Positions 1 through 64,000 of a stretch of DNA of 64,000 nucleotides are shown piece after piece. The DNA is from Octopus vulgaris (taxonomy: Eukaryota): NCBI GenBank assembly GCA_951406725.2, contig OX597831.1, positions 48,980,001 through 49,044,000 on the forward strand. The letters are read 5' to 3'. The notes beneath the pieces were generated by a model. The model ran no database searches. It was not told the origin of the DNA and worked only from the letters and a program-made list of their open reading frames with translations. The first letter of the stretch is position 1. Each line of letters opens with the position of its first letter. The position numbers and the translations under genes are program-made.

Positions 1-474
1 TTTCTTCTTTTTACCGTTTCCATGCTGTTCCAATCCAACTTTCCGCTGTGGTCCTTTCATCTGTATGCTTTCACACTCTTGCCTGTCTGTGCATTCTTCC
101 GACTGCACTTTCTCATCCTCTCTCTCTGTGTCTTTTTCATGCGTCTCTAGGCATTTTCGTTCAGCCTCCTCGTCGCTTTGGAATTCCACCTCTGTTACAG
201 GTATCTCTGTTGATGGTTCCTCAACATATTCCGTTCTTTGTTGCATTTCCTCTTCCATTCCTTTACTCCTCTTTATTTCTGCTGTTGTTGGAGACTTCTT
301 TCTTTCTCTTTTCCTGCTTTTTGTCTCTACTTGTTTTTCTTTATGTGTCATAAAAGGTATTTCTGCATATCTTAAATACTCCTCCCCCAGACACTTTTTT
401 CATTTTATTTGATTTACCCCCACCACTGCTTGACAACCGACGCTGGTTAGTTTTCATCTTTGTAAAAAATAGAA

Positions 475-878
475 ACCATTGTGTGTAATTTGAGGAAGAT
501 TTCGTTGTTATATCTAGCATGCCTAACGATCATGTAAGGTGCTCTTTTTTGTTGGTTCGTTTTGTAGTAGTAAATGTATTACCGTAAATATTTTTATCGG
601 TAAACTTACAAATAAAACTGGAATTATCTCCCTTGTCCATTTGCCGTTACTGTTAGATAAAACGAGGCTATAATTTCTAAATTTTATAATATTTCAAGAA
701 ATTAAAGCATTATCTTACTAAACCATTGAATTAGAAATAATGAGTTGTAGTAGTTGAGTTCTAATATATATAATGAAAATTGATGAAAAATTAATATTTC
801 AAGGTAATATTAGAGGCAATATCAGTGAAGTTACAATGCAAATATCGTTTATATGAGATTTGTGAACGCCGAAAAAAT
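475..878 (+). promoter_or_regulatory. Conserved U1 upstream flank / putative snRNA promoter (also about 4243-4646, 8382-8785, 10074-10477)
   Basis: ~400 bp shared by all four U1 copies; ATCAGTGAAGTTACAATGCAAATAT at -58..-34, about where a PSE would lie. Confidence 0.7.
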
Positions 879-1042
879 ATACTTACCTGGTACAGGAGTA
901 AACCATGATCATCTAGGTGGTTCTCCCAAAGTGAGGCCCTTCCATTGCACTCCGGTTGGGTTGACCTTTGCGATCGCCCCAAATGTGGGCGACTCGGGTG
1001 CGCTATTTCTAAGTGTGGGGTCTGCGTTCGCGCTCACCCCGT
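879..1042 (+). ncRNA. RNU1: U1 snRNA (variant), copy 1
   Basis: Starts ATACTTACCTGG; loop II ATTGCACTCC (U1A site); CCCCAAATGTGGG stem III; terminal GGGGTCTGCGTTCGCGCTCACCCC hairpin; ~164 nt. Confidence 0.95.
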
Positions 1043-1661
1043 CATATAATCGAAAAATAGACAGTCCGACAACAGAAGTTGGAATTTCACCTTTTGACAG
1101 GGATCTTCCAGGTTCTTTCTTTTTTCATTTGTCTTTCAAATTATGAAGAACATTTTGGCTGGGTTTTGTCAACTTATTTTCTCCGAAGCACACGCGGATA
1201 GTGGTAAAAATCGATTTTCAGCCTTAACTTTTACCAATTTCCACGTGAGTTAAGGCGAGAAACAAAAGCAAAAAGTAAATTTTTAGATTAACACTCGCTC
1301 GATTTTCACCAAGAAAAAGCTCGGAATATATTTTGTTTTTTCAACCATAACTTTTAGCAATTTTGATGTATTTTGTTCAAACTCGATGCCGGTATTACTT
1401 AGGACTCATGGGATCTTTGATTGCTTTAAGTTCTTCGAAAAAAATTCGATAAACCGATTCCTTATGGGATTTCCCAATCAAATTGTCTGAAACCCATTTT
1501 CAGCCAAACGTTCACGAATTTCAACGGATTTCGCTCAAATTTGACGTCAGTGTTACTTAGTTTGGCTTGAAACAAAGTGCTTGAATAGCTTAATAATCCT
1601 AACTTAATCCCCGGCAACGCCGGGCTATACTGCTACTGTGCGTGTATTTTTAGTGGAAAAG

Positions 1662-4086
1662 CAAATAGCAAGGCCATTTTTAGTGGAAAATCAAATAGCA
1701 AGGCCATGTAGGGGGACATGGAGTTAAGTACAGGGTGGTGTTCATGTAAAGAGTTCAGGCCACTTGAGGTCAAGGGAGGCTTTGAACAAAGCGGTCGTCG
1801 GCATCTTCACCATCTCGTCTGGCAGCTTGTTCCACGGATCCGCAACCCGGACGGAGAAAGCTCCTCTCCTTCGATTGAGATAAAATCGTCGCAAGAGCTT
1901 TTCGGAATGACCCCGCAGCCGACGCTCTGGAGCAGGAGTGAAGAACAGCTCTTTCGAGAGGTTACACTTTCCGCTTATGATATTGTGGGTGAGAATGAGA
2001 TCACCACGGCGGCGGCGTTTTTCAAGAGAATAAAGGTCGAGCGTCCTCAGCCTTTCTTCGTAGGACAAATTTTTGAGACCATGAACCATGCGGGTAGCCA
2101 GCTCCTGGACTCTTTCGAGATGCTGTATGTCTTTGAGGAGATAAGGAGAAGAGGCTTGAATCCCGTACTCCAATATGGGTCTCACCAGCGTGACATAGAG
2201 TGGTAGGAATAAGGCTGCTGTGAGCATTCCGAATGACCGTCGAATCAAGAACAGAATTCCGCGTGCTTTGTTGGCAGCATGGACGCACTGGGCCGAAAGC
2301 GAAAAGGAGGAATCCACCAAGATACCCAGGTCCTTTACCTGATCGGTCCTCTCCAGCAGCAGACGACTCGGCTCGAAATCAAGTTGAGTTGCAGGAGGAG
2401 AGCCAACAGGCAGATGACAGCACTTTGACACGTTCAGACACAGGTCCCATTCGTTAGACTACTTCCAAATTTGGTGGAGGCATCGACGAAGATCCTCTAT
2501 ATCACCGCGAGGAGCGACCAGTTTGATATCGTCGGCAAATAGAAGGGTGTGTTGCGTGAGGTCGTCGGGCAAGTCATTTATGAAGACTAAGAACAATAAG
2601 GGCCCAAGCACTGAACCTTGAGGCACGCCACTGCTCGCACTGGAGACGTCGGACCGCGAACCATTAACTTGGACTTGGAAGGAGCGATCTGAGAGGAAGG
2701 CACCAACCCATCGTACAATATCCGGATGGAAACTATATGCTTGAAGCTTGACAAGTAATAGGCGGTGGTTTACCGAGTCAAAGGCTTTGGCAAAGTCCAA
2801 TAAAACGATGTCAACAGCATCACTATCATCGAGGATGCGCGTCACCAATTCTTCCATTACCAGTAAGTTGGTCAAGCATGATCTCTTCGGCACCAAGCCG
2901 TGTTGGGAATCAGAGATAGAGGCTGTGTTTTGGAGGTGGAGCATCATACTTTTCTTAAGGATGGTTTCGAACATCTTGCTGGTTATTGATGTAAGGGAAA
3001 CCGGTCGGTAGTTAAGCGGGTCTTCGCGGATCCCTTTCTTGAAAATTGGGCAGATTATCGCTGTTCTCCAGTCCGCAGGTATAACACCCGTCGCCAATGA
3101 CATATTGAATAGACGTGTTAAGGGCTCGCAGATGACCGGAGCCAACGCTTTGATAACCCGTGGGTGTATGCCGTCAGGGCCGTGACCATTGTTGACATCG
3201 AGGCCTTGAATAACACGTTTGACTTCGTCCCGCGTGATGACCAATCGAAGCATTGGAGGTACCGATCTATCAAATGGAGGGGGTTCACGACCATCATCTT
3301 GTTTGAAAATAGTTGAAAAAGCCTCGGCAAATAATTGACTCTGTTGATAAGGGTCCTCAATCGATACGCCTGTTGAGTCTAGCAACGTTGCAATCTGGTT
3401 GTTCAAGCGGGAATTCCGTTGGACATGGGCAAAGAAGGTTTTTGGATTGCTACTGGCATTTGCCGCGATTTTGCATTCATAACTGAAGCGTTCTTCCTTT
3501 TCAATTTTCACGGCTCGGTCTCGTTGAGTTTTGTACACCTCAAAAGCTGCAGTCGAATCCAGATTTTTGAATTCAGCCCGAGCAATATCTCTGAGTCGAC
3601 GTTCTCGTTTACCCTTCTTCGTCACCCAGGGCTCGTGTTTCTTCTTCTTGGGAAGCTCAACGGGAACTGCCTGGTCAGTCAACCAGATTACATAAGCTTT
3701 GAGGGATGACCATAGTTCGTCAACTGAGGACAACGTCATCAGGGATCGCCAGTCCAGAAGCGCGGAAGCCTCGGTTAGAATTTCAAGATTAATTGCAGAG
3801 AAGACTCTACGTGGCAGCGAAGTAGTCGTGGGCGTAGAAAAAGTTGTGTGCATGACGAACTTCAGGACCACATGATCACTCTTGGCAAGAGGGGCGCACA
3901 AAGATACGTCTGACACTGATCTTGGATAGCGGGAGAATACCAGATCCAGCATAGATGGCTGCTGCCCAGACCGATGCCTTGTCGGATATTCAACATGTTG
4001 CGATAGAAAACAATCTTCAGCCACGTCAAGAAGGGCCTGGCCGAACCGGGGAGATGTTGTACAAATTGATGCGGGCCAATCGATCG
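1662..4086 (-). mobile_element. 5'-truncated CR1-clade LINE (end of APE, RT, C-terminus; ORF2 broken near 2459)
   Basis: NYRPVSLTS, DFAKAFDSVNH, GVPQGSVLGPLLF, LFADD, LYSLEKRRRRGDLI; absent from the mirror site at about 8940-8955. Confidence 0.9.
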
Positions 4087-4646
4087 TTGATTCTAGCATA
4101 TCCGAAGACCACAACCCCGAAAGTAACACAAACGTGGTCTTTTGGTGGGATATAAGCAACAAGAAGAAGAAGCAAAAAATGATAATTAAAATTTTTTTAT
4201 CCCCCACCTCAATGTGCGTGTGTAAGGAAAAACTGAACCCTGAAACCATTGTGTGTAATTTGGGGAAGATTTCGTTGTTATATCTAGCATGCCTAACGAT
4301 CATGTAATATACTCTTCTGTTGGTTCGTTTTGTAGTAGTAAATGTATTACAGTAAATATCTTTATCAGTAAACTTTCAAATGAAACTGGAATTATCTCCC
4401 TTGTCCATTTGCCTTTAATGTTGAATAAAACAAGGCTATTATTTCTAAATTTTATAATATTTCAAGAAGTTAAACCATTAATTTACTAAACCATTGAATT
4501 AGAAATAATGAGTTGTAGTAGTTGAGATATAATAAATATAATGAAATTTGCTGAAAAATTAATATTTCAAGATAATATTAGAGGCAATATCAGTGAAGTT
4601 ACAATGCAAATATCGTTTATATGAGATTAGTGAACGCCAAAAAAAC

Positions 4647-4810
4647 ATACTTACCTGGCACAGGAGTAAACCATGATCATCAAGGTGGTTCTCCCAAAGT
4701 GAGGCCCTTCCATTGCACTCCGGTTGGGTTGACCTTTGCGATCGCCCCAAATGTGGGCGACTCGGGTGCGCTATTTCTAAGTGTGGGGTCTGCGTTCGCG
4801 CTCACCCCGT
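4647..4810 (+). ncRNA. RNU1: U1 snRNA (variant), copy 2
   Basis: ATACTTACCTGGCACAGG...TTCGCGCTCACCCCGT; near-identical to copy 1. Confidence 0.95.
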
Positions 4811-5227
4811 CATATAATTCAAGAACAGACAGATGAGAGAAAATTCTCTTACATTGTGTTGTATCGTTACAGACGTTCGTATTCTCCTGTAGTTCAAATA
4901 AATAATAGCAGCTCTCGCTTAAAAACTACAACTATTGTACACACAATGTTCATTTTCTTTTTTCGTTGTCGAACTGACACGCATTAGCCTCGCCCACGTA
5001 CGGAAACGTTAGCGGAGATTTTTCTGTTTTAATCCATTTGCACTACTAACAAGGACTTGTTTTCCTATAGCATTTCAATGTTCGCAGCCCCTTCCTATAC
5101 GAGATGATTTTTAATTACCCACAAAGAGGGGACAACGCAAATACATGTAGGGACACATGACACGAAAAACAAAATAAATAAAGATGCTTGTGATTGATTC
5201 CGTATTTTCATGTCTGTTACACTGAAT

Positions 5228-5514
5228 ATGTGGTTAGAAGTTTGCTTCCAAAACACCTGGATCCGAGTTTAGTCCCAGTATGTGCACCTAGGGCAAGTGA
5301 CCTCTGGTATAACCCTGGGCAAATAAACCTTATCAAGATAAGTAGACATTGGTGGTGATTTGTTTACATAACCGTTAATTAGCGATTTCGGCAAACCAAT
5401 AGAATAAATACTAGACTAAAAAAACAACTGGGGTCGATTTATTCGACTATACCCTTTAAGGCAGCGCTCCAGCATGGCCGCAGTCCAATGACTGAAACAA
5501 ACAAATGTAAAGAG
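5228..5514 (+). mobile_element. Degenerate tRNA-derived SINE (mirror about 7506-7800, - strand)
   Basis: Similar to the SINE at 57655-58075, including the GCTCCAGCATGGCCGCAGTC..ATGACTGAAAC tail. Confidence 0.7.
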
Positions 5515-6112
5515 ATTTTTGGGTGATCTTTCGATATGAGAACTGTGTTTATGATTCTTAAACACGTGTATTTGTTTGTTTCTGAAAATTTTTTTTTACA
5601 TATGTGGTGTGAGGGGAAAGGGGATCTTTTGAAGTCGGTGTGAAAGCAAAAGAGACTGAGAGATCGCGATTGGATCAGCGAAGATCTTTTGAAGACGGCG
5701 TGCCGTGTGTGTGTGCGTGCGAGACAGAAAGCGTGGTGGGTAAGTGAAGTTCTTTTGTTAGTGTGTGTGAAGAGATAGAGTAATGTTGCTGTTGTGTGTG
5801 TATGTGAGAGTGAGAGAGGTAACTGAAGTTTTTTAAATTCACTTTTTGTAGTGAGTGATTGACAGAGAAAAAGCGAGTGAGAGAGGTTACGTGTGTATGA
5901 ATGGCTTCAGTACACAAACACAAAACATGCGTACGTACACCTATTGCATGCATGTTTTTTTTGTACGCATACATGTTCATGTGCGTGTATATTTACTTTT
6001 TTTTAATGATTGACAAATTAAAAGAGAGGTTGTTATGTATGTATGTATATATATATAATTATATATATGTATGTATGTATATATATATATATGTGTGTGT
6101 GTAGAACGACCG

Positions 6113-6567
6113 TGCGAAGGGAGAGGTGGCGAATGAGTGACTCCTTTAGACACCGCACAGTCGCCTTACAATAAAAGCCAAAACATGGATAAATGAATAC
6201 GAGTGCCAGCAAGGAATAAGGAAGACGACACAACCGTAAAATGTTAAGTGAAAGGTTTTATTTATGTAGTAGCAGAGTGTGTCTCCGTGAGTGCGACATA
6301 AGTACATATATAATAAGAACAATAATAACAGACAGGCCGTCATGCATACAGTAATGTGTATGTGTGTACGAACAAGGGTGTATGCGTGTGGGACAAAATA
6401 TAGAGCATAGAAAGTGTTTACAATAGGACGCTAGATGAATGTTCAGACACAAGTTGGCGATGCTTCGGTATATGTACACACGTGACTTTGTTTACATTTC
6501 TGAAGATAACAGAAACCGACTGTGCGGTGTTTATAGGAGTCACTCATTCGCCACCTCTCCCTTCGCA
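6113..6567. mobile_element. MITE-like element with 51-bp terminal inverted repeats
   Basis: 6113-6163 and 6517-6567 are reverse complements with 2 mismatches; no recognisable protein inside. Confidence 0.75.
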
Positions 6568-6631
6568 TACATGTGTGTGTATACATACATAGGTTAATAT
6601 AAAGCGTTAATATATACATACATATATATAT

Positions 6632-6866
6632 CCATCACCATCACGTGACCGACCAGTCCATCACATGTAGTTACACATCGCTGGTCACAATGCGTTCGCA
6701 TTGTTTTAGCCTTCGAATGACGCCACCCCGCTGGCTAAGCGAGCAGGCCAACAGAAGAAAGAGTGGGAGAAAGAGTGGTGAAAGAGTACAGCAGGGATCG
6801 CCACCCCCTGCCGGAGCCTCGTGGAGCTTTATTTTTTAGGTGTCTTCGCTCAATAAGCACTCACAA
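6632..6866 (-). mobile_element. SINE-like fragment with RTE-related 3' tail
   Basis: Minus strand ends CTGGTCGGTCACGTGATGGTGATG, resembling the RTE 3' end at 12506-12522. Confidence 0.5.
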
Positions 6867-8217
6867 CGCCACCTCTCCCTTCGCACGGTCGTTCTACACA
6901 CACATATATATATACATACATACATATATATAATTATATATATATACATACATACATACATAACAACCTCTCTTTTAATTTGTTAATCACTAAAAAAACG
7001 TAAATATACACGCACATGAACATGTATGCGTACAAAAAACATGCATGCAATAGGTGTACGTACGCATGTTTTGTGTTTGTGTACTGAAGCCATTCATACA
7101 CACATAACCTCTCTCACTCGCTTTTTCTCTGTCAATCACTCACTACAAAACGTGAATTTAAAAAACTTCAGTTACCTCTCTCACTCTCACATACACACAC
7201 ACCAGCAACATTACTCTATCTCTTCACACACACTAACAAAAGAACTTCACTTACCCACCACACTTTCTGTCTCGCACACACACACACACACACACGGCAC
7301 GCCGACTTCAAAAGATCTTCGCTGATCCAATCGCGATCTCTCAGTCTCTTTTGCTTTCACACCGACTTCAAAAGATCCTCTTTCCCCTCACCCCACATAT
7401 GCAAAAAAATTTTTTCGGAAAGCGACGATCTCTTCAGAAACATAAACAAATACACGTGTTTAAGAATCATGAACACAATTCTCATATCGAAAGATCACCC
7501 AAAAATCTCTTTACATTTGCTTGTTTCAGTCACAGGACTGCGGCCATGCTGGAGCGCTGCCTTAAAGGGTATAGTCGAATAAATCGACCCCAGTACCTAT
7601 AGTTTTTTTTAGTCTCGTATTTATTCTATTGGTTTGCCGAAATCGCTAATTAACGGTTATGTAAACAAATCACCACCAATGTCTACTTATTTTGATAAGG
7701 TTTATTTGCCCGGGCCTATACCAGAGGTCACTTGCCCTAGGTGCACATACTGGGACTAAACTCGGATCCAGGTGTTTGAAAAGCAAACTTCTAACCTCAT
7801 ATTCAGTGTAACAGACATGAAAATACGGAATCAATCACAAGCATCTTTATTTATTTTGTTTTTCGTGTCATGTGTCCCTACATGTATTTGCGTTGACACC
7901 TCTTTGTGGGTAATTAAAAATCATCTCGTATAGGAAGGGGCTGCGAACGTTGAAATGCTATAGGAAAACAAGTCCTCGTTAGTGGTGCAAATGGATTTTT
8001 TTTTTAATCTCCGTTAACGTTTCCGTACGTGGGCGAGGCTAGTGCTTGTCAGTTCGACAACGAAAAAAGAAAATGAACATTGTGTGTGTACAATACTTGT
8101 AGTTCTTAAGCGAGAGCTGCTATTATTTATTTGAACTACAGGAGAATACGAACGTCTGTAACGATACAACACAATGTAAGAGAATTTCCTCTCATCAGTC
8201 TGTTCTTGAATTATATG

Positions 8218-8381
8218 ATGGGGTGAGCGCGAACGCAGACCCCACACTTAGAAATAGCGCACCCGAGTCGCCCACATTTGGGGCGATCGCAAAGGTCAAC
8301 CCAACCGGAGTGCAATGGAAGGGCCTCACTTTGGGAGAACCACCTAGATGATCATGGTTTACTCCTGTACCAGGTAAGTAT
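8218..8381 (-). ncRNA. RNU1: U1 snRNA (variant), copy 3
   Basis: Reverse complement of U1; + strand ends CCAGGTAAGTAT. Confidence 0.95.
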
Positions 8382-8980
8382 ATTTTTTCGGCGTTCACAA
8401 ATCTCATATAAACGATATTTGCATTGTAACTTCACTGATATTGCCTCTAATATTATCTTGAAATATTAATTTTTCAGCAAATTTCATTATATTTATTATA
8501 TCTCAACTTCTACAACTCATTATTTCTAATTCAATGGTTTAGTAAATTAATGGTTTAACTTCTTGAAATATTATAAAATTTAGAAATAATAGCCTTGTTT
8601 TATTCAACATTAAAAGCAAATGGACAAGGGAGATAATTCCAGTTTTATTTGAAAGTTTACTGATAAAGATATTTACTGTAATACATTTACTACTACAAAA
8701 CGAACCAACAAAAGAGTATCTTACATGATCGTTAGGCATGCTAGATATAACAATGAAATCTTCCTCAAATTACACACAATGGTTTCAGGGTTCAGTTTTT
8801 CCTTACACACACACATTGAGGTGGGGGATAAAAAATTTTAATTATCATTTTTTGCTTCTTGTTGTTGTTGCTTATATCCCACTAAAAGACCACGTTTGTG
8901 TTACTTTCGGGGTTGTGGTCTTCGGATATGCCAGAATCAACACCAGATCTCACACCTTTTCCACTAAAAATACACGCACA

Positions 8981-9007
8981 CTAGCAGTATAGCCCGGCGT
9001 TGCCGGG
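8981..9007 (-). mobile_element. Helitron-type 3' terminus (mirror at 1610-1636 with CTAG mutated to CTAC)
   Basis: Minus strand reads CCCGGCAACGCCGGG hairpin + 8 nt + CTAG|T, the same layout as 48391-48418. Confidence 0.7.
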
Positions 9008-9293
9008 GATTAAGTTAGGATTATTAAGCTATTCAAGCACTTTGTTTCAAGCCAAACTAAGTAACACTGACGTCAAATTTGAGCGAAATCCGTTGAAATT
9101 CATGAACGTTTGGCTGAAAATGGGTTTCAGACAATTTGATTGGGAAATCCCATAAGGAATCGGTTTATCGATTTTTCCACTCATCGATTTTTTTTTTCGA
9201 AGAACTTAAAGCAATCAAAGATCCCATGAGTCCTAAGTAATACCGGCATCGAGTTTGAACAAAATACATCAAACTTGCTAAAAGTTATGGTTG

Positions 9294-9326
<33 letters not shown>

Positions 9327-9909
9327 TATCACATTCCCTACTGTATTCAATAACGAACCATATAATTCACTCTGGAAAATTTTTTCTGTAAAATGTTGGG
9401 AGTGGTTAAAATTTCCGAGGCTTCCACCTCACCCCGATTTTCTATCCCCAAAAAGGGTTTTGTAACATATTAGCAGGTCACAGAAATTCATTCAACGAAA
9501 AAAAAAAAATTCCCAATGATTCCGGGATTGGGAGGGGGGTTCCCCTCGCCCCGCTTCCTTACCGAACTAAAATAAGGGATCTTGCAGCATATTAGGAGGT
9601 TGGGGTACTTGATTCCACGCAAAAATTCCGAGCTTTTTCTTGGTGAAAATCGAGCGGGTATTAATCTAAAAATTTACTTTTTGCTTTTGTTTCTCGCCTT
9701 AACTCACGTGGAAATTGGTAAAAGTTAAGGCTGAAAATCGATTTTTACCACTATCCGCGCGTGCTTTGGAGAAAATAAGTTGACAAAACCCAGCCAAAAT
9801 GTTCTTCATAATTTGAAAGACAAATGAAAAAAGAAAGAACCTGGAAAATCCCTGTCAAAAGGTGAAATTCCAACTTCTGTTGTCGGACTGTCTATTTTTC
9901 GATTATATG

Positions 9910-10073
9910 ACGGGGTGAGCGCGAACGCAGACCCCACACTTAGAAATAGCGCACCCGAGTCGCCCACATTTGGGGCGATCGCAAAGGTCAACCCAACCGG
10001 AGTGCAATGGAAGGGCCTCACTTTGGGAGAACCACCTAGATGATCATGGTTTACTCCTGTGCCAGGTAAGTAT
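9910..10073 (-). ncRNA. RNU1: U1 snRNA (variant), copy 4
   Basis: Reverse complement of U1; + strand ends CCAGGTAAGTAT. Confidence 0.95.
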
Positions 10074-10721
10074 GTCTTTTTGGCGTTCACAAATCTCATA
10101 TAAACGATATTTGCATTGTAACTTCACTGATATTGCCTCTAATATTACCTTGAAATATTAATTTTTCAGCAAATTTCATTATATTTATTATATCTCAACT
10201 ACTACAACTCATTATTTCTAATTCAATGGTTTAGTAAATTAATAGTTTAACTTCTTGAAATATTATAAAATTTAGAAATAATAGCCTTGTTTTATTCAAC
10301 ATTAAAGGCAAATGGACAAGGGAGATAATTCCAGTTTTATTTGAAAGTTTACTGATAAAGATATTTACTGTAATACATTTACTACACAAAACGAGCCAAC
10401 AAAAGAGTATCTTACATGATCGTTAAGCATGCTAGATATAACAGCAAAATCTTCCCCAAATTACACACAATGGTTTCTATTTTTTACAAAGAAAAAAAAA
10501 CTAACCAGCGCTGGTTGTCAAGCAGAGGTGGGGGCAAATCAAATAGAGTATACGCACTCGCGTGCGCACTTATATGATGTCTGTATATATACCAGTGTAT
10601 GTACGACCGATTGTTTGATGCCTGGAATAAGTCTGCTCTGGTTTCTCAGGACCATGCGTTTAAGAAATTTCGACTGCGGGCCATGCTACTCATGAAACGT
10701 TTTTGAGTTTGTTTCTGAGAA

Positions 10722-12110
10722 GTGAGACCAACGCGAAGCCGTCATGTTGGGCAGTGCGAGAGAAGACATGAAGACATATGCAGAGATCGCCAAAGCGCGG
10801 GAAACCGAGAATACATACAAGATATGGAATGTGATGTAGACAAGTTGAGGAAGTACAGCAAAATGGTGAAACAAGAAGGAATGAACATAAAATTTGTCAT
10901 GCCAGAAGAAGAGAAAAAGAAAGAGGAAAGAAAAACAGTCATTTTTAGAACATTTTCTAATGAGAACAAAAGGGTTGAGAGAGCCCCAGAAGATGAAATA
11001 GATCTAATAAGGGGCTGTATTGACGAGGAAATAATTTTTGTCACAAGAGGAAAATTTTACGAGACAGTGGCAGTAACATTTGGAACGGAAGAAGAGGCAG
11101 CACAGAACGTTAAAGACGTGATAGAAGGAGACAAATGGACACTATTACCACGCACACCAGGGAAGAAATTAGTAAGAATCAGAGTTGGGCGGATACCACC
11201 AATGATAGAGCCTGAGTGGGTGATAGTGGGCATTTTTGGCGAAAGACTTCAGAAAAAAAAACCCCAGATCTAAATCCCCAAAAATTAGTGAGCAAGACCG
11301 AATACTGCAATTTTTGGGGATTTAGTTTAGAAATTGTCGGAAATGTAAACCCAGAGTATTATGAGAAAATACCAGAAACAATAGAGCTGCCAACGGGAGA
11401 GAAGTTGGGAGATAATACTGATAAAAGATTCACTTAGTGAGCAAGACCGAATACTGCAATTTTTGGGGATTTAGTTTAGAAATTGTCGGAAATGTAAACC
11501 CAGAGTATTATGAGAAAATACCAGAAACAATAGAGCTGCCAACGGGAGAGAAGTTGGGAGATAATACTGACAGGAAGACCACCCAAATGTTACAAATGCG
11601 GCAAGAGAGGACATAAAATGAAGAAGTGTCTGGAGGAGGAGTATTTAAGATATGCAGAAATACCTTTTATGACACATAAAGAAAAACAGGTAGAGACAAA
11701 AAGCAGGAAAAGAGAAAGAAAGAAGTCTCCAACAACAGCAGAGATAAAGAGGAGTAAAGGAATGGAAGAGGAAATACAACAAAGAACGGAATATGTTGAG
11801 GAACCATCAACAGAGATACCCGTAACAGAGGTGGAATTACAAAGCGACAAGGAGGCTGAACGAAAATGCCTAGAGATGCATGAAAAAGACACACAGAAAG
11901 AGGATGAGAAAGTGCAGTCGGCAGAATGCACAGACATGCAAGGGTGTGAAAGCATACAGATGAAAGGACCACAGCGGAAAGTTGGATTGGAACAGCATGG
12001 AAACGGTAAAAAGAAATTGCAAAGTCCAGCCAGGCCATCGTGTAGCAGACGTGCGATACTAAGATATATAAGAGGAAAAATAAAACTGAAGAAATGGAGG
12101 AGTACCAAAT
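10722..12110 (+). pseudogene. Decayed Tx1-type ORF1 (gag-like, CCHC knuckle); its C-terminal part is mirrored at 1-405
   Basis: RIRVGRIPP motif; CYKCGKRGHKMKKC encoded from about 11588; frameshift and internal duplication. Confidence 0.7.
11285..11570 (+). repeat. 137-bp direct duplication (11285-11421, 11434-11570) with 12-bp spacer
   Basis: The two copies read as identical. Confidence 0.9.
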
Positions 12111-12167
12111 TTAAACAGCAGATTGCGACTTCCTTTGTCACGCTCTGCTTTTATCTGTGTATATATT

Positions 12168-12523
12168 GAATGTCCAGCCCATCTATACTTGCTGCGTGTA
12201 TACTCTGCGATGACATCTCTCACGCCGGACTTCTTTCTGATGATCTTGCTACTTATGTGCTCTCTCAACGAGATACCAAGCATAGACCTTTCCATGGCTC
12301 TTTGAGCCGTTACCAGTCTTTGCTCTTCTCTCTTTGTGGTAGCCCATGTTTCACTACCATATAACATTGCAAGCAGAACTGCACTGTTAATGAGGTTGGC
12401 GCGATTTCAGGAGGACGATTGGGATCACGTGGATGAGAAAGGAGCGATCAAGAGAGGAGTGGACAGCGTGCTGTGACCAGCAGTGTCAAATGGACGCCTG
12501 ACGGACTGGTCGGTCAAGGTGAT
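12168..12523. mobile_element. RTE-clade LINE 3' fragment with inverted 5' part
   Basis: Minus strand: MLYGSETW...RAMERSMLG...RWAGH. Plus strand: DFRRTIGITWMRK...W and stop, then the 3' tail. Confidence 0.75.
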
Positions 12524-13476
12524 ATATGAATGTATGTATTTACGCACACATACACATCTCTCAACATGATAAAAACACGTTTATTGTAAAATGGAACGAG
12601 AATTGAGAATTTCCGTTTCATGAAATTTCTCTTTAAAAAAACTTACTAATAAATAAGTATTCGTTGTTTTCTGTTAATCTTTTATAAGTTACCATGTATC
12701 TATCTCTGTACCTGCCGGATCTTTTCAATCTCAGTCAATTAACTTTTTTTAACTAAACAGTTTGAAACTTCGGATACTGGTTGAATGTTTTATGTAGAAC
12801 ACGGTTTAGTCTTTACGTTTTTGACAAAATTTTGTATTTTAGAAGTCATTTCGTCTTGAAGTTGTATTTGGGTGATTTTAATCGAAGGAAGTTACTGCTG
12901 TTTGCGAAAGTAATCGAGCAACAACTTCCGGGTAATCTGTGGTAAATTCATTTTTCAACAGCGTGTGGTTTATTCCCTTAGTTGTTCACCTTGGCTGCTG
13001 TCTTTTGGATATTTTTCACCACTGTCTTATTTTTGCGTGTAATTATTTTCGCCACAGGCGCAGAGAATACTCAGTAAACCGAAGTGTGTAGACAAAGGAG
13101 GAGATCTGCAGAGTGTGTAATGACAGTAGAGAGACCAGAAATGGTTTGTTGATCTGTGCTGGTATCTCTCAAATGATGATAAATTGTGTACATAAGGAAT
13201 AGCGAGAATCAAAAGGATAACTTTATTCTTAATATGTTCTGGTATATTTGAATATTGAATATGCTAATCGATTACCATTTGGTAATTGTGATACTTGTAC
13301 AATTGAAGATAATTTTAATAAAGAATGTATTATGGTAGCTGATACTTGCCTGTTATTTTTTAACATCTCATCATGTATATTATTGTTTGTAGTTTATGTG
13401 TGACCCCAATCATGCTGTATTGTCCCCTCTATGTTGGCCCTTAATGTGTAATAAAAAATTTTAAAAATACTTGTCT

Positions 13477-13888
13477 GTTGTTTACATTGTTCATATAAAT
13501 GCCAGTACCAGGCAGAGGTGGTTTCCAGCAGTAAGAATAAATAAATGGAAATATGTCGGTGGAACAGGATACTCCTTCAAGACCAGAGTTAGAAACTACA
13601 AGTCACCTCTTACGTTCTCAGAGTTGTGATGAGAGTCAAGATACCCTCTTGTGGGGGGAATGGACTGAACCAAGAGTATATGGTTTGTGTTATTTCATAG
13701 TCAAGTTGAAAGTGTCGGTTGGTTTGTTCATTTGGAATATTTGTTGCTTCGTGAGAGATTGTTGTTCTTATTGCTGCTGCACTATCTTGTTATTGTACCA
13801 CACTGTTACCGTGTATTGCAGGTCATTATCTCAATAGTGGTGGTACTACTATATTGGATACAAACCACATTACAGTATCTGGCGACGA
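13477..13888 (+). mobile_element. Possible Gypsy LTR remnant with PBS
   Basis: ...CATTACA followed after a few nt by TGGCGACGAG (Gypsy-type PBS); left boundary uncertain. Confidence 0.35.
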
Positions 13889-15149
13889 GAGGTTCGAAGC
13901 TCATGTAGGTTGTATTTCACCTGCAAACCAAGCATTAAATCCTTTCTTACCAGATTGTCAGCCTTATGAAATTCTCTTGCCCATGTTTTTTTCTTCTGCA
14001 GCCATCAACATGATGTTCAAGACCAACTGTGTCAATCTTACCAGTTCTGAGTAGCCTGCAAAGACCATAGGCACAGCTCTTGCCTTTCGTCTCAGAAGGA
14101 ATGAAAAAGCCAAGGATACAGCCCTTTTGTCCAACCAAATTGTTCAAATAAAACAGAAAAAAGAAAAAAAAAACAGCCTCTTCTATTCCTGTATATTAAT
14201 AAGCTGTATACTATAAACTGAGCGTACATCATCTTCAACATTTCTCATAGCCCAAACCTTATACTAAATATTTTATCCAATCATTTCTCTCCAGAATGGC
14301 AACCTCTACAAGGAATCACTGTTTGGAAAAGCCTGCAGATGTTCTCTGAACACCATTTTTTCTCTTGCTCATACTATATACAATAAAGCTAACAAGAATT
14401 TCAAACAAAGGCACAAAGCAAGAAATTTCATAGGAGGACACAATTAGCCAACTATATTGACTAATACATACTTAACTAGTATTTTATTTTATTACCTTCA
14501 GAAACATAGGAATGTGAAGTAAAGTGTGTTAAAACTGCTAACCCTTTCATAACTTAATTTCTGATAGGTAATCTGTTTCAATTAATCTTTAGTGCCACTC
14601 TAGCATGCAGTATACACAGCCATTTACACTTCGGCAGGCTATCTAACTCTAATTCTGAACCATAGCTCTAACCCTAACCTAACCCATAACAAGGCATGTA
14701 CACAATATAAACAAAAGGAAAAACAATACAAACAGGTAAAGATTAAATCAATTTTAATGCAAAATATTACACTTTGAAATGCACTATAAAATTTCATGGC
14801 AGTGTATACACAGTTCGGGTAGAGGTACATATGAGATAATAATCGGGTAGGTGTACAACACATACAGAAACAGGATACATTGAAAGAAACAAGCAGAGAG
14901 TTAAATCAATTTTAATGCAGGATATTACACTTTGAAAAGTACTGTAAGATTTCATGGCAGTGACATACACAGTTTGGGCAGAGAAGCATAGAGGGGAAAA
15001 AAAAGAAAAAAAAGGCTGGACTAATTGGAAATAAGCAAATCAAAAAGAAAAAAGCAGGCAGGTGTAAGAAATAAACAGGCAGAGATACATCAACAAACAC
15101 ACATACACAAATACATTTAATCAAAATTTGAAAATCTTGCAATGCATTG

Positions 15150-15925
15150 TAATAACTTTTCGAAAACATTGCACTTTTCATATTTTCTCTGCCACATAAA
15201 TTCGCAGAGAAAGGAGTCAATCATAGAACGATGTGTACCACACCATCGCTCATTACTCTGCTTTCCACTTGTTGCGTGTATGTTCCATCATTGAAATTAA
15301 ACTCGACATTCAATGTCAAAAACTATACCTCTCAATCTCTGGAATGTGTGAATATGCTTCGCATAGGTCGCTAAATATAGTGGTTCCCGAGAGAATCAAA
15401 TGGCAGATACATTCTAGTGTGTTGTGATTCCGATAAGGTACTGCATAAAGAAAAAACTTGTCTGGTCTCATGACACACTCCTCCGAAAAGCACCCTCCCT
15501 CAATTATACTTTCTCCTAGAGAAGACAGTATTGTCTAACTCAACAATCTTCACAGGACCACCTATTTGAACTGGGTTGATGAGTAAATCCTATGCACATA
15601 TTTCTCAGACATAACTGTTGAAATCCACAATAACAGTAGTCAGTTCCTTGACACAAGAGTACAAAAAAATGACTACAGTCCGCAGAGGAAGTGGGATACC
15701 TTCCAGCCATGTACCTTTTCTGACGGATACAGTCTCACTGCAGCCTTTGTGACTGCACCACCAGTAAAGATTCTCCTAGATGACTTTCTTTTTCATCAAG
15801 TGCCCATTTCTACACTTTTTAACTGAACGTATAATCGCCTACTCTGCAAAGTACGCTGCCACATCTACCTCGGTTTTAATTGCATCCACCAAATTGCAGA
15901 GGCTATATGATTTGGCTACAGCCAT
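15150..15925 (-). pseudogene. Decayed Merlin (IS1595/ISXO2-like) transposase
   Basis: Manual translation: WCSHKGCSETVSVRKGTWLEG, IGGPVKIVELD..FSRRKYN, LFGGVCHET, GTTIFSD; many stops. Confidence 0.75.
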
Positions 15926-16119
15926 ACTTCCTAATACAAAAAATAAAATACAACAGGCAAGTAAACAAAAGTAGATGAAAATTTTGTCAAAAACGTTAAG
16001 AGTAAACTGAATTCTACAAGACACATTCAACCAGTATCTGAAGTTTCAAACCGTTTAGTTAAATAAAATTAATTTTAAAATCTGTAACTGAGATTGAAAA
16101 GATCTCCAATTTCATTATA

Positions 16120-17510
16120 GTGGGGTGTTGGTCCTACTTAAAAGAGATCCAGTTTCAGAGAAAAAGTTAATTTTTTCTGACTCAGAGGGTAGGCTGGTCG
16201 TCTTGGATCTGACATTCAGTTGTGGTAAGGAGATCAGGCTGGTGGCGGTGTATGCACCTAGTTTACGTCAGACTGATTATTTTCGAGACCTAGAGAAATT
16301 TCTTGGTACGTCAAAATCCATAGTTATGTTAGGGGACTTTAACACTATTGTCAATGCGAGGGTTGATAGTGTTGGCTCGAACGAAGATAGGAAACCTAAC
16401 AGTGGCTTCCGGGATCTACTAAGTCGCTTTCAGCTAGTAGATCCCTACAGACTGGAATTCCCAGACGCTCAACTGTGGACGTGGTCAAATAGCGACGGGT
16501 CTTCCAAATCTTATATAAATAGGTTTTCTATTATAAAAATAGATAAAGACATAGTTAAGTGTCCACAGTTTCACTTGGTCAGTTACAGTGATCACAAGAT
16601 GGTCACTGGTAAACTGTACCTAGATAAGTTATGTAGTAAGGGAACCGGTTACTGGAAACTCAATAAGTCCTTTTTGGCGATTGAGGAGTACAGAAGCTGG
16701 ATTAAGTTACTAATTCAGAGGGCGTTAACCGGTTCCATTATTAACAACAAATAGTGGTTCGCCCTCAAAAGAGCCATAAAATATGAGTCCATTAGCTATA
16801 GAATAGGACTAGTAGCTAGAAGGCGTAAGGAAGAAAAGGGGCTAGTTAAGGCCTTAGAGGAAGCCATAAGATTTGGTGATGGGTCCCAAGTGAGGTTGAA
16901 GAGACTGGAATTAAACCAGCATCTCGAAACCAAACACATGAGTTGTATCATCAGAGCTAGACTTTGCGCAATGGGGAGCGAGGGGATTAAAGCTGCCGGA
17001 TGGGCACGAGTTGTGGAAGATCAACATGGAAACGATTCTACAATTTGGTCCGTTACGAACAAACAAGGCGTTTTGGTAAACGAACCTGAGGAGATGTGTC
17101 AAACTTTTCAGGAGCACTTTGCCCAGCTTTTCAGGGGTAGCGGTGGGCCAGATGAGAGGGTGGACCTTACGGACTTCCTCGACGGGCTGCTGCGCCTCTC
17201 AGGGCAGGATGCGGAGAGCTGTGAAGGGTCAATCAAGCCTGAGGAGGTGACTGAGGCCATAACTGACTGTGGCAGAGGTAAGGCGCCGGGACTATATGGT
17301 TTACCCTACAAGCTATATAAAAGTATGCCAGACTTGTTCGGGCCCGTACTGGCCAGCATTTTCGCGAACTGGCAGCAGAATGGGAGGATTCCTAGATCTG
17401 TACGCCGGGGAGTGGTGACGCTGATCACGAAGGACCTGGACAAGGAGGATAGAATAGATAACTTTAGGCTCATCACCTTGCTGAACGTGGAGGTGAAGAT
17501 TTTGGCCAAG
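16120..17510 (+). pseudogene. Tx1-clade ORF2 fragment (APE endonuclease to start of RT)
   Basis: GRLVVLD, VAVYAP, GDFN, SDH, GYWKLN, KAPGLYGLP, NFRLITLLNVEVKILAK. Confidence 0.85.
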
Positions 17511-17706
17511 GTGTTTCAGAATATTACCAACACAATCTTTTCCATTTTCTCCATACTGTTCTTTCCATAGAAACTCATCAAGGTACGAGTCCACCATGGT
17601 GGAATGTACCCCCATCATCATTTAAAATTTTCTTTTTGCATTCTTCCAGTAACGTTCCACAGAATTTGTGTGTACACCTGTTAGCGGATCCACAAAATTC
17701 CGGGAC
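17511..17706 (-). pseudogene. Merlin/ISXO2 transposase C-terminal fragment
   Basis: NFVDPLTGVHTNSVERYW...SYLDEFLW. Confidence 0.75.
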
Positions 17707-17889
17707 CACTCTGCGATACAAGTACCCGTTTCTTATACTCCAATAATGTTTTACTTCCTTTACATAATTGTTTCTTGAATGTATGTTTATATTTCAATGA
17801 AACAAGATATTACTTATACTGGGCATCAAACAACTAGTCATACTACACTGGTATAAATACAGATATCGTGTGTACATGCTGTATTTGCC

Positions 17890-18338
17890 CCCCCCCCCCA
17901 TTGACAACTGGTGCTGGCTACTTTTCATCTTTGTAAAAAAATAGAAACCATTGTGCGTAATTTGGGGGAAGATTTTGCTGTTATATCTAGCATGCCTAAC
18001 GATCATGTAAGATATTCTTTTGTTGGCTCGTTTTGTGTAGTAAATGTATTACAGTAAATACCTTTATCTGTAAACTTTCGAATGAAACTGGAATTGTCAC
18101 CTTTGTTCCTTTTGCCTTTACTGTTGTATTAAAAAAGGCGATAATTTTTAAATTTCATAATACTTAAAGAAATTTAAGCATTAAATTAACCACATCATTT
18201 AATTAGAAATAATTAGTTGTAATAGTTGAGCTATAATGTATATGATGATATTTAGAGAGAAATTAATATTTCAATGTAGTATTAGATGCGACATCAGTGA
18301 ACTTACAATGCAAATATTTTATATATGAGATTGGTGAA
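17890..18338 (+). promoter_or_regulatory. Orphan (fifth) U1 upstream flank with no U1 body
   Basis: Colinear with about 420-866 up to GAGATTGGTGAA; keeps ATCAGTGAACTTACAATGCAAATAT at 18293-18317. Confidence 0.85.
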
Positions 18339-18349
18339 GTCAGAACCTC

Positions 18350-21300
18350 AGTGTCGGTTGCTTTATTTTTGTTGCGCGTATATTTCAATTGGTGTCTATT
18401 TGTTAGTGTGAGTTCGTCTCTGTGTTTTTTGTGTCATTTGAACTGTTGTCTTGTGACATACAGTAATTTTCACCCTAAGGGGCAGAAAATTCCTGCATTT
18501 ATAATTATTTCTTGTCAGTTGCGACAAGGTTATTTATTTTTTGGATACGATGGAGTGTGACCTTGTGTCAAAAAAGGATTTTCCCCGAGATGGGAACAGT
18601 TAAAAATATCGGAAACGAAACGGTCAACAAGGACAAACAAAGCTTTTCAGCTGCAGTAGGTGGCAAAGTTATCGAACTGGAAGTAGTAATGGACAAGCTC
18701 TTCCAGTTCAGACAATACATTGTAAAAAAATGGCAAAGAGACTAAGCTGGTACCGCCCCTGGAAACTGTCCAGGCTATACGAGAGAAAACTGTCGTATAC
18801 AAGGTATTCAACATCAAGGAGAAGAAAATTGCAGAGGTGAAGAACGAAGTGGTGGGACGATGCATGGCTCCCATCTGGAACAAAGTACGCTATGTTAGCC
18901 GAGATGTGCGAAGTGCTACAGTTGAAGCGCAATTCGAGTCGGCTAACGTAGCAAAGGAGATATCCACGAAGACTCTCAAAAATGATGAAATTATGTTGTT
19001 ACCGACTTATTTAGGCCGGCGAACTGCTAAAATTAGTTGAGGACATACCTGCCGGTTATGATGTGATGTGGGTAGCAACAGCAGTCGTGTATGACATGGA
19101 AGCTAAGGTATTAATACTAAGCATGAGGATGAAAGAAGAGACGAACTGGAAGGGTCAGAGTTTGGAGATGGTTGTTCAAGGGGACAACAAAACCCTTGAA
19201 AGTTTGCCCGACAGGATCAATGTAGGGGAGGGACACACAATTCGTGTGTCGGTGGAGGGACGTAGGCCCAGATGCTTTAAGTGTGGGCAGAAAGGCCATG
19301 TTCGCTCTACTTGTACCAAAAAAAAAAACAACAGTTGAAGTCCCCCCCAAAAAAACTGCTGTGAGGCAGGAAAACGATGAAAACGAAAAGAAAAAACAAA
19401 TTGAAAAACAGAAGGAGGAGCAAAAAGAAAATGGAAGAAAGAATGAAGAACAGAAAAAAGAAGAGAAAAAACAAAAGGAAAGCGAACAGGTGGAATTTGT
19501 AACGGTGACGTACAAACGTAAAAAAGAAAGCACCCCAGACTCCCCTCCCCAAACAAAAAGAAAAACTGCAAGCACACATGAACAACAGCAAAAAATTCCC
19601 CAACCCCTCCCAGCTAACACTACCTTCGTAGGTCAGCATTTTAATAAACCCCATCCCCCTGTGTTAAAAGGTATAAAAAAATCGGAAAAAATTATATCGT
19701 TTAATGAGAAGAACAAGAGAGTTTTAAGACTAATCAAGGCTAATAGCCGCATGAAAATTCTTAAAATAACTGGAGGCGAGCCCGACGCGCGATATGCAAA
19801 AGTCGGAGAGGAGGAGTTTAAAGGAAAGCTCCTCCAGGAACATTTGGTAAACAAAAACATCAGATGTTACCCAGGAGGCAATAGCTGGGAAGTTAATCAT
19901 CAGCCCGGCAGCCACTCCTAACCAGAGACCAGTGGTAACGCCGGTGAAAAGCCCAGCAGCCTCGGGGAGTGAGAGGGAAGCTGGCAGACATAAACTGCCA
20001 TGACCCCTCTCTCAACCATAAATAATTTATTTTCTTTTACTCAATGATTAAGTTAGGTTGTTTGAATGTGCGTGGAATGGGGTCGAGATAGAAACAAGCT
20101 TGTTTTCTGAACGACCTCATGACACGGAATAGATGTTATTGTAACCGAGTCCAAGATGAGTGGACCTCAAGCGTTCTTGCCTCTTCTGTGTGGTTACGAG
20201 AAATTTATTTCTCCTAGCCGAGGAGGGGGAAGGGGTGTGGCAGTCTTTATCAGGAAGAGCTTGGACTTACAGATAAGTACCCTCTTTCTGGACCCAAAAG
20301 GCAAGCTGGTTGTACTAGATGTGACTCACGTGAGTAAACAGTCCTTCAGGTTGGTAGCTGCCCACGCTCCTGAGAAGTGTAGGCAGTCTGGTTTTTACCG
20401 GAACCTGGAGCACTTTCTGGTGACGTCTAAAACGTTAGTTTTGGTAGGGGACTTCAACACAGTTTTGGTAGGGGACTTCAACACTATCCTCAATGCGCGG
20501 GTCGATAGTGTGGGCTCAACTGATAGGAAAGGGAATCCTTGCCTCAAGGGTCTACTAGAGAGCTATAATCTAGTAGACCATTACTGACTGGATGAGCCGA
20601 ACGTTCCACAGTAGACATGGAGTAACAACGACGGCTCACACAGATCGTACCTAGATAGGGTATTCATTAAGGAAAGAGGTAAGAATAGAGTTAGTTGTCC
20701 ACGGATCACAAACTTGTGACGTGTGAGGTACACACAGATAAATGTCATAGATAGGGACTCGGATAGTGGAAAATGAACAAGTCTATTATGACTTGTGAAG
20801 CTTTCCGTACCTGGATTACGGAGTTAGTTCAGAGGGCATTATGTGGTACCATCATTAACAATAGATGGTGGTACACCTTCAACAGAGCCATTCGTTCAGA
20901 GTCCATTAGATTTAGCAAGCAGCTAAGTTTAGATAGGACTAGAATAGAGGGCGATTTAGTTAAGAACTTAGATGAGACAATGGAATCTGGCTCTACATCT
21001 AGAGTGTTGGTGGTGAGAACAGTCTTGTGCCGCCACCTCAACGCCAAGCATGAAAGCTGCAGAGTCAGAGCCAAGCTACGCGCAGGGAAATGAGAAGGTT
21101 GGAGAGGTTGGGAGGCAATCCTAATGAAATTGGATGCGGTAAGTCTGTTTCTGCCTATGCTGATGACGTCACCTTCATCGTGTCCAACGAAGCACAGCTA
21201 CCTCGTGTAGAAGGTGCTCTCCGAGGATACGAAGCGGTGGCAGGGGCAAAAGTTAACAAGGACAAGTCCACCGGTTTGGGCCTTGGAACCTGGAGGAACA

Positions 21301-22713
21301 AGCCGATATCGTCCAGTGTTGTTGGACACTGGACAGATGGTCCTGTTAAATTGCTTGGAGTTTGGTTTGGTTCAGATTCCCAGACGGAGAAAAATTGGAG
21401 CGAGGTAGTGAACAAGGTAGAAGCATTAGTACGGAAGTTGTCCGGAAGGCATCTTTCCTTGAAAGGGAGGGCGGAGGCATTACAGGTGTTTATAGCATCC
21501 GTCATCACCTACCACCTGACCGTCGTGCCTTGCCCCAATTTGTGGCTAAGCAAGTTGGAACGACTCCTTTTCTGCTTTTTGTGGAAGGGAGGAAAGCCAC
21601 TTGTAAGGCGCTCCGTGTGTTGCCAGGAACCGCTAAAGGGTGGGCTGGGGATGCCTTGGCTAATGATGTGTAGGCATGCGTTGAGGCTGAGACATCTCTG
21701 GTGCCACCAGGAGGGTGATAAGGTGTGTAGTCCACTGGCAGAGGAATTCTTCCCGCGACCGGACGCTTTGGAGAGATTTAAACCCGGTTTCATTAAAAGA
21801 CGGAACCTGACTTTATGACAGAAGGAGTGCCAACAGGCACTCTGGCTGATCCACAAGATGGGCAAGGCCGGCAGCGGGAATACCACCTCGGTGTTCTATA
21901 AAGGGCTGGTAGAGGCAAAAGATGACGACGTCCTAGGAGGGGCTCTGGGGTTCGATGAGAATCAACTCTCCAACCTGTTAAGAAGACTTTCAGGCTGGGG
22001 TATTTGGATAATTATCAAAAATCCCTGACTTGGCAGTGCTATAGGAATGCCTTACCTGTTCATGGTAAGTTATTTAGGTACAGAATGTCAGTGCCACCGC
22101 CGTGTCCAAGATGTGGGTTGGACGATGAAACCGTTCAACACGCGTTTGTACATTGTCGGGAGCTGTCAAGCTTGATAAGTTACGTAGAACACGTGTTGTC
22201 GCATCTGGGACGAGTACAGCTGTCAGCTGGTTCTATAATAAAGATGATACCGCCAACTGGACTCTAAAAGGAAGGTGAGGCTTGTTTTCACTGTACGGTT
22301 GCTGTACTGAAAGAGTGTGTGTGGAGAACCAGAATGGAAGGTTTTGTGACAGGGTGCTTTGTCTCTGGCCCCGGTCTGTTAAACTACTTCAGATTTCATC
22401 TGAAGAGCAAGATGGAGTTGGAGAGGAGGAACCTGCCACAGAAAGAGTATGTGAAATGTTGGAAGGATGTGATAAGAAAGGTGGGTGTGAGTAACCCAGC
22501 TTAATCATCAATGAAAGGAGAAAATAGTTGCCGGGTAAAAGTCTGTACTGTTCTATACTTACCTGGCTAATTAAAAAAAAAAAATTTAAAGTGTAGTATT
22601 ATATTATTCTAAATTTTTAAATACCATACGAACTACATAACTTTTTTGTAATTGTGTTTTGTCCTGTAGTGTCCTATCTTTGTATCGATTTTTATGATCA
22701 TAATAAAGATTTT
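18350..22713 (+). mobile_element. Tx1-clade LINE copy A (5'UTR, ORF1 ~18550-20018, internally deleted ORF2 20044-22503, 3'UTR)
   Basis: CFKCGQKGHVRSTC knuckle; APE motifs; SAYADDVT; CPRC..ETVQHAFVHC; ends AATAAAGATTTT. Confidence 0.9.
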
Positions 22714-22728
22714 ATACTAACCTGTCAC

Positions 22729-25350
22729 TTGTCTTGGGAATCCTTTTTCATCTGCGAATCAAGAAATTGGCTGCCTATTTTTGTTAAGTGAGTTCGTTTT
22801 TTGCTCATTGTTGTTTTGTGTTTCACACGTTAATTTGAACTATTGTCCGTTGTGTGACAATTTTCGCCCTACAGGGCTGAAAATTCTGTTTATGAACATT
22901 TTTATTACCTTTGTGGTAATTTTTGGAAAATTTGTTAAAACTTGTTTCTTGTCGTAATTTGACAAATGGAATTCGATTTAACGTCGAAAAAAGACTTCCC
23001 TGTGATGGGAAAAGGCAAACATAATAAGGATGTCGAGTTTTGAAAACAGTCTTTTTTGGCCGCAGTGGGCGGAACCGTAACTGAAGTGGAATTCAAAATA
23101 GAACAGTTGTTTGAATACCGGAACTTGGTCAAAAAGGAAGGCAACGAAATAAAACTTGTACCGCCGCAAGTGATATTACAAGAGATAAAGGCCAAGACAG
23201 TTGTGTACAAGGTGTACAGTATCAAGGAGAAAAAAATAAGGTGTTGAATAAAATTCGCTACATCAGTCGAGGTGCCACCGTTGAAGCACATTTCGACTTG
23301 GCTGATGTGGCAAAGGAGATTTCGTCAATGACTTTAAAAAATGAGGATATTATGTTATTACCCACCTATATGGGCAAAAGAACAGTAAAACTTTATGTGG
23401 AAGATATACCTAGAGGATACAATGTAATGTGGGCAGCAGCAGCGGTTCTGCATGACAGAGCAGAAAGTCTCAATTCTGCAGATGAAAAGGAAAGAGGTAA
23501 ACTGGAAGGGACAAGCACTCGAGCTCCTCGTTCAAGCCGAGAATAATGTACTGGAAAACCTGCCCGATTGGCTATTTATTGATGAGCGACTTTCAATGAG
23601 AGTAGCAGTGGAGGGGCGGAAACCCAAGTGTTTCAAATGTGGTGAAAAGGGTCACGTCTGCTCCAACTGCGTAAAAAAAAGAAAATCAGTGAAGCCCCTC
23701 CTCAAAGTGCTTCAAATACAGAAAAAGAGGAGGGGAAAAAGGATCCCAAGACTGCAACAAGGGATAAAACCGGAACAGAAGAAAAGCAAGATAAAACGCA
23801 AGAACCAATGAATTTCACACAAGTAACATACAAAAGAAAAAAAGAAAATACCCTGGACTCCCCACCCCAAACAAAGAAAAAAACAGCAAACACTGCAGAG
23901 ACACATCCAAAACAAATTCCCCAGTCCTATCCCCAAGGCACTGTGTTTGTTGGAACACAGTTCGCCAAGCCCCACCCCATAAAACAAGATCCGAAAAAAT
24001 TGTTAAAAAAAGAATGAAAGAATTGTGGCATTCGATGAGAGGAACAATAGAGTGTTCAAACACTTCAAATTCTCAAAACTTAAGTTATTTAGCAAGTCTG
24101 CAGACACCAAGTCAACCACTCGTTTTGCTAAAATAAAGACGAGTGGAAAGAGAAAACTTTTCAAGAACATTTGAAAAATAATTACATTAGAGATGTAAGT
24201 AACGAAATACTGGAGGGCAAACTAACTATAACCCCGGCAACCACACCTACCCAGAGATGTGGCAACGCCGGTTAAGAGCCCTGCAGTTACGACCATAAGG
24301 GAGGAAGAAGAGGAAGCATGCAGACTCAAACTGCCATGCTCCCTGTCCCAATCATAAGTAAAATTTTTTTTCTCCGTCAATGGTCAAGTTGTGAATGTGC
24401 ATGGAATGGGGTTGAAATGGAAACAAATTTGTTTCCTGCATGACCTCACGACACGCGGAGTGGATGTGGCTAAATGAGTCCAAGATGAGCGGGGCCCAAG
24501 CGTTCTCGCCTCTTCTGAATGGTTTCGAGAAATTTATTTCTCCTAGCCAAGGAAGAGGAAGGGGTGTGGCAGTCCTTATCAGGAAGAGCTTGGACTTGCA
24601 GGTAAGTACTATCTTTCTGGACTCAGAAGGTAGGCTGGTCGTTCTGGATGTGACACATGTAAGTAACAGTCCTTCAGGTTGGTGGCTGTCTATGCTCCTA
24701 ACGAGTGTGGGCAGTTGGGTTTTTTTGGGGACCTGGAGCACTTTTTAGCGACGTCGAAAATGGTAGTTTTGGTAGGGGACTTTAACACTATCCTCGATGT
24801 ACGGATCAATAGTGTTGGTTCCACTGATAGGAAGGGGAATCCTAGCCTCAAAGGTCTACTAGAGAGCTTTAATCGAGTAGACCATTACTGACTGGATGAG
24901 CTGAATGTTCCACAGTGGACGTGGAGTAACAATGACAGTTCAAAAAGATTGTATATAGATAGGGTACTCATTAGGAAAAGAGATAAGGATATGTTTAGTT
25001 GTCCAGTTTCACATTGTGCCTTCAACGGATCACAAATTTGTGACTTGTGAGGTGCAATTAGATAAGTGTCATAGACAGGGACCCTCGAAGGGTAGAGCGG
25101 AGGTGGTGCAGGTGTTTATAGCATCTGTAATCACCTACCGCCTGTTTGTTGTACCTGCCCCGATTTTTGTCTAAACAAGCTGGTACGACTCTTCCACTTT
25201 TTGTGGAGAGGGGGAAAGCCACTTGTGAGGTGCCCCGTGTGCTCTCAGGAATCACTAAAGGTGGCTTGGGGATACCATGGCTAATGATGCACAGACATGC
25301 ATTGAGGCTGACACATCTCTGGTGCCACCTGGAGGGTGATAAGGTGTGGA
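22729..25350 (+). mobile_element. Tx1 copy B (5'UTR, ORF1, APE, deleted ORF2)
   Basis: CFKCGEKGHVCSNC; APE motifs; 5'UTR hairpin shared with copies A and F. Confidence 0.85.
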
Positions 25351-26380
25351 GCCAACAAAAGGAAAAAATCCAACACCCCGGACTCCCCACCCCAAACAAA
25401 AAGAAAAATAAATGCAGACGAACAACACAAAAAAATTTTCCAAACCCACCCTGCTGGTACTACGTTTGTAGGACAGCATTTCATTAAACTCCAACCCCCA
25501 ACTTTAAAAGGTTTTAAAAAAACAGATAAGTGTATAGCATATAATGCGAAAAATGAGAGAGTGGTGTGGTTTATAAAAGCAAGATCTCACATCAAATGTT
25601 TTAAAACCACAAAAAAAGACCCTGAATGGAAATACGCAACGGTCGGCGAGGAAGAGAGACTCTTCCAACTGCATGTGAAGGACAATCTCATCAAAGATGT
25701 CACCCAGGAGGTGATGGCTGGGAAAGTGCACATCAGCCCGGCAGCCACTCCATCCCAGAGCCCGGTGGCAACGCCGGTGAAATGCCCAGCAACAACGGAG
25801 AGTGTGGGGGAGGCAGGCAGACATAAGCTGCCATGCTCCCTCTCACAACCGTAAGTAGAAAACTTTCTTCTTTCATTGATGATTAAGTTGGGCTGTATAA
25901 ATATGCGTGGAATGGGGTCGAAATGGAAACAGGCCTGTTTGCTGAACGACCTCACGACACACAGAATAGATGTAGCCATTGTCACCGAGGCCAAGATGAG
26001 AGGACTACAAGCGTTCTCGCCTCTTCTGAATGGTTACGAGAAATTTATTTCTCCTAGCCGAGGAGGAAGTGCAGGCGTGGCAGTCCTTATCAGGAAGAAC
26101 TTGGACTTACAGGTAAGTACTGTCTTTCTGGAACCAGAAGGCAGGATGGTTGTACTAGATGTGACTCATATGAGTAAACAGTCCTTCAGGTTGGTAGCTG
26201 TCCATGCCCCTAAGGAATGTAGGCAGTCTGGTTTTTACCGGGACCTGGAGCACTTTCTATTGGCGTCTAAAACGTTAGTTTTGGTAGGGGACATCAATAC
26301 TATCCTTGATGCACGGGTCGATAGTGTGGGCTCAACTGATAGGAAAGAGAATCCTTGCCTCAAGGGTCTACTAAGATAGA
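25351..26380 (+). mobile_element. Tx1 copy C fragment (ORF1 C-terminus and APE)
   Basis: TPDSPP..LPCSLSQP stop, then MIKLGCINMRG. Confidence 0.85.
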
Positions 26381-28675
26381 ACCACCACCAGAAACATTAA
26401 ATGCTATCCGCGAAAAAATTGTAGTGTACAAAATTTACAATTTAAAGGAAAAAAAATCAGTGATGTAAAATACGAAGTAATCAAAAGGTGCTTGGCACTG
26501 ATATGGGGAAAAATACATTACGTTAGCTGAGGAGTGAGAAGTGCAACAATTGAAGCTCATTTCAACTCGGCTAGTGTAGCAAAGGAAGTTTCAACGCAAA
26601 CGTTGAAAAACGAACTAATTATGCTGCTGCCCACTTACTTGGACCGCAGAACGGCTAAAATAACAGTCGAAGACATTCCAGTCGGTTTTGACATGATGCG
26701 AGTGGCTGTGATTTTCGACGTGGAGCAGAAGATAACGATATTGAGCATGAAGAAAAAAGAACCGGACAATTGGAAGGGACAAATTCTTGAAATGGTCGTC
26801 CAAGCGGAAAATTCAACACTTGAAAATTTGCCAGATAGGGTTTTCGTGGGGGAGGGGCACACCATCCGTGTAGCGGTGGAGGGACGTAGGCCTAGGTGCG
26901 TCAAGTGCGGGCAAAAGGGCCACGTTCGCTCTGCCTGTATTAAGAAAAAAACGGGTGACGCCCTTCCTCCAAGTGCTGTGAAAATCACAGAAGATAAAAA
27001 ATAAAACTGTAATGACTAAAGAAACCAAAGGAAAGAAACAAAGCGAAAACGAAAAGGAGGAAAATAAAGAAAAACAAAAAGGAGAGGAAGATAAACAAAC
27101 AGAATCTGAAGAAATGGAGTATACAACTGTCACAAATAAAAGGAAGAAAACTCATACCCTGGACTCTCCACCCTAAACAAAAAAGAAAAATAATACAGAT
27201 GAACAAAATAAAAAAAAAATTCCCCAATGGCACTACTTTAATTGGCCAGCGATTCACCATACCCCACCCTCCAACATTCAAAGGTCTTAAAAAAACGGAC
27301 AGAATAGTTATGTACAATGTGAAAAACAAGAAGGTGATTCATTTAATCAAAGCCCACCTGCGTATAAAATCTTTTAAAAGTGCTGACAACGAAACTGATT
27401 TTCGTTACGCGAAGGTCGGTGAGGAGGAGTGGAGAGAGAAGCTCCTCCAAGACCACATAAAAGAGAACCAAATAAGAGACGTTACACAGGATGTGATAGC
27501 TGGCAAACTAATCATCAACCCGGCAGCCACTCCTACCCAGAGCCCGGTGGCAAGCCCAAGAAAGAGCCCAGCTGAAGCGGAAAGCGTGAGGGAAGCTGGC
27601 AAACAAAAAGTGCCATGCTCCCTCTCACAACCGTAAGTGACTTCTTTTATTTTTTTCTATGATTAAATTGGGTAGTTTGAATGTGCGTGGAATGGGGTCG
27701 AAATGGAAACAGGCTTGTTTGCTGGACGGCCTCATTTCACATAGAAGAGATGTGGCTGTGATCACTGAGTCCAAGATGAGGGGACCTGAAGCGTTCTCAC
27801 CCCTCCTCAATGAGAGGCTGGATGCTGTGAGGGCCCAATCACTCCCGCAGAGGTAACAGAGGTGCTGGTCGAATGCGCAGGAGAAAAGTCTCTGGGACTG
27901 GATGGTCTGCCATACGAGTTTTATCATTCAATGCCGGACATGTTTGGAGAATTTATATCCAGTGTCTATGCAAACTGACAGCAGAACAGGAGAATTCCCA
28001 GTACAGTGAGACGGGGAGTTGTGATGCTGGTCCAGAAAAACCCAAGCAAGGGGGATAATATCAGTAACTACAGGCCCATAACTCTACTTAATGTAGAGTT
28101 AAAGATTTTGGTCAAGGTGTTAGCAAAAAGGTTGACGGTTGTCATGGAGAAGCTTGTCGGGAAGGCACAGACTTGTGCAATCCCAGGCAGGTCGATCCAG
28201 GACTAACTTCATCTTCTCCACTACACCTTAGAGAGGGCAAAGGAGGAGGGGCATTGATGCACTTGGACCAGAGTAAAGCATTCGATACGATAGACCACCG
28301 GTACCTGGGGTCAGTCCTCGATGTGGTTGGGCTAGGCCCTGGTTTTCGCGGGTGGATCGCCACAATGTATAGTGGCATCAAGTCCACCTTCCAGATAAAC
28401 GGTAACCTAACGGAGCCGTTTTCAATTAAGCGGTCTGTTCGTCAAGGGTGCCCCTTGTCTCTGATACTGTATGTTTTGACCCTGGAGCCATTGCTGAAGA
28501 GGCTGGAGAAGTTAGGTGGCAACCCTAATGAGATTGGATGTGGTAGGTTCACTACTGCTTATGCGGACGACGTTACTCATCGTGTCTAAAGAAGCACAAC
28601 TACTTTGTGTAGAAGATGCTCTCCAAAGATACAAAGCGGTAGCAGGGGCAAAAGTTAACAAGGACAAGTCCATTG
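26381..28675 (+). mobile_element. Tx1 copy D fragment (ORF1, deleted ORF2 with RT core)
   Basis: CVKCGQKGHVRSAC; NYRPITLLN, DQSKAFD, VRQGCPLS, AYADD. Confidence 0.85.
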
Positions 28676-30975
28676 GTTATTTGTGAAAAATTTCTTTTTT
28701 CTTGTCATTTGTGACAAGTTCCTTGTTAACGTCAAAAACAGATTTTCCCGAGATGGGAGAAGGTAAAAAATGGCTACACAGGCGAAGTAAAGTTTTTCTG
28801 ACAGCGTAGGCGGCAGTAGAACTGGAAGAGGCAATGGAAAAGCTCTTCCAGTTCAGAAAATTAATTAAAAAAACCAGTGAGGAAACGAGATTGATACCAC
28901 CCCCTGAAACCATGCAAGCAATCCGCGAGAAGACGGTGATCTACAAAGCGTACAATATAAAAGAGAAAAAAATAGCAGACGTAAAAAATGAAATAGAACG
29001 TTGTATGGCGCCAATTTGGAATAAGGTTCACTACGTTAGCCGAGGAGTGAGAAGCACTACGATAGAAACACATTTCGAGTTGGCTAATGTAGCAAAAGAA
29101 ATTTCAACACAAACATTGAAAAGTAAACACATCCTGCTGCTGCCCACTTACTTAGGTCGCAGAACAGCAAAAGTTACAATAGAGGACATACCCAGTGGTT
29201 ATGAAGTAATGTGGGCAGTAACAGCAGTCATTTTCGACGTAGAGGAAAAATTGACCATTTTGAGCATGAGGAAGAAAGAGGCGAGAAATTAGAAAGGCCA
29301 ACAACTTGAGATGATTATTCAAGCGGACAATTCTACGCTGGAAAGTTTGCCAGACAGGGTCTTCATGGGGGAGGGGCATACTATACATGTATCGGTAGAG
29401 GGACGTAGACCCAGATGTTTCAAGTACAGACAGAAGGGTCATAATTGCTCAGAATGCACAAAGAAAAAAACGGTTAATGCCCCTTCTCAAAACACAGAAA
29501 CAACAAAAGAAAGCACGGGAAAAAAACAAACTGAAATTCAAAAGAAGGAAAAGAAAAAGAATGAAAAACAGGAAGAAATGGAATACACAACAGTGGCAAA
29601 CAAAAGGGAAAAATCCAACACCCCGGACTCCCCACCCCAAACAAAAAAAAATAAATGCAGATGAACAACACAAAAAAAATCTCCAATCCCACCCCGCTGG
29701 TACTACATTTGTAGGACAGCATTTCAATAAACCCTACCCCCAACTTTAAAAGGTTTTAAGAAAACCGATAAATGTATAGCATATAATGCGAAAAATGAGA
29801 GAGTGGTGTGGTTTATAAAAGCAAGATCTCACATCAAATGTTTTAAAACTACAGAGAAAGACCCTGAATGGAAATACGCAAAGGTCGGCGAGGAGGAGTG
29901 GAAGGAGAGAGTCTTCCAACAGCATGTGAAGGACAATCTAATCAAAGATATCACCCGGGAGGTGATAGCTAGGAAAGTGCAAATCAGCCCGGCAGCCACT
30001 CCATCCCAGAGCCTGGTGGCAACGCCGGTTAAATGCCCAGCAACTACGGAGAGTGTGGGGGAGGCAGGCAAACATAAGCTACCATGCTCCCTCTCACAAC
30101 CGTAAGTAGAAAACTTTCTTCTTTCATTGATGATTAAGTTGGGCTGTCTAAATGTGCATTAATGGGGTCGAAATGGAAACAGGCCTGTTTGCTGAACGAC
30201 CTCACGACACACAGAATAGATGTAGCCATTGTCACCGTGTCCAAGATGAGAGGACCCCAAACATTCTCGTCTCTTCTCAATGGTTACGAGAAATTTATTT
30301 CTCCTAGCCGAGGAGGAGGTGCAGGCATGACAGTCCTTATCAGGAAGGACTTGGACTTACAGGTAAGTACTGTCTTCTTGGACCCAGAAGGTAGGCAGGT
30401 TGTCCTGGATGTAACTCACGTGAGTAAGCAGTCCTTCAGGTTGGTAGCTGTTTATGTTCCTAATGAGTGTAGGCAGACTGGTTTTTATCGGAACCTGGAG
30501 CACTTTCTAGTGATTTCTAAAATGGTAGCCTTGTTAGGGGACTTCAACACTATCCTCGATGCACAGGTTGATAGTGTTGGCCCGACTGATAGAAAAGGAA
30601 TCCTTGCCTCAAGGCTCTACCAGCGAGCTTTACTCTAGTAGATCGTTTTCGACTGGATGAGCCAAACGTTGCACAGTGGGCGTGGAGTAACAATGACGGC
30701 TCACGCAGATCGTATATAGATAGGGTATTTGTTAAAGAACGAGATAGGAATAGCGTTAGCTGTCCACAATATTCTGTCGTGCCTTACACGGATCACAAAC
30801 TTGTGACATGTGAGGTACATGTAGATAAATGCCATAGACATGGTCCAGGGTACTGGAAAATGAACAAGTCTATTTTGACCTGTGAAGCTTTTTGTACCCG
30901 GATTAAGGAATTATTCCAGAGGGCATTATGTGGCACCATCGTTAATAATAGATGGTAGCTCGCCCTAAAGATTTT
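28676..30975 (+). mobile_element. Tx1 copy E (ORF1, APE, joined by deletion to the terminal TAAAGATTTT)
   Basis: ORF1/ORF2 homology to copy A; last 10 nt identical to the copy A terminus. Confidence 0.85.
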
Positions 30976-30992
30976 ATACTTACCTGGCACAG
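30976..30992 (+). other. U1 5'-end 17-mer at a Tx1-Tx1 junction (degenerate equivalent at 22714-22728)
   Basis: ATACTTACCTGGCACAG is identical to nt 1-17 of U1 copies 2 and 4. Confidence 0.85.
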
Positions 30993-33900
30993 ATTTTTCC
31001 TCGGATTACGTCGGATTATTTTACGCTGAAAGCTGTTATGTTAGTTCGTTCTGTTCTGGATTTACACGTACAATTTTTGGATTATTAACTTGTGGAACAA
31101 AGTAATTTTCACCCTTCGGGGTAGAAAATTTCTTTTTATATATGAACTATTAACTCAGTGTGGAATTAACTTTTATCTTGTCACTTGGATTTCAATATGG
31201 ATCTTGACTTAACGTCAAATTCTGATTTTCCCGAGATGGGAGAAGTTATAAATAATGGAAAGCAAAAGGATACAAAGGAGAAACAAAGTTTTTCGGAAGC
31301 CATTGGAGGCAATGTTATAGAACTGGAAGTAGCAATGGGGGATCTCTTTCAGTTCAGAAAGTTAATACAAAGGTATGGAGAAGAAACAAGATTTATACCG
31401 CCCCCTGAAACTTTACAAGCAATCCGTGAGAAGACGGTAATTTACAAAGTATATAACATTAAGGAAAAAAAATAGCGGATGTAAAAAATGAATTGGTAGA
31501 ACGGTGTATGGCGCCAATTTGGAACAAGGTTCGCTATGTTGGCCGAGGAGTGAGAAGTGCTACGATTGAAGTGCATTTCGAGTTGGCTAGCATAGCGAAG
31601 GAAATTTCAACTCAAACGTTGAAAAGTGTAGACATCCTGTTGCTGCCCACGTACTTAGACCGCAGAACAGCTAAGGTAACAATAGAGGATATACCAACAG
31701 GTTACGATGTAATGTGGGCAGCAACAACATTCATATTCGACGTAGAGGAGAAATTGAACATTTTAAACATGAGGATGAAAGAGGCAAAATTTTGGAAAGG
31801 CCAGCAGCTTGAAATGATCGTTCAAGCAGACAATGCAACGCTGGAGAGCTTGCCAGACAGGGTCTTCGTGGGGGATGGACACTATGCGGATATCAGTGGA
31901 GGGACGTAGGCCCAGATGTTTCAAATGTGGGCAGAAGGGTCACGTTCGTCCAGAGTGCAAAAAGAAAAAACCCGTTAATGCCCCCCTTCAAATGGCTGTG
32001 GAGAACAAAGCAGACATCACAGCAACAACAAAAGAGAACACCCGGAAAAAGCAAAATGAAAGTCAAAAGGAGGAAAAGAAAATGAATGGAAAACAAAACG
32101 AAAACGAATAGGAGGTGGAAAATGATTTATCAAATAGAAAAGAACTGGAAGTAATGGAATATACGACTGTAACCAACAAAAGGAAGAAATCCAATACCCC
32201 GGACTCCCCACCCCAAACAAAAAGAAAAACAAACGCAGAATAACAAAAAAATTATCCAATCCCACCCCGCTGGCACTACTTTTGTAGGCCAGCATTTCAT
32301 TAAACCCCAGCCCCCAACTTTAAAAGGATTCAAAAAAACAGATAGGTGCATTGCTTATAATGCAAAAAACGAGAGAGTAGTTTGGTTCATAAAGGCGAAA
32401 TTAAACAAAATGTTTCAAATCATCGGAAAAAGACCTGAATTAGAGGTATGCGAAGGTTGGAGAGGAGGAGTGGAAGGAGAGACCCTTCCGACTACACGTG
32501 AAGGACAACCTGATTAAAGATGTCACACAAGAGGTGATAGCTGGAAAATTGAATATTAGCCCAGCAGCCACACCAACCCAGAGCCCGGCAGCAACGCCGG
32601 TTAAATGTCCAGCAACAACGGAGAGTGTGGGGGAGGCAGGCAGACATAAGTTGCCATGCTCCCTCTCACAACCATAAGTAACAAACTTTCTTCATTCATC
32701 GATGATTAAGTTGGGCTGTATAAATGTGCGTGGAATGGGGTCGAAATGGAAACAGGCTTGTTTGCTGAACGACCTCATGACGCACAGAATAGATGTAGCC
32801 ATTGTCACCGAGTCCAAGATGAGAGGAACCCAAGCGCTCTCGCATCTTCTCAATGGTTACGAGAAATTTATTTCTCCTAGCCGAGGAGGAAGTGCAGGCG
32901 TGGCAGTCCTTATCAGGAAGGACTTGGACTTGCAGGTAAGTACTGTCTTTCTGGACCCAGAAGGTAGGCTGGTTGTCCTCGATGTAACTCACGTGAGTAA
33001 GCATTTCTTCAGGTTGGTAGCTGTTTATGCTCTTAATGAGGGTAGGCAGACTGGTTTTTATCGGAACTTGGAGCACTTTCTAGTGACGTCTAAAACGGTA
33101 GTATTGGTAGGGGATTTCAACACTATCATCGATGCGTGGATCGATAGTGTGGGCTCGTCTGTTTTTTGACGTCGGTTGTGTTTTTTTACGCTCTGTAAAA
33201 TTCGGTAAAAAAGAAAAAAGAACAAAAAGTGAATTGTTGTTGTTGTCGTGGAATTTGAACGTCGGTTGGTGCGGTTTTGCGTCGCACTGGTTCTGTGTGT
33301 CGCACTGTTTCTGTTTGGGAGGCCGTTTTTCGGTCTGAGGCAACTATGAGCCGCCTCTACCAAACGGATGAGATGGAAGGGAGAAATTTCTCTGAAATTT
33401 CGTCGACATCTGAGGAGGAGTTGGAGAGAGCGGTGGAAAAGATGGAAAGCACCTACGCAGGAATAACGAAGAAGTCAACAGAAAAAGAGATAGACCTGGC
33501 TAAGTTGCCGGGCTTCCATGAGTTTATGAAGGAGGAGGAGAACGGAGAGGTCGAGCTGTTGCCTCCAGCAGGGCGCGGAGACTGGTTCAATCGTAGAACC
33601 ATTAAATATAAAGTATATATGAATGGAGGAAGAAAAATGGAAGTGATTAATATGGAAGCAATTGAAGAGGCTCTGAAGCAGACAGGAGAGGAAATCGTGT
33701 ACATGACAAGAGGATTAGAATATGGAACTATAATGGCACAATTTAGAAGCGAGAAAGTTGCCAGGAATATAGCAGCCAAGGTGGTGAGGACGGAAAAAAT
33801 TCACTTGTTCCCCTCGTATTTAAATAGCAGGACCACCAGAATTAGGGTGGAGGGAATACCTCCACACCTAGAGGGCGAATTTATAACGGCTGCGGTAATC

Positions 33901-36332
33901 AAAGGAAACGAAGATAAAGTGGACATCCTCCACGCCATTATGAAATATGAAGGCGTGAGAGGTGCCACATTAGAAATGAACATACAGACGGAGGCGGAAG
34001 TAATAGAAAAGCTGACGGACAGTATAAAAACTGGGAATATTATTATGAGAGTGTGGGTGGAGGGTAGGGCGCCCAGGTGCTATAAGTGTGGCCTGAGGGG
34101 TCACATAAGAGCCTACTGCCCTCCCCCACCAAAGGAAAAGGAAATCGCGGCGGAAGCCCCAAAAGAGGAAGAAACTAAAGAGAACCAAACAGAAAAGGAA
34201 ACGACAGAAGAGGAGATGCAGCAAGAGTGGGAAGAAGGCAGAAAGAGAAAAAGAAAAACTGTGCGAAGCCCCAACCCACCCCAACACCACCCACACCCTT
34301 GGAGTCCCATCCTTCCCCTGCAAACAGTGATTCCACCCACTCCCCGCCTACAAGAAAAACAAAAACAGACACACAGAACAAAGAAAGTCCCAAGACCCAC
34401 TTTTTATGTGTTATAAATGGGAAAGTCACACAAAACGCAAAAGGGGTGTTAAGCAATTGGTACGAACATGAAGATTGTAATTACACGGCTGTGGATGGTG
34501 ATGATATGGGCTTATTGGTGAGAAGGTTTGAGGAAGAGGGTGTGTGTTGGAAGTCAGTGCAAATGAAGGATGAATTGATAGAGAGGGCTGAAAGAAAAAT
34601 GAACGTTGTGATAGGTAAGCAAGGAATGCTAATTGGAAATGGGTGAAAGGACAGGTAAATGATGCTGACGGATGGGGCCGTTGGCATCGCTTTCATATAT
34701 CATTTTGCCCATATATATGTAATTGTGATGTTCTATGTCCCCAATGTTTGTAACGTCCCCTCTATGTAGCCCCTAGTGGGTAATAAAAAATCACTGATAG
34801 AAGAGGGAATCCTTGCCTCAAGGGTCGACTGACGAGCTTTAATCTAGTAGATCGGTTTCGAATGGATGAGCCGAGCATTCCACAGTGGACGTGGAGTAAC
34901 AATGATGGCTCACGCAGATCGTATATAGATAGGGTATTTGTTAAAGAACGAGATAGGAATAGTATTAGCTGTCCACAATTTTGTATTGTGCCTTACACGG
35001 ATCACAAACTAGTGACGTGTGAGGTACATGTAGATAGATGCCATAGACAGGGACCCGGGTACTGGAAAATGAACAAGTCTATTTTGGCTTGTGAAGCTTT
35101 CCGTAACCAGATTATGGAATTAGTCCAGAGGGCATTATGTTGAACCATCATTAATAATAGATGGTGGATCGCCCTCAAAAGAGCCATCCGTTTGGAGTCC
35201 ATTAGATTTAGCAAGCAGCTAGTTTAGATAGGACTAGAATAGAGGGCGAATTAGTTAAGAACTTAGACGAGGCAATGGAATCTGGCTGTACATCTGGATT
35301 GTTGGCAGCGAGAACGGTCTTGTACCATCACCTCAGCACCAAGCATGAGGGGTGTAGAGTCAGAGCTAAGCTACATGCAGGGAAACGAGAAGGTATTAAC
35401 GATGCCGGATGGGCCCGTCGTGAGGAGAGTCAGAAGGGCAAAAAGTCCTCTATTAAGTCTTTAACTGACGAACAGGGTCGCAAAATCTATGGACAGGAGG
35501 AGATGCAGAAGGTCTTTCACCAGCATTTCGCCCGGTTGTTTGGGGATGGCAGGTCTTAAAGGACTTCCTAGCCAGTGGGCCTCGATTCTCGGCATGTGAG
35601 GTGGAATGTTGTGAAGGATCGATCACTCCCATGGAGGTAAGAGAGGTTTTGGCCAAATGCGCCGGGGCTGGATGGTCTGCCCTATGAGTTCTATTGTTGT
35701 ATGCCGCACTGGTTCAGGGATATACTGGCAGGCGTCTATGCAAGCTGGCAACAGAATGGGAGGATCCCCAGTTCTGTGAGCCAGGGAGTTGTGATGCTGG
35801 TCCAGAAAGACCCGAGCAAGGGGTATAGTATTAGTAATTATAGGCCCATAACTCTACTTAATGTAGAGTTAAAGATTTTGGCCAAGGTGTTAGTAAAAAG
35901 GCTTACAGCTGTCGTGGAGAAACTTGTCAGGAAGGCACAGACATGTGCAATCCTAGGTTGGTCGATCGAGGATAATCTTCACCTTCTCCGCTACACTATA
36001 GACAGGTCTTAAAGGTCTGTTCGCGATAAGTTATCTAGGCACGGAATGTCAGTGCCACCAACGTGTCCAAGATGTGGGTTGGATGATGAAACCGTTCAAC
36101 ACGCTTTTGTACATTGTCGGGAGCTGTCAAGCTTGATAAGTTACGTAGAACACGTGTTGTCGCATCTGGGACGAGTACAGCTGTCAGCTGGATCTATGAT
36201 AAAGATGATACCGCCAACTGGACTCGCAAAGGAAGGTGAGGCTTGTTTTCACTGTACGGTGGCAGTACTGAAAGAGTGTGTGTAGAGAACCAGAATGGAA
36301 GGTTTGGTGACAGGATCCTTTGTCTCTGGCTC
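30993..36332 (+). mobile_element. Tx1 copy F (5'UTR, ORF1 ~31197-32676, ORF2 from 32702, interrupted)
   Basis: CFKCGQKGHVRPEC; APE split by an insertion; start of RT; C-terminal zinc finger. Confidence 0.85.
33157..34790 (+). mobile_element. ORF1-only non-autonomous retroelement inserted in the copy F endonuclease
   Basis: Host sequence GGGCTC|..ACTGATAG is split; ORF from ATG 33346 with CYKCGLRGHIRAYC, one apparent frameshift, stop 34646; ends AATAAAAAA; no ORF2. Confidence 0.8.
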
Positions 36333-36334
36333 AG

Positions 36335-37130
36335 TCTAAAGCTGACTCCCCCAGAAGAACTGTTGAAAAGCTTAGCGAAGAGGACAGTAGTATACAGAAC
36401 GTTGTCTACGTCCTCAAACAAAATAGAGTTAGCCCCAACAGAAGAAATACAGGAATCCCTCGTGAATTTTAACAACTGACCACATTCTATACGTGGAAAA
36501 AAGTATGGCTCAGTGGAAGTAATGTTTGGCAACGAAGATGCCATAAACCAATCCACAGACCTGTTACGGACAACGAAATGGATACTACTTCTGACGTACT
36601 GTGGCAAATGCGTTGCCAGAGTGAGAGTTGGAAGAGTGCCCCCCCAAAATCAAGGAAGAATGGTTGGTAGCAGCTATAATGCACAATATGAAGGATGGGG
36701 TAGAGATCCTCAAGATAACGAGGACCCCAAAGGCCAATTGGTGGGGATATAGCCTCAAAGTGACTATGTAGGTATCTTTGGAAGACTTGCATAGGTGTAC
36801 AGAAGAAAGGTGAGGAATTGCAGCTGAATAGATATACAGACAAGCAAGAATGCGAAAAAATACAGACAGTCGAATTACAGTGGAGAGGAAAACTAGAAGG
36901 GAATGGAAGACGGAAAAAACATCAAGGGAAACAGAAACATGAAGAAAAACAAAACGAGATAGGACGAAAAAAGGTAAGTACGATAAATTTGCAGAAAAAC
37001 AACGGGAAAAAAAAGAACATGAACATTGTAAATTATGTTAAACAAAAAGAAAATAATGAAAAAAGAACTGATGAATGGACAAGTATTTAGAGTTATAAAA
37101 AAAAAAAGAAAAAAGTTTAATTTTCTGTGG
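36335..37130 (+). pseudogene. Decayed Tx1-type ORF1 fragment of a different subfamily
   Basis: RGKKYGSVEV, ARVRVGRVPP, then a K/E-rich tract. Confidence 0.55.
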
Positions 37131-37199
37131 TAAAAGGACACATATGAACGGTTAAATTAAAGGAAAAATTAAAGGAAAGGTCACAGTTTCGCATAGTAG

Positions 37200-38105
37200 C
37201 AAAACTGAAGGATACTTGCTGAATCACATGATGAAAGGGAAGCATGTCTCGATGCCCAATGCAACAGAAATCAGGCAGCGAGACTTGCTGAATCACTTGA
37301 TCAAAGGGAGGCATGTCTTGCTGCCGAGCGCATTCAACCACAACCAGACTGCAGAGCAGAGACAAGCTAGACGGTCTACAGCGTGACGAAAACGCCAGCA
37401 ACACCAGGCTGCTAAGAGGGATGAGTTCTGGTACAGGGCTGCCTTCACCTACGATCCTGCTAAAAACTATGCCAACAAAGTGATAATCTGAAAGACGGAC
37501 AAAGTTTGTTCTTCCTCTGGGGCCAAAAAGTGGGATTTCGATGCTCCCGGACTTTGCTGCTCTAAAGGAAAAGTCCGACTTTCACCGCTAGCTGATCCAC
37601 CTCAGGTTCTTCGAGAATTGCTTACAAGTCCATCTGACGGTGCTAAGCATTTTCATGAAAGAATTAATAGGTTTAATTTGTGTATACCAGGTTTAAAGAA
37701 GACCACCAAAACCCAAATGTGCCAGGACCTTCAACTACTGCTTCGACATCAACTGAAAACCCCGATGTCCCCAGACCTTCATGGGCTGTTACGAGAACAA
37801 TGATCGAAAACCCTGATGTCCCCAGATCTTCATGGGCTGTCACGACACCAATAACTGAAAACCTCGATGTCCCTGGACATAATCCTCCGGCACTGCGATA
37901 AAGACATGACTTTTGTTTCCGAATTACACTGATGTTATGATTGCTTGCAGTGCCCTCTCCTTTTCCCTCAAGGAGAGGATGGCTACTGCTTACAAATTAA
38001 AAAGGTTGATCCCACAACTCACACACCTCTTGACAAGGTTTCCTGCAAGGCATTTTATACCTATCGACTCACGGTGCGAGAAAACGATTTTAATTTAGTA
38101 CTAAG
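37200..38105 (+). pseudogene. Helitron RepHel N-terminal fragment with ~57-bp tandem repeats (about 37705-37880)
   Basis: AKKW..PGLCCSKGKVRLSPLADPP; QCPLLFPQGEDGY; VSCKAFYTYRL; parallels ORF 40532-42172. Confidence 0.7.
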
Positions 38106-39110
38106 GTTTACAACCCATTTGGAACAAAATAAAATATGTTGGACATGTGATAGAAAGTGCTACAGTGGAGGCACAATTCACTGACGAAAGTACAGCTAAA
38201 GAACTGTCTACACTGACACTGAAAAGTGAAGAGATAATTCTCCTGCCAACTTATCTAGGCAGGAGAACAGTGAAAATTAAAGTGGAGGAAATTCCAGCTG
38301 GTTTGGGTGTATTGGAAATTGCAGCAGCCGTATTATACGACATGGAAGACTAAATGTTCATTCTGCAAATACAGAAAAAGGCGGCCGAAAATTGGAAAGG
38401 CCAGTCACACGAAATGGTGGTCCAAGCCAGACCCAAAATTCTCGAAGGGCTTCCTGATAATGTTCATTGGGGAGGGGCTGAGTATGAAAGTGAGTGCTGA
38501 GGGACGTAAGCCACACTGTTTTAAGTGTGGAAAAAAAACCCACAGAAGAAATAGAATTTACAATAGTAAAATTTCAAAAAAGGAAGAAGGCTTCAGCCCC
38601 AGATTCCCCTCCCCATACACGAAAAACATCAAAAGCTACTATAGACATGCAAGGAAAAACTCCCCCACACCATCCGCATGTTAAAACCCATTTCCAAACC
38701 CCACTCCAAGACACTGAACAAAACTGTGTCATTTAATGATAACAATGCAGTTTTATCCAGAGTCATTCGAGCACATTATAGAACTCAAGTTTACAAAGCA
38801 AATAAAGACATGCCACCTTACATCTGGATAGCTAGGATGGAGGTAGGATTGTTCAACAAATTAAAAGCCAAATACGCAGATGACATAAAGGACGTGAGCC
38901 AAGAAATGGTCAGCAGGAGTTTTATAGCAAGTCCAGCAGCTACACCACAGAAGAAAAAGGATGGGGAGGAAGCTGAGTTCATGCAGCCCCTCCCCAAACA
39001 TAAAATGTAAGTACCATTTTCTGTGGAAATTAAGCTAGGATGCATAAATGTGTGTGGCCTAGGGTCAAAATGGAAACAACCATCTCTCCTGAACAAACTT
39101 AGGTCACTAG
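38106..39110 (+). mobile_element. Tx1 copy H fragment (ORF1 and start of ORF2)
   Basis: LLPTYLGRRT, EGRKPHCFKCG, SPAATP, IKLGCINV. Confidence 0.8.
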
Positions 39111-42100
39111 AAAAAATATACGGGAAAAGATGGAAGGACATGGAAAGGAGGTTGAGTATGAATGACTCGGCTTAATTCTGTACATGGTGAATTCATACGG
39201 TGTAGCCGGTGGACTTCCCAGCCAAAGTGTTAAATTCTAAATTCTAAATAATATATCTGTTATAAACCCAAACTCGAATATCAAAGTTTAAAAGGTTTTA
39301 ATTGACTAAAAATACAGCAATATACAATACAAAGATTGCTAAAATTGTAAGCAAAACCAAACTTCAACGCAATAACATTTTTATGCAGCTAGTTGCTACA
39401 TTCTTGACTGACTAAAATCAATGCTGAACATGTCGTCTCCAAACAGAACAGAAGTCTGCACAGTCGCACTGCAGGCATAGCACAGCAATCGAAACAATTA
39501 AAATCATGTGATCAAAACTAAAATCACAACATCTTTCCCCACTAAAGAGAAAAAGGAACAATTAACAAACAAAATGCAAAATACAAACATAACCATGAGT
39601 CAATCACAACGACGTAATAGTAAGGCTTTTCATAAGCGTAACACATCATCTTTATATATAAAACTGAAGTTGTGTGTGTGAGAGTCTGTCTCCTCCGATT
39701 TAGATTCCTAACTACTCCCACATTTTGCGGTGCAGTTTGACCAAAAGCGGGTATCTTATAGTCGTGATTCATATCGAGCCCTTCTGGGTATTAGCGCATG
39801 TCTATGAGTCTACGATGATAAAAAAATTTACTATTATTTTTTCGCATTTTTAATGCATTTTTTGCTTGGTTTATATAAGGGAAGTAACTCTCTAAAAATG
39901 CTTATATAGTTATTTCCCTTAGTTTTTTTCACATTTTTAATGCATTTTTGTTGATCAGCTGATCATTCATGCATAATTTTGCACGACTGCACGCTGACGT
40001 CATCTTGGAATATCGATTTTTCTCTTACATGCATTCACATGCAATTTAAACTCAAATTCGCTGACGCGCTGCTTAAATGTTTTCATACTGTTGTGTTTAT
40101 TAAATGAGTGTGAAATTGAAGCGTTCCCTGAAAAAAAATCAACATATTTTGATGGATAAAAATAAATTAGTAAAATTTAGGAAGAAAACCTGCATCTTTT
40201 TCAACTTATGACGATAAAAAGTCTTAAAAAATTGCAGAAAGATTGAATTATTCTTTTCATCGAAAACGTTGAAAGGCTCAATCGTTCGTAAGTTATTATA
40301 TTTTAACTTATTCTTGACTCGACCGAATAAAAAACCAAGTATTTTTTTATAAATGAATCAGCCTCTTAGGAAATGCCCCTGCTTAATTCAAATCAAAAAT
40401 ATAGAAATTTTGTTATAATGATTTGACTGAAAATTACAAGAATTGGTGTCTGACTGACTTATTAAATCCAATGTATTTTATTTTAAGATTTTATTGTTCA
40501 ATTTCTACTATTCGTTACTCTCGTTGTTGTTATGCCGAAAAGAAAAAGAACAGTTTTGACATTAACAAAGATGCAGCTCCAAAATAAAAGGCGGCTTAGA
40601 GCTGAATCTTCCCTTCAAAGACAGTCGCAGATTGCAGGGTGCTCTGCTGAAGTGAGGGCTGTGGCCATCGATGAGGGTTGTTTGAATAAAACAGATAGTA
40701 ACAATGATTTCAATGCACTTGCACATGCATTTGAAAGTTCTACCGATGTTTTACTTCCAGACATCGGTAATACTCCTTCCAGTTCACGTGTGTGTAGTGT
40801 TGTGAGTGAACAAGACCATAAACAAAGGCTTGCAAAGAAAGCAAAGGCCAAAGCTGCTGCTCGAGCTGCAGAGAGTGAAGTTGCGTGCTCACTTCAACAA
40901 AAGAAAGATGCTGTGGCCAAAGCGGCTGCTCGGGCTTCAGAAAATGAAATGCAGTGTTGTAATCAACTAAGAAGAAGAGCTACAGTCAACGCAAATGCAA
41001 GAGCTTCAGAAAATGATATCCAGCGTCAACTTAGACTGAATAAAAACGCTGAAACAACTGCAAATGCAAGAGCTTCAGAAAATGATGCCCAGCGTCAGCT
41101 TCAACTGAATAGAAACGCTGAAGCAACTGCAAATGTAAGAGCTTCAGAGACGACAGATGATTGCCTCAATAGACTGGGAGAAGTTATTCAATATAAAAGC
41201 AGAATACAGGGTATAGGTAGGGCATCTAAAACAAGATGGTCAATGAAGGCTTTTAATTATTACCCAAACAACAATTTTGCCTCGCATAAGGATTTTCAAA
41301 CAGGCTCAATGAGTAAAATATGTAGGTTTTGCAAGGCAAAAAAATGGTGTGGAGAGCCAATAGGAATACGTTGCTCTAATGGTAAGGTAAATTTACCAGC
41401 TCTCCGCGATCCACCTCAGCCATTAAGACTTCTTACAGGTACTCATTCGCTATCAAGGGGGTTTCTTAAGGATATCCGATACTATAATTGCGCTTTTCAA
41501 ATGACATCTTTCCGATCAGATTATCAACCAAAGGGCATATTTATGCCCACGATGAAAGTCCAGGGCCAGGTTTACCATTTTATTGGACTGTTGCAGCCTG
41601 ATGCCAACAAACAGCCTCAATGTCTCCAGGTCTACTTCATGCCAGATGTTTTGCAGCAAGCTTCAAGGCTAAATTCTTATGCCTTTCGAAATGAAGGTCA
41701 ACAAAGCTCCTCTGCAGACAACCAGAGACCAAAAGAGTACACAATAAAAGGAGAGGAGAGACTTGGACTCATTCTCGAACTTCAAGATATGCTACATAAT
41801 AATAACAGCTACGTTCAGAGTTTTAAATATGCATTAGAAGTAGCTCCTGCAGACAACTTCTATGTTGTCATTGATGCTGATCAGCGGCCGTCTGGAGAAC
41901 ATGCAGGACGCTACAACTCTCCTTATGTTAATGAGGTTACGATTATTCTAGCAGGTGACCCGCACGGCACACGTGATATTGTCCTCTCGCATAGTAAACA
42001 AGTTGTTAAGACTATATGTGATACACATAGGTCGTATGATGCACTTCAGTATCCCTTGCTTTTTGTTTATGGTGAAGACGGATACCATTTCGACAACGTA

Positions 42101-42773
42101 ATCCTACGAATCCAGAGGTTCTTTCATCCAAAACAGTTTCATGTAAAGCTTTCTATTCATTTCGATTCATGATTAGAGATAACTGTTTTAATCATCTCCA
42201 TCGTTCTCAAGACCTCTTCAACCAGTATGCGACTGACGTGTGCAAAAATGGAATCAGAAAGATTGTTATTCATTAAAAATAACCAGACTAAACAGCAATG
42301 TGAAAGTTACATACACCTACGTGATGGTATGAACAATGACGTGGATCCTGAAAGTCTGGGTACAGTTAAAATTCTGCCATCCACTTTTACTGGAGGCCCT
42401 CGTTATATGCACGAGAGGGCTCAGGATGCAATGCCAATTGTTCGGAAATTCGGTAGGCCCGAGTTATTCATAACCTTCACTTGCAATCCTAAGTGGAAGG
42501 AAATTGAGGATGAACTTCTTTCTGGTCAGACAGTCACACACCATTATGATCTCTCAGCGAGGGTATTTCATCTTAAGTTACTTAAGCTCATGGATGTTAT
42601 CAAATTAGGTGAGGTCTTTGGTCCTGTTATAGCAGACGTGTATACAATTGAATGGCAAAAAAGAGGCCTTCCTCGTGCTCCTTTTCTCATCTGGTTGGCA
42701 ACGAAGGTCAATTCAAACGATATTGACAGCATAATCTCGGCAGAGTTCCCTGATCCTTCAGTCGATAAGGACT

Positions 42774-45302
42774 TGTAAAGACACGGTCATAGACCATAGA
42801 ACACTCAACCAAGATCTAGTTTCTACCGAGTCTGAACCAATCAGTCAACCACCATCTCCGCCGCAGTCATCATCATCGTTCAACAATTCGTCTCAAGCAT
42901 TTGTCAGCCATTCCATCGTCGACAGAAAATTTGACTTAAGCTGTTAGTGTGATCCGTGCACCAAGCATAACAGGCAGTCCAACTTATATAAAGTTTAAAA
43001 TACATAACATAAGAAAAAAAAAAAAAAATTTTCATGTTAGCACACACGCACGAGGAAAAAAAAAAATTTGTTTTAGACACGACGAAGGTTGGTAAATAAT
43101 TAAAAAAAAGAATTTATTCTCTGTGCATACAGTACAAAAAAAAACATTTTTTTGGTAAATTGTACACATAGAAAAATTTTATTGGTTCAATTGCTGGTTT
43201 TGTTTTAATTTTCTATTTATTTTTGTTCCTTTTTCCTTTTGCGTCAGTTCAACTTTCATTCGTTGTTATTTCCCTTTCCTTTGACAGTCATCTATTAAAA
43301 TTAAAAAACAACAAAATGTCTATGGCATCATTACCCATTTTCACAGGAGATGCAACACTTTGGTTTGCACAACTGGAGGCATATTTTTGTACACAGTGTT
43401 TCTTCTGAGCAGCAGTTGCAAATCCTTTATAGTTGTATGCATCCTCAACTTGCAACTACTGTCAGAGATCTTATTACAGATCCTTGCCCAGACGCCACTT
43501 ATGCATCTGTTAAGTTAGAAATATTAAGAAGAAACACTAGAAGCGAGGAAAGTCGTTTCAACGAATTGATGGCAGATGAAGAGTTAGGAGATAGAACTCA
43601 TTTAGAATTTTTACGACGGTTGAGAGAGTTAAGCGGTAAATCCGCTGACGCTCCTCTACTTTGAAAAAAATTTTTTTTCAAGGTTGCCTTCTAACAAACA
43701 AACTATTTTGGCAACTGCTCTTGAGTCCAATACTGTGGACCAGATAGCAACCATGGCTGACAAAATAGTTGAATTTACCGTGCAACCATCGTCACGTGCT
43801 GCTTGTGTCTGCTCTGAAACATCTTCTGCAGCCTCAATTGATGGCCTTACTAAACAAATAGAAAGTTTTACCAAAAGGATGAACGCGATGGCAAGCGATT
43901 TTCAAGATCGCGTAGTCGTTCTTCATCGCGTTCAACACGGTCAAAGTCCAGACTATTTACAAAAAGAAGGCACGTTGGTATATTGGTAACCACTGGGTGT
44001 CGGTACAGCAAGGCTGAAGTTTAACACTTGTAAGATAAACCTCACAACAAATTCAGCAGCAACAGAGCAGGTCAAATTCCAAGCGTCTGGGACAGGAGAA
44101 TAGGCTAATCACATGTTTAAACATGTCCTCTCTCTTCAAGCTAACAAGGAATGCAATAGAATTTTTTTCCCCAGTTTTTAGTGCATGTGCATGAGGGAAC
44201 TTCCTTAACCCTTTCGTTACCAAACCGCCCAAAGCTGCCCGAATTTACCTATTCATATTTAAATGAGAATATCAGAGCAAATCTCTTCAGTACATTCGTG
44301 AAAACACGTATTATACTTCGTAAACAGTTCAACTACAGTTTTGTACAATAATAGAAGTGTAATTTTAATTCCGTGAATTTTGGGAGATTTTTTTCCGAAA
44401 TTTGTTCCTATTGTGTTTTCAGAATTTGTAATTCTGACAAAAAATGGATACGAATTTCATTATATCAAGCAGCGAGTCAGAATTCGAAGGATTTTCTACT
44501 GAAGACCTTCATAAATCTAACTCTATGACTGAAAAAAAAAAGCATGTGGTATTTGATAATGAATCTGATGTTTCATTTTCCGAAAGTGAAAACAGTGAAT
44601 CTGAGATCTCCGATAGCGATAAAGAAAACGAATTGGCACCTGAATGGAGTGAAAATTTAAAAACTGTTTCTTTTGGTGATTTTTCTGAAGAAACTGGACC
44701 AAGCCACAGACTTTCCCAGGAGAGTAAAGCCTTAGGCTATTTCTATTTACCTTTACGATTGAGCCTATTTGAAATCATTACGGCGAAAATGAACCGTTAC
44801 GCTAAACGTAAACAAAGCGAAAGAAACGATAGTTTGTGGTTTCCCATAACATTAAATGAAATTAAGGCCTATTTTGCCGTAAATATTATTATGGGTATCA
44901 GAAAGTTACCCAGAATAACAAATTCTATTGTAAAATTTTGTTGTATACCCAATTGAATATTAGCTAATAACCCATTTTCTATAGCGATGTTTGAACAAAA
45001 TTTTAATAATTTTATATTTTGTGGAATTTACCTGTATCTACCTGCAATTAAGAGTCGCTTTGTGACAAAAATTATAGTATAGAATTGGTTGAGAATATTT
45101 CATTAAATTATCTTCCAAAAATCAGATTAATATATCGATAAATAAAAAAGTTATAGTTGTTTAATGAAACCAGACTAAATTTATGATTACGTTAGAAATT
45201 AATTGAAACACATAAGGGGTGTATTTTGGTCAGAAATATAGTAACGAAAGGGTTAAGCCTTTCCAGCCCCACACACACACACTGAAAAATGACGTCACTA
45301 CA
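42774..45302 (+). mobile_element. Deleted Gypsy/Ty3-like LTR element with gag remnant (about 43317-43989)
   Basis: TGTA...TACA termini, GACT 4-bp TSD; removing it restores Rep DKDLYMK; LPIFTGDATLWFAQLE gag-like start. Confidence 0.75.
44209..45252 (+). mobile_element. Non-autonomous piggyBac element (truncated transposase ORF 44444-44956)
   Basis: TTAA TSDs; CCCTTTCGTTAC / GTAACGAAAGGG TIRs; acidic N-terminus, NRYA..W..ITLNEIKAYF..IIMG. Confidence 0.9.
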
Positions 45303-48300
45303 GACTTGTACATGAAAGTTAAGGTTCATATAGTGCACGGTTCGTGTGGGCCTGGTTTAAGAACTGATTTACCGTGCGTTTCAGGCAATAAGAGATGTAC
45401 CAAAAAATTTCCACGCCCTTTCGTCTGTGAAACTCAGACTGACACTGACAGCTACCCTTTGTACAGACGTAGGCGCTCTGAAGATGGAGGTTTTACGGCC
45501 ATTGTTAATGGTTACGAGGCTGACAACGGATGGGTTATTCCATATTGTCCATTTTTGTTGAGCGTTTTCGATGCACATATCAATGTTGAATTTTGTAGTT
45601 CTGTTAGGTGCATCCAATATATATGTAAGTACATAACTAAGGGCTCCGACGCAAATTCATTTACTCTATGTGGCGGGGACAGTAGAGACGAAGTGACGCA
45701 ATATCAAGTTGGGCGCTACGTAAGTAGTAGCAAGGCCTTTTGGCGATTCTTTGGCTTCCCTATTCATGAAAGGCATCCTGCAATCATACACTTAGCCGTT
45801 CACCTCGAAAATGGTCAAAGGATGTATTATACACGTGAGAATGCTTCCTTATTAGCAGAAACCCCTCGGAAACAATGTTAACAGGGTTCTTCAAATTGTG
45901 TCAGAAAGATGATTTCGCGAAAACATTGTTTTACAATCAAGTTCCGTCGTACTATACATGGGATAACAAAGAATAGTCGTCGAAAAAACGGCCAACCATT
46001 AGATGGTCAATTGGATATCAAGTTCAGTTCTTCTTTGGGGCGAGTGTACACGGTTCCTCCAAATCAACATGAATGCTTTTATCTACGCATGCTACTTCAT
46101 GAGGTAACAGGACCCACTTCATTTGAAAACCTAAAAACTATCGACAATCATGTCTATCCTACATTCAGAGAAGCCTGTCTGGCGTGTGGTATGCTAGAAG
46201 ACGACTCACGATGGGACGCAACTTTGGCGGAGATTGCTTTATCACATTCAGCTGGAACTGCGCGAGAACCGTTCGCAAAACTTCTTATACATTGCAACAT
46301 AAGTGATCCGAACACGCTATGGCTGAAGTTTCGCAACCAATTGACAGAGGATTTCTTGCATCAGGCTCAGCAACAACTTCCTCATTTAGAAGTCGTCTTT
46401 ATTGATGACATTTACAATCAGGCACTCATTGACATAGAAAATAGGCTTTTACTTATGGGTGGCGCTGTTTTACCATCATACGGACTTCCACAAACTCATC
46501 AGACTGACTCTGAAGGTATTCCAACCTTCATCATCCAGGAAACTTCTTATGATATTGATGCCCTATCAAAACAGGTTCTTGAAATGGAACCAAAATTACT
46601 TGCAGATCAATTGTCAGCGTACAACACAGTTGTTAACATTTTCAGTCAATGTGGTGGCATTTTTTTCCTTGATGCTCCCGGAGGTACCGGCAAAACATTT
46701 GTCACTAAATTATTTTTGGCAAAAGTTCGACAAAATAAACTTATTGCAATAGCTGTAGCTTCATCAGGTATTGCTGCAACCCTTCTTCCTGGTGGCAGGA
46801 CAGCACATTCAACTTTTAAGCTTCCCCTTAATTTAATCTCCAGTGAAAACTCCTACTTGTGACATTAAGAAGGACAGTCAGTGGGCAGATCTACTCAGAA
46901 GGTGTAGACAATGGCCCACAAAGGAGCTATAGAGGCCCTCGATAGGACTCTACAAGACGTAAGAGACTGTCCACAAAGTATGGGGGGCCTAACAGTATTG
47001 TTTTCTGGGGACTTTCGACAAATTTTGCCAGTAATTCCAAAGGGCACAAGAGCGGATCAGGTTCGGGCATGCTTGAAATCTTCTTCATTGTGGCCACAAG
47101 TAACAACACTCAGATTAACCACAAACATGTGTGTTCGATTACATGGAGACATTGAACATGAAAAGTTCGCTGAAAATCTTCTTTTGGGTGACAGTAGGGT
47201 ACCAAAAGACCATATTTCAATTCAGCATGTGTTCCCTGGTTGGTAGTATCAATGATCTTAAATCGGCTGTTTTTCCACAATTGCCTGAAAATTTCCTCAA
47301 TCATGCATGGCTTTGTGAAAGAGCTACCTTAGCACCTACAAACGTGACCGTCTCTGCAATCAATCGGCAATTGCTTGAAACACTTCCGGGAAATTCTATG
47401 GTTTTTAAATCAATTGATTCAAACGTTGACCCCTATGATGCTGTTAAATACCCTATTGAATTTCTTAATTCATTGGATCCTCCTGGTTTTCCTCCACACA
47501 TGTACCTCAAAGCAGGATGTCCTATCATACTTCTCAGAAATATAACTCCTAAACTTTGCAATGGTACTCACCTTGTTGTGAATAGAATGTCAAATCACAT
47601 TCATGCAACAATCATGTCTGGCTGTGGAAAAGGAGAGGAAGGTGTTACACCAAGGGTTACTCTTACAACCCCAGGCGCTGATACACCATACTCTTTCAAA
47701 AGGACGCAATTTCCACTCCGTTTAGCTTTTGCAATGTCGATTAATAAGTCTCAGGGTCAGACATTAAACGTTGCAGGACTGCATCTTGGAGAGCATTGTT
47801 TTTCACACGGCCAACTATACGTTGGATGTTCCCGAGTCGGCAGTAAAAACAAACTCTTCGCATTTGCTCCAAACAGGACAACAAAAAACATTGTGTATGC
47901 AGAGGTTTTGTAGATGATGTGGTCTCAAGTTCAAATCAAATGCAACCTTTCAAATCAGACAATTCAATCAATTGGATTCTGCGCCTTCACAAGATGCAAT
48001 ACAATTCTTCATTACAACGTCGGTCATATAATTATTGGTTGAATTATTCATTTGGAGGTTTTGTTCTACAAAACTTAATATAAAAATGGACCGTCAATAT
48101 CTTCTTTTTTCTGGGAAAAATTTCACCCTTATGCTAATTTAGCTATGTTCCCAAATGTATCTGTCAAACATTTACATCTTTTTGTCTTCTTTTGACACTG
48201 TACTTTGTTATGTTTTGAGCCTTATTCGAACAGCAGATTTCATAAGTTCTGCTGTTTTCTTCAAATTTATAAAAATATGTGTTGTTGCGGACAATATCTT

Positions 48301-48439
48301 TGTTTTGATTTTTCCAAAAGTATGGATAAAATGGAATGCAATTTCGTCAAAATTAACGCTTAAACAAGTTATTCATCAAATTTCTATCCACCCGAGCAAA
48401 GCCGGGTCAATCTGCTAGTTTTATTGTAAAAGAAAAAAA

Positions 48440-51400
48440 TTGTGTTAGAGCCAAAGGCTACACCAGATGAAAAGAAAACAGGAGGGGATGACGAAAGTCA
48501 TGAAGCCTCTCCTCAAGAATAAGAAGGTAAATGCTTTCAATTTTCTATCATGATGATTAAGTTAGGGTGTATAAATGTGCATGGCCTGGGGTTGAAATGG
48601 AAGCAGACATGCCTCCTGAATGACCCCAGGTCACGAAAGTGACGGAATTCAAGCTGAACGGCTCTCGGGCGTTCCGCCTCTTCTGAATGACGAGAAATTT
48701 ATTTCTCCGAGTCAAGGTGGGGGTGGGAGCATTGTGGTGCTGTTCAAAAAAAGCTTGGACGTACAGGTAAGCGCAGTCTTTCTAGACCCAGAAGGTAGGC
48801 TGGTCATTCTGGATGTGACACACGTGAGTAAGCAGTCCTTCAGGTTGGTAGCAGTCTATGCTCCGAAAGAGAATACACAAAAGGATTTCCTAGTAACATC
48901 GAAAACTTCAGTTTTAACAGGAGACTTCAACACTATTCTTGATGCGCAGGTGGATAGTGTGGGCTCAAATAACAGAAAAAGTAGCCCTAGCCTAAAACAG
49001 CTACTAGAGAGCTATAGTCCATACTCTGTTTCCTCTGCCTGCATCCCCTTTTTTTTGCCTCCCCCTCTCTCTGCTTCCCTTCTTTCTTTTCCTTTTTCCA
49101 TTTGCCCCATCTTCTCCACCTTATTTTCTGCCCCTACCGCTTTTTTTATCTAGTTTTTTCATACGATTGTTTTTTTTTGTTTTTTTCGAACGTTTGTTTT
49201 TTCCCCTTTTTTTCACTATCCCATCATGCCTGATTACAAATCCTACCTCCTCACTATCCATCACCGTTTGAAAGATCACCTCCGCCCTCTCCCCTAAACT
49301 GTTTTCAGCCGTCCATTAATCTCTCTCAACTTCTTTTTTAAAAAACCCGCTTCTCTAGCCATGTCTCTTTCCTAAGCCGCTGCCTACATCACCGACTCAT
49401 CCCTAAAGGTTTCCGCTTCCACTTCCACCCTGCTCTCCACTCGGATTCTTCCATCTTACCCATACTCCGCACCACATCTTACCGCCTTATGCGGGCCACC
49501 ATTCGCTCCAATCTCTCTAAACTACATACCATCAACTGCCTTCTTCCTCCTGCTTTCCTCACATTTTTCTCCTCTCTGCTGCCTTTCTATGCTCCAAACA
49601 CGCTACGCTTCATTATCCATTTGAATCACCTCTTCCATCAGTTTCTTTCCAATACCAAACTTCGTAAACTCCAATCCCTCCTCAATTCCACTACACCCGA
49701 CGCCACCACTACCCTTCTCCCCTCCTGATAGGCTCCATCCACCCACACCTAACCCCACTGCCCCTCCCGACAACCCCTTCTCCCCCCCTGATAGGTTCCA
49801 TCCACCTACACCTAACCCTACTGCCCCTCCCAATAACCCCCACACACCTCCACAAGCCCTACCACCCCTCCTACTTCTATTCCACCCACCCCTTCTCCAC
49901 TTCCGTCTGTTGTTACCATTCCCCCCGATCTTCCCCTCTCTGCGGCGGAACGCTCCGTCCTTAGTAGGGGTCTGCGTTTCATCCCCCTCACTCCATCCTG
50001 TAAGGAATTCCAGACGCGAGTTGATGTCCACAGCTTTGTGCGCCGCGTCCGGTTGGGTGCGCATTTCCGCGACTCACCACCCACATCCAACAAAGAGGAC
50101 TGCTTCACTGACCTGGGCCGCCGACCATCCCCGTGGACGCCTGCCCCCGGCCAGTTCCTAGCAGTGGATCTTTTCGCGGGCGCTTGTCAGCGTGCATTGG
50201 AGCGGTTCAACTTCTCCAGGCGCCAACGCCACCTCAACATCTCCCCGGCCGAGCTCTCGGCTCTTCGTTCCCTCCAACGGCGCGCTGACATTATCATCAA
50301 ACTGGCTGACAAGGGTGGAGCTGTAGTGGTGTGGCACGCGGACCTCTACAGGGCCGAAGCTCTTAACTGCTTCTCGTTCACAGGCGAGTTCTACCATCAG
50401 GTCTCGGGAGTGGCCATGGGAACGCGAATGGGCCCCAACTATGCGAACCTGTTCGTTGGCTATGTTGAGGCCCAATTATTCTCTAATTTCACTGGTCCCA
50501 CTCCTGAACTATATGGTCGTTACATTGACGACATTATCGGTGCCACCTCACTCTCCCGTGAACATCTAGATTCCTTCCTCTCTTTTGTTCAATCTTTCCA
50601 TCCAGCCCTCCACTTCATTTCCACTATCTCCAACACCTCTGTCTCCTTCCTCGACATTTCGGTTAGCATTCTTCACTCCACTCTTACCACCTCCATTCAC
50701 TACAAACACACAGACTCACACTCATACCTCAACTTCTCTTCCTCCCACCCAGAACACACCAAGCTTTCCATCCCCTATTCCCAATTCCTCCGTCTACGTA
50801 GGCTCTGTAGTGACGACCATGACTTTGAGACTCAGTATGGCTCACCACTTCATCCTACGTGGATACCCCCTCACCACTATCCACACCACCCTTGCCAGAG
50901 TACGTTCCGTGGACCGTGTATCTGCTCTCTCTCCCCGAACCCGCCCTGTAGTCTCCCGCCTCCCTTTTCCCCTCACTTACCACCCCACCTCTCCAACGCA
51001 CCATTCTTCGAGCTTTCCGTCATCTCCAGTCCGACCTGTCCACTTCACACCTTTTCCCTAACCGACCCCTCCCCTCTTTCAAACGAGCCCATAACCTTTG
51101 AGACCTTTTGGTCCATAGCTCCTTCCCTGACCCTACCTCCCAACCTGGCTTGTTCCCCTGCTCCCGCCCACGTTGCCCTTACCTCTCCAACACCACCCTC
51201 CTCACTGGCACCCATCATCGACCCTATCGCATCATCAACTCCTTCACCTGCACCTCCAGCAATATTATCTATTGCGTCTCTTGCTCTCTCTGCCATTCCC
51301 TGTACATCGGACAAACGGGACGCCGCTTGGCTGACCAGTTCGCGGAACACCTTCGTGACATCTGCCTTGCGAACGACACACCGGTCTCACGCCATTTCCG

Positions 51401-52840
51401 CTCCACCGGTCACTCCTTGCAACACCTGTCTGTGTTCGGTTTGTCCTTACAGAGGCCATCCGGATTCCCGTTTGCGCCGTGAACAGGAATTAATCTTCTC
51501 TCTTCGCTCTTATACGCCATTTGGTCTCAACTCTCCCCCCGACCCCTACTTCTCTTCAGTCCTTCATCCTTTCTCCCTCCCTCCTTTCTCCCTCCCTCCT
51601 CACTCCCCTTCTCTCTCTCCCCCCTTTCCTCCCTACCTCATCTCCTCTCTCTACACTATACCATACGAATTTACACATCACATCATATATACATCTCTCA
51701 TACACACACACACTCTTATGTTGGAGCGAGGTCATTTAACCCTATTATCTCCCCTAATTTCGCTCTTGCGTCTCACGTTTGATCTTTGACTTCTGGCCGA
51801 AATCAGATCGCCATCTTGATTCGCTAGCCTCTGCATGCATATGTTTTTTTTCTCTCCTTCTTTCTGTGTTTTTTCTCTGTGTATCTTTCTGTTGAAGAGC
51901 GTAGGTTCGAAACGTTAAAGACTTGTTTTATTTATATTTCCTGAGCGCCATACTAATACAATTGTTTGTTTGTATTCCACCTGCCTTCGTCTTGTTTATT
52001 TCCGTAAACCTGCCTTCGTCTTTTGTCTATTTTCATAAAGCTTCCCGTTATAAACTAGTAGACTGATACAGACTGGATGAACTGCCCATTCTACAGTGGA
52101 TGTGGACTAACAACGACGGTTCACTCAGGTTTTACTTAGATAGGGTGATTATAAAAGATAGTGATAAGGATATAGTTAGTTGTCCACATTTTCACTGTGC
52201 CTCCTACACGGATCACAAATCTGTGACATGGGAGGTGCAGTTAGTTGTCATAGACAGGGACCTGGGTACTGGAAGATGAACAAGTCTATTTTCACTAGTA
52301 AAGTCTTCCACACCCGGATTAGTCAGTGCAGAGGGCATTATGCGGTGCCATCGTGAATAACTGATGGTGGAGTGCCCTCAAACGAGCGATTCGATTAGAG
52401 TCTCTTAGAAGGGCAATTAACTAAGGAGTCAGAGGAGGCCATAGCATTAGGCTCTACATCCAGAGTGTTGGCGGTGAGAATGGTATTATTCCATCACCTC
52501 CAAGCCAAGCATGAAAGGTGTAGAGTCAGGGCCAAGTTACGTGTGGTGGGTAGAGAAGGCATTAACGTTGCTGGATGGGCCCGTCATGTGGAGAATCGGA
52601 GAAGCAGAGATGCAGAAGGCCTTTCATAAGCATTTTGCATGGTTGTTTGGGACAAGTGAGACATTGGACCATGGGAAGCCCTTTAGGGAATTCCTGGCTG
52701 ACGGACCGCGACTCTCGGCGAGGTGCTGTGAAGGGTCGATCACAGCTCTGCGGAAGTCGAAGAGGTACTGGCCGAATGCCCACGGGACAAGTCGCCAGGG
52801 TTGGATGGTCTGCCCTACGAGTTTTACAGTAGTATGGTGG
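48440..52840 (+). mobile_element. Tx1 copy I fragment (end of ORF1, APE, linker) split by Penelope
   Basis: MIKLGCINV near 48550; APE resumes at about 52050; GYWKMNK; GLDGLPYEFY. Confidence 0.8.
49017..52048 (+). mobile_element. Penelope-like element (RT + GIY-YIG), decayed
   Basis: ADKGGAVVV, GVAMGTRMGPNYANLF, RYIDD, NIIYCVSC..C..LYIGQTGRRLADQFAEH; TATA on both sides. Confidence 0.9.
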
Positions 52841-53995
52841 ATGTGATTTCTGCAGCATGTGGTCTAACAATCAGTCTATTAAAGACTTTTATAATGTATC
52901 AGCCCGCTCCCTCCAAGATGTATGTGGAACCTTTTATAACTGTGAATGGTCAAAAGTTGGAGATTGTTCCTAGTTTTATTTATTTACGAAGTACACCTTG
53001 AGCACTGCTGGTCTTGATGATGAAATTTCATACAGAATCAGCAAGGCTAGTAGTGCTTTTGGTAGGCTTGATAGGCATCTGTGGAAACAACATATCTTCA
53101 CAAATTAAAGTTAAAGTATATAACACGTGCATCCTCCCCTCTTTGCTATATGGAAGTGAGGCATGGGTTGTTTACCATAGGCAGGTAAGGAATTTGGAAT
53201 AATTTCATCAATAATGTCTGAGAAAAATTTTGGGGATAAACTGGAAAAATGGCCATTAGTAATGTGGAGGTGCTTGAGAGGAGTGGCAGTAGAAGTATAG
53301 AGTCGATGATTTTGCAAAGACGTTTGAGGTGGGTTAGGGGCATTTGGTAAGGAAGACTGATGAGTGACTGCCCAAGCAGCTATTGTATGGTGAGCTGGAA
53401 GATGGCAGGAGACCAGCGCATAAGCCTAAACTGAGGTTTAAGGATTGCCAAAAAATGCTCTGATACAGACAGGGATTTACAGCTGGTAATAGGGAGAAGG
53501 AGGCACAAGACCGTGATGTATGGAGGAAGATAGTGCATGATGGTTGTTCAAGGTTTGGAGAGAGTGAAGTATGAGAGAATTAGGAGTGGGTTTAGAAGTG
53601 GGGAACTTGTGGAAAGTGAGAGAGTGTTGCTTTTTATGTGTGTGGTTTGTGGGTGGAGGTGTCTAACTCGTGCAGGCCTGGTGAGCCATCAAAATTCTCA
53701 TAGAAATCAACCCATGATAAACAATGATGTGGCTATTGAAATTCACAACAGAACATGTGTAAAATGTGGAAGGGTGTGCCCCTCAGTTGGAGGTCTAAAA
53801 ATACATGTTAAGAGAGTGCATATGGTGGCACCCATTTTTCCTACCAGCCAGCACAGTTGTCTAGTATGTAATAAAATGCGTAAAAGCTTAACCGGGCTTA
53901 ACAGTCATATAAGGGCATCACATGGCAACAATCATGAATCATTTCAGTAAGTCTTCTTGGCAATGGCTTTTCTCATGTAACAAGGATGCAGCTGC
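52841..53995 (+). mobile_element. 5'-truncated RTE-clade LINE with C-terminal C2H2 fingers
   Basis: GLTIS..KT..MYQPAP, LLYGSEAW, LPKQLLYGEL..GRR...KPKLRFKD; CxxC..H motifs in ORF 53537-53950. Confidence 0.8.
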
Positions 53996-54038
53996 GATAT
54001 ATCATAAATATAATACTTATATATATATATTTGTATAC

Positions 54039-54071
<33 letters not shown>

Positions 54072-54908
54072 CATACATACATATAAAAAATAAAGGTATA
54101 CTAAAGAAAAAATCTATAGTTAATCAAAACAATAATAATGTAACTTACATAGACAGACATGAGGCTTTGTCGATTACTGTCATGAACATAGTGGTTGAAT
54201 TGTTCATGCCTTTTCCAAGGTGGGTATTAACAATATAATCTGTTGTGGATGTTTGTGGCTTTCTTCAGCTGGGTAGTGAAACCCTTACTGTCTATAGTCC
54301 AGCTACACACATTCAAGAACAACAACAATAATCACACCAATGATGCTGAGAATGATGCTGATTATGATGATGACAGTTATCATGGTGATGGTACCAATGC
54401 TAGTGGTAGTGGCGGCATTTGTTATTTACCATTATTATTATTATTATACCAGATACACTCAAATGTAAACTTAAGTGTTTACACATATATTCTTTTATTT
54501 CAGTCATTCGACTGTGACCATGCTGGAGCACCCACTTCCTCACCACTATCTGCACCATTGCTGTCATCATCATCATCATGCTCATTCCCATCATCATCTT
54601 GATTTTCTTGACATAAACATTATTGCCATAATCATTTAGGTAACCATCATCCCCCAAGTTCATCCCCATGATCATCATTATCATCATCAGTGTTATATTT
54701 TCATGTTTTTTTTAAAATTTTAGTAGATAAGATTTAAAATATCAAGAAATATTGAGAGAGAGAGAGTTAAATATGCAGATATAGAGTGAGGAGGAAGAGA
54801 CAAAAGAGAGAGAGAGATGAACAAAGATGCAGAGATAAATACATAGAAAGAGAAAAAGAAAATAGATAAACAGATATATAAATAGAAAATAAAAGGATGG
54901 ACATGCTT

Positions 54909-55195
54909 CTATGAGGCTGAGGAAGCTGTGGTATTAGTAGTAGTGGTGGTGGTAGTGGTAGCGCTAGTATTGTGGGTAGTTGACTGATGCTGTATCTTCA
55001 GCCCCACTGTACAATCCATGCCAGCATATTGGGGTAGGTTTAGCTCATACCAGATTTCCAAGGTACGTGGTGTGTACTGACCTCCCAGGTAGTGATGTTG
55101 GCCTTGGAAGTGACGGGCACATAACTTCGGGCAGGTCAAAGAAATTAACATTGATGGCTGTAGTCCATCCGGGCAGCCGTTTTCAATGTCCCAAC
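54909..55195 (-). CDS. NAXE: NAD(P)H-hydrate epimerase (YjeF_N family), last coding exon
   Basis: TTCAG acceptor; GWDIENG..GLQPSMLISLTCPK..HYLGG..YELNLPQY matches the NAXE/APOA1BP C-terminus; TAG stop. Confidence 0.85.
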
Positions 55196-55439
55196 CTGAA
55201 TAATAAAAAAATAATCATAATCAGGATAGCAACATCAACAACCATAATAATAATAATTCTTTCTACTATAGGCACAAGGCCTGAAGTTTTAGTGGGAGGG
55301 GCTAGTCGATTATATTGACCCCAATGCATAACTGGTACTAAAATGACGAAATGAAAAATCAACTTTGGTAGATTTAAAAACTCAGAATGTAAAGATGGAT
55401 GAAATATTTCAAAGAACTTTATTCAGTATTCTAATGATG

Positions 55440-55720
55440 CTGCCAACTCACCAAATTCATAATAATTCCCACAGATAAAAATATATCTATCAAAGAATCT
55501 AACAAACTAAGGAAATATAAGACCTGGAAATTGAAATACAAAAAATGTAGCATCTTAAAATAAGAGTTGTTCCTGTTATTTTTAAGTGCCCTAAGTATGA
55601 TAAAAAAAGGGAGGTTAGAAACATCTAGATAAGATCTCAGGAGAACCATGTCTCAGAGAAATCCAAAAGATCGTACTGACAAGTACAGCCCAAATCCTTA
55701 GAAAAACCCTATCCATTTAA
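55440..55720 (+). pseudogene. R4/Dong-like (REL endonuclease) LINE 3' remnant
   Basis: VVPVILSALSMIKK...EIQKIVLTSTAQILRKTLSI stop; TAA-rich tract downstream. Confidence 0.55.
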
Positions 55721-56787
55721 ATGTCTGTATTGTATTACATGAAGATATTCTGCTACTTCCCCTCCCCAAGCTTTCAGTCATATTGTAACATCTCTTGTCC
55801 TTCACTTGCCATAATAATAATAGTAGTAACTAATAGTTTCAAATTTTGCCACAACGTCAGCTATATCAACCCCAGTATTACACTGGTACTTAATTTATCG
55901 ACTCGAAAAGGATGAAAGGCAAAGTCAACCTTGGTGGAATTTGAACACACAATGTAGCAATGGGTGAAATACCAATAAGCACTTTGTCCAGTGTGCTAAC
56001 GATTCTGCCAGCTCACCACCTCAATGATGATGATAGCAATAATAATAATCATTATAAAAATAATAAATGCCGTGATGCAATAACATGCACTGACTCTCAT
56101 GGCTTCTGATCTTAATTGATTGAAGTGTTATGTACAGGTTTTGATTTTTGGTATAAAAGATGGGCTACAGCAAATATTCTGCTCAATACCACAAATTTAC
56201 TTGTCAGTTGCTTGACCATTACCACTTGAGCATGGCCCTTAATGGCTGAACAATATATGTGTATCTCTGATCACAAGCAGAAGTAGTGGGGGAGCATCAT
56301 AGCCATGTGTCGAGAGGAATTCTTTGGAGTTTGAATAATTCACCCCTGGAGACATGGGTGTTTCATTCATCATATTTAAACAAACCTTATTCAAGGAACT
56401 TTTGAATGGCATGGGCTACTTGACCTGAAGAAAATTATACCTGAGCCCCACCTGCAAGATCATGCACAGTTTATCTTGATATGAGATCACCATGTCATGC
56501 ACATATGGTTGTGATGCATGTGCCAGGTGTGCCTTATCAAATGAGTAATCATGATGGATAAATAGGGCTTCGTATATTTGTACCCCAGTGTCACTTTGAT
56601 GGCATGACTCAATAATAATAATCCTTTCTACTATAGGCACAAGGCTTGAAATTTGGTGGGGGGGGGAGCAGTCAATTACATTGAACCAAGTGTGTAACTG
56701 GAGCTAAGCATTAAGTAATACCAACCAAACCAACTACAATTAGGCATATTTGGGTGTTTGTTAACAATGTAGTAGAAGGGTACCTAC

Positions 56788-57045
56788 CTGAAGGAATGTC
56801 CAAACTTAGAGGATTTTCATCTTTTTCAGTGTCTCTAGTACAGAAGCAAAGTCTCCAGTGATTGGTTCTTTATGACAGCTACCATAGATAGCATCAACCA
56901 CAAGATTGTAAGCTGAGTCTATCAGATGTGGTTCACTGGGAAAGAATGAGAGGAGTGGCATATCCATTCTCTCACATTGCAGTCTCAGGTTTTCAAAGAT
57001 TTGTTGATTTGAAGTTTTAGGATAGAAAATGGATGGTTTGTACCC
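56788..57045 (-). CDS. NAXE: NAXE penultimate exon, apparent frameshift near 56810
   Basis: TTTTGCAG acceptor; GYKPSIFYPK...LVVDAIYG...; SLDIPSG in a shifted frame; CAG|GTAGGT donor in phase with the last exon. Confidence 0.8.
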
Positions 57046-57654
57046 CTGCAAAACATAGTAAAAAATAAAAATTCAAAACATATATTTCTGTTTGGATACA
57101 ACATTGGTTTTCCAAAACCTTTCTAGATTGCTAATTTTTCTAAACCAGTGGTGGTCACCATGGTCAATACATCCTGAATTAAGCAAATATTAAATTTACT
57201 TAAATGAAATATATGTCCTGTACATTAAAATAAGGATAGAAGTCAACAAATACTGTACTGTGCAAGGTACCAGTTAACTAGTCTGGCAGCTGTGAGAATC
57301 TGAAGTCTCTGCTCATAAATTAGTGTTTATTTTAAGAGGTTCTAGACCATCAGTATTCATAAAGTTGATGTCATACCTGTACTACGAAAACAAAATAATG
57401 TTTTGTTGTGTCTGGGGAGAGTCATTTTCTTTTTGTGCCTTATAATTTAACACACTCACTGGTAAAATTTCAACTTATTTTTATTTTCCTAAAATTTTCA
57501 TTGTCTTGCAACCTTTTCCATAGTCTTGACTGTCTGTTATTTACACGGCGTTCCTTTTTGTTTGTTTGCGCGCATGTGTGGGGGTCAGTGTGTGTGTGTG
57601 CACGCACGCGTATGCAGGTACATATGTATGTATGCATGTATACATGTGTGCATA

Positions 57655-57852
57655 TGCAGGAGTGGCTGTGTGGTAAGTAGCTTGCTAACCAACCACATGG
57701 TTCCGGGTTCAGTCCCACTGCGTGGCACCTTGGGCAAGTGTCTTCTGCTATAGCCTCGGGCCGACCAATGCCTTGTGAGTGGATTTGGTAGACGGAAACT
57801 GAAAGAAGGATTTGGTAGACTGAAACTGACAGAAGCCTGTCGTATATATATG

Positions 57853-57889
<37 letters not shown>

Positions 57890-58075
57890 ATGTCTCCCTA
57901 GCATTGCTTGACAACCAATGTTGGTGTGTTTACGTCCCCGTCACTTAGCGGTTCGGCAAAAGAGACCGATAGAATAAGTACTGGGCTTACAAAGAATAAG
58001 TCCCGGGGTCGATTTGCTCGACTAAAGGCAGTGCTCCAGCATGGCCACAGTCAAATGACTGAAACAAGTAAAAGA
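57655..58075 (+). mobile_element. tRNA-derived SINE, near full length
   Basis: A box TGGCTGTGTGG, B box GGTTCAGTCCC, internal (TA)n(TG)n, tail ATGACTGAAACAAGTAAAAG. Confidence 0.8.
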
Positions 58076-58119
<44 letters not shown>

Positions 58120-58582
58120 GCGTGCATCTGTATGTATGTATTCTGCATATTCATGTGCTTGCATGTTCGTGTTTGTGTATTTTTATGTATGTGGGTGTGA
58201 GCATGTTTGTATATGTATGCACCTGTCTCCTTGTGTGTGCATGTCTGTGTTCTGCAACTATGTACTATATTTGTATGTATGTATGGATGTCCATCTCTGA
58301 ATGTGTGGACACGTGTCTCCATATGTGTCCTTGTGTGGATTAAAGTGTGTGTGTGTGTGTGTGTATATATGGTCATGTGTTTCAGTCTCCATTTCATTTG
58401 CGTATGTGTGCTTGTCTGTTCATATAACTTATATACCTATCCATCTGTATGTTGATCTGTTTATTTTCATATCCATATGCTTACATACATGTGAACACAC
58501 CCACACACATCTATCTATATAACAGACCACTAACTATTCTACTCTACCTGTATAAACTGTGGGTATGGAGGTATGATATATG

Positions 58583-58828
58583 CTATGTAAATTTCCTATT
58601 TAGTATTTGGGAAGTTTCATTTATAAGGACATACTCCCGTATTTGTCTGAGTGTTAGGTCTTTTGGGTGCTTGGATAAGATGCAGATGTCAAGTTGACCC
58701 AAGTTGCCTCCATGGTGGTCTTTGGCGTGTTGGTAGAGTATGGAGGACTGTTTTTTGTTGTCATATTGTCTCAGATGTTCATTTAGCCATTCTGCAATGC
58801 TCCTAGATGTCTCCCCTATGTACGTCAT
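58583..58828 (-). pseudogene. Penelope GIY-YIG remnant
   Basis: TYIGETSRSIAEWLNEH...RQIREYVLI...LNRK. Confidence 0.7.
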
Positions 58829-58892
58829 GTGTGTATATATATATACACACACATATATAGATACATACACACACACATACATACATATATAC

Positions 58893-59250
58893 AGTTATGA
58901 GGGGAAAACTTGGATCATGTGCATTTTCCGAAGTCCTTAGGAAAAGATTTTCCTCACAAATTACTTTATAATGGTAATGTATGCCCCACCCATTGGAAAA
59001 GATTTTCTCCACAAATTACTTTATAATGGTAATGTATGCCGTTTGAAAGGTATTTCTATAATATTTCATTGAAAAAAACCCATTTTCCTTATAGTTACGA
59101 GGGGAAAGCTCGGATTTTGTGAATTTTCCGAAGTCCTCTCCCACCCCTTTGGAAAAGATTTTCCCCACAAATTTCTTTATAATTGTAATGTGTGCCGTTT
59201 GAATGGTATTTCTATAAAATGTCATTGAAAAAAACCGCATTTTCCGCAAA
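58893..59250. repeat. Degenerate tandem/dispersed repeat (related copy about 62070-62190; also about 59830-60085 resembles 63490-63745)
   Basis: Repeated TTACGAGGGGAAAGCTCGGAT...GGAAAAGATTTT...GCCGTTTGAA blocks. Confidence 0.6.
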
Positions 59251-60689
59251 ACCTTCCAAGGCGGAACATGGGTGTTTTGCAGAAAGGAGTTCTTCAATAA
59301 AGATTCAGAATATCCACACTTCCTTCTGAATTGGCGACATCGTCGTACCATCCTACGGCAGCGCCACATGTTCGTTTCCTCGCGCCAAATACATGAAAAA
59401 TTACATGTCGGATAATCGTGGGCAAACGGCAGGACACCGTGTTCAATGAAAAATGTAATGGCATTATTATTTTTATCGTGGAAACCGAGAACTTTTCATG
59501 AAGAGTGATATTGCAACAGTTGCATACAGCCATAACGTTAGAGCAAAATTAGGATTTTGTGTCACGTGTGTGAGAGAGAGTGAGTGAAGAAGAATGTCTT
59601 TTCATGTACACACTCATATAGAAAATGTGACGTCATCATGGTCGTCGTATAAAATGTTTATGTTAGATAACTTATGGAAAGATTATAATTTTAAATCTTT
59701 GTAATTCAAATATGTCAATGAAAATAGAGTTTAGTTAGTAGTGGAAATAGTACTGAATCTTTTGCTACCCCATACGTGAAAATCGACAACTCGGTTTTGG
59801 AATGCATAAGGAAAATATGTACCCTGAAAAACTCCAAAATTGATCCATACACCTCTCCCTACTCAGCAATAAAAGGTGCGCGAGCGCAACAATCTCTACA
59901 CCTCAGAAAATGAACGGCTAAAACAAGTGAAACAGCATGTTTACATACCTGCTGTATACGTCGGTCTTGTTTTTACGCTTTAAAGGTAAGCGATTCTCAT
60001 AAAAGCAAACACGATATAGAATAATTCTGTCATGCGTCTACTAAAAACTTTAACATACTTCCAAAATGGGACTTCGTCTATGTTTATCTACGTACCTTTA
60101 TGTGTAGATGTGTGTGTGTGTGTGTGAAAGAGATAGAGAAAGAAAGAGAAAGTGTGTGTCAACCATCCCATCAGCAACAACCATCATCTTCACAAGAAGC
60201 AACCGTTGCTATGCTCCTGAAATTGTCTATGTGTGTGTGTGTGGGGGGGGGGGTTCTTTTGCACGATAAATTAGGTAATTTTGGCGGAAAGGACTGAACC
60301 CATTGTTTCATTATCACAATTAAAAATAAATTCGAAGGATTTACATCGCACAAGTTCATACATTATTTCCGTAAACTCTAATTGTATGTAATCAAGAAGC
60401 TACCACAACAATCATAATTTTCTTCACAATATTTGCACCCTTTAGCTGTTGCTATTTTTCTGAATTTATTTTACATTGTGTACACTAAGATTGGAACTTT
60501 TACTGTACTTTGCAGAGAACATTATAGATTATCTGAAGACAAAAAACATTGCAATGAAAAAACGTGTGCTTGCACACATTCGATGAATTTTCAAAATTCT
60601 TGTCGTTCTATTGACGGGTCTGTCAATTGAAAGTGCGCTAAATGTAAAAAAAAAAAAAAAAAAACCCTCTTTCCACCAGGAAAAGTATA

Positions 60690-61365
60690 TTTACAAAAAA
60701 CTCTAAGCTGCCATTATATGTAATTTTTCATTTAGTGTTTGATTTTATTTTCGAATTGCCTGTGACGATATCTGCACGTATGAATTGCATCGATATAAAA
60801 ACTGCCGTTCAGTGGTACCAGTTCTGTAGAGATGTTTGTTCGGCAAAATTGCTGCAGGACAAAACTTCCATTGATGGTCCGGATCATACAGTGGAGATCA
60901 ATGAAAGCTTGTTCTTCAATAGCAAGAACAATGTAGGAAGATTGTGTCGCAAAACTGGGGTTGTCGGATGTTATGACACCATAACCAGAAAAGGATTTCT
61001 TCCAGGTGTACCCGATAGGAGTACAGAGACGTTGGAGAATGTTATCAGACAAAACGTTCTTCTAGGAATTACTTCTATGACTGACAATTTGACAAGCTAT
61101 TGTAATTTCTACCCATTTCACCCATTGCTACGTTCTGAGTTCAAATTCCGCCGAGGTCGACTTTGCCTTTCATCCTTTCGGGGTCGATTAAATAAGTACC
61201 AGTTACGCACTGGGGTCGATGTAATCGATTTAATCCCTTTGTTTGTCCCCTCTGTGTTTAGCCCCTTGTGGGTAGTAATGAAATATATTGTAATTTCTAC
61301 ACGCTCGGTTACATTCACCATACAGTAAATCATTCCCAAAATTTCATAGATCGGTCACCGGGGTA
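60690..61365 (+). pseudogene. Merlin/ISXO2 transposase remnant split by a SINE
   Basis: WYQFCRDVC..GPDHTVEINESLF..VPDRSTETL..TD; resumes GYIHHTVNHSQNFID. Confidence 0.8.
61113..61285 (+). mobile_element. 5'-truncated SINE with 15-bp TSD
   Basis: TATTGTAATTTCTAC at 61098-61112 and 61286-61300; B-box-like GAGTTCAAATTCC. Confidence 0.8.
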
Positions 61366-64000
61366 TGTACAAATCAGTGGAAGTAAAGATCCTTTGGGAT
61401 ATATATATTTTTTGGGGGGGGGGGTCTTTTTACATGAACATACTATATCGAGGGCGGAGATTCCGAATCTGCAAAAAAATCTGCATTTCAAAATTTATAT
61501 TGTACAGGCAAAAAAAAAAAAAAAAATTAAAGACAAAACACACCTTTACTCACTCTTTCCCCCCTCTCTCTCTCCACACGAAATCGAAGCGTAACTAGTT
61601 TACCCGCTTAAAATTTCGGCATGAAATACTGCTAAAGGAAAATTGAAACACTTGATGACATTTCAAAACCGTTTTGCAGCTCAGTTCTTATATATCCTGG
61701 GATCTATATACCCAATAATTTTAGTAGGTATGTAAAAGATATTGTTTTAATACACTGTCTTGTTTCACACAAACACTAACAATGGTTGTTTTTGGTCCAG
61801 ACATCGTTACCACTAATTTTTATAACTTCAACATTCCTTTATTAGGTACTTAGCACTATACTTGACAAGTACCCCTTTATTATTCTTTTCAAACAGTCTA
61901 ATGTAATCCACATTCTAGAAACCATATTTCTGCAAAATGTCGTCTTAAAATATGTGTAAAGAAAAGGGGGTTGATGCAGCTTCGCACCTCGCCTTCAAAG
62001 GTGCCTTCTTAAAAAAGATTTCTTCGGAAACATGTCTATGTGTGTGTGTGTGTGTATATATATAATCGTAATATGCCGTTTGAAAGGTATTTCTATAAAA
62101 TTTCATTGAAAAAACCCGCCATTTTGTTAACAGTTACGAGGGAAAAGCTCGGATCTTGTGAATTTTCTGAATTCCTCTCCTCACCCTCCTGTTGCTTTGC
62201 ACGGATTTTTTTTCATATTCGTTTCCTACTCATTGTTTTACACCCATTCCAATATATTTTTTGGATTTTTATTTCCGGGTCAAGATGTAATACCCAAAAC
62301 TCTTTCGGGGGTTCGAAAAATGAGTTGGGGTGAGGTGGAAGCCTCGGAAATATCACCCCACCCCACCTCATTGATCTTTTCACCCGCACGATTTTCACTA
62401 AGGACAAAAAAAAAAAATCGCGCCCATGTGTGTGCGGGCGGCGGGGGAGAGAAAGATGAACGATTTAAATTAAATAAATAAGCGATTTAAAATATATCTT
62501 AATTGTTGTGTGAGAAAGTATATATATTCTGATGATAAAATATAGTATCTTTCAAAAACATGCTAAATTTATAGACTATATCTTGTTTAAGAAAAAAAAA
62601 AAACATTTTACAGAAATAAATTTTCTAGGGTGTGAATTACATGGTTCATTATTAAATATACCCCACCCCCGCCGCCCATCATTTTTTTCCGAACAAAAAT
62701 AAGGGATTTGCAGCATATTAGGAGGTCAGAGTACTTGATTTCACAAAAAAAAAAAAAAAGTTTTTTTTTTTTTTTTGTTAGTGAAAATCGTGCGAGGGTT
62801 AAATAGAAAAATTTACCGTTAATTTTTGTGTAATGTAAATACTATATCCACTTTCGCAAAAGCAACTTTTAACTTATCTGAGTATTTTCTATCACTTATA
62901 TTTTTTTCTCTCTCTTTGGGACTTTCAGCTTTAAGTTTGTCTATGGCCACTCACTCTGCTACTTCGTATAGCTATTTACTACAAGTCGATTGTATTATAA
63001 AGTATTCTCGGGTTGCCAAACAAAATAAACACTACCTACCAGTAGATAAAAGGGAAAGCGAAACACTTAATTAGATGTCACTACAACACTGCATATAAAC
63101 AAACTAGGGTACTATTCTTTTTTTAATTTATACGAATTGTAATATTTATTTTTTTTAAATACTTACGCAAGTTGTGAAGTCTGTTGCGAAATGAAAATGA
63201 TAAACCCACAAATCTATATCTTTTAAGAGGAGCAATTCCTGATAAACGGAAACAATATACGAAAGTTTTTTTTTTGTTCTTTTTCCAAGTGTTTCCAGTG
63301 TTTTCGATGACGGAGATTCTGAATATGCCAAAAACCATGTTTTTCATAATTTTCAATCCCCCTCCCCACCCCAAATTTTTAAATTCTAATTTTTCGAATT
63401 TTGTTTTTTCAAATCTGCGTGTGAAAATATGGAGATTAAGAATATGGGAAAAAAAAAGAAAGTAATTAATTTCAAATTTTTTTTATGAGGAAACTCCAAA
63501 ATTGATTCATACATCCTTCGCTACCCCAATTCAGCTGTCTAAAAGTGAAAATGGAGGGCTTGTGTGCGCGCGCGTGCGTTTGAACAGAGAAAATACACCG
63601 AAATGTTTTACACACCTGTCATATACGTCGGTTTTGCTTCTTCGCTTTAAAGGTAAACGGTCCTGATAAAAGCAAACACAATATTCAATATGTTGGTATT
63701 CTTCTTTCAGAAAGAATAAAAACTTCATGGGACTTCGTTCATGTGTGTGCCCCCATCCCCCCTCCAAAAAAAGTTTGTATATTCGGAATCTACAGGATGT
63801 AACTCATATTCGTAAAAAAAAATTCATTAAAAAATATCTATTTTTCTGAAAGTTATGATCATCCAAAGTGAGTGGGACAGAAACCTGTAATTATTGCCTG
63901 CAGTTCAAGTGCATGTTGCCCACAAATTTGACAACAATCACTCCAGAGAAGGGAAGATAAGTTTTTTGTAAAACAGATACGCCAGATCATTTCCAAGAAA

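Follow-up and report, generated by a model that had tools for sequence, protein, structure and literature searches.

Keno and Utopia, two elements that settle in snRNA genes, use a site about 38 nt inside U2. Keno belongs to the Tx1 clade and is specific for U2 (PMC4494074, PMC4640811); as of 2015, according to the latter source, the only snRNA-targeting elements were Keno, Utopia, Dada-U1 and Dada-U6. Some elements are known to choose their sites by position relative to Pol III genes: according to PMC5911963, Ty3 integrates at the start site, and ORF1 of TRE5-A binds TFIIIB. For newt satellite 2, a tandem repeat, an snRNA-type promoter is reported in PMC7229834 and PMC2220036. In the literature searched, with Repbase and most subscription papers outside its scope, no report was found of a LINE targeting U1 or of position-specific targeting at U1/U2-type promoters.

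The window analysed here is a stretch of 64,000 nucleotides from Octopus vulgaris (contig OX597831.1), the positions of which are used below. An original prediction had seen in it a U1-specific Tx1 family, stacked head to tail at the 5' end of U1. U1, however, is one target among several. Insertions of the lineage hit U1 and U2 genes at their first base, yet the corresponding point of small hammerhead-type repeats is a much more frequent site, and the insertion at +1 likely serves the stealing of a promoter type common to these targets.

Four U1 snRNA genes lie left of the array, as had been predicted: at 879-1042 (+ strand; Rfam RF00003, 130 bits; promoter flank 472-870), 4647-4810 (+; PSE-like ATCAGT motif at 4589, i.e., -58), 8218-8381 (-) and 9910-10073 (-). 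On C18, the main U1 cluster spans 48.96-49.21 Mb and comprises 26 U1 copies. The array indeed starts behind a U1 upstream flank, an orphan remnant on the + strand (17883-18338) with 83-85% identity to U1 flanks, the similarity beginning at 17883 or 17944. Its PSE-like motif at 18293 (PSE score 8.4) predicts a +1 at 18351. No U1 follows; the similarity ends about 12 nt short of U1 +1, and U1 1-17 is absent behind this promoter remnant.

Every element piece in the window is on the + strand, which agrees with a head-to-tail array. The units are, however, not whole elements: the region 17890-39110 is a patchwork of about nine deleted fragments, in which about nine ORF1 starts are linked by at least nine internal fusions without U1 sequence and an ORF1-only element is nested in one copy, and there is no complete U1 at its right end. 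Element 1 (18340-22713, +) is disrupted. It retains 5'UTR, ORF1, APE, the C-terminal half of the RT, the zinc finger and the 3'UTR, lacks about 920 bp of the RT at 21097 and terminates in AATAAAGATTTT; its 3' half takes a basal position within the U1/repeat-A clade of the tree. The 3'UTR comprises a stem-loop (22536-22567, +; z -3.75 in the window, weaker in two relatives), the 3' strand of which (22555-22567) resembles U1 1-13. As a fossil junction this U1-like 13-mer was rejected, since it is part of the stem, differs from relative to relative and is not preceded by a terminus. The U1-like junction proper (22714-22728, +) matches U1 in 13 of 15 positions. The subfamily that comes next normally begins with TGTCAC, the last 6 nt of this junction, so that perhaps no more than 9-11 nt stem from U1. 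Element 2 (22729-25083, +; 5'UTR, ORF1, APE) represents a subfamily whose other members occur at hammerhead repeat B. It is followed by parts of three or more additional copies, fused to each other without U1 at the joints (25084-30965, +), in the order RT piece, ORF1 end-APE, ORF1-APE start, RT piece, ORF1-APE-linker.

The second junction (30966-30992, +) consists of TAAAGATTTT and an exact copy of U1 nt 1-17 (30976-30992). TAAAGATTTT thus precedes a U1 match at both predicted junctions, but a whole 3' end is present only at 22714; at 30976 the left neighbour is ORF2 at about residue 289, followed by just 10 terminal-like bases. Element 3 (30993-36329, +), which is U1-headed, shares 93-97% identity with repeat-A copies and with L051, a U1-headed copy elsewhere in the genome, and has no 3' end. 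It runs from 30993 to 33160, resumes at 34793-36006 and continues at 36017-36329; a non-autonomous ORF1-only element (33161-34790, +) with an open ORF1 of 356 aa, matching the autonomous ORF1 at 33%, is nested in its APE. The rest (36333-39106, +) holds two diverged ORF1 fragments, at 36333-36807 and at 38108-38953, as well as the beginning of an APE (39029-39106); the DNA that separates these pieces is unrelated. The array is best explained as an old stack behind one U1 promoter, later scrambled by deletions.

Genome-wide, the pattern of terminus plus U1 yielded 12 matches, compared with 8 for a reversed control, and so exceeds chance. Three of the ten checked were element ends: both window junctions and one 40 kb to the right. 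All three lie inside the main U1 cluster and make up the genome-wide count, versus 36 and 21 junctions (57 together) at two hammerhead-type repeats. An insertion of the L1/Tx1 type exactly at U1 +1 does exist at G000:C18:49049287-49051958, where a U1 promoter, a truncated element and a complete U1 follow each other; this layout was seen once, with a 10-nt deletion, and both promoter-side U1 junctions show deletions of 10-12 nt. The predicted order promoter-[U1 1-17]-element-[complete U1] did not turn up among the 51 exact matches of the U1 15-mer in the genome, nor did promoter-[U1 1-17]-element; seven of these matches lie in other repeats. In consequence, the duplication is seen directly at U2 and the repeats, whereas for U1 the proposed target-site duplication of nt 1-15/17 is suggested by the head of 14-17 nt, the duplication size of the lineage. 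Eighteen copies match the 5'UTR at 30993 with an identity of 89% or more; 16 of them have a non-U1 head in a hammerhead-type repeat and two a U1 head. Relatives of the 5'UTR at 22729 carry the head of another repeat in all 14 cases fetched.

Repeat A is a tandem unit of about 360 bp with a non-canonical hammerhead core. It is very abundant, its contigs in runs X15 and X17 exceeding those of the element in depth by a factor of hundreds, which is a measure of depth, not of copy number. Type I hammerhead topology was found in 10 of 20 flanks tested, against 0-1 of 100 shuffles; the other ten fall outside the pattern, and the cores are often non-canonical. One flank matched Rfam HH9 with an E of 3.6e-5, below gathering, and none reached gathering; an Rfam scan of 20 flank loci yielded just microsatellite-driven miRNA matches, also below gathering.

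The termini were collected by searches seeded with window sequence and form a non-random sample: 90 raw, 76 after removal of 14 internal ORF2 look-alikes, with the flank start of L257 set by hand. The duplications measure 10-18 bp with a mode of 17 (17 bp in 7/7 repeat-A copies, 14-17 in repeat B, 14 in U2). They are also present in the 5'-truncated copies L191, L203 and L251, which means that the head is a true duplication on the target. The five heads have only 1-9 of 17 bases in common. At U2 the joints lie at +1, too, and one locus on C3 displays the full layout promoter-[head]-element-[head]-element-[U2]; on C2, repeat A contains a head-regenerated tandem stack. The predicted stacking by regeneration of the target is thus borne out at these two targets, but the window array has no intact stack. 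U5 carried the element at 0 of 15 loci, which counts against the promoter-based reading favoured below. All seven copies seen with both ORFs open (L143, L144 region, L147, L148, L153, L154, L157) reside in repeat A.

The intact L153 has open frames of 512 and 1140 codons, and L051 contains PF03372, PF00078, PF13966 and PF00098. ORF1 plus an ORF2 with APE, RT and C-terminal zinc finger are features of the L1 group; the best PDB match is LINE-1 ORF2p (E 2e-65), with R2 at 4e-23. The ORF1 CCHC domain (PF00098) has Atlas neighbours with zf-CCHC and ZCCHC3-type RNA-binding domains (0.90-0.92), and Tx1-clade ORF1 proteins combine RNA-binding domains with a CCHC knuckle. A fixed site with a duplication of roughly 10-20 bp is likewise what target-specific Tx1 elements show. 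On such features we take the lineage to be probably Tx1-like. A search for relatives in other species gave 59 ORF2 homologues (identity up to 58%) as candidates; a metagenome scan found nothing.

What unites the targets is a promoter motif. In U1, U2 and U5 genes, a PSE-like motif is found at -56 to -61 in 59 of 67 upstream regions. A matrix trained solely on these genes places the motif at -61 to -56 from the duplication start in 28 of 33 non-tandem insertions defined by a duplication of 10-18 bp (background 2.9%, P ~4e-13), and at that spacing in 10 out of the 14 clusters of targets; where the repeats start is predicted from the motif spacing. A fixed spacing from the promoter element, kept up in targets that are otherwise dissimilar, is the hallmark of the TRE5-A/Ty3 type. 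The reading we favour, with modest confidence, is that an APE-RT non-LTR (Tx1-like) lineage joins the +1 of U1, U2 and hammerhead-type repeats about 58 bases past the snRNA motif, that its nick is likely placed by the complex on the snRNA-type promoter or by the opened start site, and that flanking RNA likely steers sublineages back to their target. The five duplication-defined insertions without the motif at that distance count against it.

The bottom strand would be nicked at +1 and the top strand near +17. The captured promoter would then transcribe the head, the element and the downstream gene; that it drives transcription is suggested by the lack of a poly(A) tail and by the constant orientation of the element with the promoter. 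A read-through 3' flank would pair with the primer strand, which could account for target fidelity as well as for short U1-like microhomology at off-sites. Every insertion would leave a fresh +1 site behind the promoter, where later copies of other subfamilies may stack. A more far-reaching version, to which we incline only hesitantly, is that this animal LINE reads PSE/SNAPc promoters by position, with ORF1p or the opened start site as its guide, nicks the DNA at +1, lives off the promoter it has captured and moves among U1, U2 and ribozyme repeats. U1-headed transcripts would then start with the end of U1 that pairs with 5' splice sites, and the intact family would descend from a copy that recently left U1 for a ribozyme satellite.

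Fidelity to targets is strong. The targets cluster on the tree (11 changes versus 20.7 shuffled), which is not expected from position-reading alone and argues against its pure form. In two trees, one for each element half, U1-associated copies form a basal grade to the young, intact repeat-A clade; forcing them into one clade is rejected (p-AU 6e-62). As judged from trees and off-site flanks, a U1-associated sublineage is real. Nine of its 11 termini lie off U1, without duplications, which again counts against our favoured reading. Six of these nine start with ATAC, versus 0 of 65 others (p 5e-7). L051 has a U1 1-17 head; its flanks are unique and share no more than ATACTT, on the 3' side; its 5' junction is spanned by contigs of runs X17 and X19, and no empty-site contig was found among those listed. 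A U1 17-mer that is an internal part of the element and unrelated to U1 loci had been named as evidence against the original prediction, and this came half true: the 17-mer accompanies the full-length L051 to a site without U1 promoter or gene. L298, too, carried its head to an off-site. Template switching onto U1 RNA may be the source of the head in L298; as a general source it was discarded, since it leaves the promoter-element-complete U1/U2 loci unexplained.

Such facts can also be read without any promoter-bound positioning factor. The APE could be loose, read-through RNA could pair with the parent's target, and copies at +1 could dominate by gain of a promoter. This combination of RNA homing and selection is the less likely account, though one to be taken seriously: it explains the fidelity of sublineages, the off-site microhomology to the parent's target and the heads carried along in L051 and L298, and the abundance of repeat A favours it. 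Yet each switch (U1 to repeat A, repeat B to U2, and those involving repeats C/D) would require chance to pick the identical position downstream of a promoter, U1 and repeat A share just 5 of 17 bases, and window elements 1 and 2 belong to subfamilies with other heads and still sit at the U1 +1 position.

The switches also bear on classical sequence specificity, by which each APE reads its own target and the promoter is common because the repeats descend from snRNA-like genes. Most flanks start with A-T/C-C or ATAC, and known Tx1 specificity is ascribed to the endonuclease (PMC4494074). However, near-identical APEs adjoin unlike targets: one copy in U2 and one in repeat B agree at 97.1% over 5.5 kb, the U1-headed L051 and the repeat-A copy L153 at 95.1%, with 233 of 245 APE residues the same. 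Moreover, a distant ORF1-only family without APE uses the same sites, with repeat-B/C-type heads in 17 of 19 other copies and U1 1-18 inside a (TG)n tract in one, although it could borrow any APE in trans. We consider this account improbable. The strictly U1-specific family, with all copies at U1 +1 and an intact stack built by U1 duplications, can be dismissed almost entirely: the three junctions in the main U1 cluster and the U1 sublineage speak for it, the 57 junctions at two repeats, the 16 of 18 non-U1 heads and the seven open copies, all in repeat A, against it.

How target-specific LINEs change their targets is a long-open question; with two very recent switches between unlike targets and intact copies on one side, it becomes testable. 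For gene-insertion work, too, a LINE with so exact a landing site, the start of an snRNA, would be of interest.

Among described systems, Keno is likewise an APE-type non-LTR element in snRNA genes; it uses one fixed internal U2 site, the same as Utopia, whereas the octopus lineage joins at +1, in U1, U2 and unrelated repeats. Tx1L of Xenopus and the crocodilian Tx1-Mar (PMC4494074) are also Tx1 elements at a fixed position in another repeat, with non-autonomous partners; their targets, however, are DNA transposons, whereas the octopus lineage goes to snRNA genes and hammerhead-type tandem repeats, which have a promoter motif in common. SINEU (PMC4494074) shares U1-derived 5' heads on Tx1-mobilised elements, but these are long and added at 5' ends, while octopus heads of 14-18 nt equal the duplication in length. 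Dada-U1 (PMC8869645) inserts in U1 genes, too; unlike the octopus LINE, it is a DNA transposon with a 6-7 bp duplication and an internal U1 site read by sequence. It is the octopus targets, not the element, that may be compared with non-LTR retrozymes and with newt satellite 2 (PMC7229834, PMC2220036): retrozymes are tandem units of 150-400 bp with a type I hammerhead, to which the unit of about 360 bp of repeat A and the topology of half the flanks tested would correspond. Closest in logic are TRE5-A and NLTR-A, L1-group elements of Dictyostelium, and Ty3 (PMC5911963), which are position-specific relative to a small-RNA promoter; theirs is the Pol III/TFIIIB promoter of tRNA-type genes, that of the octopus lineage the PSE of U1/U2/U5-type genes, as recognised from sequence.

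Four U1 genes lie to the left of the array according to Rfam, and self-comparison of the window identified 17883-18338 as a U1 upstream flank, both as in the original prediction. The same comparison yielded U1 5' matches at 22555, 22714 (13/15) and 30976 (17/17). Mapping against an intact relative resolved 18340-39106 into a one-strand patchwork of about nine ORF1 starts and at least four subfamilies, whose pieces are joined through internal deletions; an ORF1-only element (33161-34790) is nested inside. The presumed head-to-tail array thus holds for orientation, but not for whole elements. Both U1-like junctions are present, yet a 3' terminus meeting a 5'UTR is found only at 22714, where the whole 3'UTR precedes the junction. 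To the left of 30976, ORF2 is met at about residue 289, followed by ten terminal-like bases, which would most simply reflect a deletion at a T-AAAGA microhomology. An orphan U1 promoter remnant persists, with a PSE-like motif (the ATCAGT-type snRNA promoter motif) at 18293; its U1 similarity stops about 12 nt short of +1, and no U1 follows downstream. The initial observation is real, yet overstated. The stretch 18333-18352 looks like one head, i.e., the short target-derived piece at an element's 5' end, of other repeated targets used by relatives of element 1.

Outside the array, older ORF2 fragments of the same lineage, 50-70% diverged, lie at 16119-17516, 48553-49018 and 52049-52845, the latter two separated by inserted DNA (49000-52050) that contains an RT-like motif. 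An unrelated LINE fragment with RT (1742-4375, minus strand) sits between two U1 genes. Another fragment, ORF1-like and diverged (10719-12169), includes a duplication of 149 bp; it recurs in inverted orientation, at 96% identity, where the window begins (5-408), and this copy is linked to the U1 unit's own inverted duplication. Helitron-like material (37100-38090, 40487-47913) comprises STPR repeats and PIF1 helicase pieces with broken frames. At 24599-24609, 26110-26120, 30360-30370 and 32933-32943, the APE coding region contains CAGGTAAGTAC, a 5' splice site that is all but perfect and is complementary to the U1 head; it is possibly a coding constraint, since non-U1 subfamilies have the same site.

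A U1-specific family had been proposed. U1 heads do occur, yet among the 18 closest copies of the 30993 5'UTR (20 of 40 matches fetched; 18 full and at least 89% identical) they are found in two, and 16 are headed otherwise. These 16 are inserted in repeat A, a ribozyme-like tandem unit of ~360 bp, with 17-bp duplications; on C2 such copies form a tandem stack with five junctions, and the copies with both ORFs open belong to this set. For the 22729 5'UTR (15 of 40 matches fetched), all 14 other fetched copies bear a repeat-B head. Of the 19 other copies fetched for the distant ORF1-only family (ORF1 29% identical), 17 are headed by repeat B/C, and a single copy bears U1 1-18. The exact junction pattern was matched 36 times for repeat B and 21 times for repeat A (controls 0); for U1 it was matched 12 times versus 8 in the control, with elements in 3 of 10 checked. 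An element ends at U2 +1 in 2 of 20 fetched U2 loci (48 listed), at U5 +1 in none of 15 fetched U5 loci (26 listed). On C3, one U2 locus has the layout promoter-[U2 1-14]-element-[U2 1-14]-element-complete U2. Type I hammerhead topology is seen in 10 of 20 flanks; three Rfam matches to HH9 are all below gathering. Four relatives of element 1 (L179, L074, L138, L182) occupy other repeated targets without a PSE at -58.

The main U1 cluster, which contains the window, has 26 copies across 240 kb. Every exact U1 15-mer match in the genome (n=51) was inspected: 40 belong to U1 copies that are whole or long, 7 lie in other repeats, one is a short U1 fragment, and in three U1 1-17/18 leads into an element. 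The expected layout promoter-[U1 1-17]-element was seen in none of the 51. A whole U1 found 40 kb to the right has a 2.1-kb truncated element in front of it, and in front of that a U1 promoter missing its last 10 nt. The U1 genes L017 and L054-L060 have at least three promoter types, with the PSE-like motif as sole common part.

The U1 head is able to travel, because L051, a near-intact 5.36-kb copy, has U1 1-17 at its 5' end at a site with unique flanks, the 3' side matching U1 only as ATACTT. It is located between two U2 genes, and contigs of two other runs, both from one study, span its 5' junction. Most likely, the head travels in RNA. L181 (minus strand, ~1935-1955) is a relative of element 1 with a degenerate U1-like head (11/15) and without U1 promoter.

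A tree built from the ORF2 C-half of 38 copies places the U1-associated element 1, L035 and L051 as successive branches below the repeat-A clade, and the U2 copies inside a repeat-B clade. The 5'-half tree (19 copies) is concordant; its test rejected a single U1 clade, a group defined after the first tree was viewed. Copy pairs across different targets are 95-97% identical, and ATAC is the start of 6 of the 9 off-site copies in the U1 sublineage, as against 0 of 65 others. From branching order, cross-target identity and ATAC off-sites, the U1 family was thus one stage of the lineage: once real, but with its intact members now in a ribozyme-type repeat.

An ATCAGT-type motif is found at -56 to -61 in 59 of 67 U1/U2/U5 upstream regions. 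Among the 33 of 76 element termini with clear duplication and non-tandem upstream flank, it occupies the same positions from the duplication start in 28 insertions and 10 of 14 target clusters (control positions 2.9%); tighter thresholds gave 24/33 (6/14 clusters), then 18/33 (6/14 clusters). The heads themselves have 1-9 of 17 bases in common. L210 has its PSE-like motif at -41 instead of -58, a 17-nt shift that equals the duplication length.

The joint at +1 (placed by motif spacing), the duplication, stacking, target switches and head carry-over are established in the data. By a modest preference, we combine them with nicks that would fall at +1 and near +17, capture of the promoter by the inserted element, homing through read-through RNA and a positional cue presumably supplied by the promoter complex. 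Counting against this combination are the strong clustering of targets, five exceptions to the motif spacing, the lack of insertions in the 15 U5 loci fetched, start sites predicted from that spacing and the sampling of termini by seeded searches. An explanation by RNA homing plus selection alone is conceivable and distinctly less probable. That APE reads the target sequence is improbable. Strict U1 specificity, with which two of the 18 copies would agree and 16 would not, hardly deserves credence.

The wider targeting system is of more interest than the U1-only claim. No account of such targeting was found in the literature searched, which included sections of PMC4494074, PMC4640811, PMC8869645, PMC7229834, PMC2220036, PMC5911963 and bioRxiv 10.64898/2026.07.22.740005; Kojima's Tx1 target tables (supplements, Repbase) may list a U1 family. 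In the relevant section of PMC13282606, L1-Tx1 elements are only counted, and one published figure legend names U2, U5 and 5S as Tx1 targets. The elements described here have the same build as Tx1 elements, a likeness of architecture, and their position targeting would work like that of TRE5-A and Ty3.

Follow-up and report, generated by a model that had tools for sequence, protein, structure and literature searches.

A LINE array at the U1 start position behind a U1-type promoter flank in Octopus vulgaris, and its possible targeting of the U1 gene start

The window, by which we mean the whole 64,000-nucleotide stretch of Octopus vulgaris DNA that was analysed, opens with a cluster of U1 snRNA genes. 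Rfam (RF00003) places two of them on the plus strand, copy 1 at 879..1042 and copy 2 at 4647..4810, and two on the minus strand, copy 3 at 8218..8381 and copy 4 at 9910..10073, and all four lie before position 10100. They are identical to one another at 161-163 of 164 nt and are laid out as inverted duplications. No further U1 was found by Rfam at E<=1 in 10200-64000, and no U2 was found in the window. Fragments of one LINE group are numerous across 16.1-52.8 kb, and when the ORF2 of a full-length relative was compared with the window by tblastn, 24 of the 25 matches fell on the plus strand.

Among these sequences, at 17799..18338 on the plus strand, lies an orphan U1 upstream flank, that is, a promoter region without a U1 body. 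BLAST aligns it with the sequence flanking U1 copy 4 (10645-10086) at 80% identity over 564 nt. Over the last 400 nt its identity with the flanks of the four U1 genes is 83.1-85.9%, against 92.4-97.5% among those flanks, and the alignment is free of gaps over its last 75 nt, up to 18350. The earlier note had described a LINE that begins here exactly where U1 transcription should start, behind a flank that keeps its proximal block, that loses its homology about 12 nt short of the start and that leads into no U1 body; all of this holds. The block, 25 nt at 18293..18317 on the plus strand (-58..-34), occurs five times in the window (at 821, 4589 and 18293, and on the minus strand at 8439 and 10131) and in none of 100 shuffles, and the orphan version agrees with the U1 copies at 24 of 25 positions. 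U1 copies 1 and 2 have 58 nt between the start of the block and +1, and the same spacing puts the orphan +1 at 18351, which is a G where U1 has an A. Positions -12..-1 (18339..18350, plus strand) have diverged from the U1 flanks, through a junction scar or through decay: 3-4 of 12 match, none of them at -5..-1, though the register is kept. Rfam finds neither U1 nor any other snRNA downstream of the orphan flank. A second LINE copy in the window (copy B, below) lends independent support to a LINE start at 18351, since its first base, 22729, stands in ungapped register with that position: 23 of 42 bases match, as against 7-15 of 42 at 16 other offsets, and the alignment of the two 5' UTRs scores above 500 of 500 shuffles. 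We thus confirm that the LINE starts at the U1 +1 position behind a U1-type flank.

The block is PSE-like by its position only. The vertebrate PSE lies about 60 bp upstream, as given in part of PMC4494074. That the block had been kept by selection was considered and rejected: 91 of the 540 25-column windows in the alignment of orphan and U1 flanks are as well conserved, the majority lying 285-425 nt upstream. At the background rate the probability of at most one mismatch in 25 is 0.07. A further PSE-like copy at 10591 was also set aside, since its 10 of 14 matches are equalled at 70 sites in the window.

The LINE behind the orphan flank, copy A, occupies 18351..22713 on the plus strand and consists of a 5' UTR that begins on U1 +1 followed by broken ORF1 and ORF2. 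ORF1 starts at about 18552 and is split into at least five frame fragments, and ORF2, which runs from 20045 to a stop at 22504, lacks the residues that correspond to 129-442 of a 912-aa relative. With these lesions copy A is dead, incapable of retrotransposition. Its 5' UTR has T runs at 18366, 18425 and 18537 and a hairpin (18465..18491, plus strand) that is common to the three complete copies of the 5' UTR in the window (motif starts 18467, 22861 and 31106); the core pairs are invariant and so give little covariation support. The 3' UTR ends in AATAAA (22702) plus 6 nt and contains a second hairpin at 22525..22573 (plus strand), whose 3' arm (22555-22567) equals U1 nt 1-13 and whose 5' arm resembles a 5' splice site. 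Its stem continues 5 bp past the U1 match (z = -1.1 for a 99-nt segment), 26 of 200 shuffles fold equally well, so that the fold taken by itself is not significant, and the whole 3' UTR has a z of -2.35. To judge from its pairing, this hairpin probably belongs to the element and is not a duplication. For the same reason the 13-mer at 22555 was not accepted as a further duplication at a junction, besides the two described below. As an arm of a hairpin it indicates that the LINE lineage can possess U1-like sequence in its own right, and the element also carries splice-site-like 10-mers complementary to U1.

Copy A is the first of six copies (A, B, C, C2, D and E) that lie head to tail across 18351-36340 on the plus strand. 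BLAST and alignment show B (22729-25351), C (25352-26373), C2 (26374-28678) and D (28674-30975, with a remnant 3' terminus) to be internally deleted. Copy E (30993..36340) has a complete 5' UTR and a missing 3' end, and its endonuclease region holds a nested ORF1-only element, F, at 33158-34791. Two of the junctions between copies contain a piece of the U1 start on the plus strand. Where A ends and B begins, this is U1 nt 1-15 (22714..22728, 13 of 15 matches); where the remnant 3' terminus of D gives way to copy E, it is U1 nt 1-17 (30976..30992, 17 of 17 matches). The 5' UTR is complete in three copies, and each of these is tied to the U1 start: A begins at the promoter +1, B after U1 1-15 and E after U1 1-17. 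Likewise, both surviving 3' termini of copies A-E (2/2) end in the same 10 nt, which in copy A take in the end of AATAAA, and run directly into U1 nt 1. The three other junctions join the interior of one copy to the interior of the next and look like losses by deletion. Copy A is 69-83% identical to the other copies over most of its length. Copies A, B and E are mutually only 69-75% identical, from which it follows that several sublineages share the tie to U1. The earlier note had left room for a one-off deletion at the promoter junction, and against this both other complete 5' ends are also tied to the U1 start. Its proposed comparison with other full-length copies succeeded in part: the tie to U1 recurs, and the exact junction of promoter and 5' UTR does not, with a U1 piece intervening in two of the three.

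With up to two mismatches, U1 (1-15) occurs at three sites in the array, all on the plus strand, and nowhere else in 10701-64000; 300 shuffles gave 0.04 such sites on average and never more than 1. The number of exact U1 17-mer matches expected in the array is 7.5e-7. Of 150 U1 15-mers, six match the array and five of these overlap the U1 5' end, and both junction stubs track U1 past nt 13, the point at which the arm of the 3' UTR hairpin diverges. The 5' end of copy E is less well anchored by alignment, as 61 of 500 shuffles score as highly as its first 90 nt against A, which is not significant; its placement comes from the hairpin and from BLAST from 31076 onwards. A 5'-terminal motif common to A, E and F was discarded as not significant (57-124 of 500 shuffles). 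Elsewhere in the window a member of the same clade lies upstream of the orphan flank, at 16098-17522, and the LINE fragments of 38-53 kb have no U1 piece. On the 3' flank, the U1 body is absent beyond the array, and the 3' end of E, the last stub-linked copy, is missing as well.

By architecture the element falls in the L1/Tx1 group, and the label Tx1 used in the earlier note fits that architecture. An ORF1 fragment upstream of ORF2 (19015-19338) carries a CCHC knuckle of the form C-x2-C-x4-H-x4-C, and Pfam zf-CCHC was matched weakly in a related element, G (below). APE (PF03372) and RT (PF00078) domains were found in fragments within the window, and relatives carry both together with PF13966, a C-terminal zinc region. 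With CCHC in ORF1 and APE, RT and zinc region in ORF2, the predicted proteins have what defines the group. For one relative (P0016) the best match among solved structures is the L1 ORF2p (E 9e-69). Named Tx1 references (Tx1L, Keno, Kibi, Koshi) were not among the matches of the protein searches; of the named relatives, a protein from Argonauta hians is the nearest (56% identity), and a Sepia protein is more distant. An RT tree groups the window copies with an Argonauta protein (100/99), apart from two 5S-flanked loci (L039 and L040).

A scan of prokaryote genome contigs for relatives returned 43 loci, of which 38 (L001-L037 and L043) lie in contigs labelled as a bacterial MAG (CAXXMW01) that are dense with the same LINE group. 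The CAXXMW01 LINEs form the sister clade of the window copies (100/100), in a tree whose columns the window rows fill to only 30-40%. Like the window copies they have two ORFs and stack head to tail; unlike them, the copies of one locus (L016) are largely intact and near-identical. The period of the sister arrays is about 6.4-6.9 kb. A 5'-splice-site-like motif follows the ORF2 stop in 40 of 40 sister elements. None of 45 sister-lineage 3' ends, from overlapping loci and hence not all independent, carries a U1 stub, so that stacking in tandem does not by itself speak for U1 targeting. A 12-mer of the U1 start occurs in 2 of the 43 loci, on the minus strand and inside the element, and Rfam, run on 14 of the 43, found only 5S rRNA, in L039.

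A possible second case lies next to U1 copy 4. The flank that copy 4 shares with the orphan ends on its far side at 10646, and here, at 10636..12030 on the plus strand, a U5-like 12-mer (10636-10647) is followed by element G, an ORF1 element related to the array (G versus the ORF1 of F, E 1e-14; F versus A, E 6e-20). The 12-mer equals nt 4-15 of a U5 start printed as a primer in a section of a vertebrate study (PMC2064619), nt 1-3 being different; it is unique in the window, where 0.007 would be expected. Rfam gave no U5 match in the 49-nt stretch 10600-10648. Found after the fact, this putative U5 stub is a lead.

From the positions, the stubs, the common 3' terminus and the decay, all of which are seen directly, we infer the cut sites, the order of events and the loss of a U1 body. 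We lean towards a model in which an L1/Tx1-type non-LTR lineage targets the start of the U1 gene, leaves a duplication of 15-17 nt and accumulates in tandem. The endonuclease would nick the bottom strand at U1 -1/+1, and a second nick, usually 15-17 nt downstream, would lead to duplication of U1 nt 1-15 or 1-17. Repeated insertion at the regenerated site would then build an array of copies that all lie head to tail on one strand, separated by U1 stubs. Copy A would have inserted blunt, without duplication and with a few bases replaced, which would leave its 5' end on +1 behind the promoter. Deletions that came later would have removed the U1 body along with the 3' end of E, as well as three junctions and some of each copy. 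A single nick rule (-1/+1, then 15-17 nt on or level) covers the three complete 5' ends and the two surviving 3' ends.

Several observations support this model. Wherever the 5' UTR is intact, in three copies of three, it begins at the promoter +1 or directly after U1 nt 1-15 or 1-17; both surviving 3' termini run directly into U1 +1, the ORF2 matches lie almost without exception on one strand, and what may be a U5 stub stands before a related element across the shared flank. Utopia and SINEU-3, compared below, offer precedents for such boundaries, duplications and tandem copies. Others count against it. There are just two junction stubs, at one locus; the U1 body that the model predicts downstream is not there; and the first 90 nt of E cannot be significantly aligned to A. 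No stub precedes copy A, and the proposal that 5 nt at its junction are left over from a duplication had to be rejected (shuffle p = 0.21; 781 of 7600 background 12-mers score equally). Also unfavourable are the clade member upstream of the flank, the lack of any U1 piece at the fragments of 38-53 kb, the U1-like hairpin arm at 22555 and the sister arrays, which stack head to tail without U1 stubs.

If the array arose in this way, its first copy would sit behind an snRNA promoter, making co-transcription a natural by-product that may feed the cycle via a U1 leader. The earlier note proposed that the promoter may have been captured. Extended to a step of the life cycle, this would mean that RNA from +1, or a U1 (1-15/17)-LINE RNA, is made from the U1 promoter and that the U1 leader anneals to the target and forms the 5' junction, in the way that rDNA co-transcription serves R2. 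Copy A does begin on +1 behind a gap-free flank, and B and E would start with a U1 leader. A 3'-box-like motif follows each of the four U1 genes and within the array occurs only at 34361 on the plus strand. From the AATAAA of copy A it is 21 nt to where the 15-nt stub ends, a usual distance for cleavage. Kojima, in a passage of PMC4494074, proposes flank-driven transcription of SINEU and cites R2. Promoter capture is not needed, however, since a cut at U1 +1 explains the position of the LINE and yields identical geometry. Moreover, the orphan flank has decayed by about 15% with no sparing of the block, its +1 is G where U1 has A, every copy in the array is broken, and conserved motifs in the three 5' UTRs could be an internal promoter. 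We regard transcription of the promoter-proximal copy from the U1 promoter, as a life-cycle step added to targeting, as plausible but less likely than not, a grade that applies to the added step only.

Run-through of the whole array, which had also been envisaged, is less likely still. The T runs of copy A and its own AATAAA make it doubtful, and parts of three studies describe human snRNA genes as using little elongation complex (PMC5493778), human snRNA transcription as ending also without Integrator, often at T runs (PMC7610016), and snRNA read-through in C. elegans as appearing upon loss of Integrator (PMC6390993). The SNAPc passages of a cephalopod genome paper (PMC13652810) contain nothing on snRNA promoters. 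One can go on to imagine a cephalopod LINE clade specialised on the starts of Pol II snRNA genes (U1, perhaps U5), which would cut at +1, so that each new copy would land behind an intact snRNA promoter and be transcribed from it with a short U1 leader, which would use U1 letters at both ends of its RNA to pair with the next target, and whose U1-complementary sites and anti-splice-site hairpin would tune U1 binding and elongation. As a whole this picture seems to us rather unlikely.

The strongest competitor to targeting does without any U1 preference: the lineage would stack on its own ends and template-jump onto U1 5' ends, and copy A would have come to lie on +1 by a chance deletion. There is precedent in crocodilian Tx1-Mar families, whose U1 heads are put down to a template switch in part of PMC4494074. 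U1 +1 is a natural RNA end, so that a jump would presumably also yield an exact +1 boundary. The sister elements build pure arrays, and the splice-site-like motif in all 40 of them could bind U1. Part of an Octopus vulgaris annotation (PMC13282606) gives 80 L1-Tx1 families and one 'U-L1' family. If template jumping is right, the locus is nothing out of the ordinary: a decayed cluster of LINEs with U1 heads. However, the position of copy A on the +1 of a U1 promoter is then a separate coincidence (about 3 positions in some 650, by a rough estimate), the position of the array inside a U1 cluster is a further one, and the sister arrays have no U1 heads (0/45). Weighing these points, we consider this explanation unlikely, if still to be taken seriously.

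A second alternative keeps U1 as the target and moves the cut: the gene would be entered internally, at +15/+17, or via promoter-bound proteins in the style of TRE5-A and Tf1, and the stub of copy A would have been deleted. That B starts after nt 15 and E after nt 17 fits, as does the possible U5 case, which would repeat the order 'snRNA 1-15, then element' for another sequence and so would agree with recognition of factors bound to the promoter, and protein-guided targeting is described in a section of PMC3706591. Against it, the 3' boundaries lie exactly at +1 in both cases, and A on +1 would require deletions summing to 15 nt, for which the remnant test was negative. We give this alternative little credence. 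Least probable, and already largely refuted, is chance or artefact, with a one-off deletion at the junction and U1 matches that are reverse-strand splice sites or noise: the region is prone to deletions and the element does carry splice-site-like 10-mers complementary to U1, but the 17-mer exceeds any splice-site complement, shuffles never give two matches, and most copies are 65-90% alike and so are not collapsed duplicates.

Should the preferred reading, insertion at the U1 gene start, be correct, U1 would be a new target for a non-LTR element and a cut at the start site a new geometry, one that parts promoter from gene so that the promoter goes to the element. Part of PMC4494074 raises the question how snRNA-linked retroelements come to be transcribed when no promoter of theirs is known, and the system would allow this to be tested directly. 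It would also supply a natural APE endonuclease with specificity for one short and conserved site. No U1-targeting non-LTR element was found in the Creative Commons PMC and bioRxiv literature. In its section on snRNA-targeting elements, a 2015 paper (PMC4640811) lists only Keno and Utopia (U2), Dada-U1 and Dada-U6, and a figure legend of PMC4494074 (Fig. 3) names U5 as a Tx1 target. Non-LTR elements that target snRNA genes share one target at many independent loci (over 20% of flanks in PMC4494074); the array in the window is one locus.

Among known systems, R2 in 28S rDNA provides the analogy for co-transcription from a host promoter, as cited in PMC4494074. It differs in having a Pol I unit, an RLE enzyme and a self-cleaving ribozyme, none of which is seen in the window LINE; Rfam finds no ribozyme match in the window, and the 5' UTRs have only a simple hairpin in common. 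Dada-U1A/B_DR is found in U1 genes, in tandem and with a duplication between copies, but it is a DDE DNA transposon with a 6-bp duplication at another U1 sequence, according to a section of PMC3706591; Dada elements are treated further in part of PMC8869645. Crocodilian Tx1-Mar and SINEU-2 likewise have U1-derived sequence at their 5' ends, and tandem SINEU-3 copies sandwich a duplication, as passages of PMC4494074 describe. The target of Tx1-Mar and SINEU-2, however, is a Mariner family and their heads are ascribed to template switching, whereas here stubs of 15-17 nt precede B and E, none precedes A, and the array stands behind a U1 promoter. Utopia shares with the window LINE precise 3' and variable 5' boundaries, a duplication of 0 or 20 bp and occasional tandem insertion; it differs in its restriction-like endonuclease, its U2 target and its internal site, as set out in part of PMC4640811. 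Keno, of the Tx1 clade, is likewise a non-LTR element of the APE type, whose insertions in a Pol II snRNA gene fall at one fixed site, as sections of PMC4494074 and PMC4640811 describe. Keno uses the site of Utopia, where U2 resumes at nt 39, whereas in the window the stubs are U1 and the boundary is the start of transcription.

All four U1 genes in the window (4/4, between 879 and 10073) carry an Sm site that differs from the Rfam consensus, with UAUUUCUAAG in place of UAAUUUgUGG, and on this sequence difference they may represent a variant U1 class. The cluster they form is built of inverted duplications, pairing 406-1327 with 10545-9625 and 4086-6131 with 8941-6867. An unrelated LINE ORF, encoding a reverse transcriptase and an endonuclease in 638 open codons, lies between U1 copies 1 and 2 (2459-4375, minus strand). 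In the orphan flank, a U1 upstream flank that lacks a U1 body, conservation is highest at -425 to -285. Its 25-nt proximal block contains the octamer ATGCAAAT at 18307-18314; the vertebrate octamer belongs to the distal element.

The flank that U1 copy 4 shares with the orphan ends in a 12-mer identical to U5 nt 4-15, which is followed by element G, a related ORF1 element (12-mer and element, 10636-12030, plus strand). At the corresponding place in the orphan (about 17800-17812, minus strand), U5 is matched less closely. This region may be a head-to-head U5/U1 unit whose U5 side was likewise struck. Between the orphan flank and an upstream LINE piece lies a broken transposase fragment (17516-17798, minus strand), which, from its motifs, we take to resemble Merlin/IS1595.

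Motifs resembling splice sites or complementary to U1 recur in the LINEs themselves. Directly past the ORF2 stop, a 5'-splice-site-like GTRAGT is present in every anchored sister copy (40/40, among loci L001-L043), and a similar arm in copy A, the first of the head-to-tail window copies, pairs with a U1-identical arm (22530-22543). A TAAGT motif is also found at the end of ORF1 in five window copies. Four copies carry, within their endonuclease region, a perfect 10-nt complement to U1 nt 2-11 (24599, 26110, 30360 and 32933, plus strand), for which shared ancestry or codon constraint may account.

Copies A and E are 93.6% identical between 22056-22369 and 36017-36330 and 72-82% identical in other parts, a pattern that suggests inter-copy conversion or recombination. 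The endonuclease region of copy E is the insertion site of element F (33158-34791, plus strand), an ORF1-only element that has an open frame of 385 aa and terminates in an AATAAA of its own. Positions 13401-13459 contain a related 3' end. Farther along, LINE fragments are interrupted by what are, by sequence, presumably a Helitron-like element and a Penelope-like RT element (39.3-48.4 kb and 49.0-52.0 kb). In element coordinates, the piece at 52049-52541 carries on where that at 48553-49019 stops.

The contigs that carry the sister clade to the window elements (CAXXMW01; L001-L037 and L043) are made up mostly of head-to-tail arrays of this two-ORF LINE with a period of about 6.4-6.9 kb, in which 5' UTRs vary by subfamily and 3' UTRs are conserved. 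These contigs bear a bacterial MAG label and look like mis-binned animal DNA. Bacterial MAG labels are likewise attached to the records of two distant relatives (30-32% amino acid identity), L039 (4422-4534) and L040, whose 3' ends run through poly(A) into 5S rRNA, as identified by an Rfam match for L039 and by eye for L040. 5S rRNA is the Mutsu-type target.
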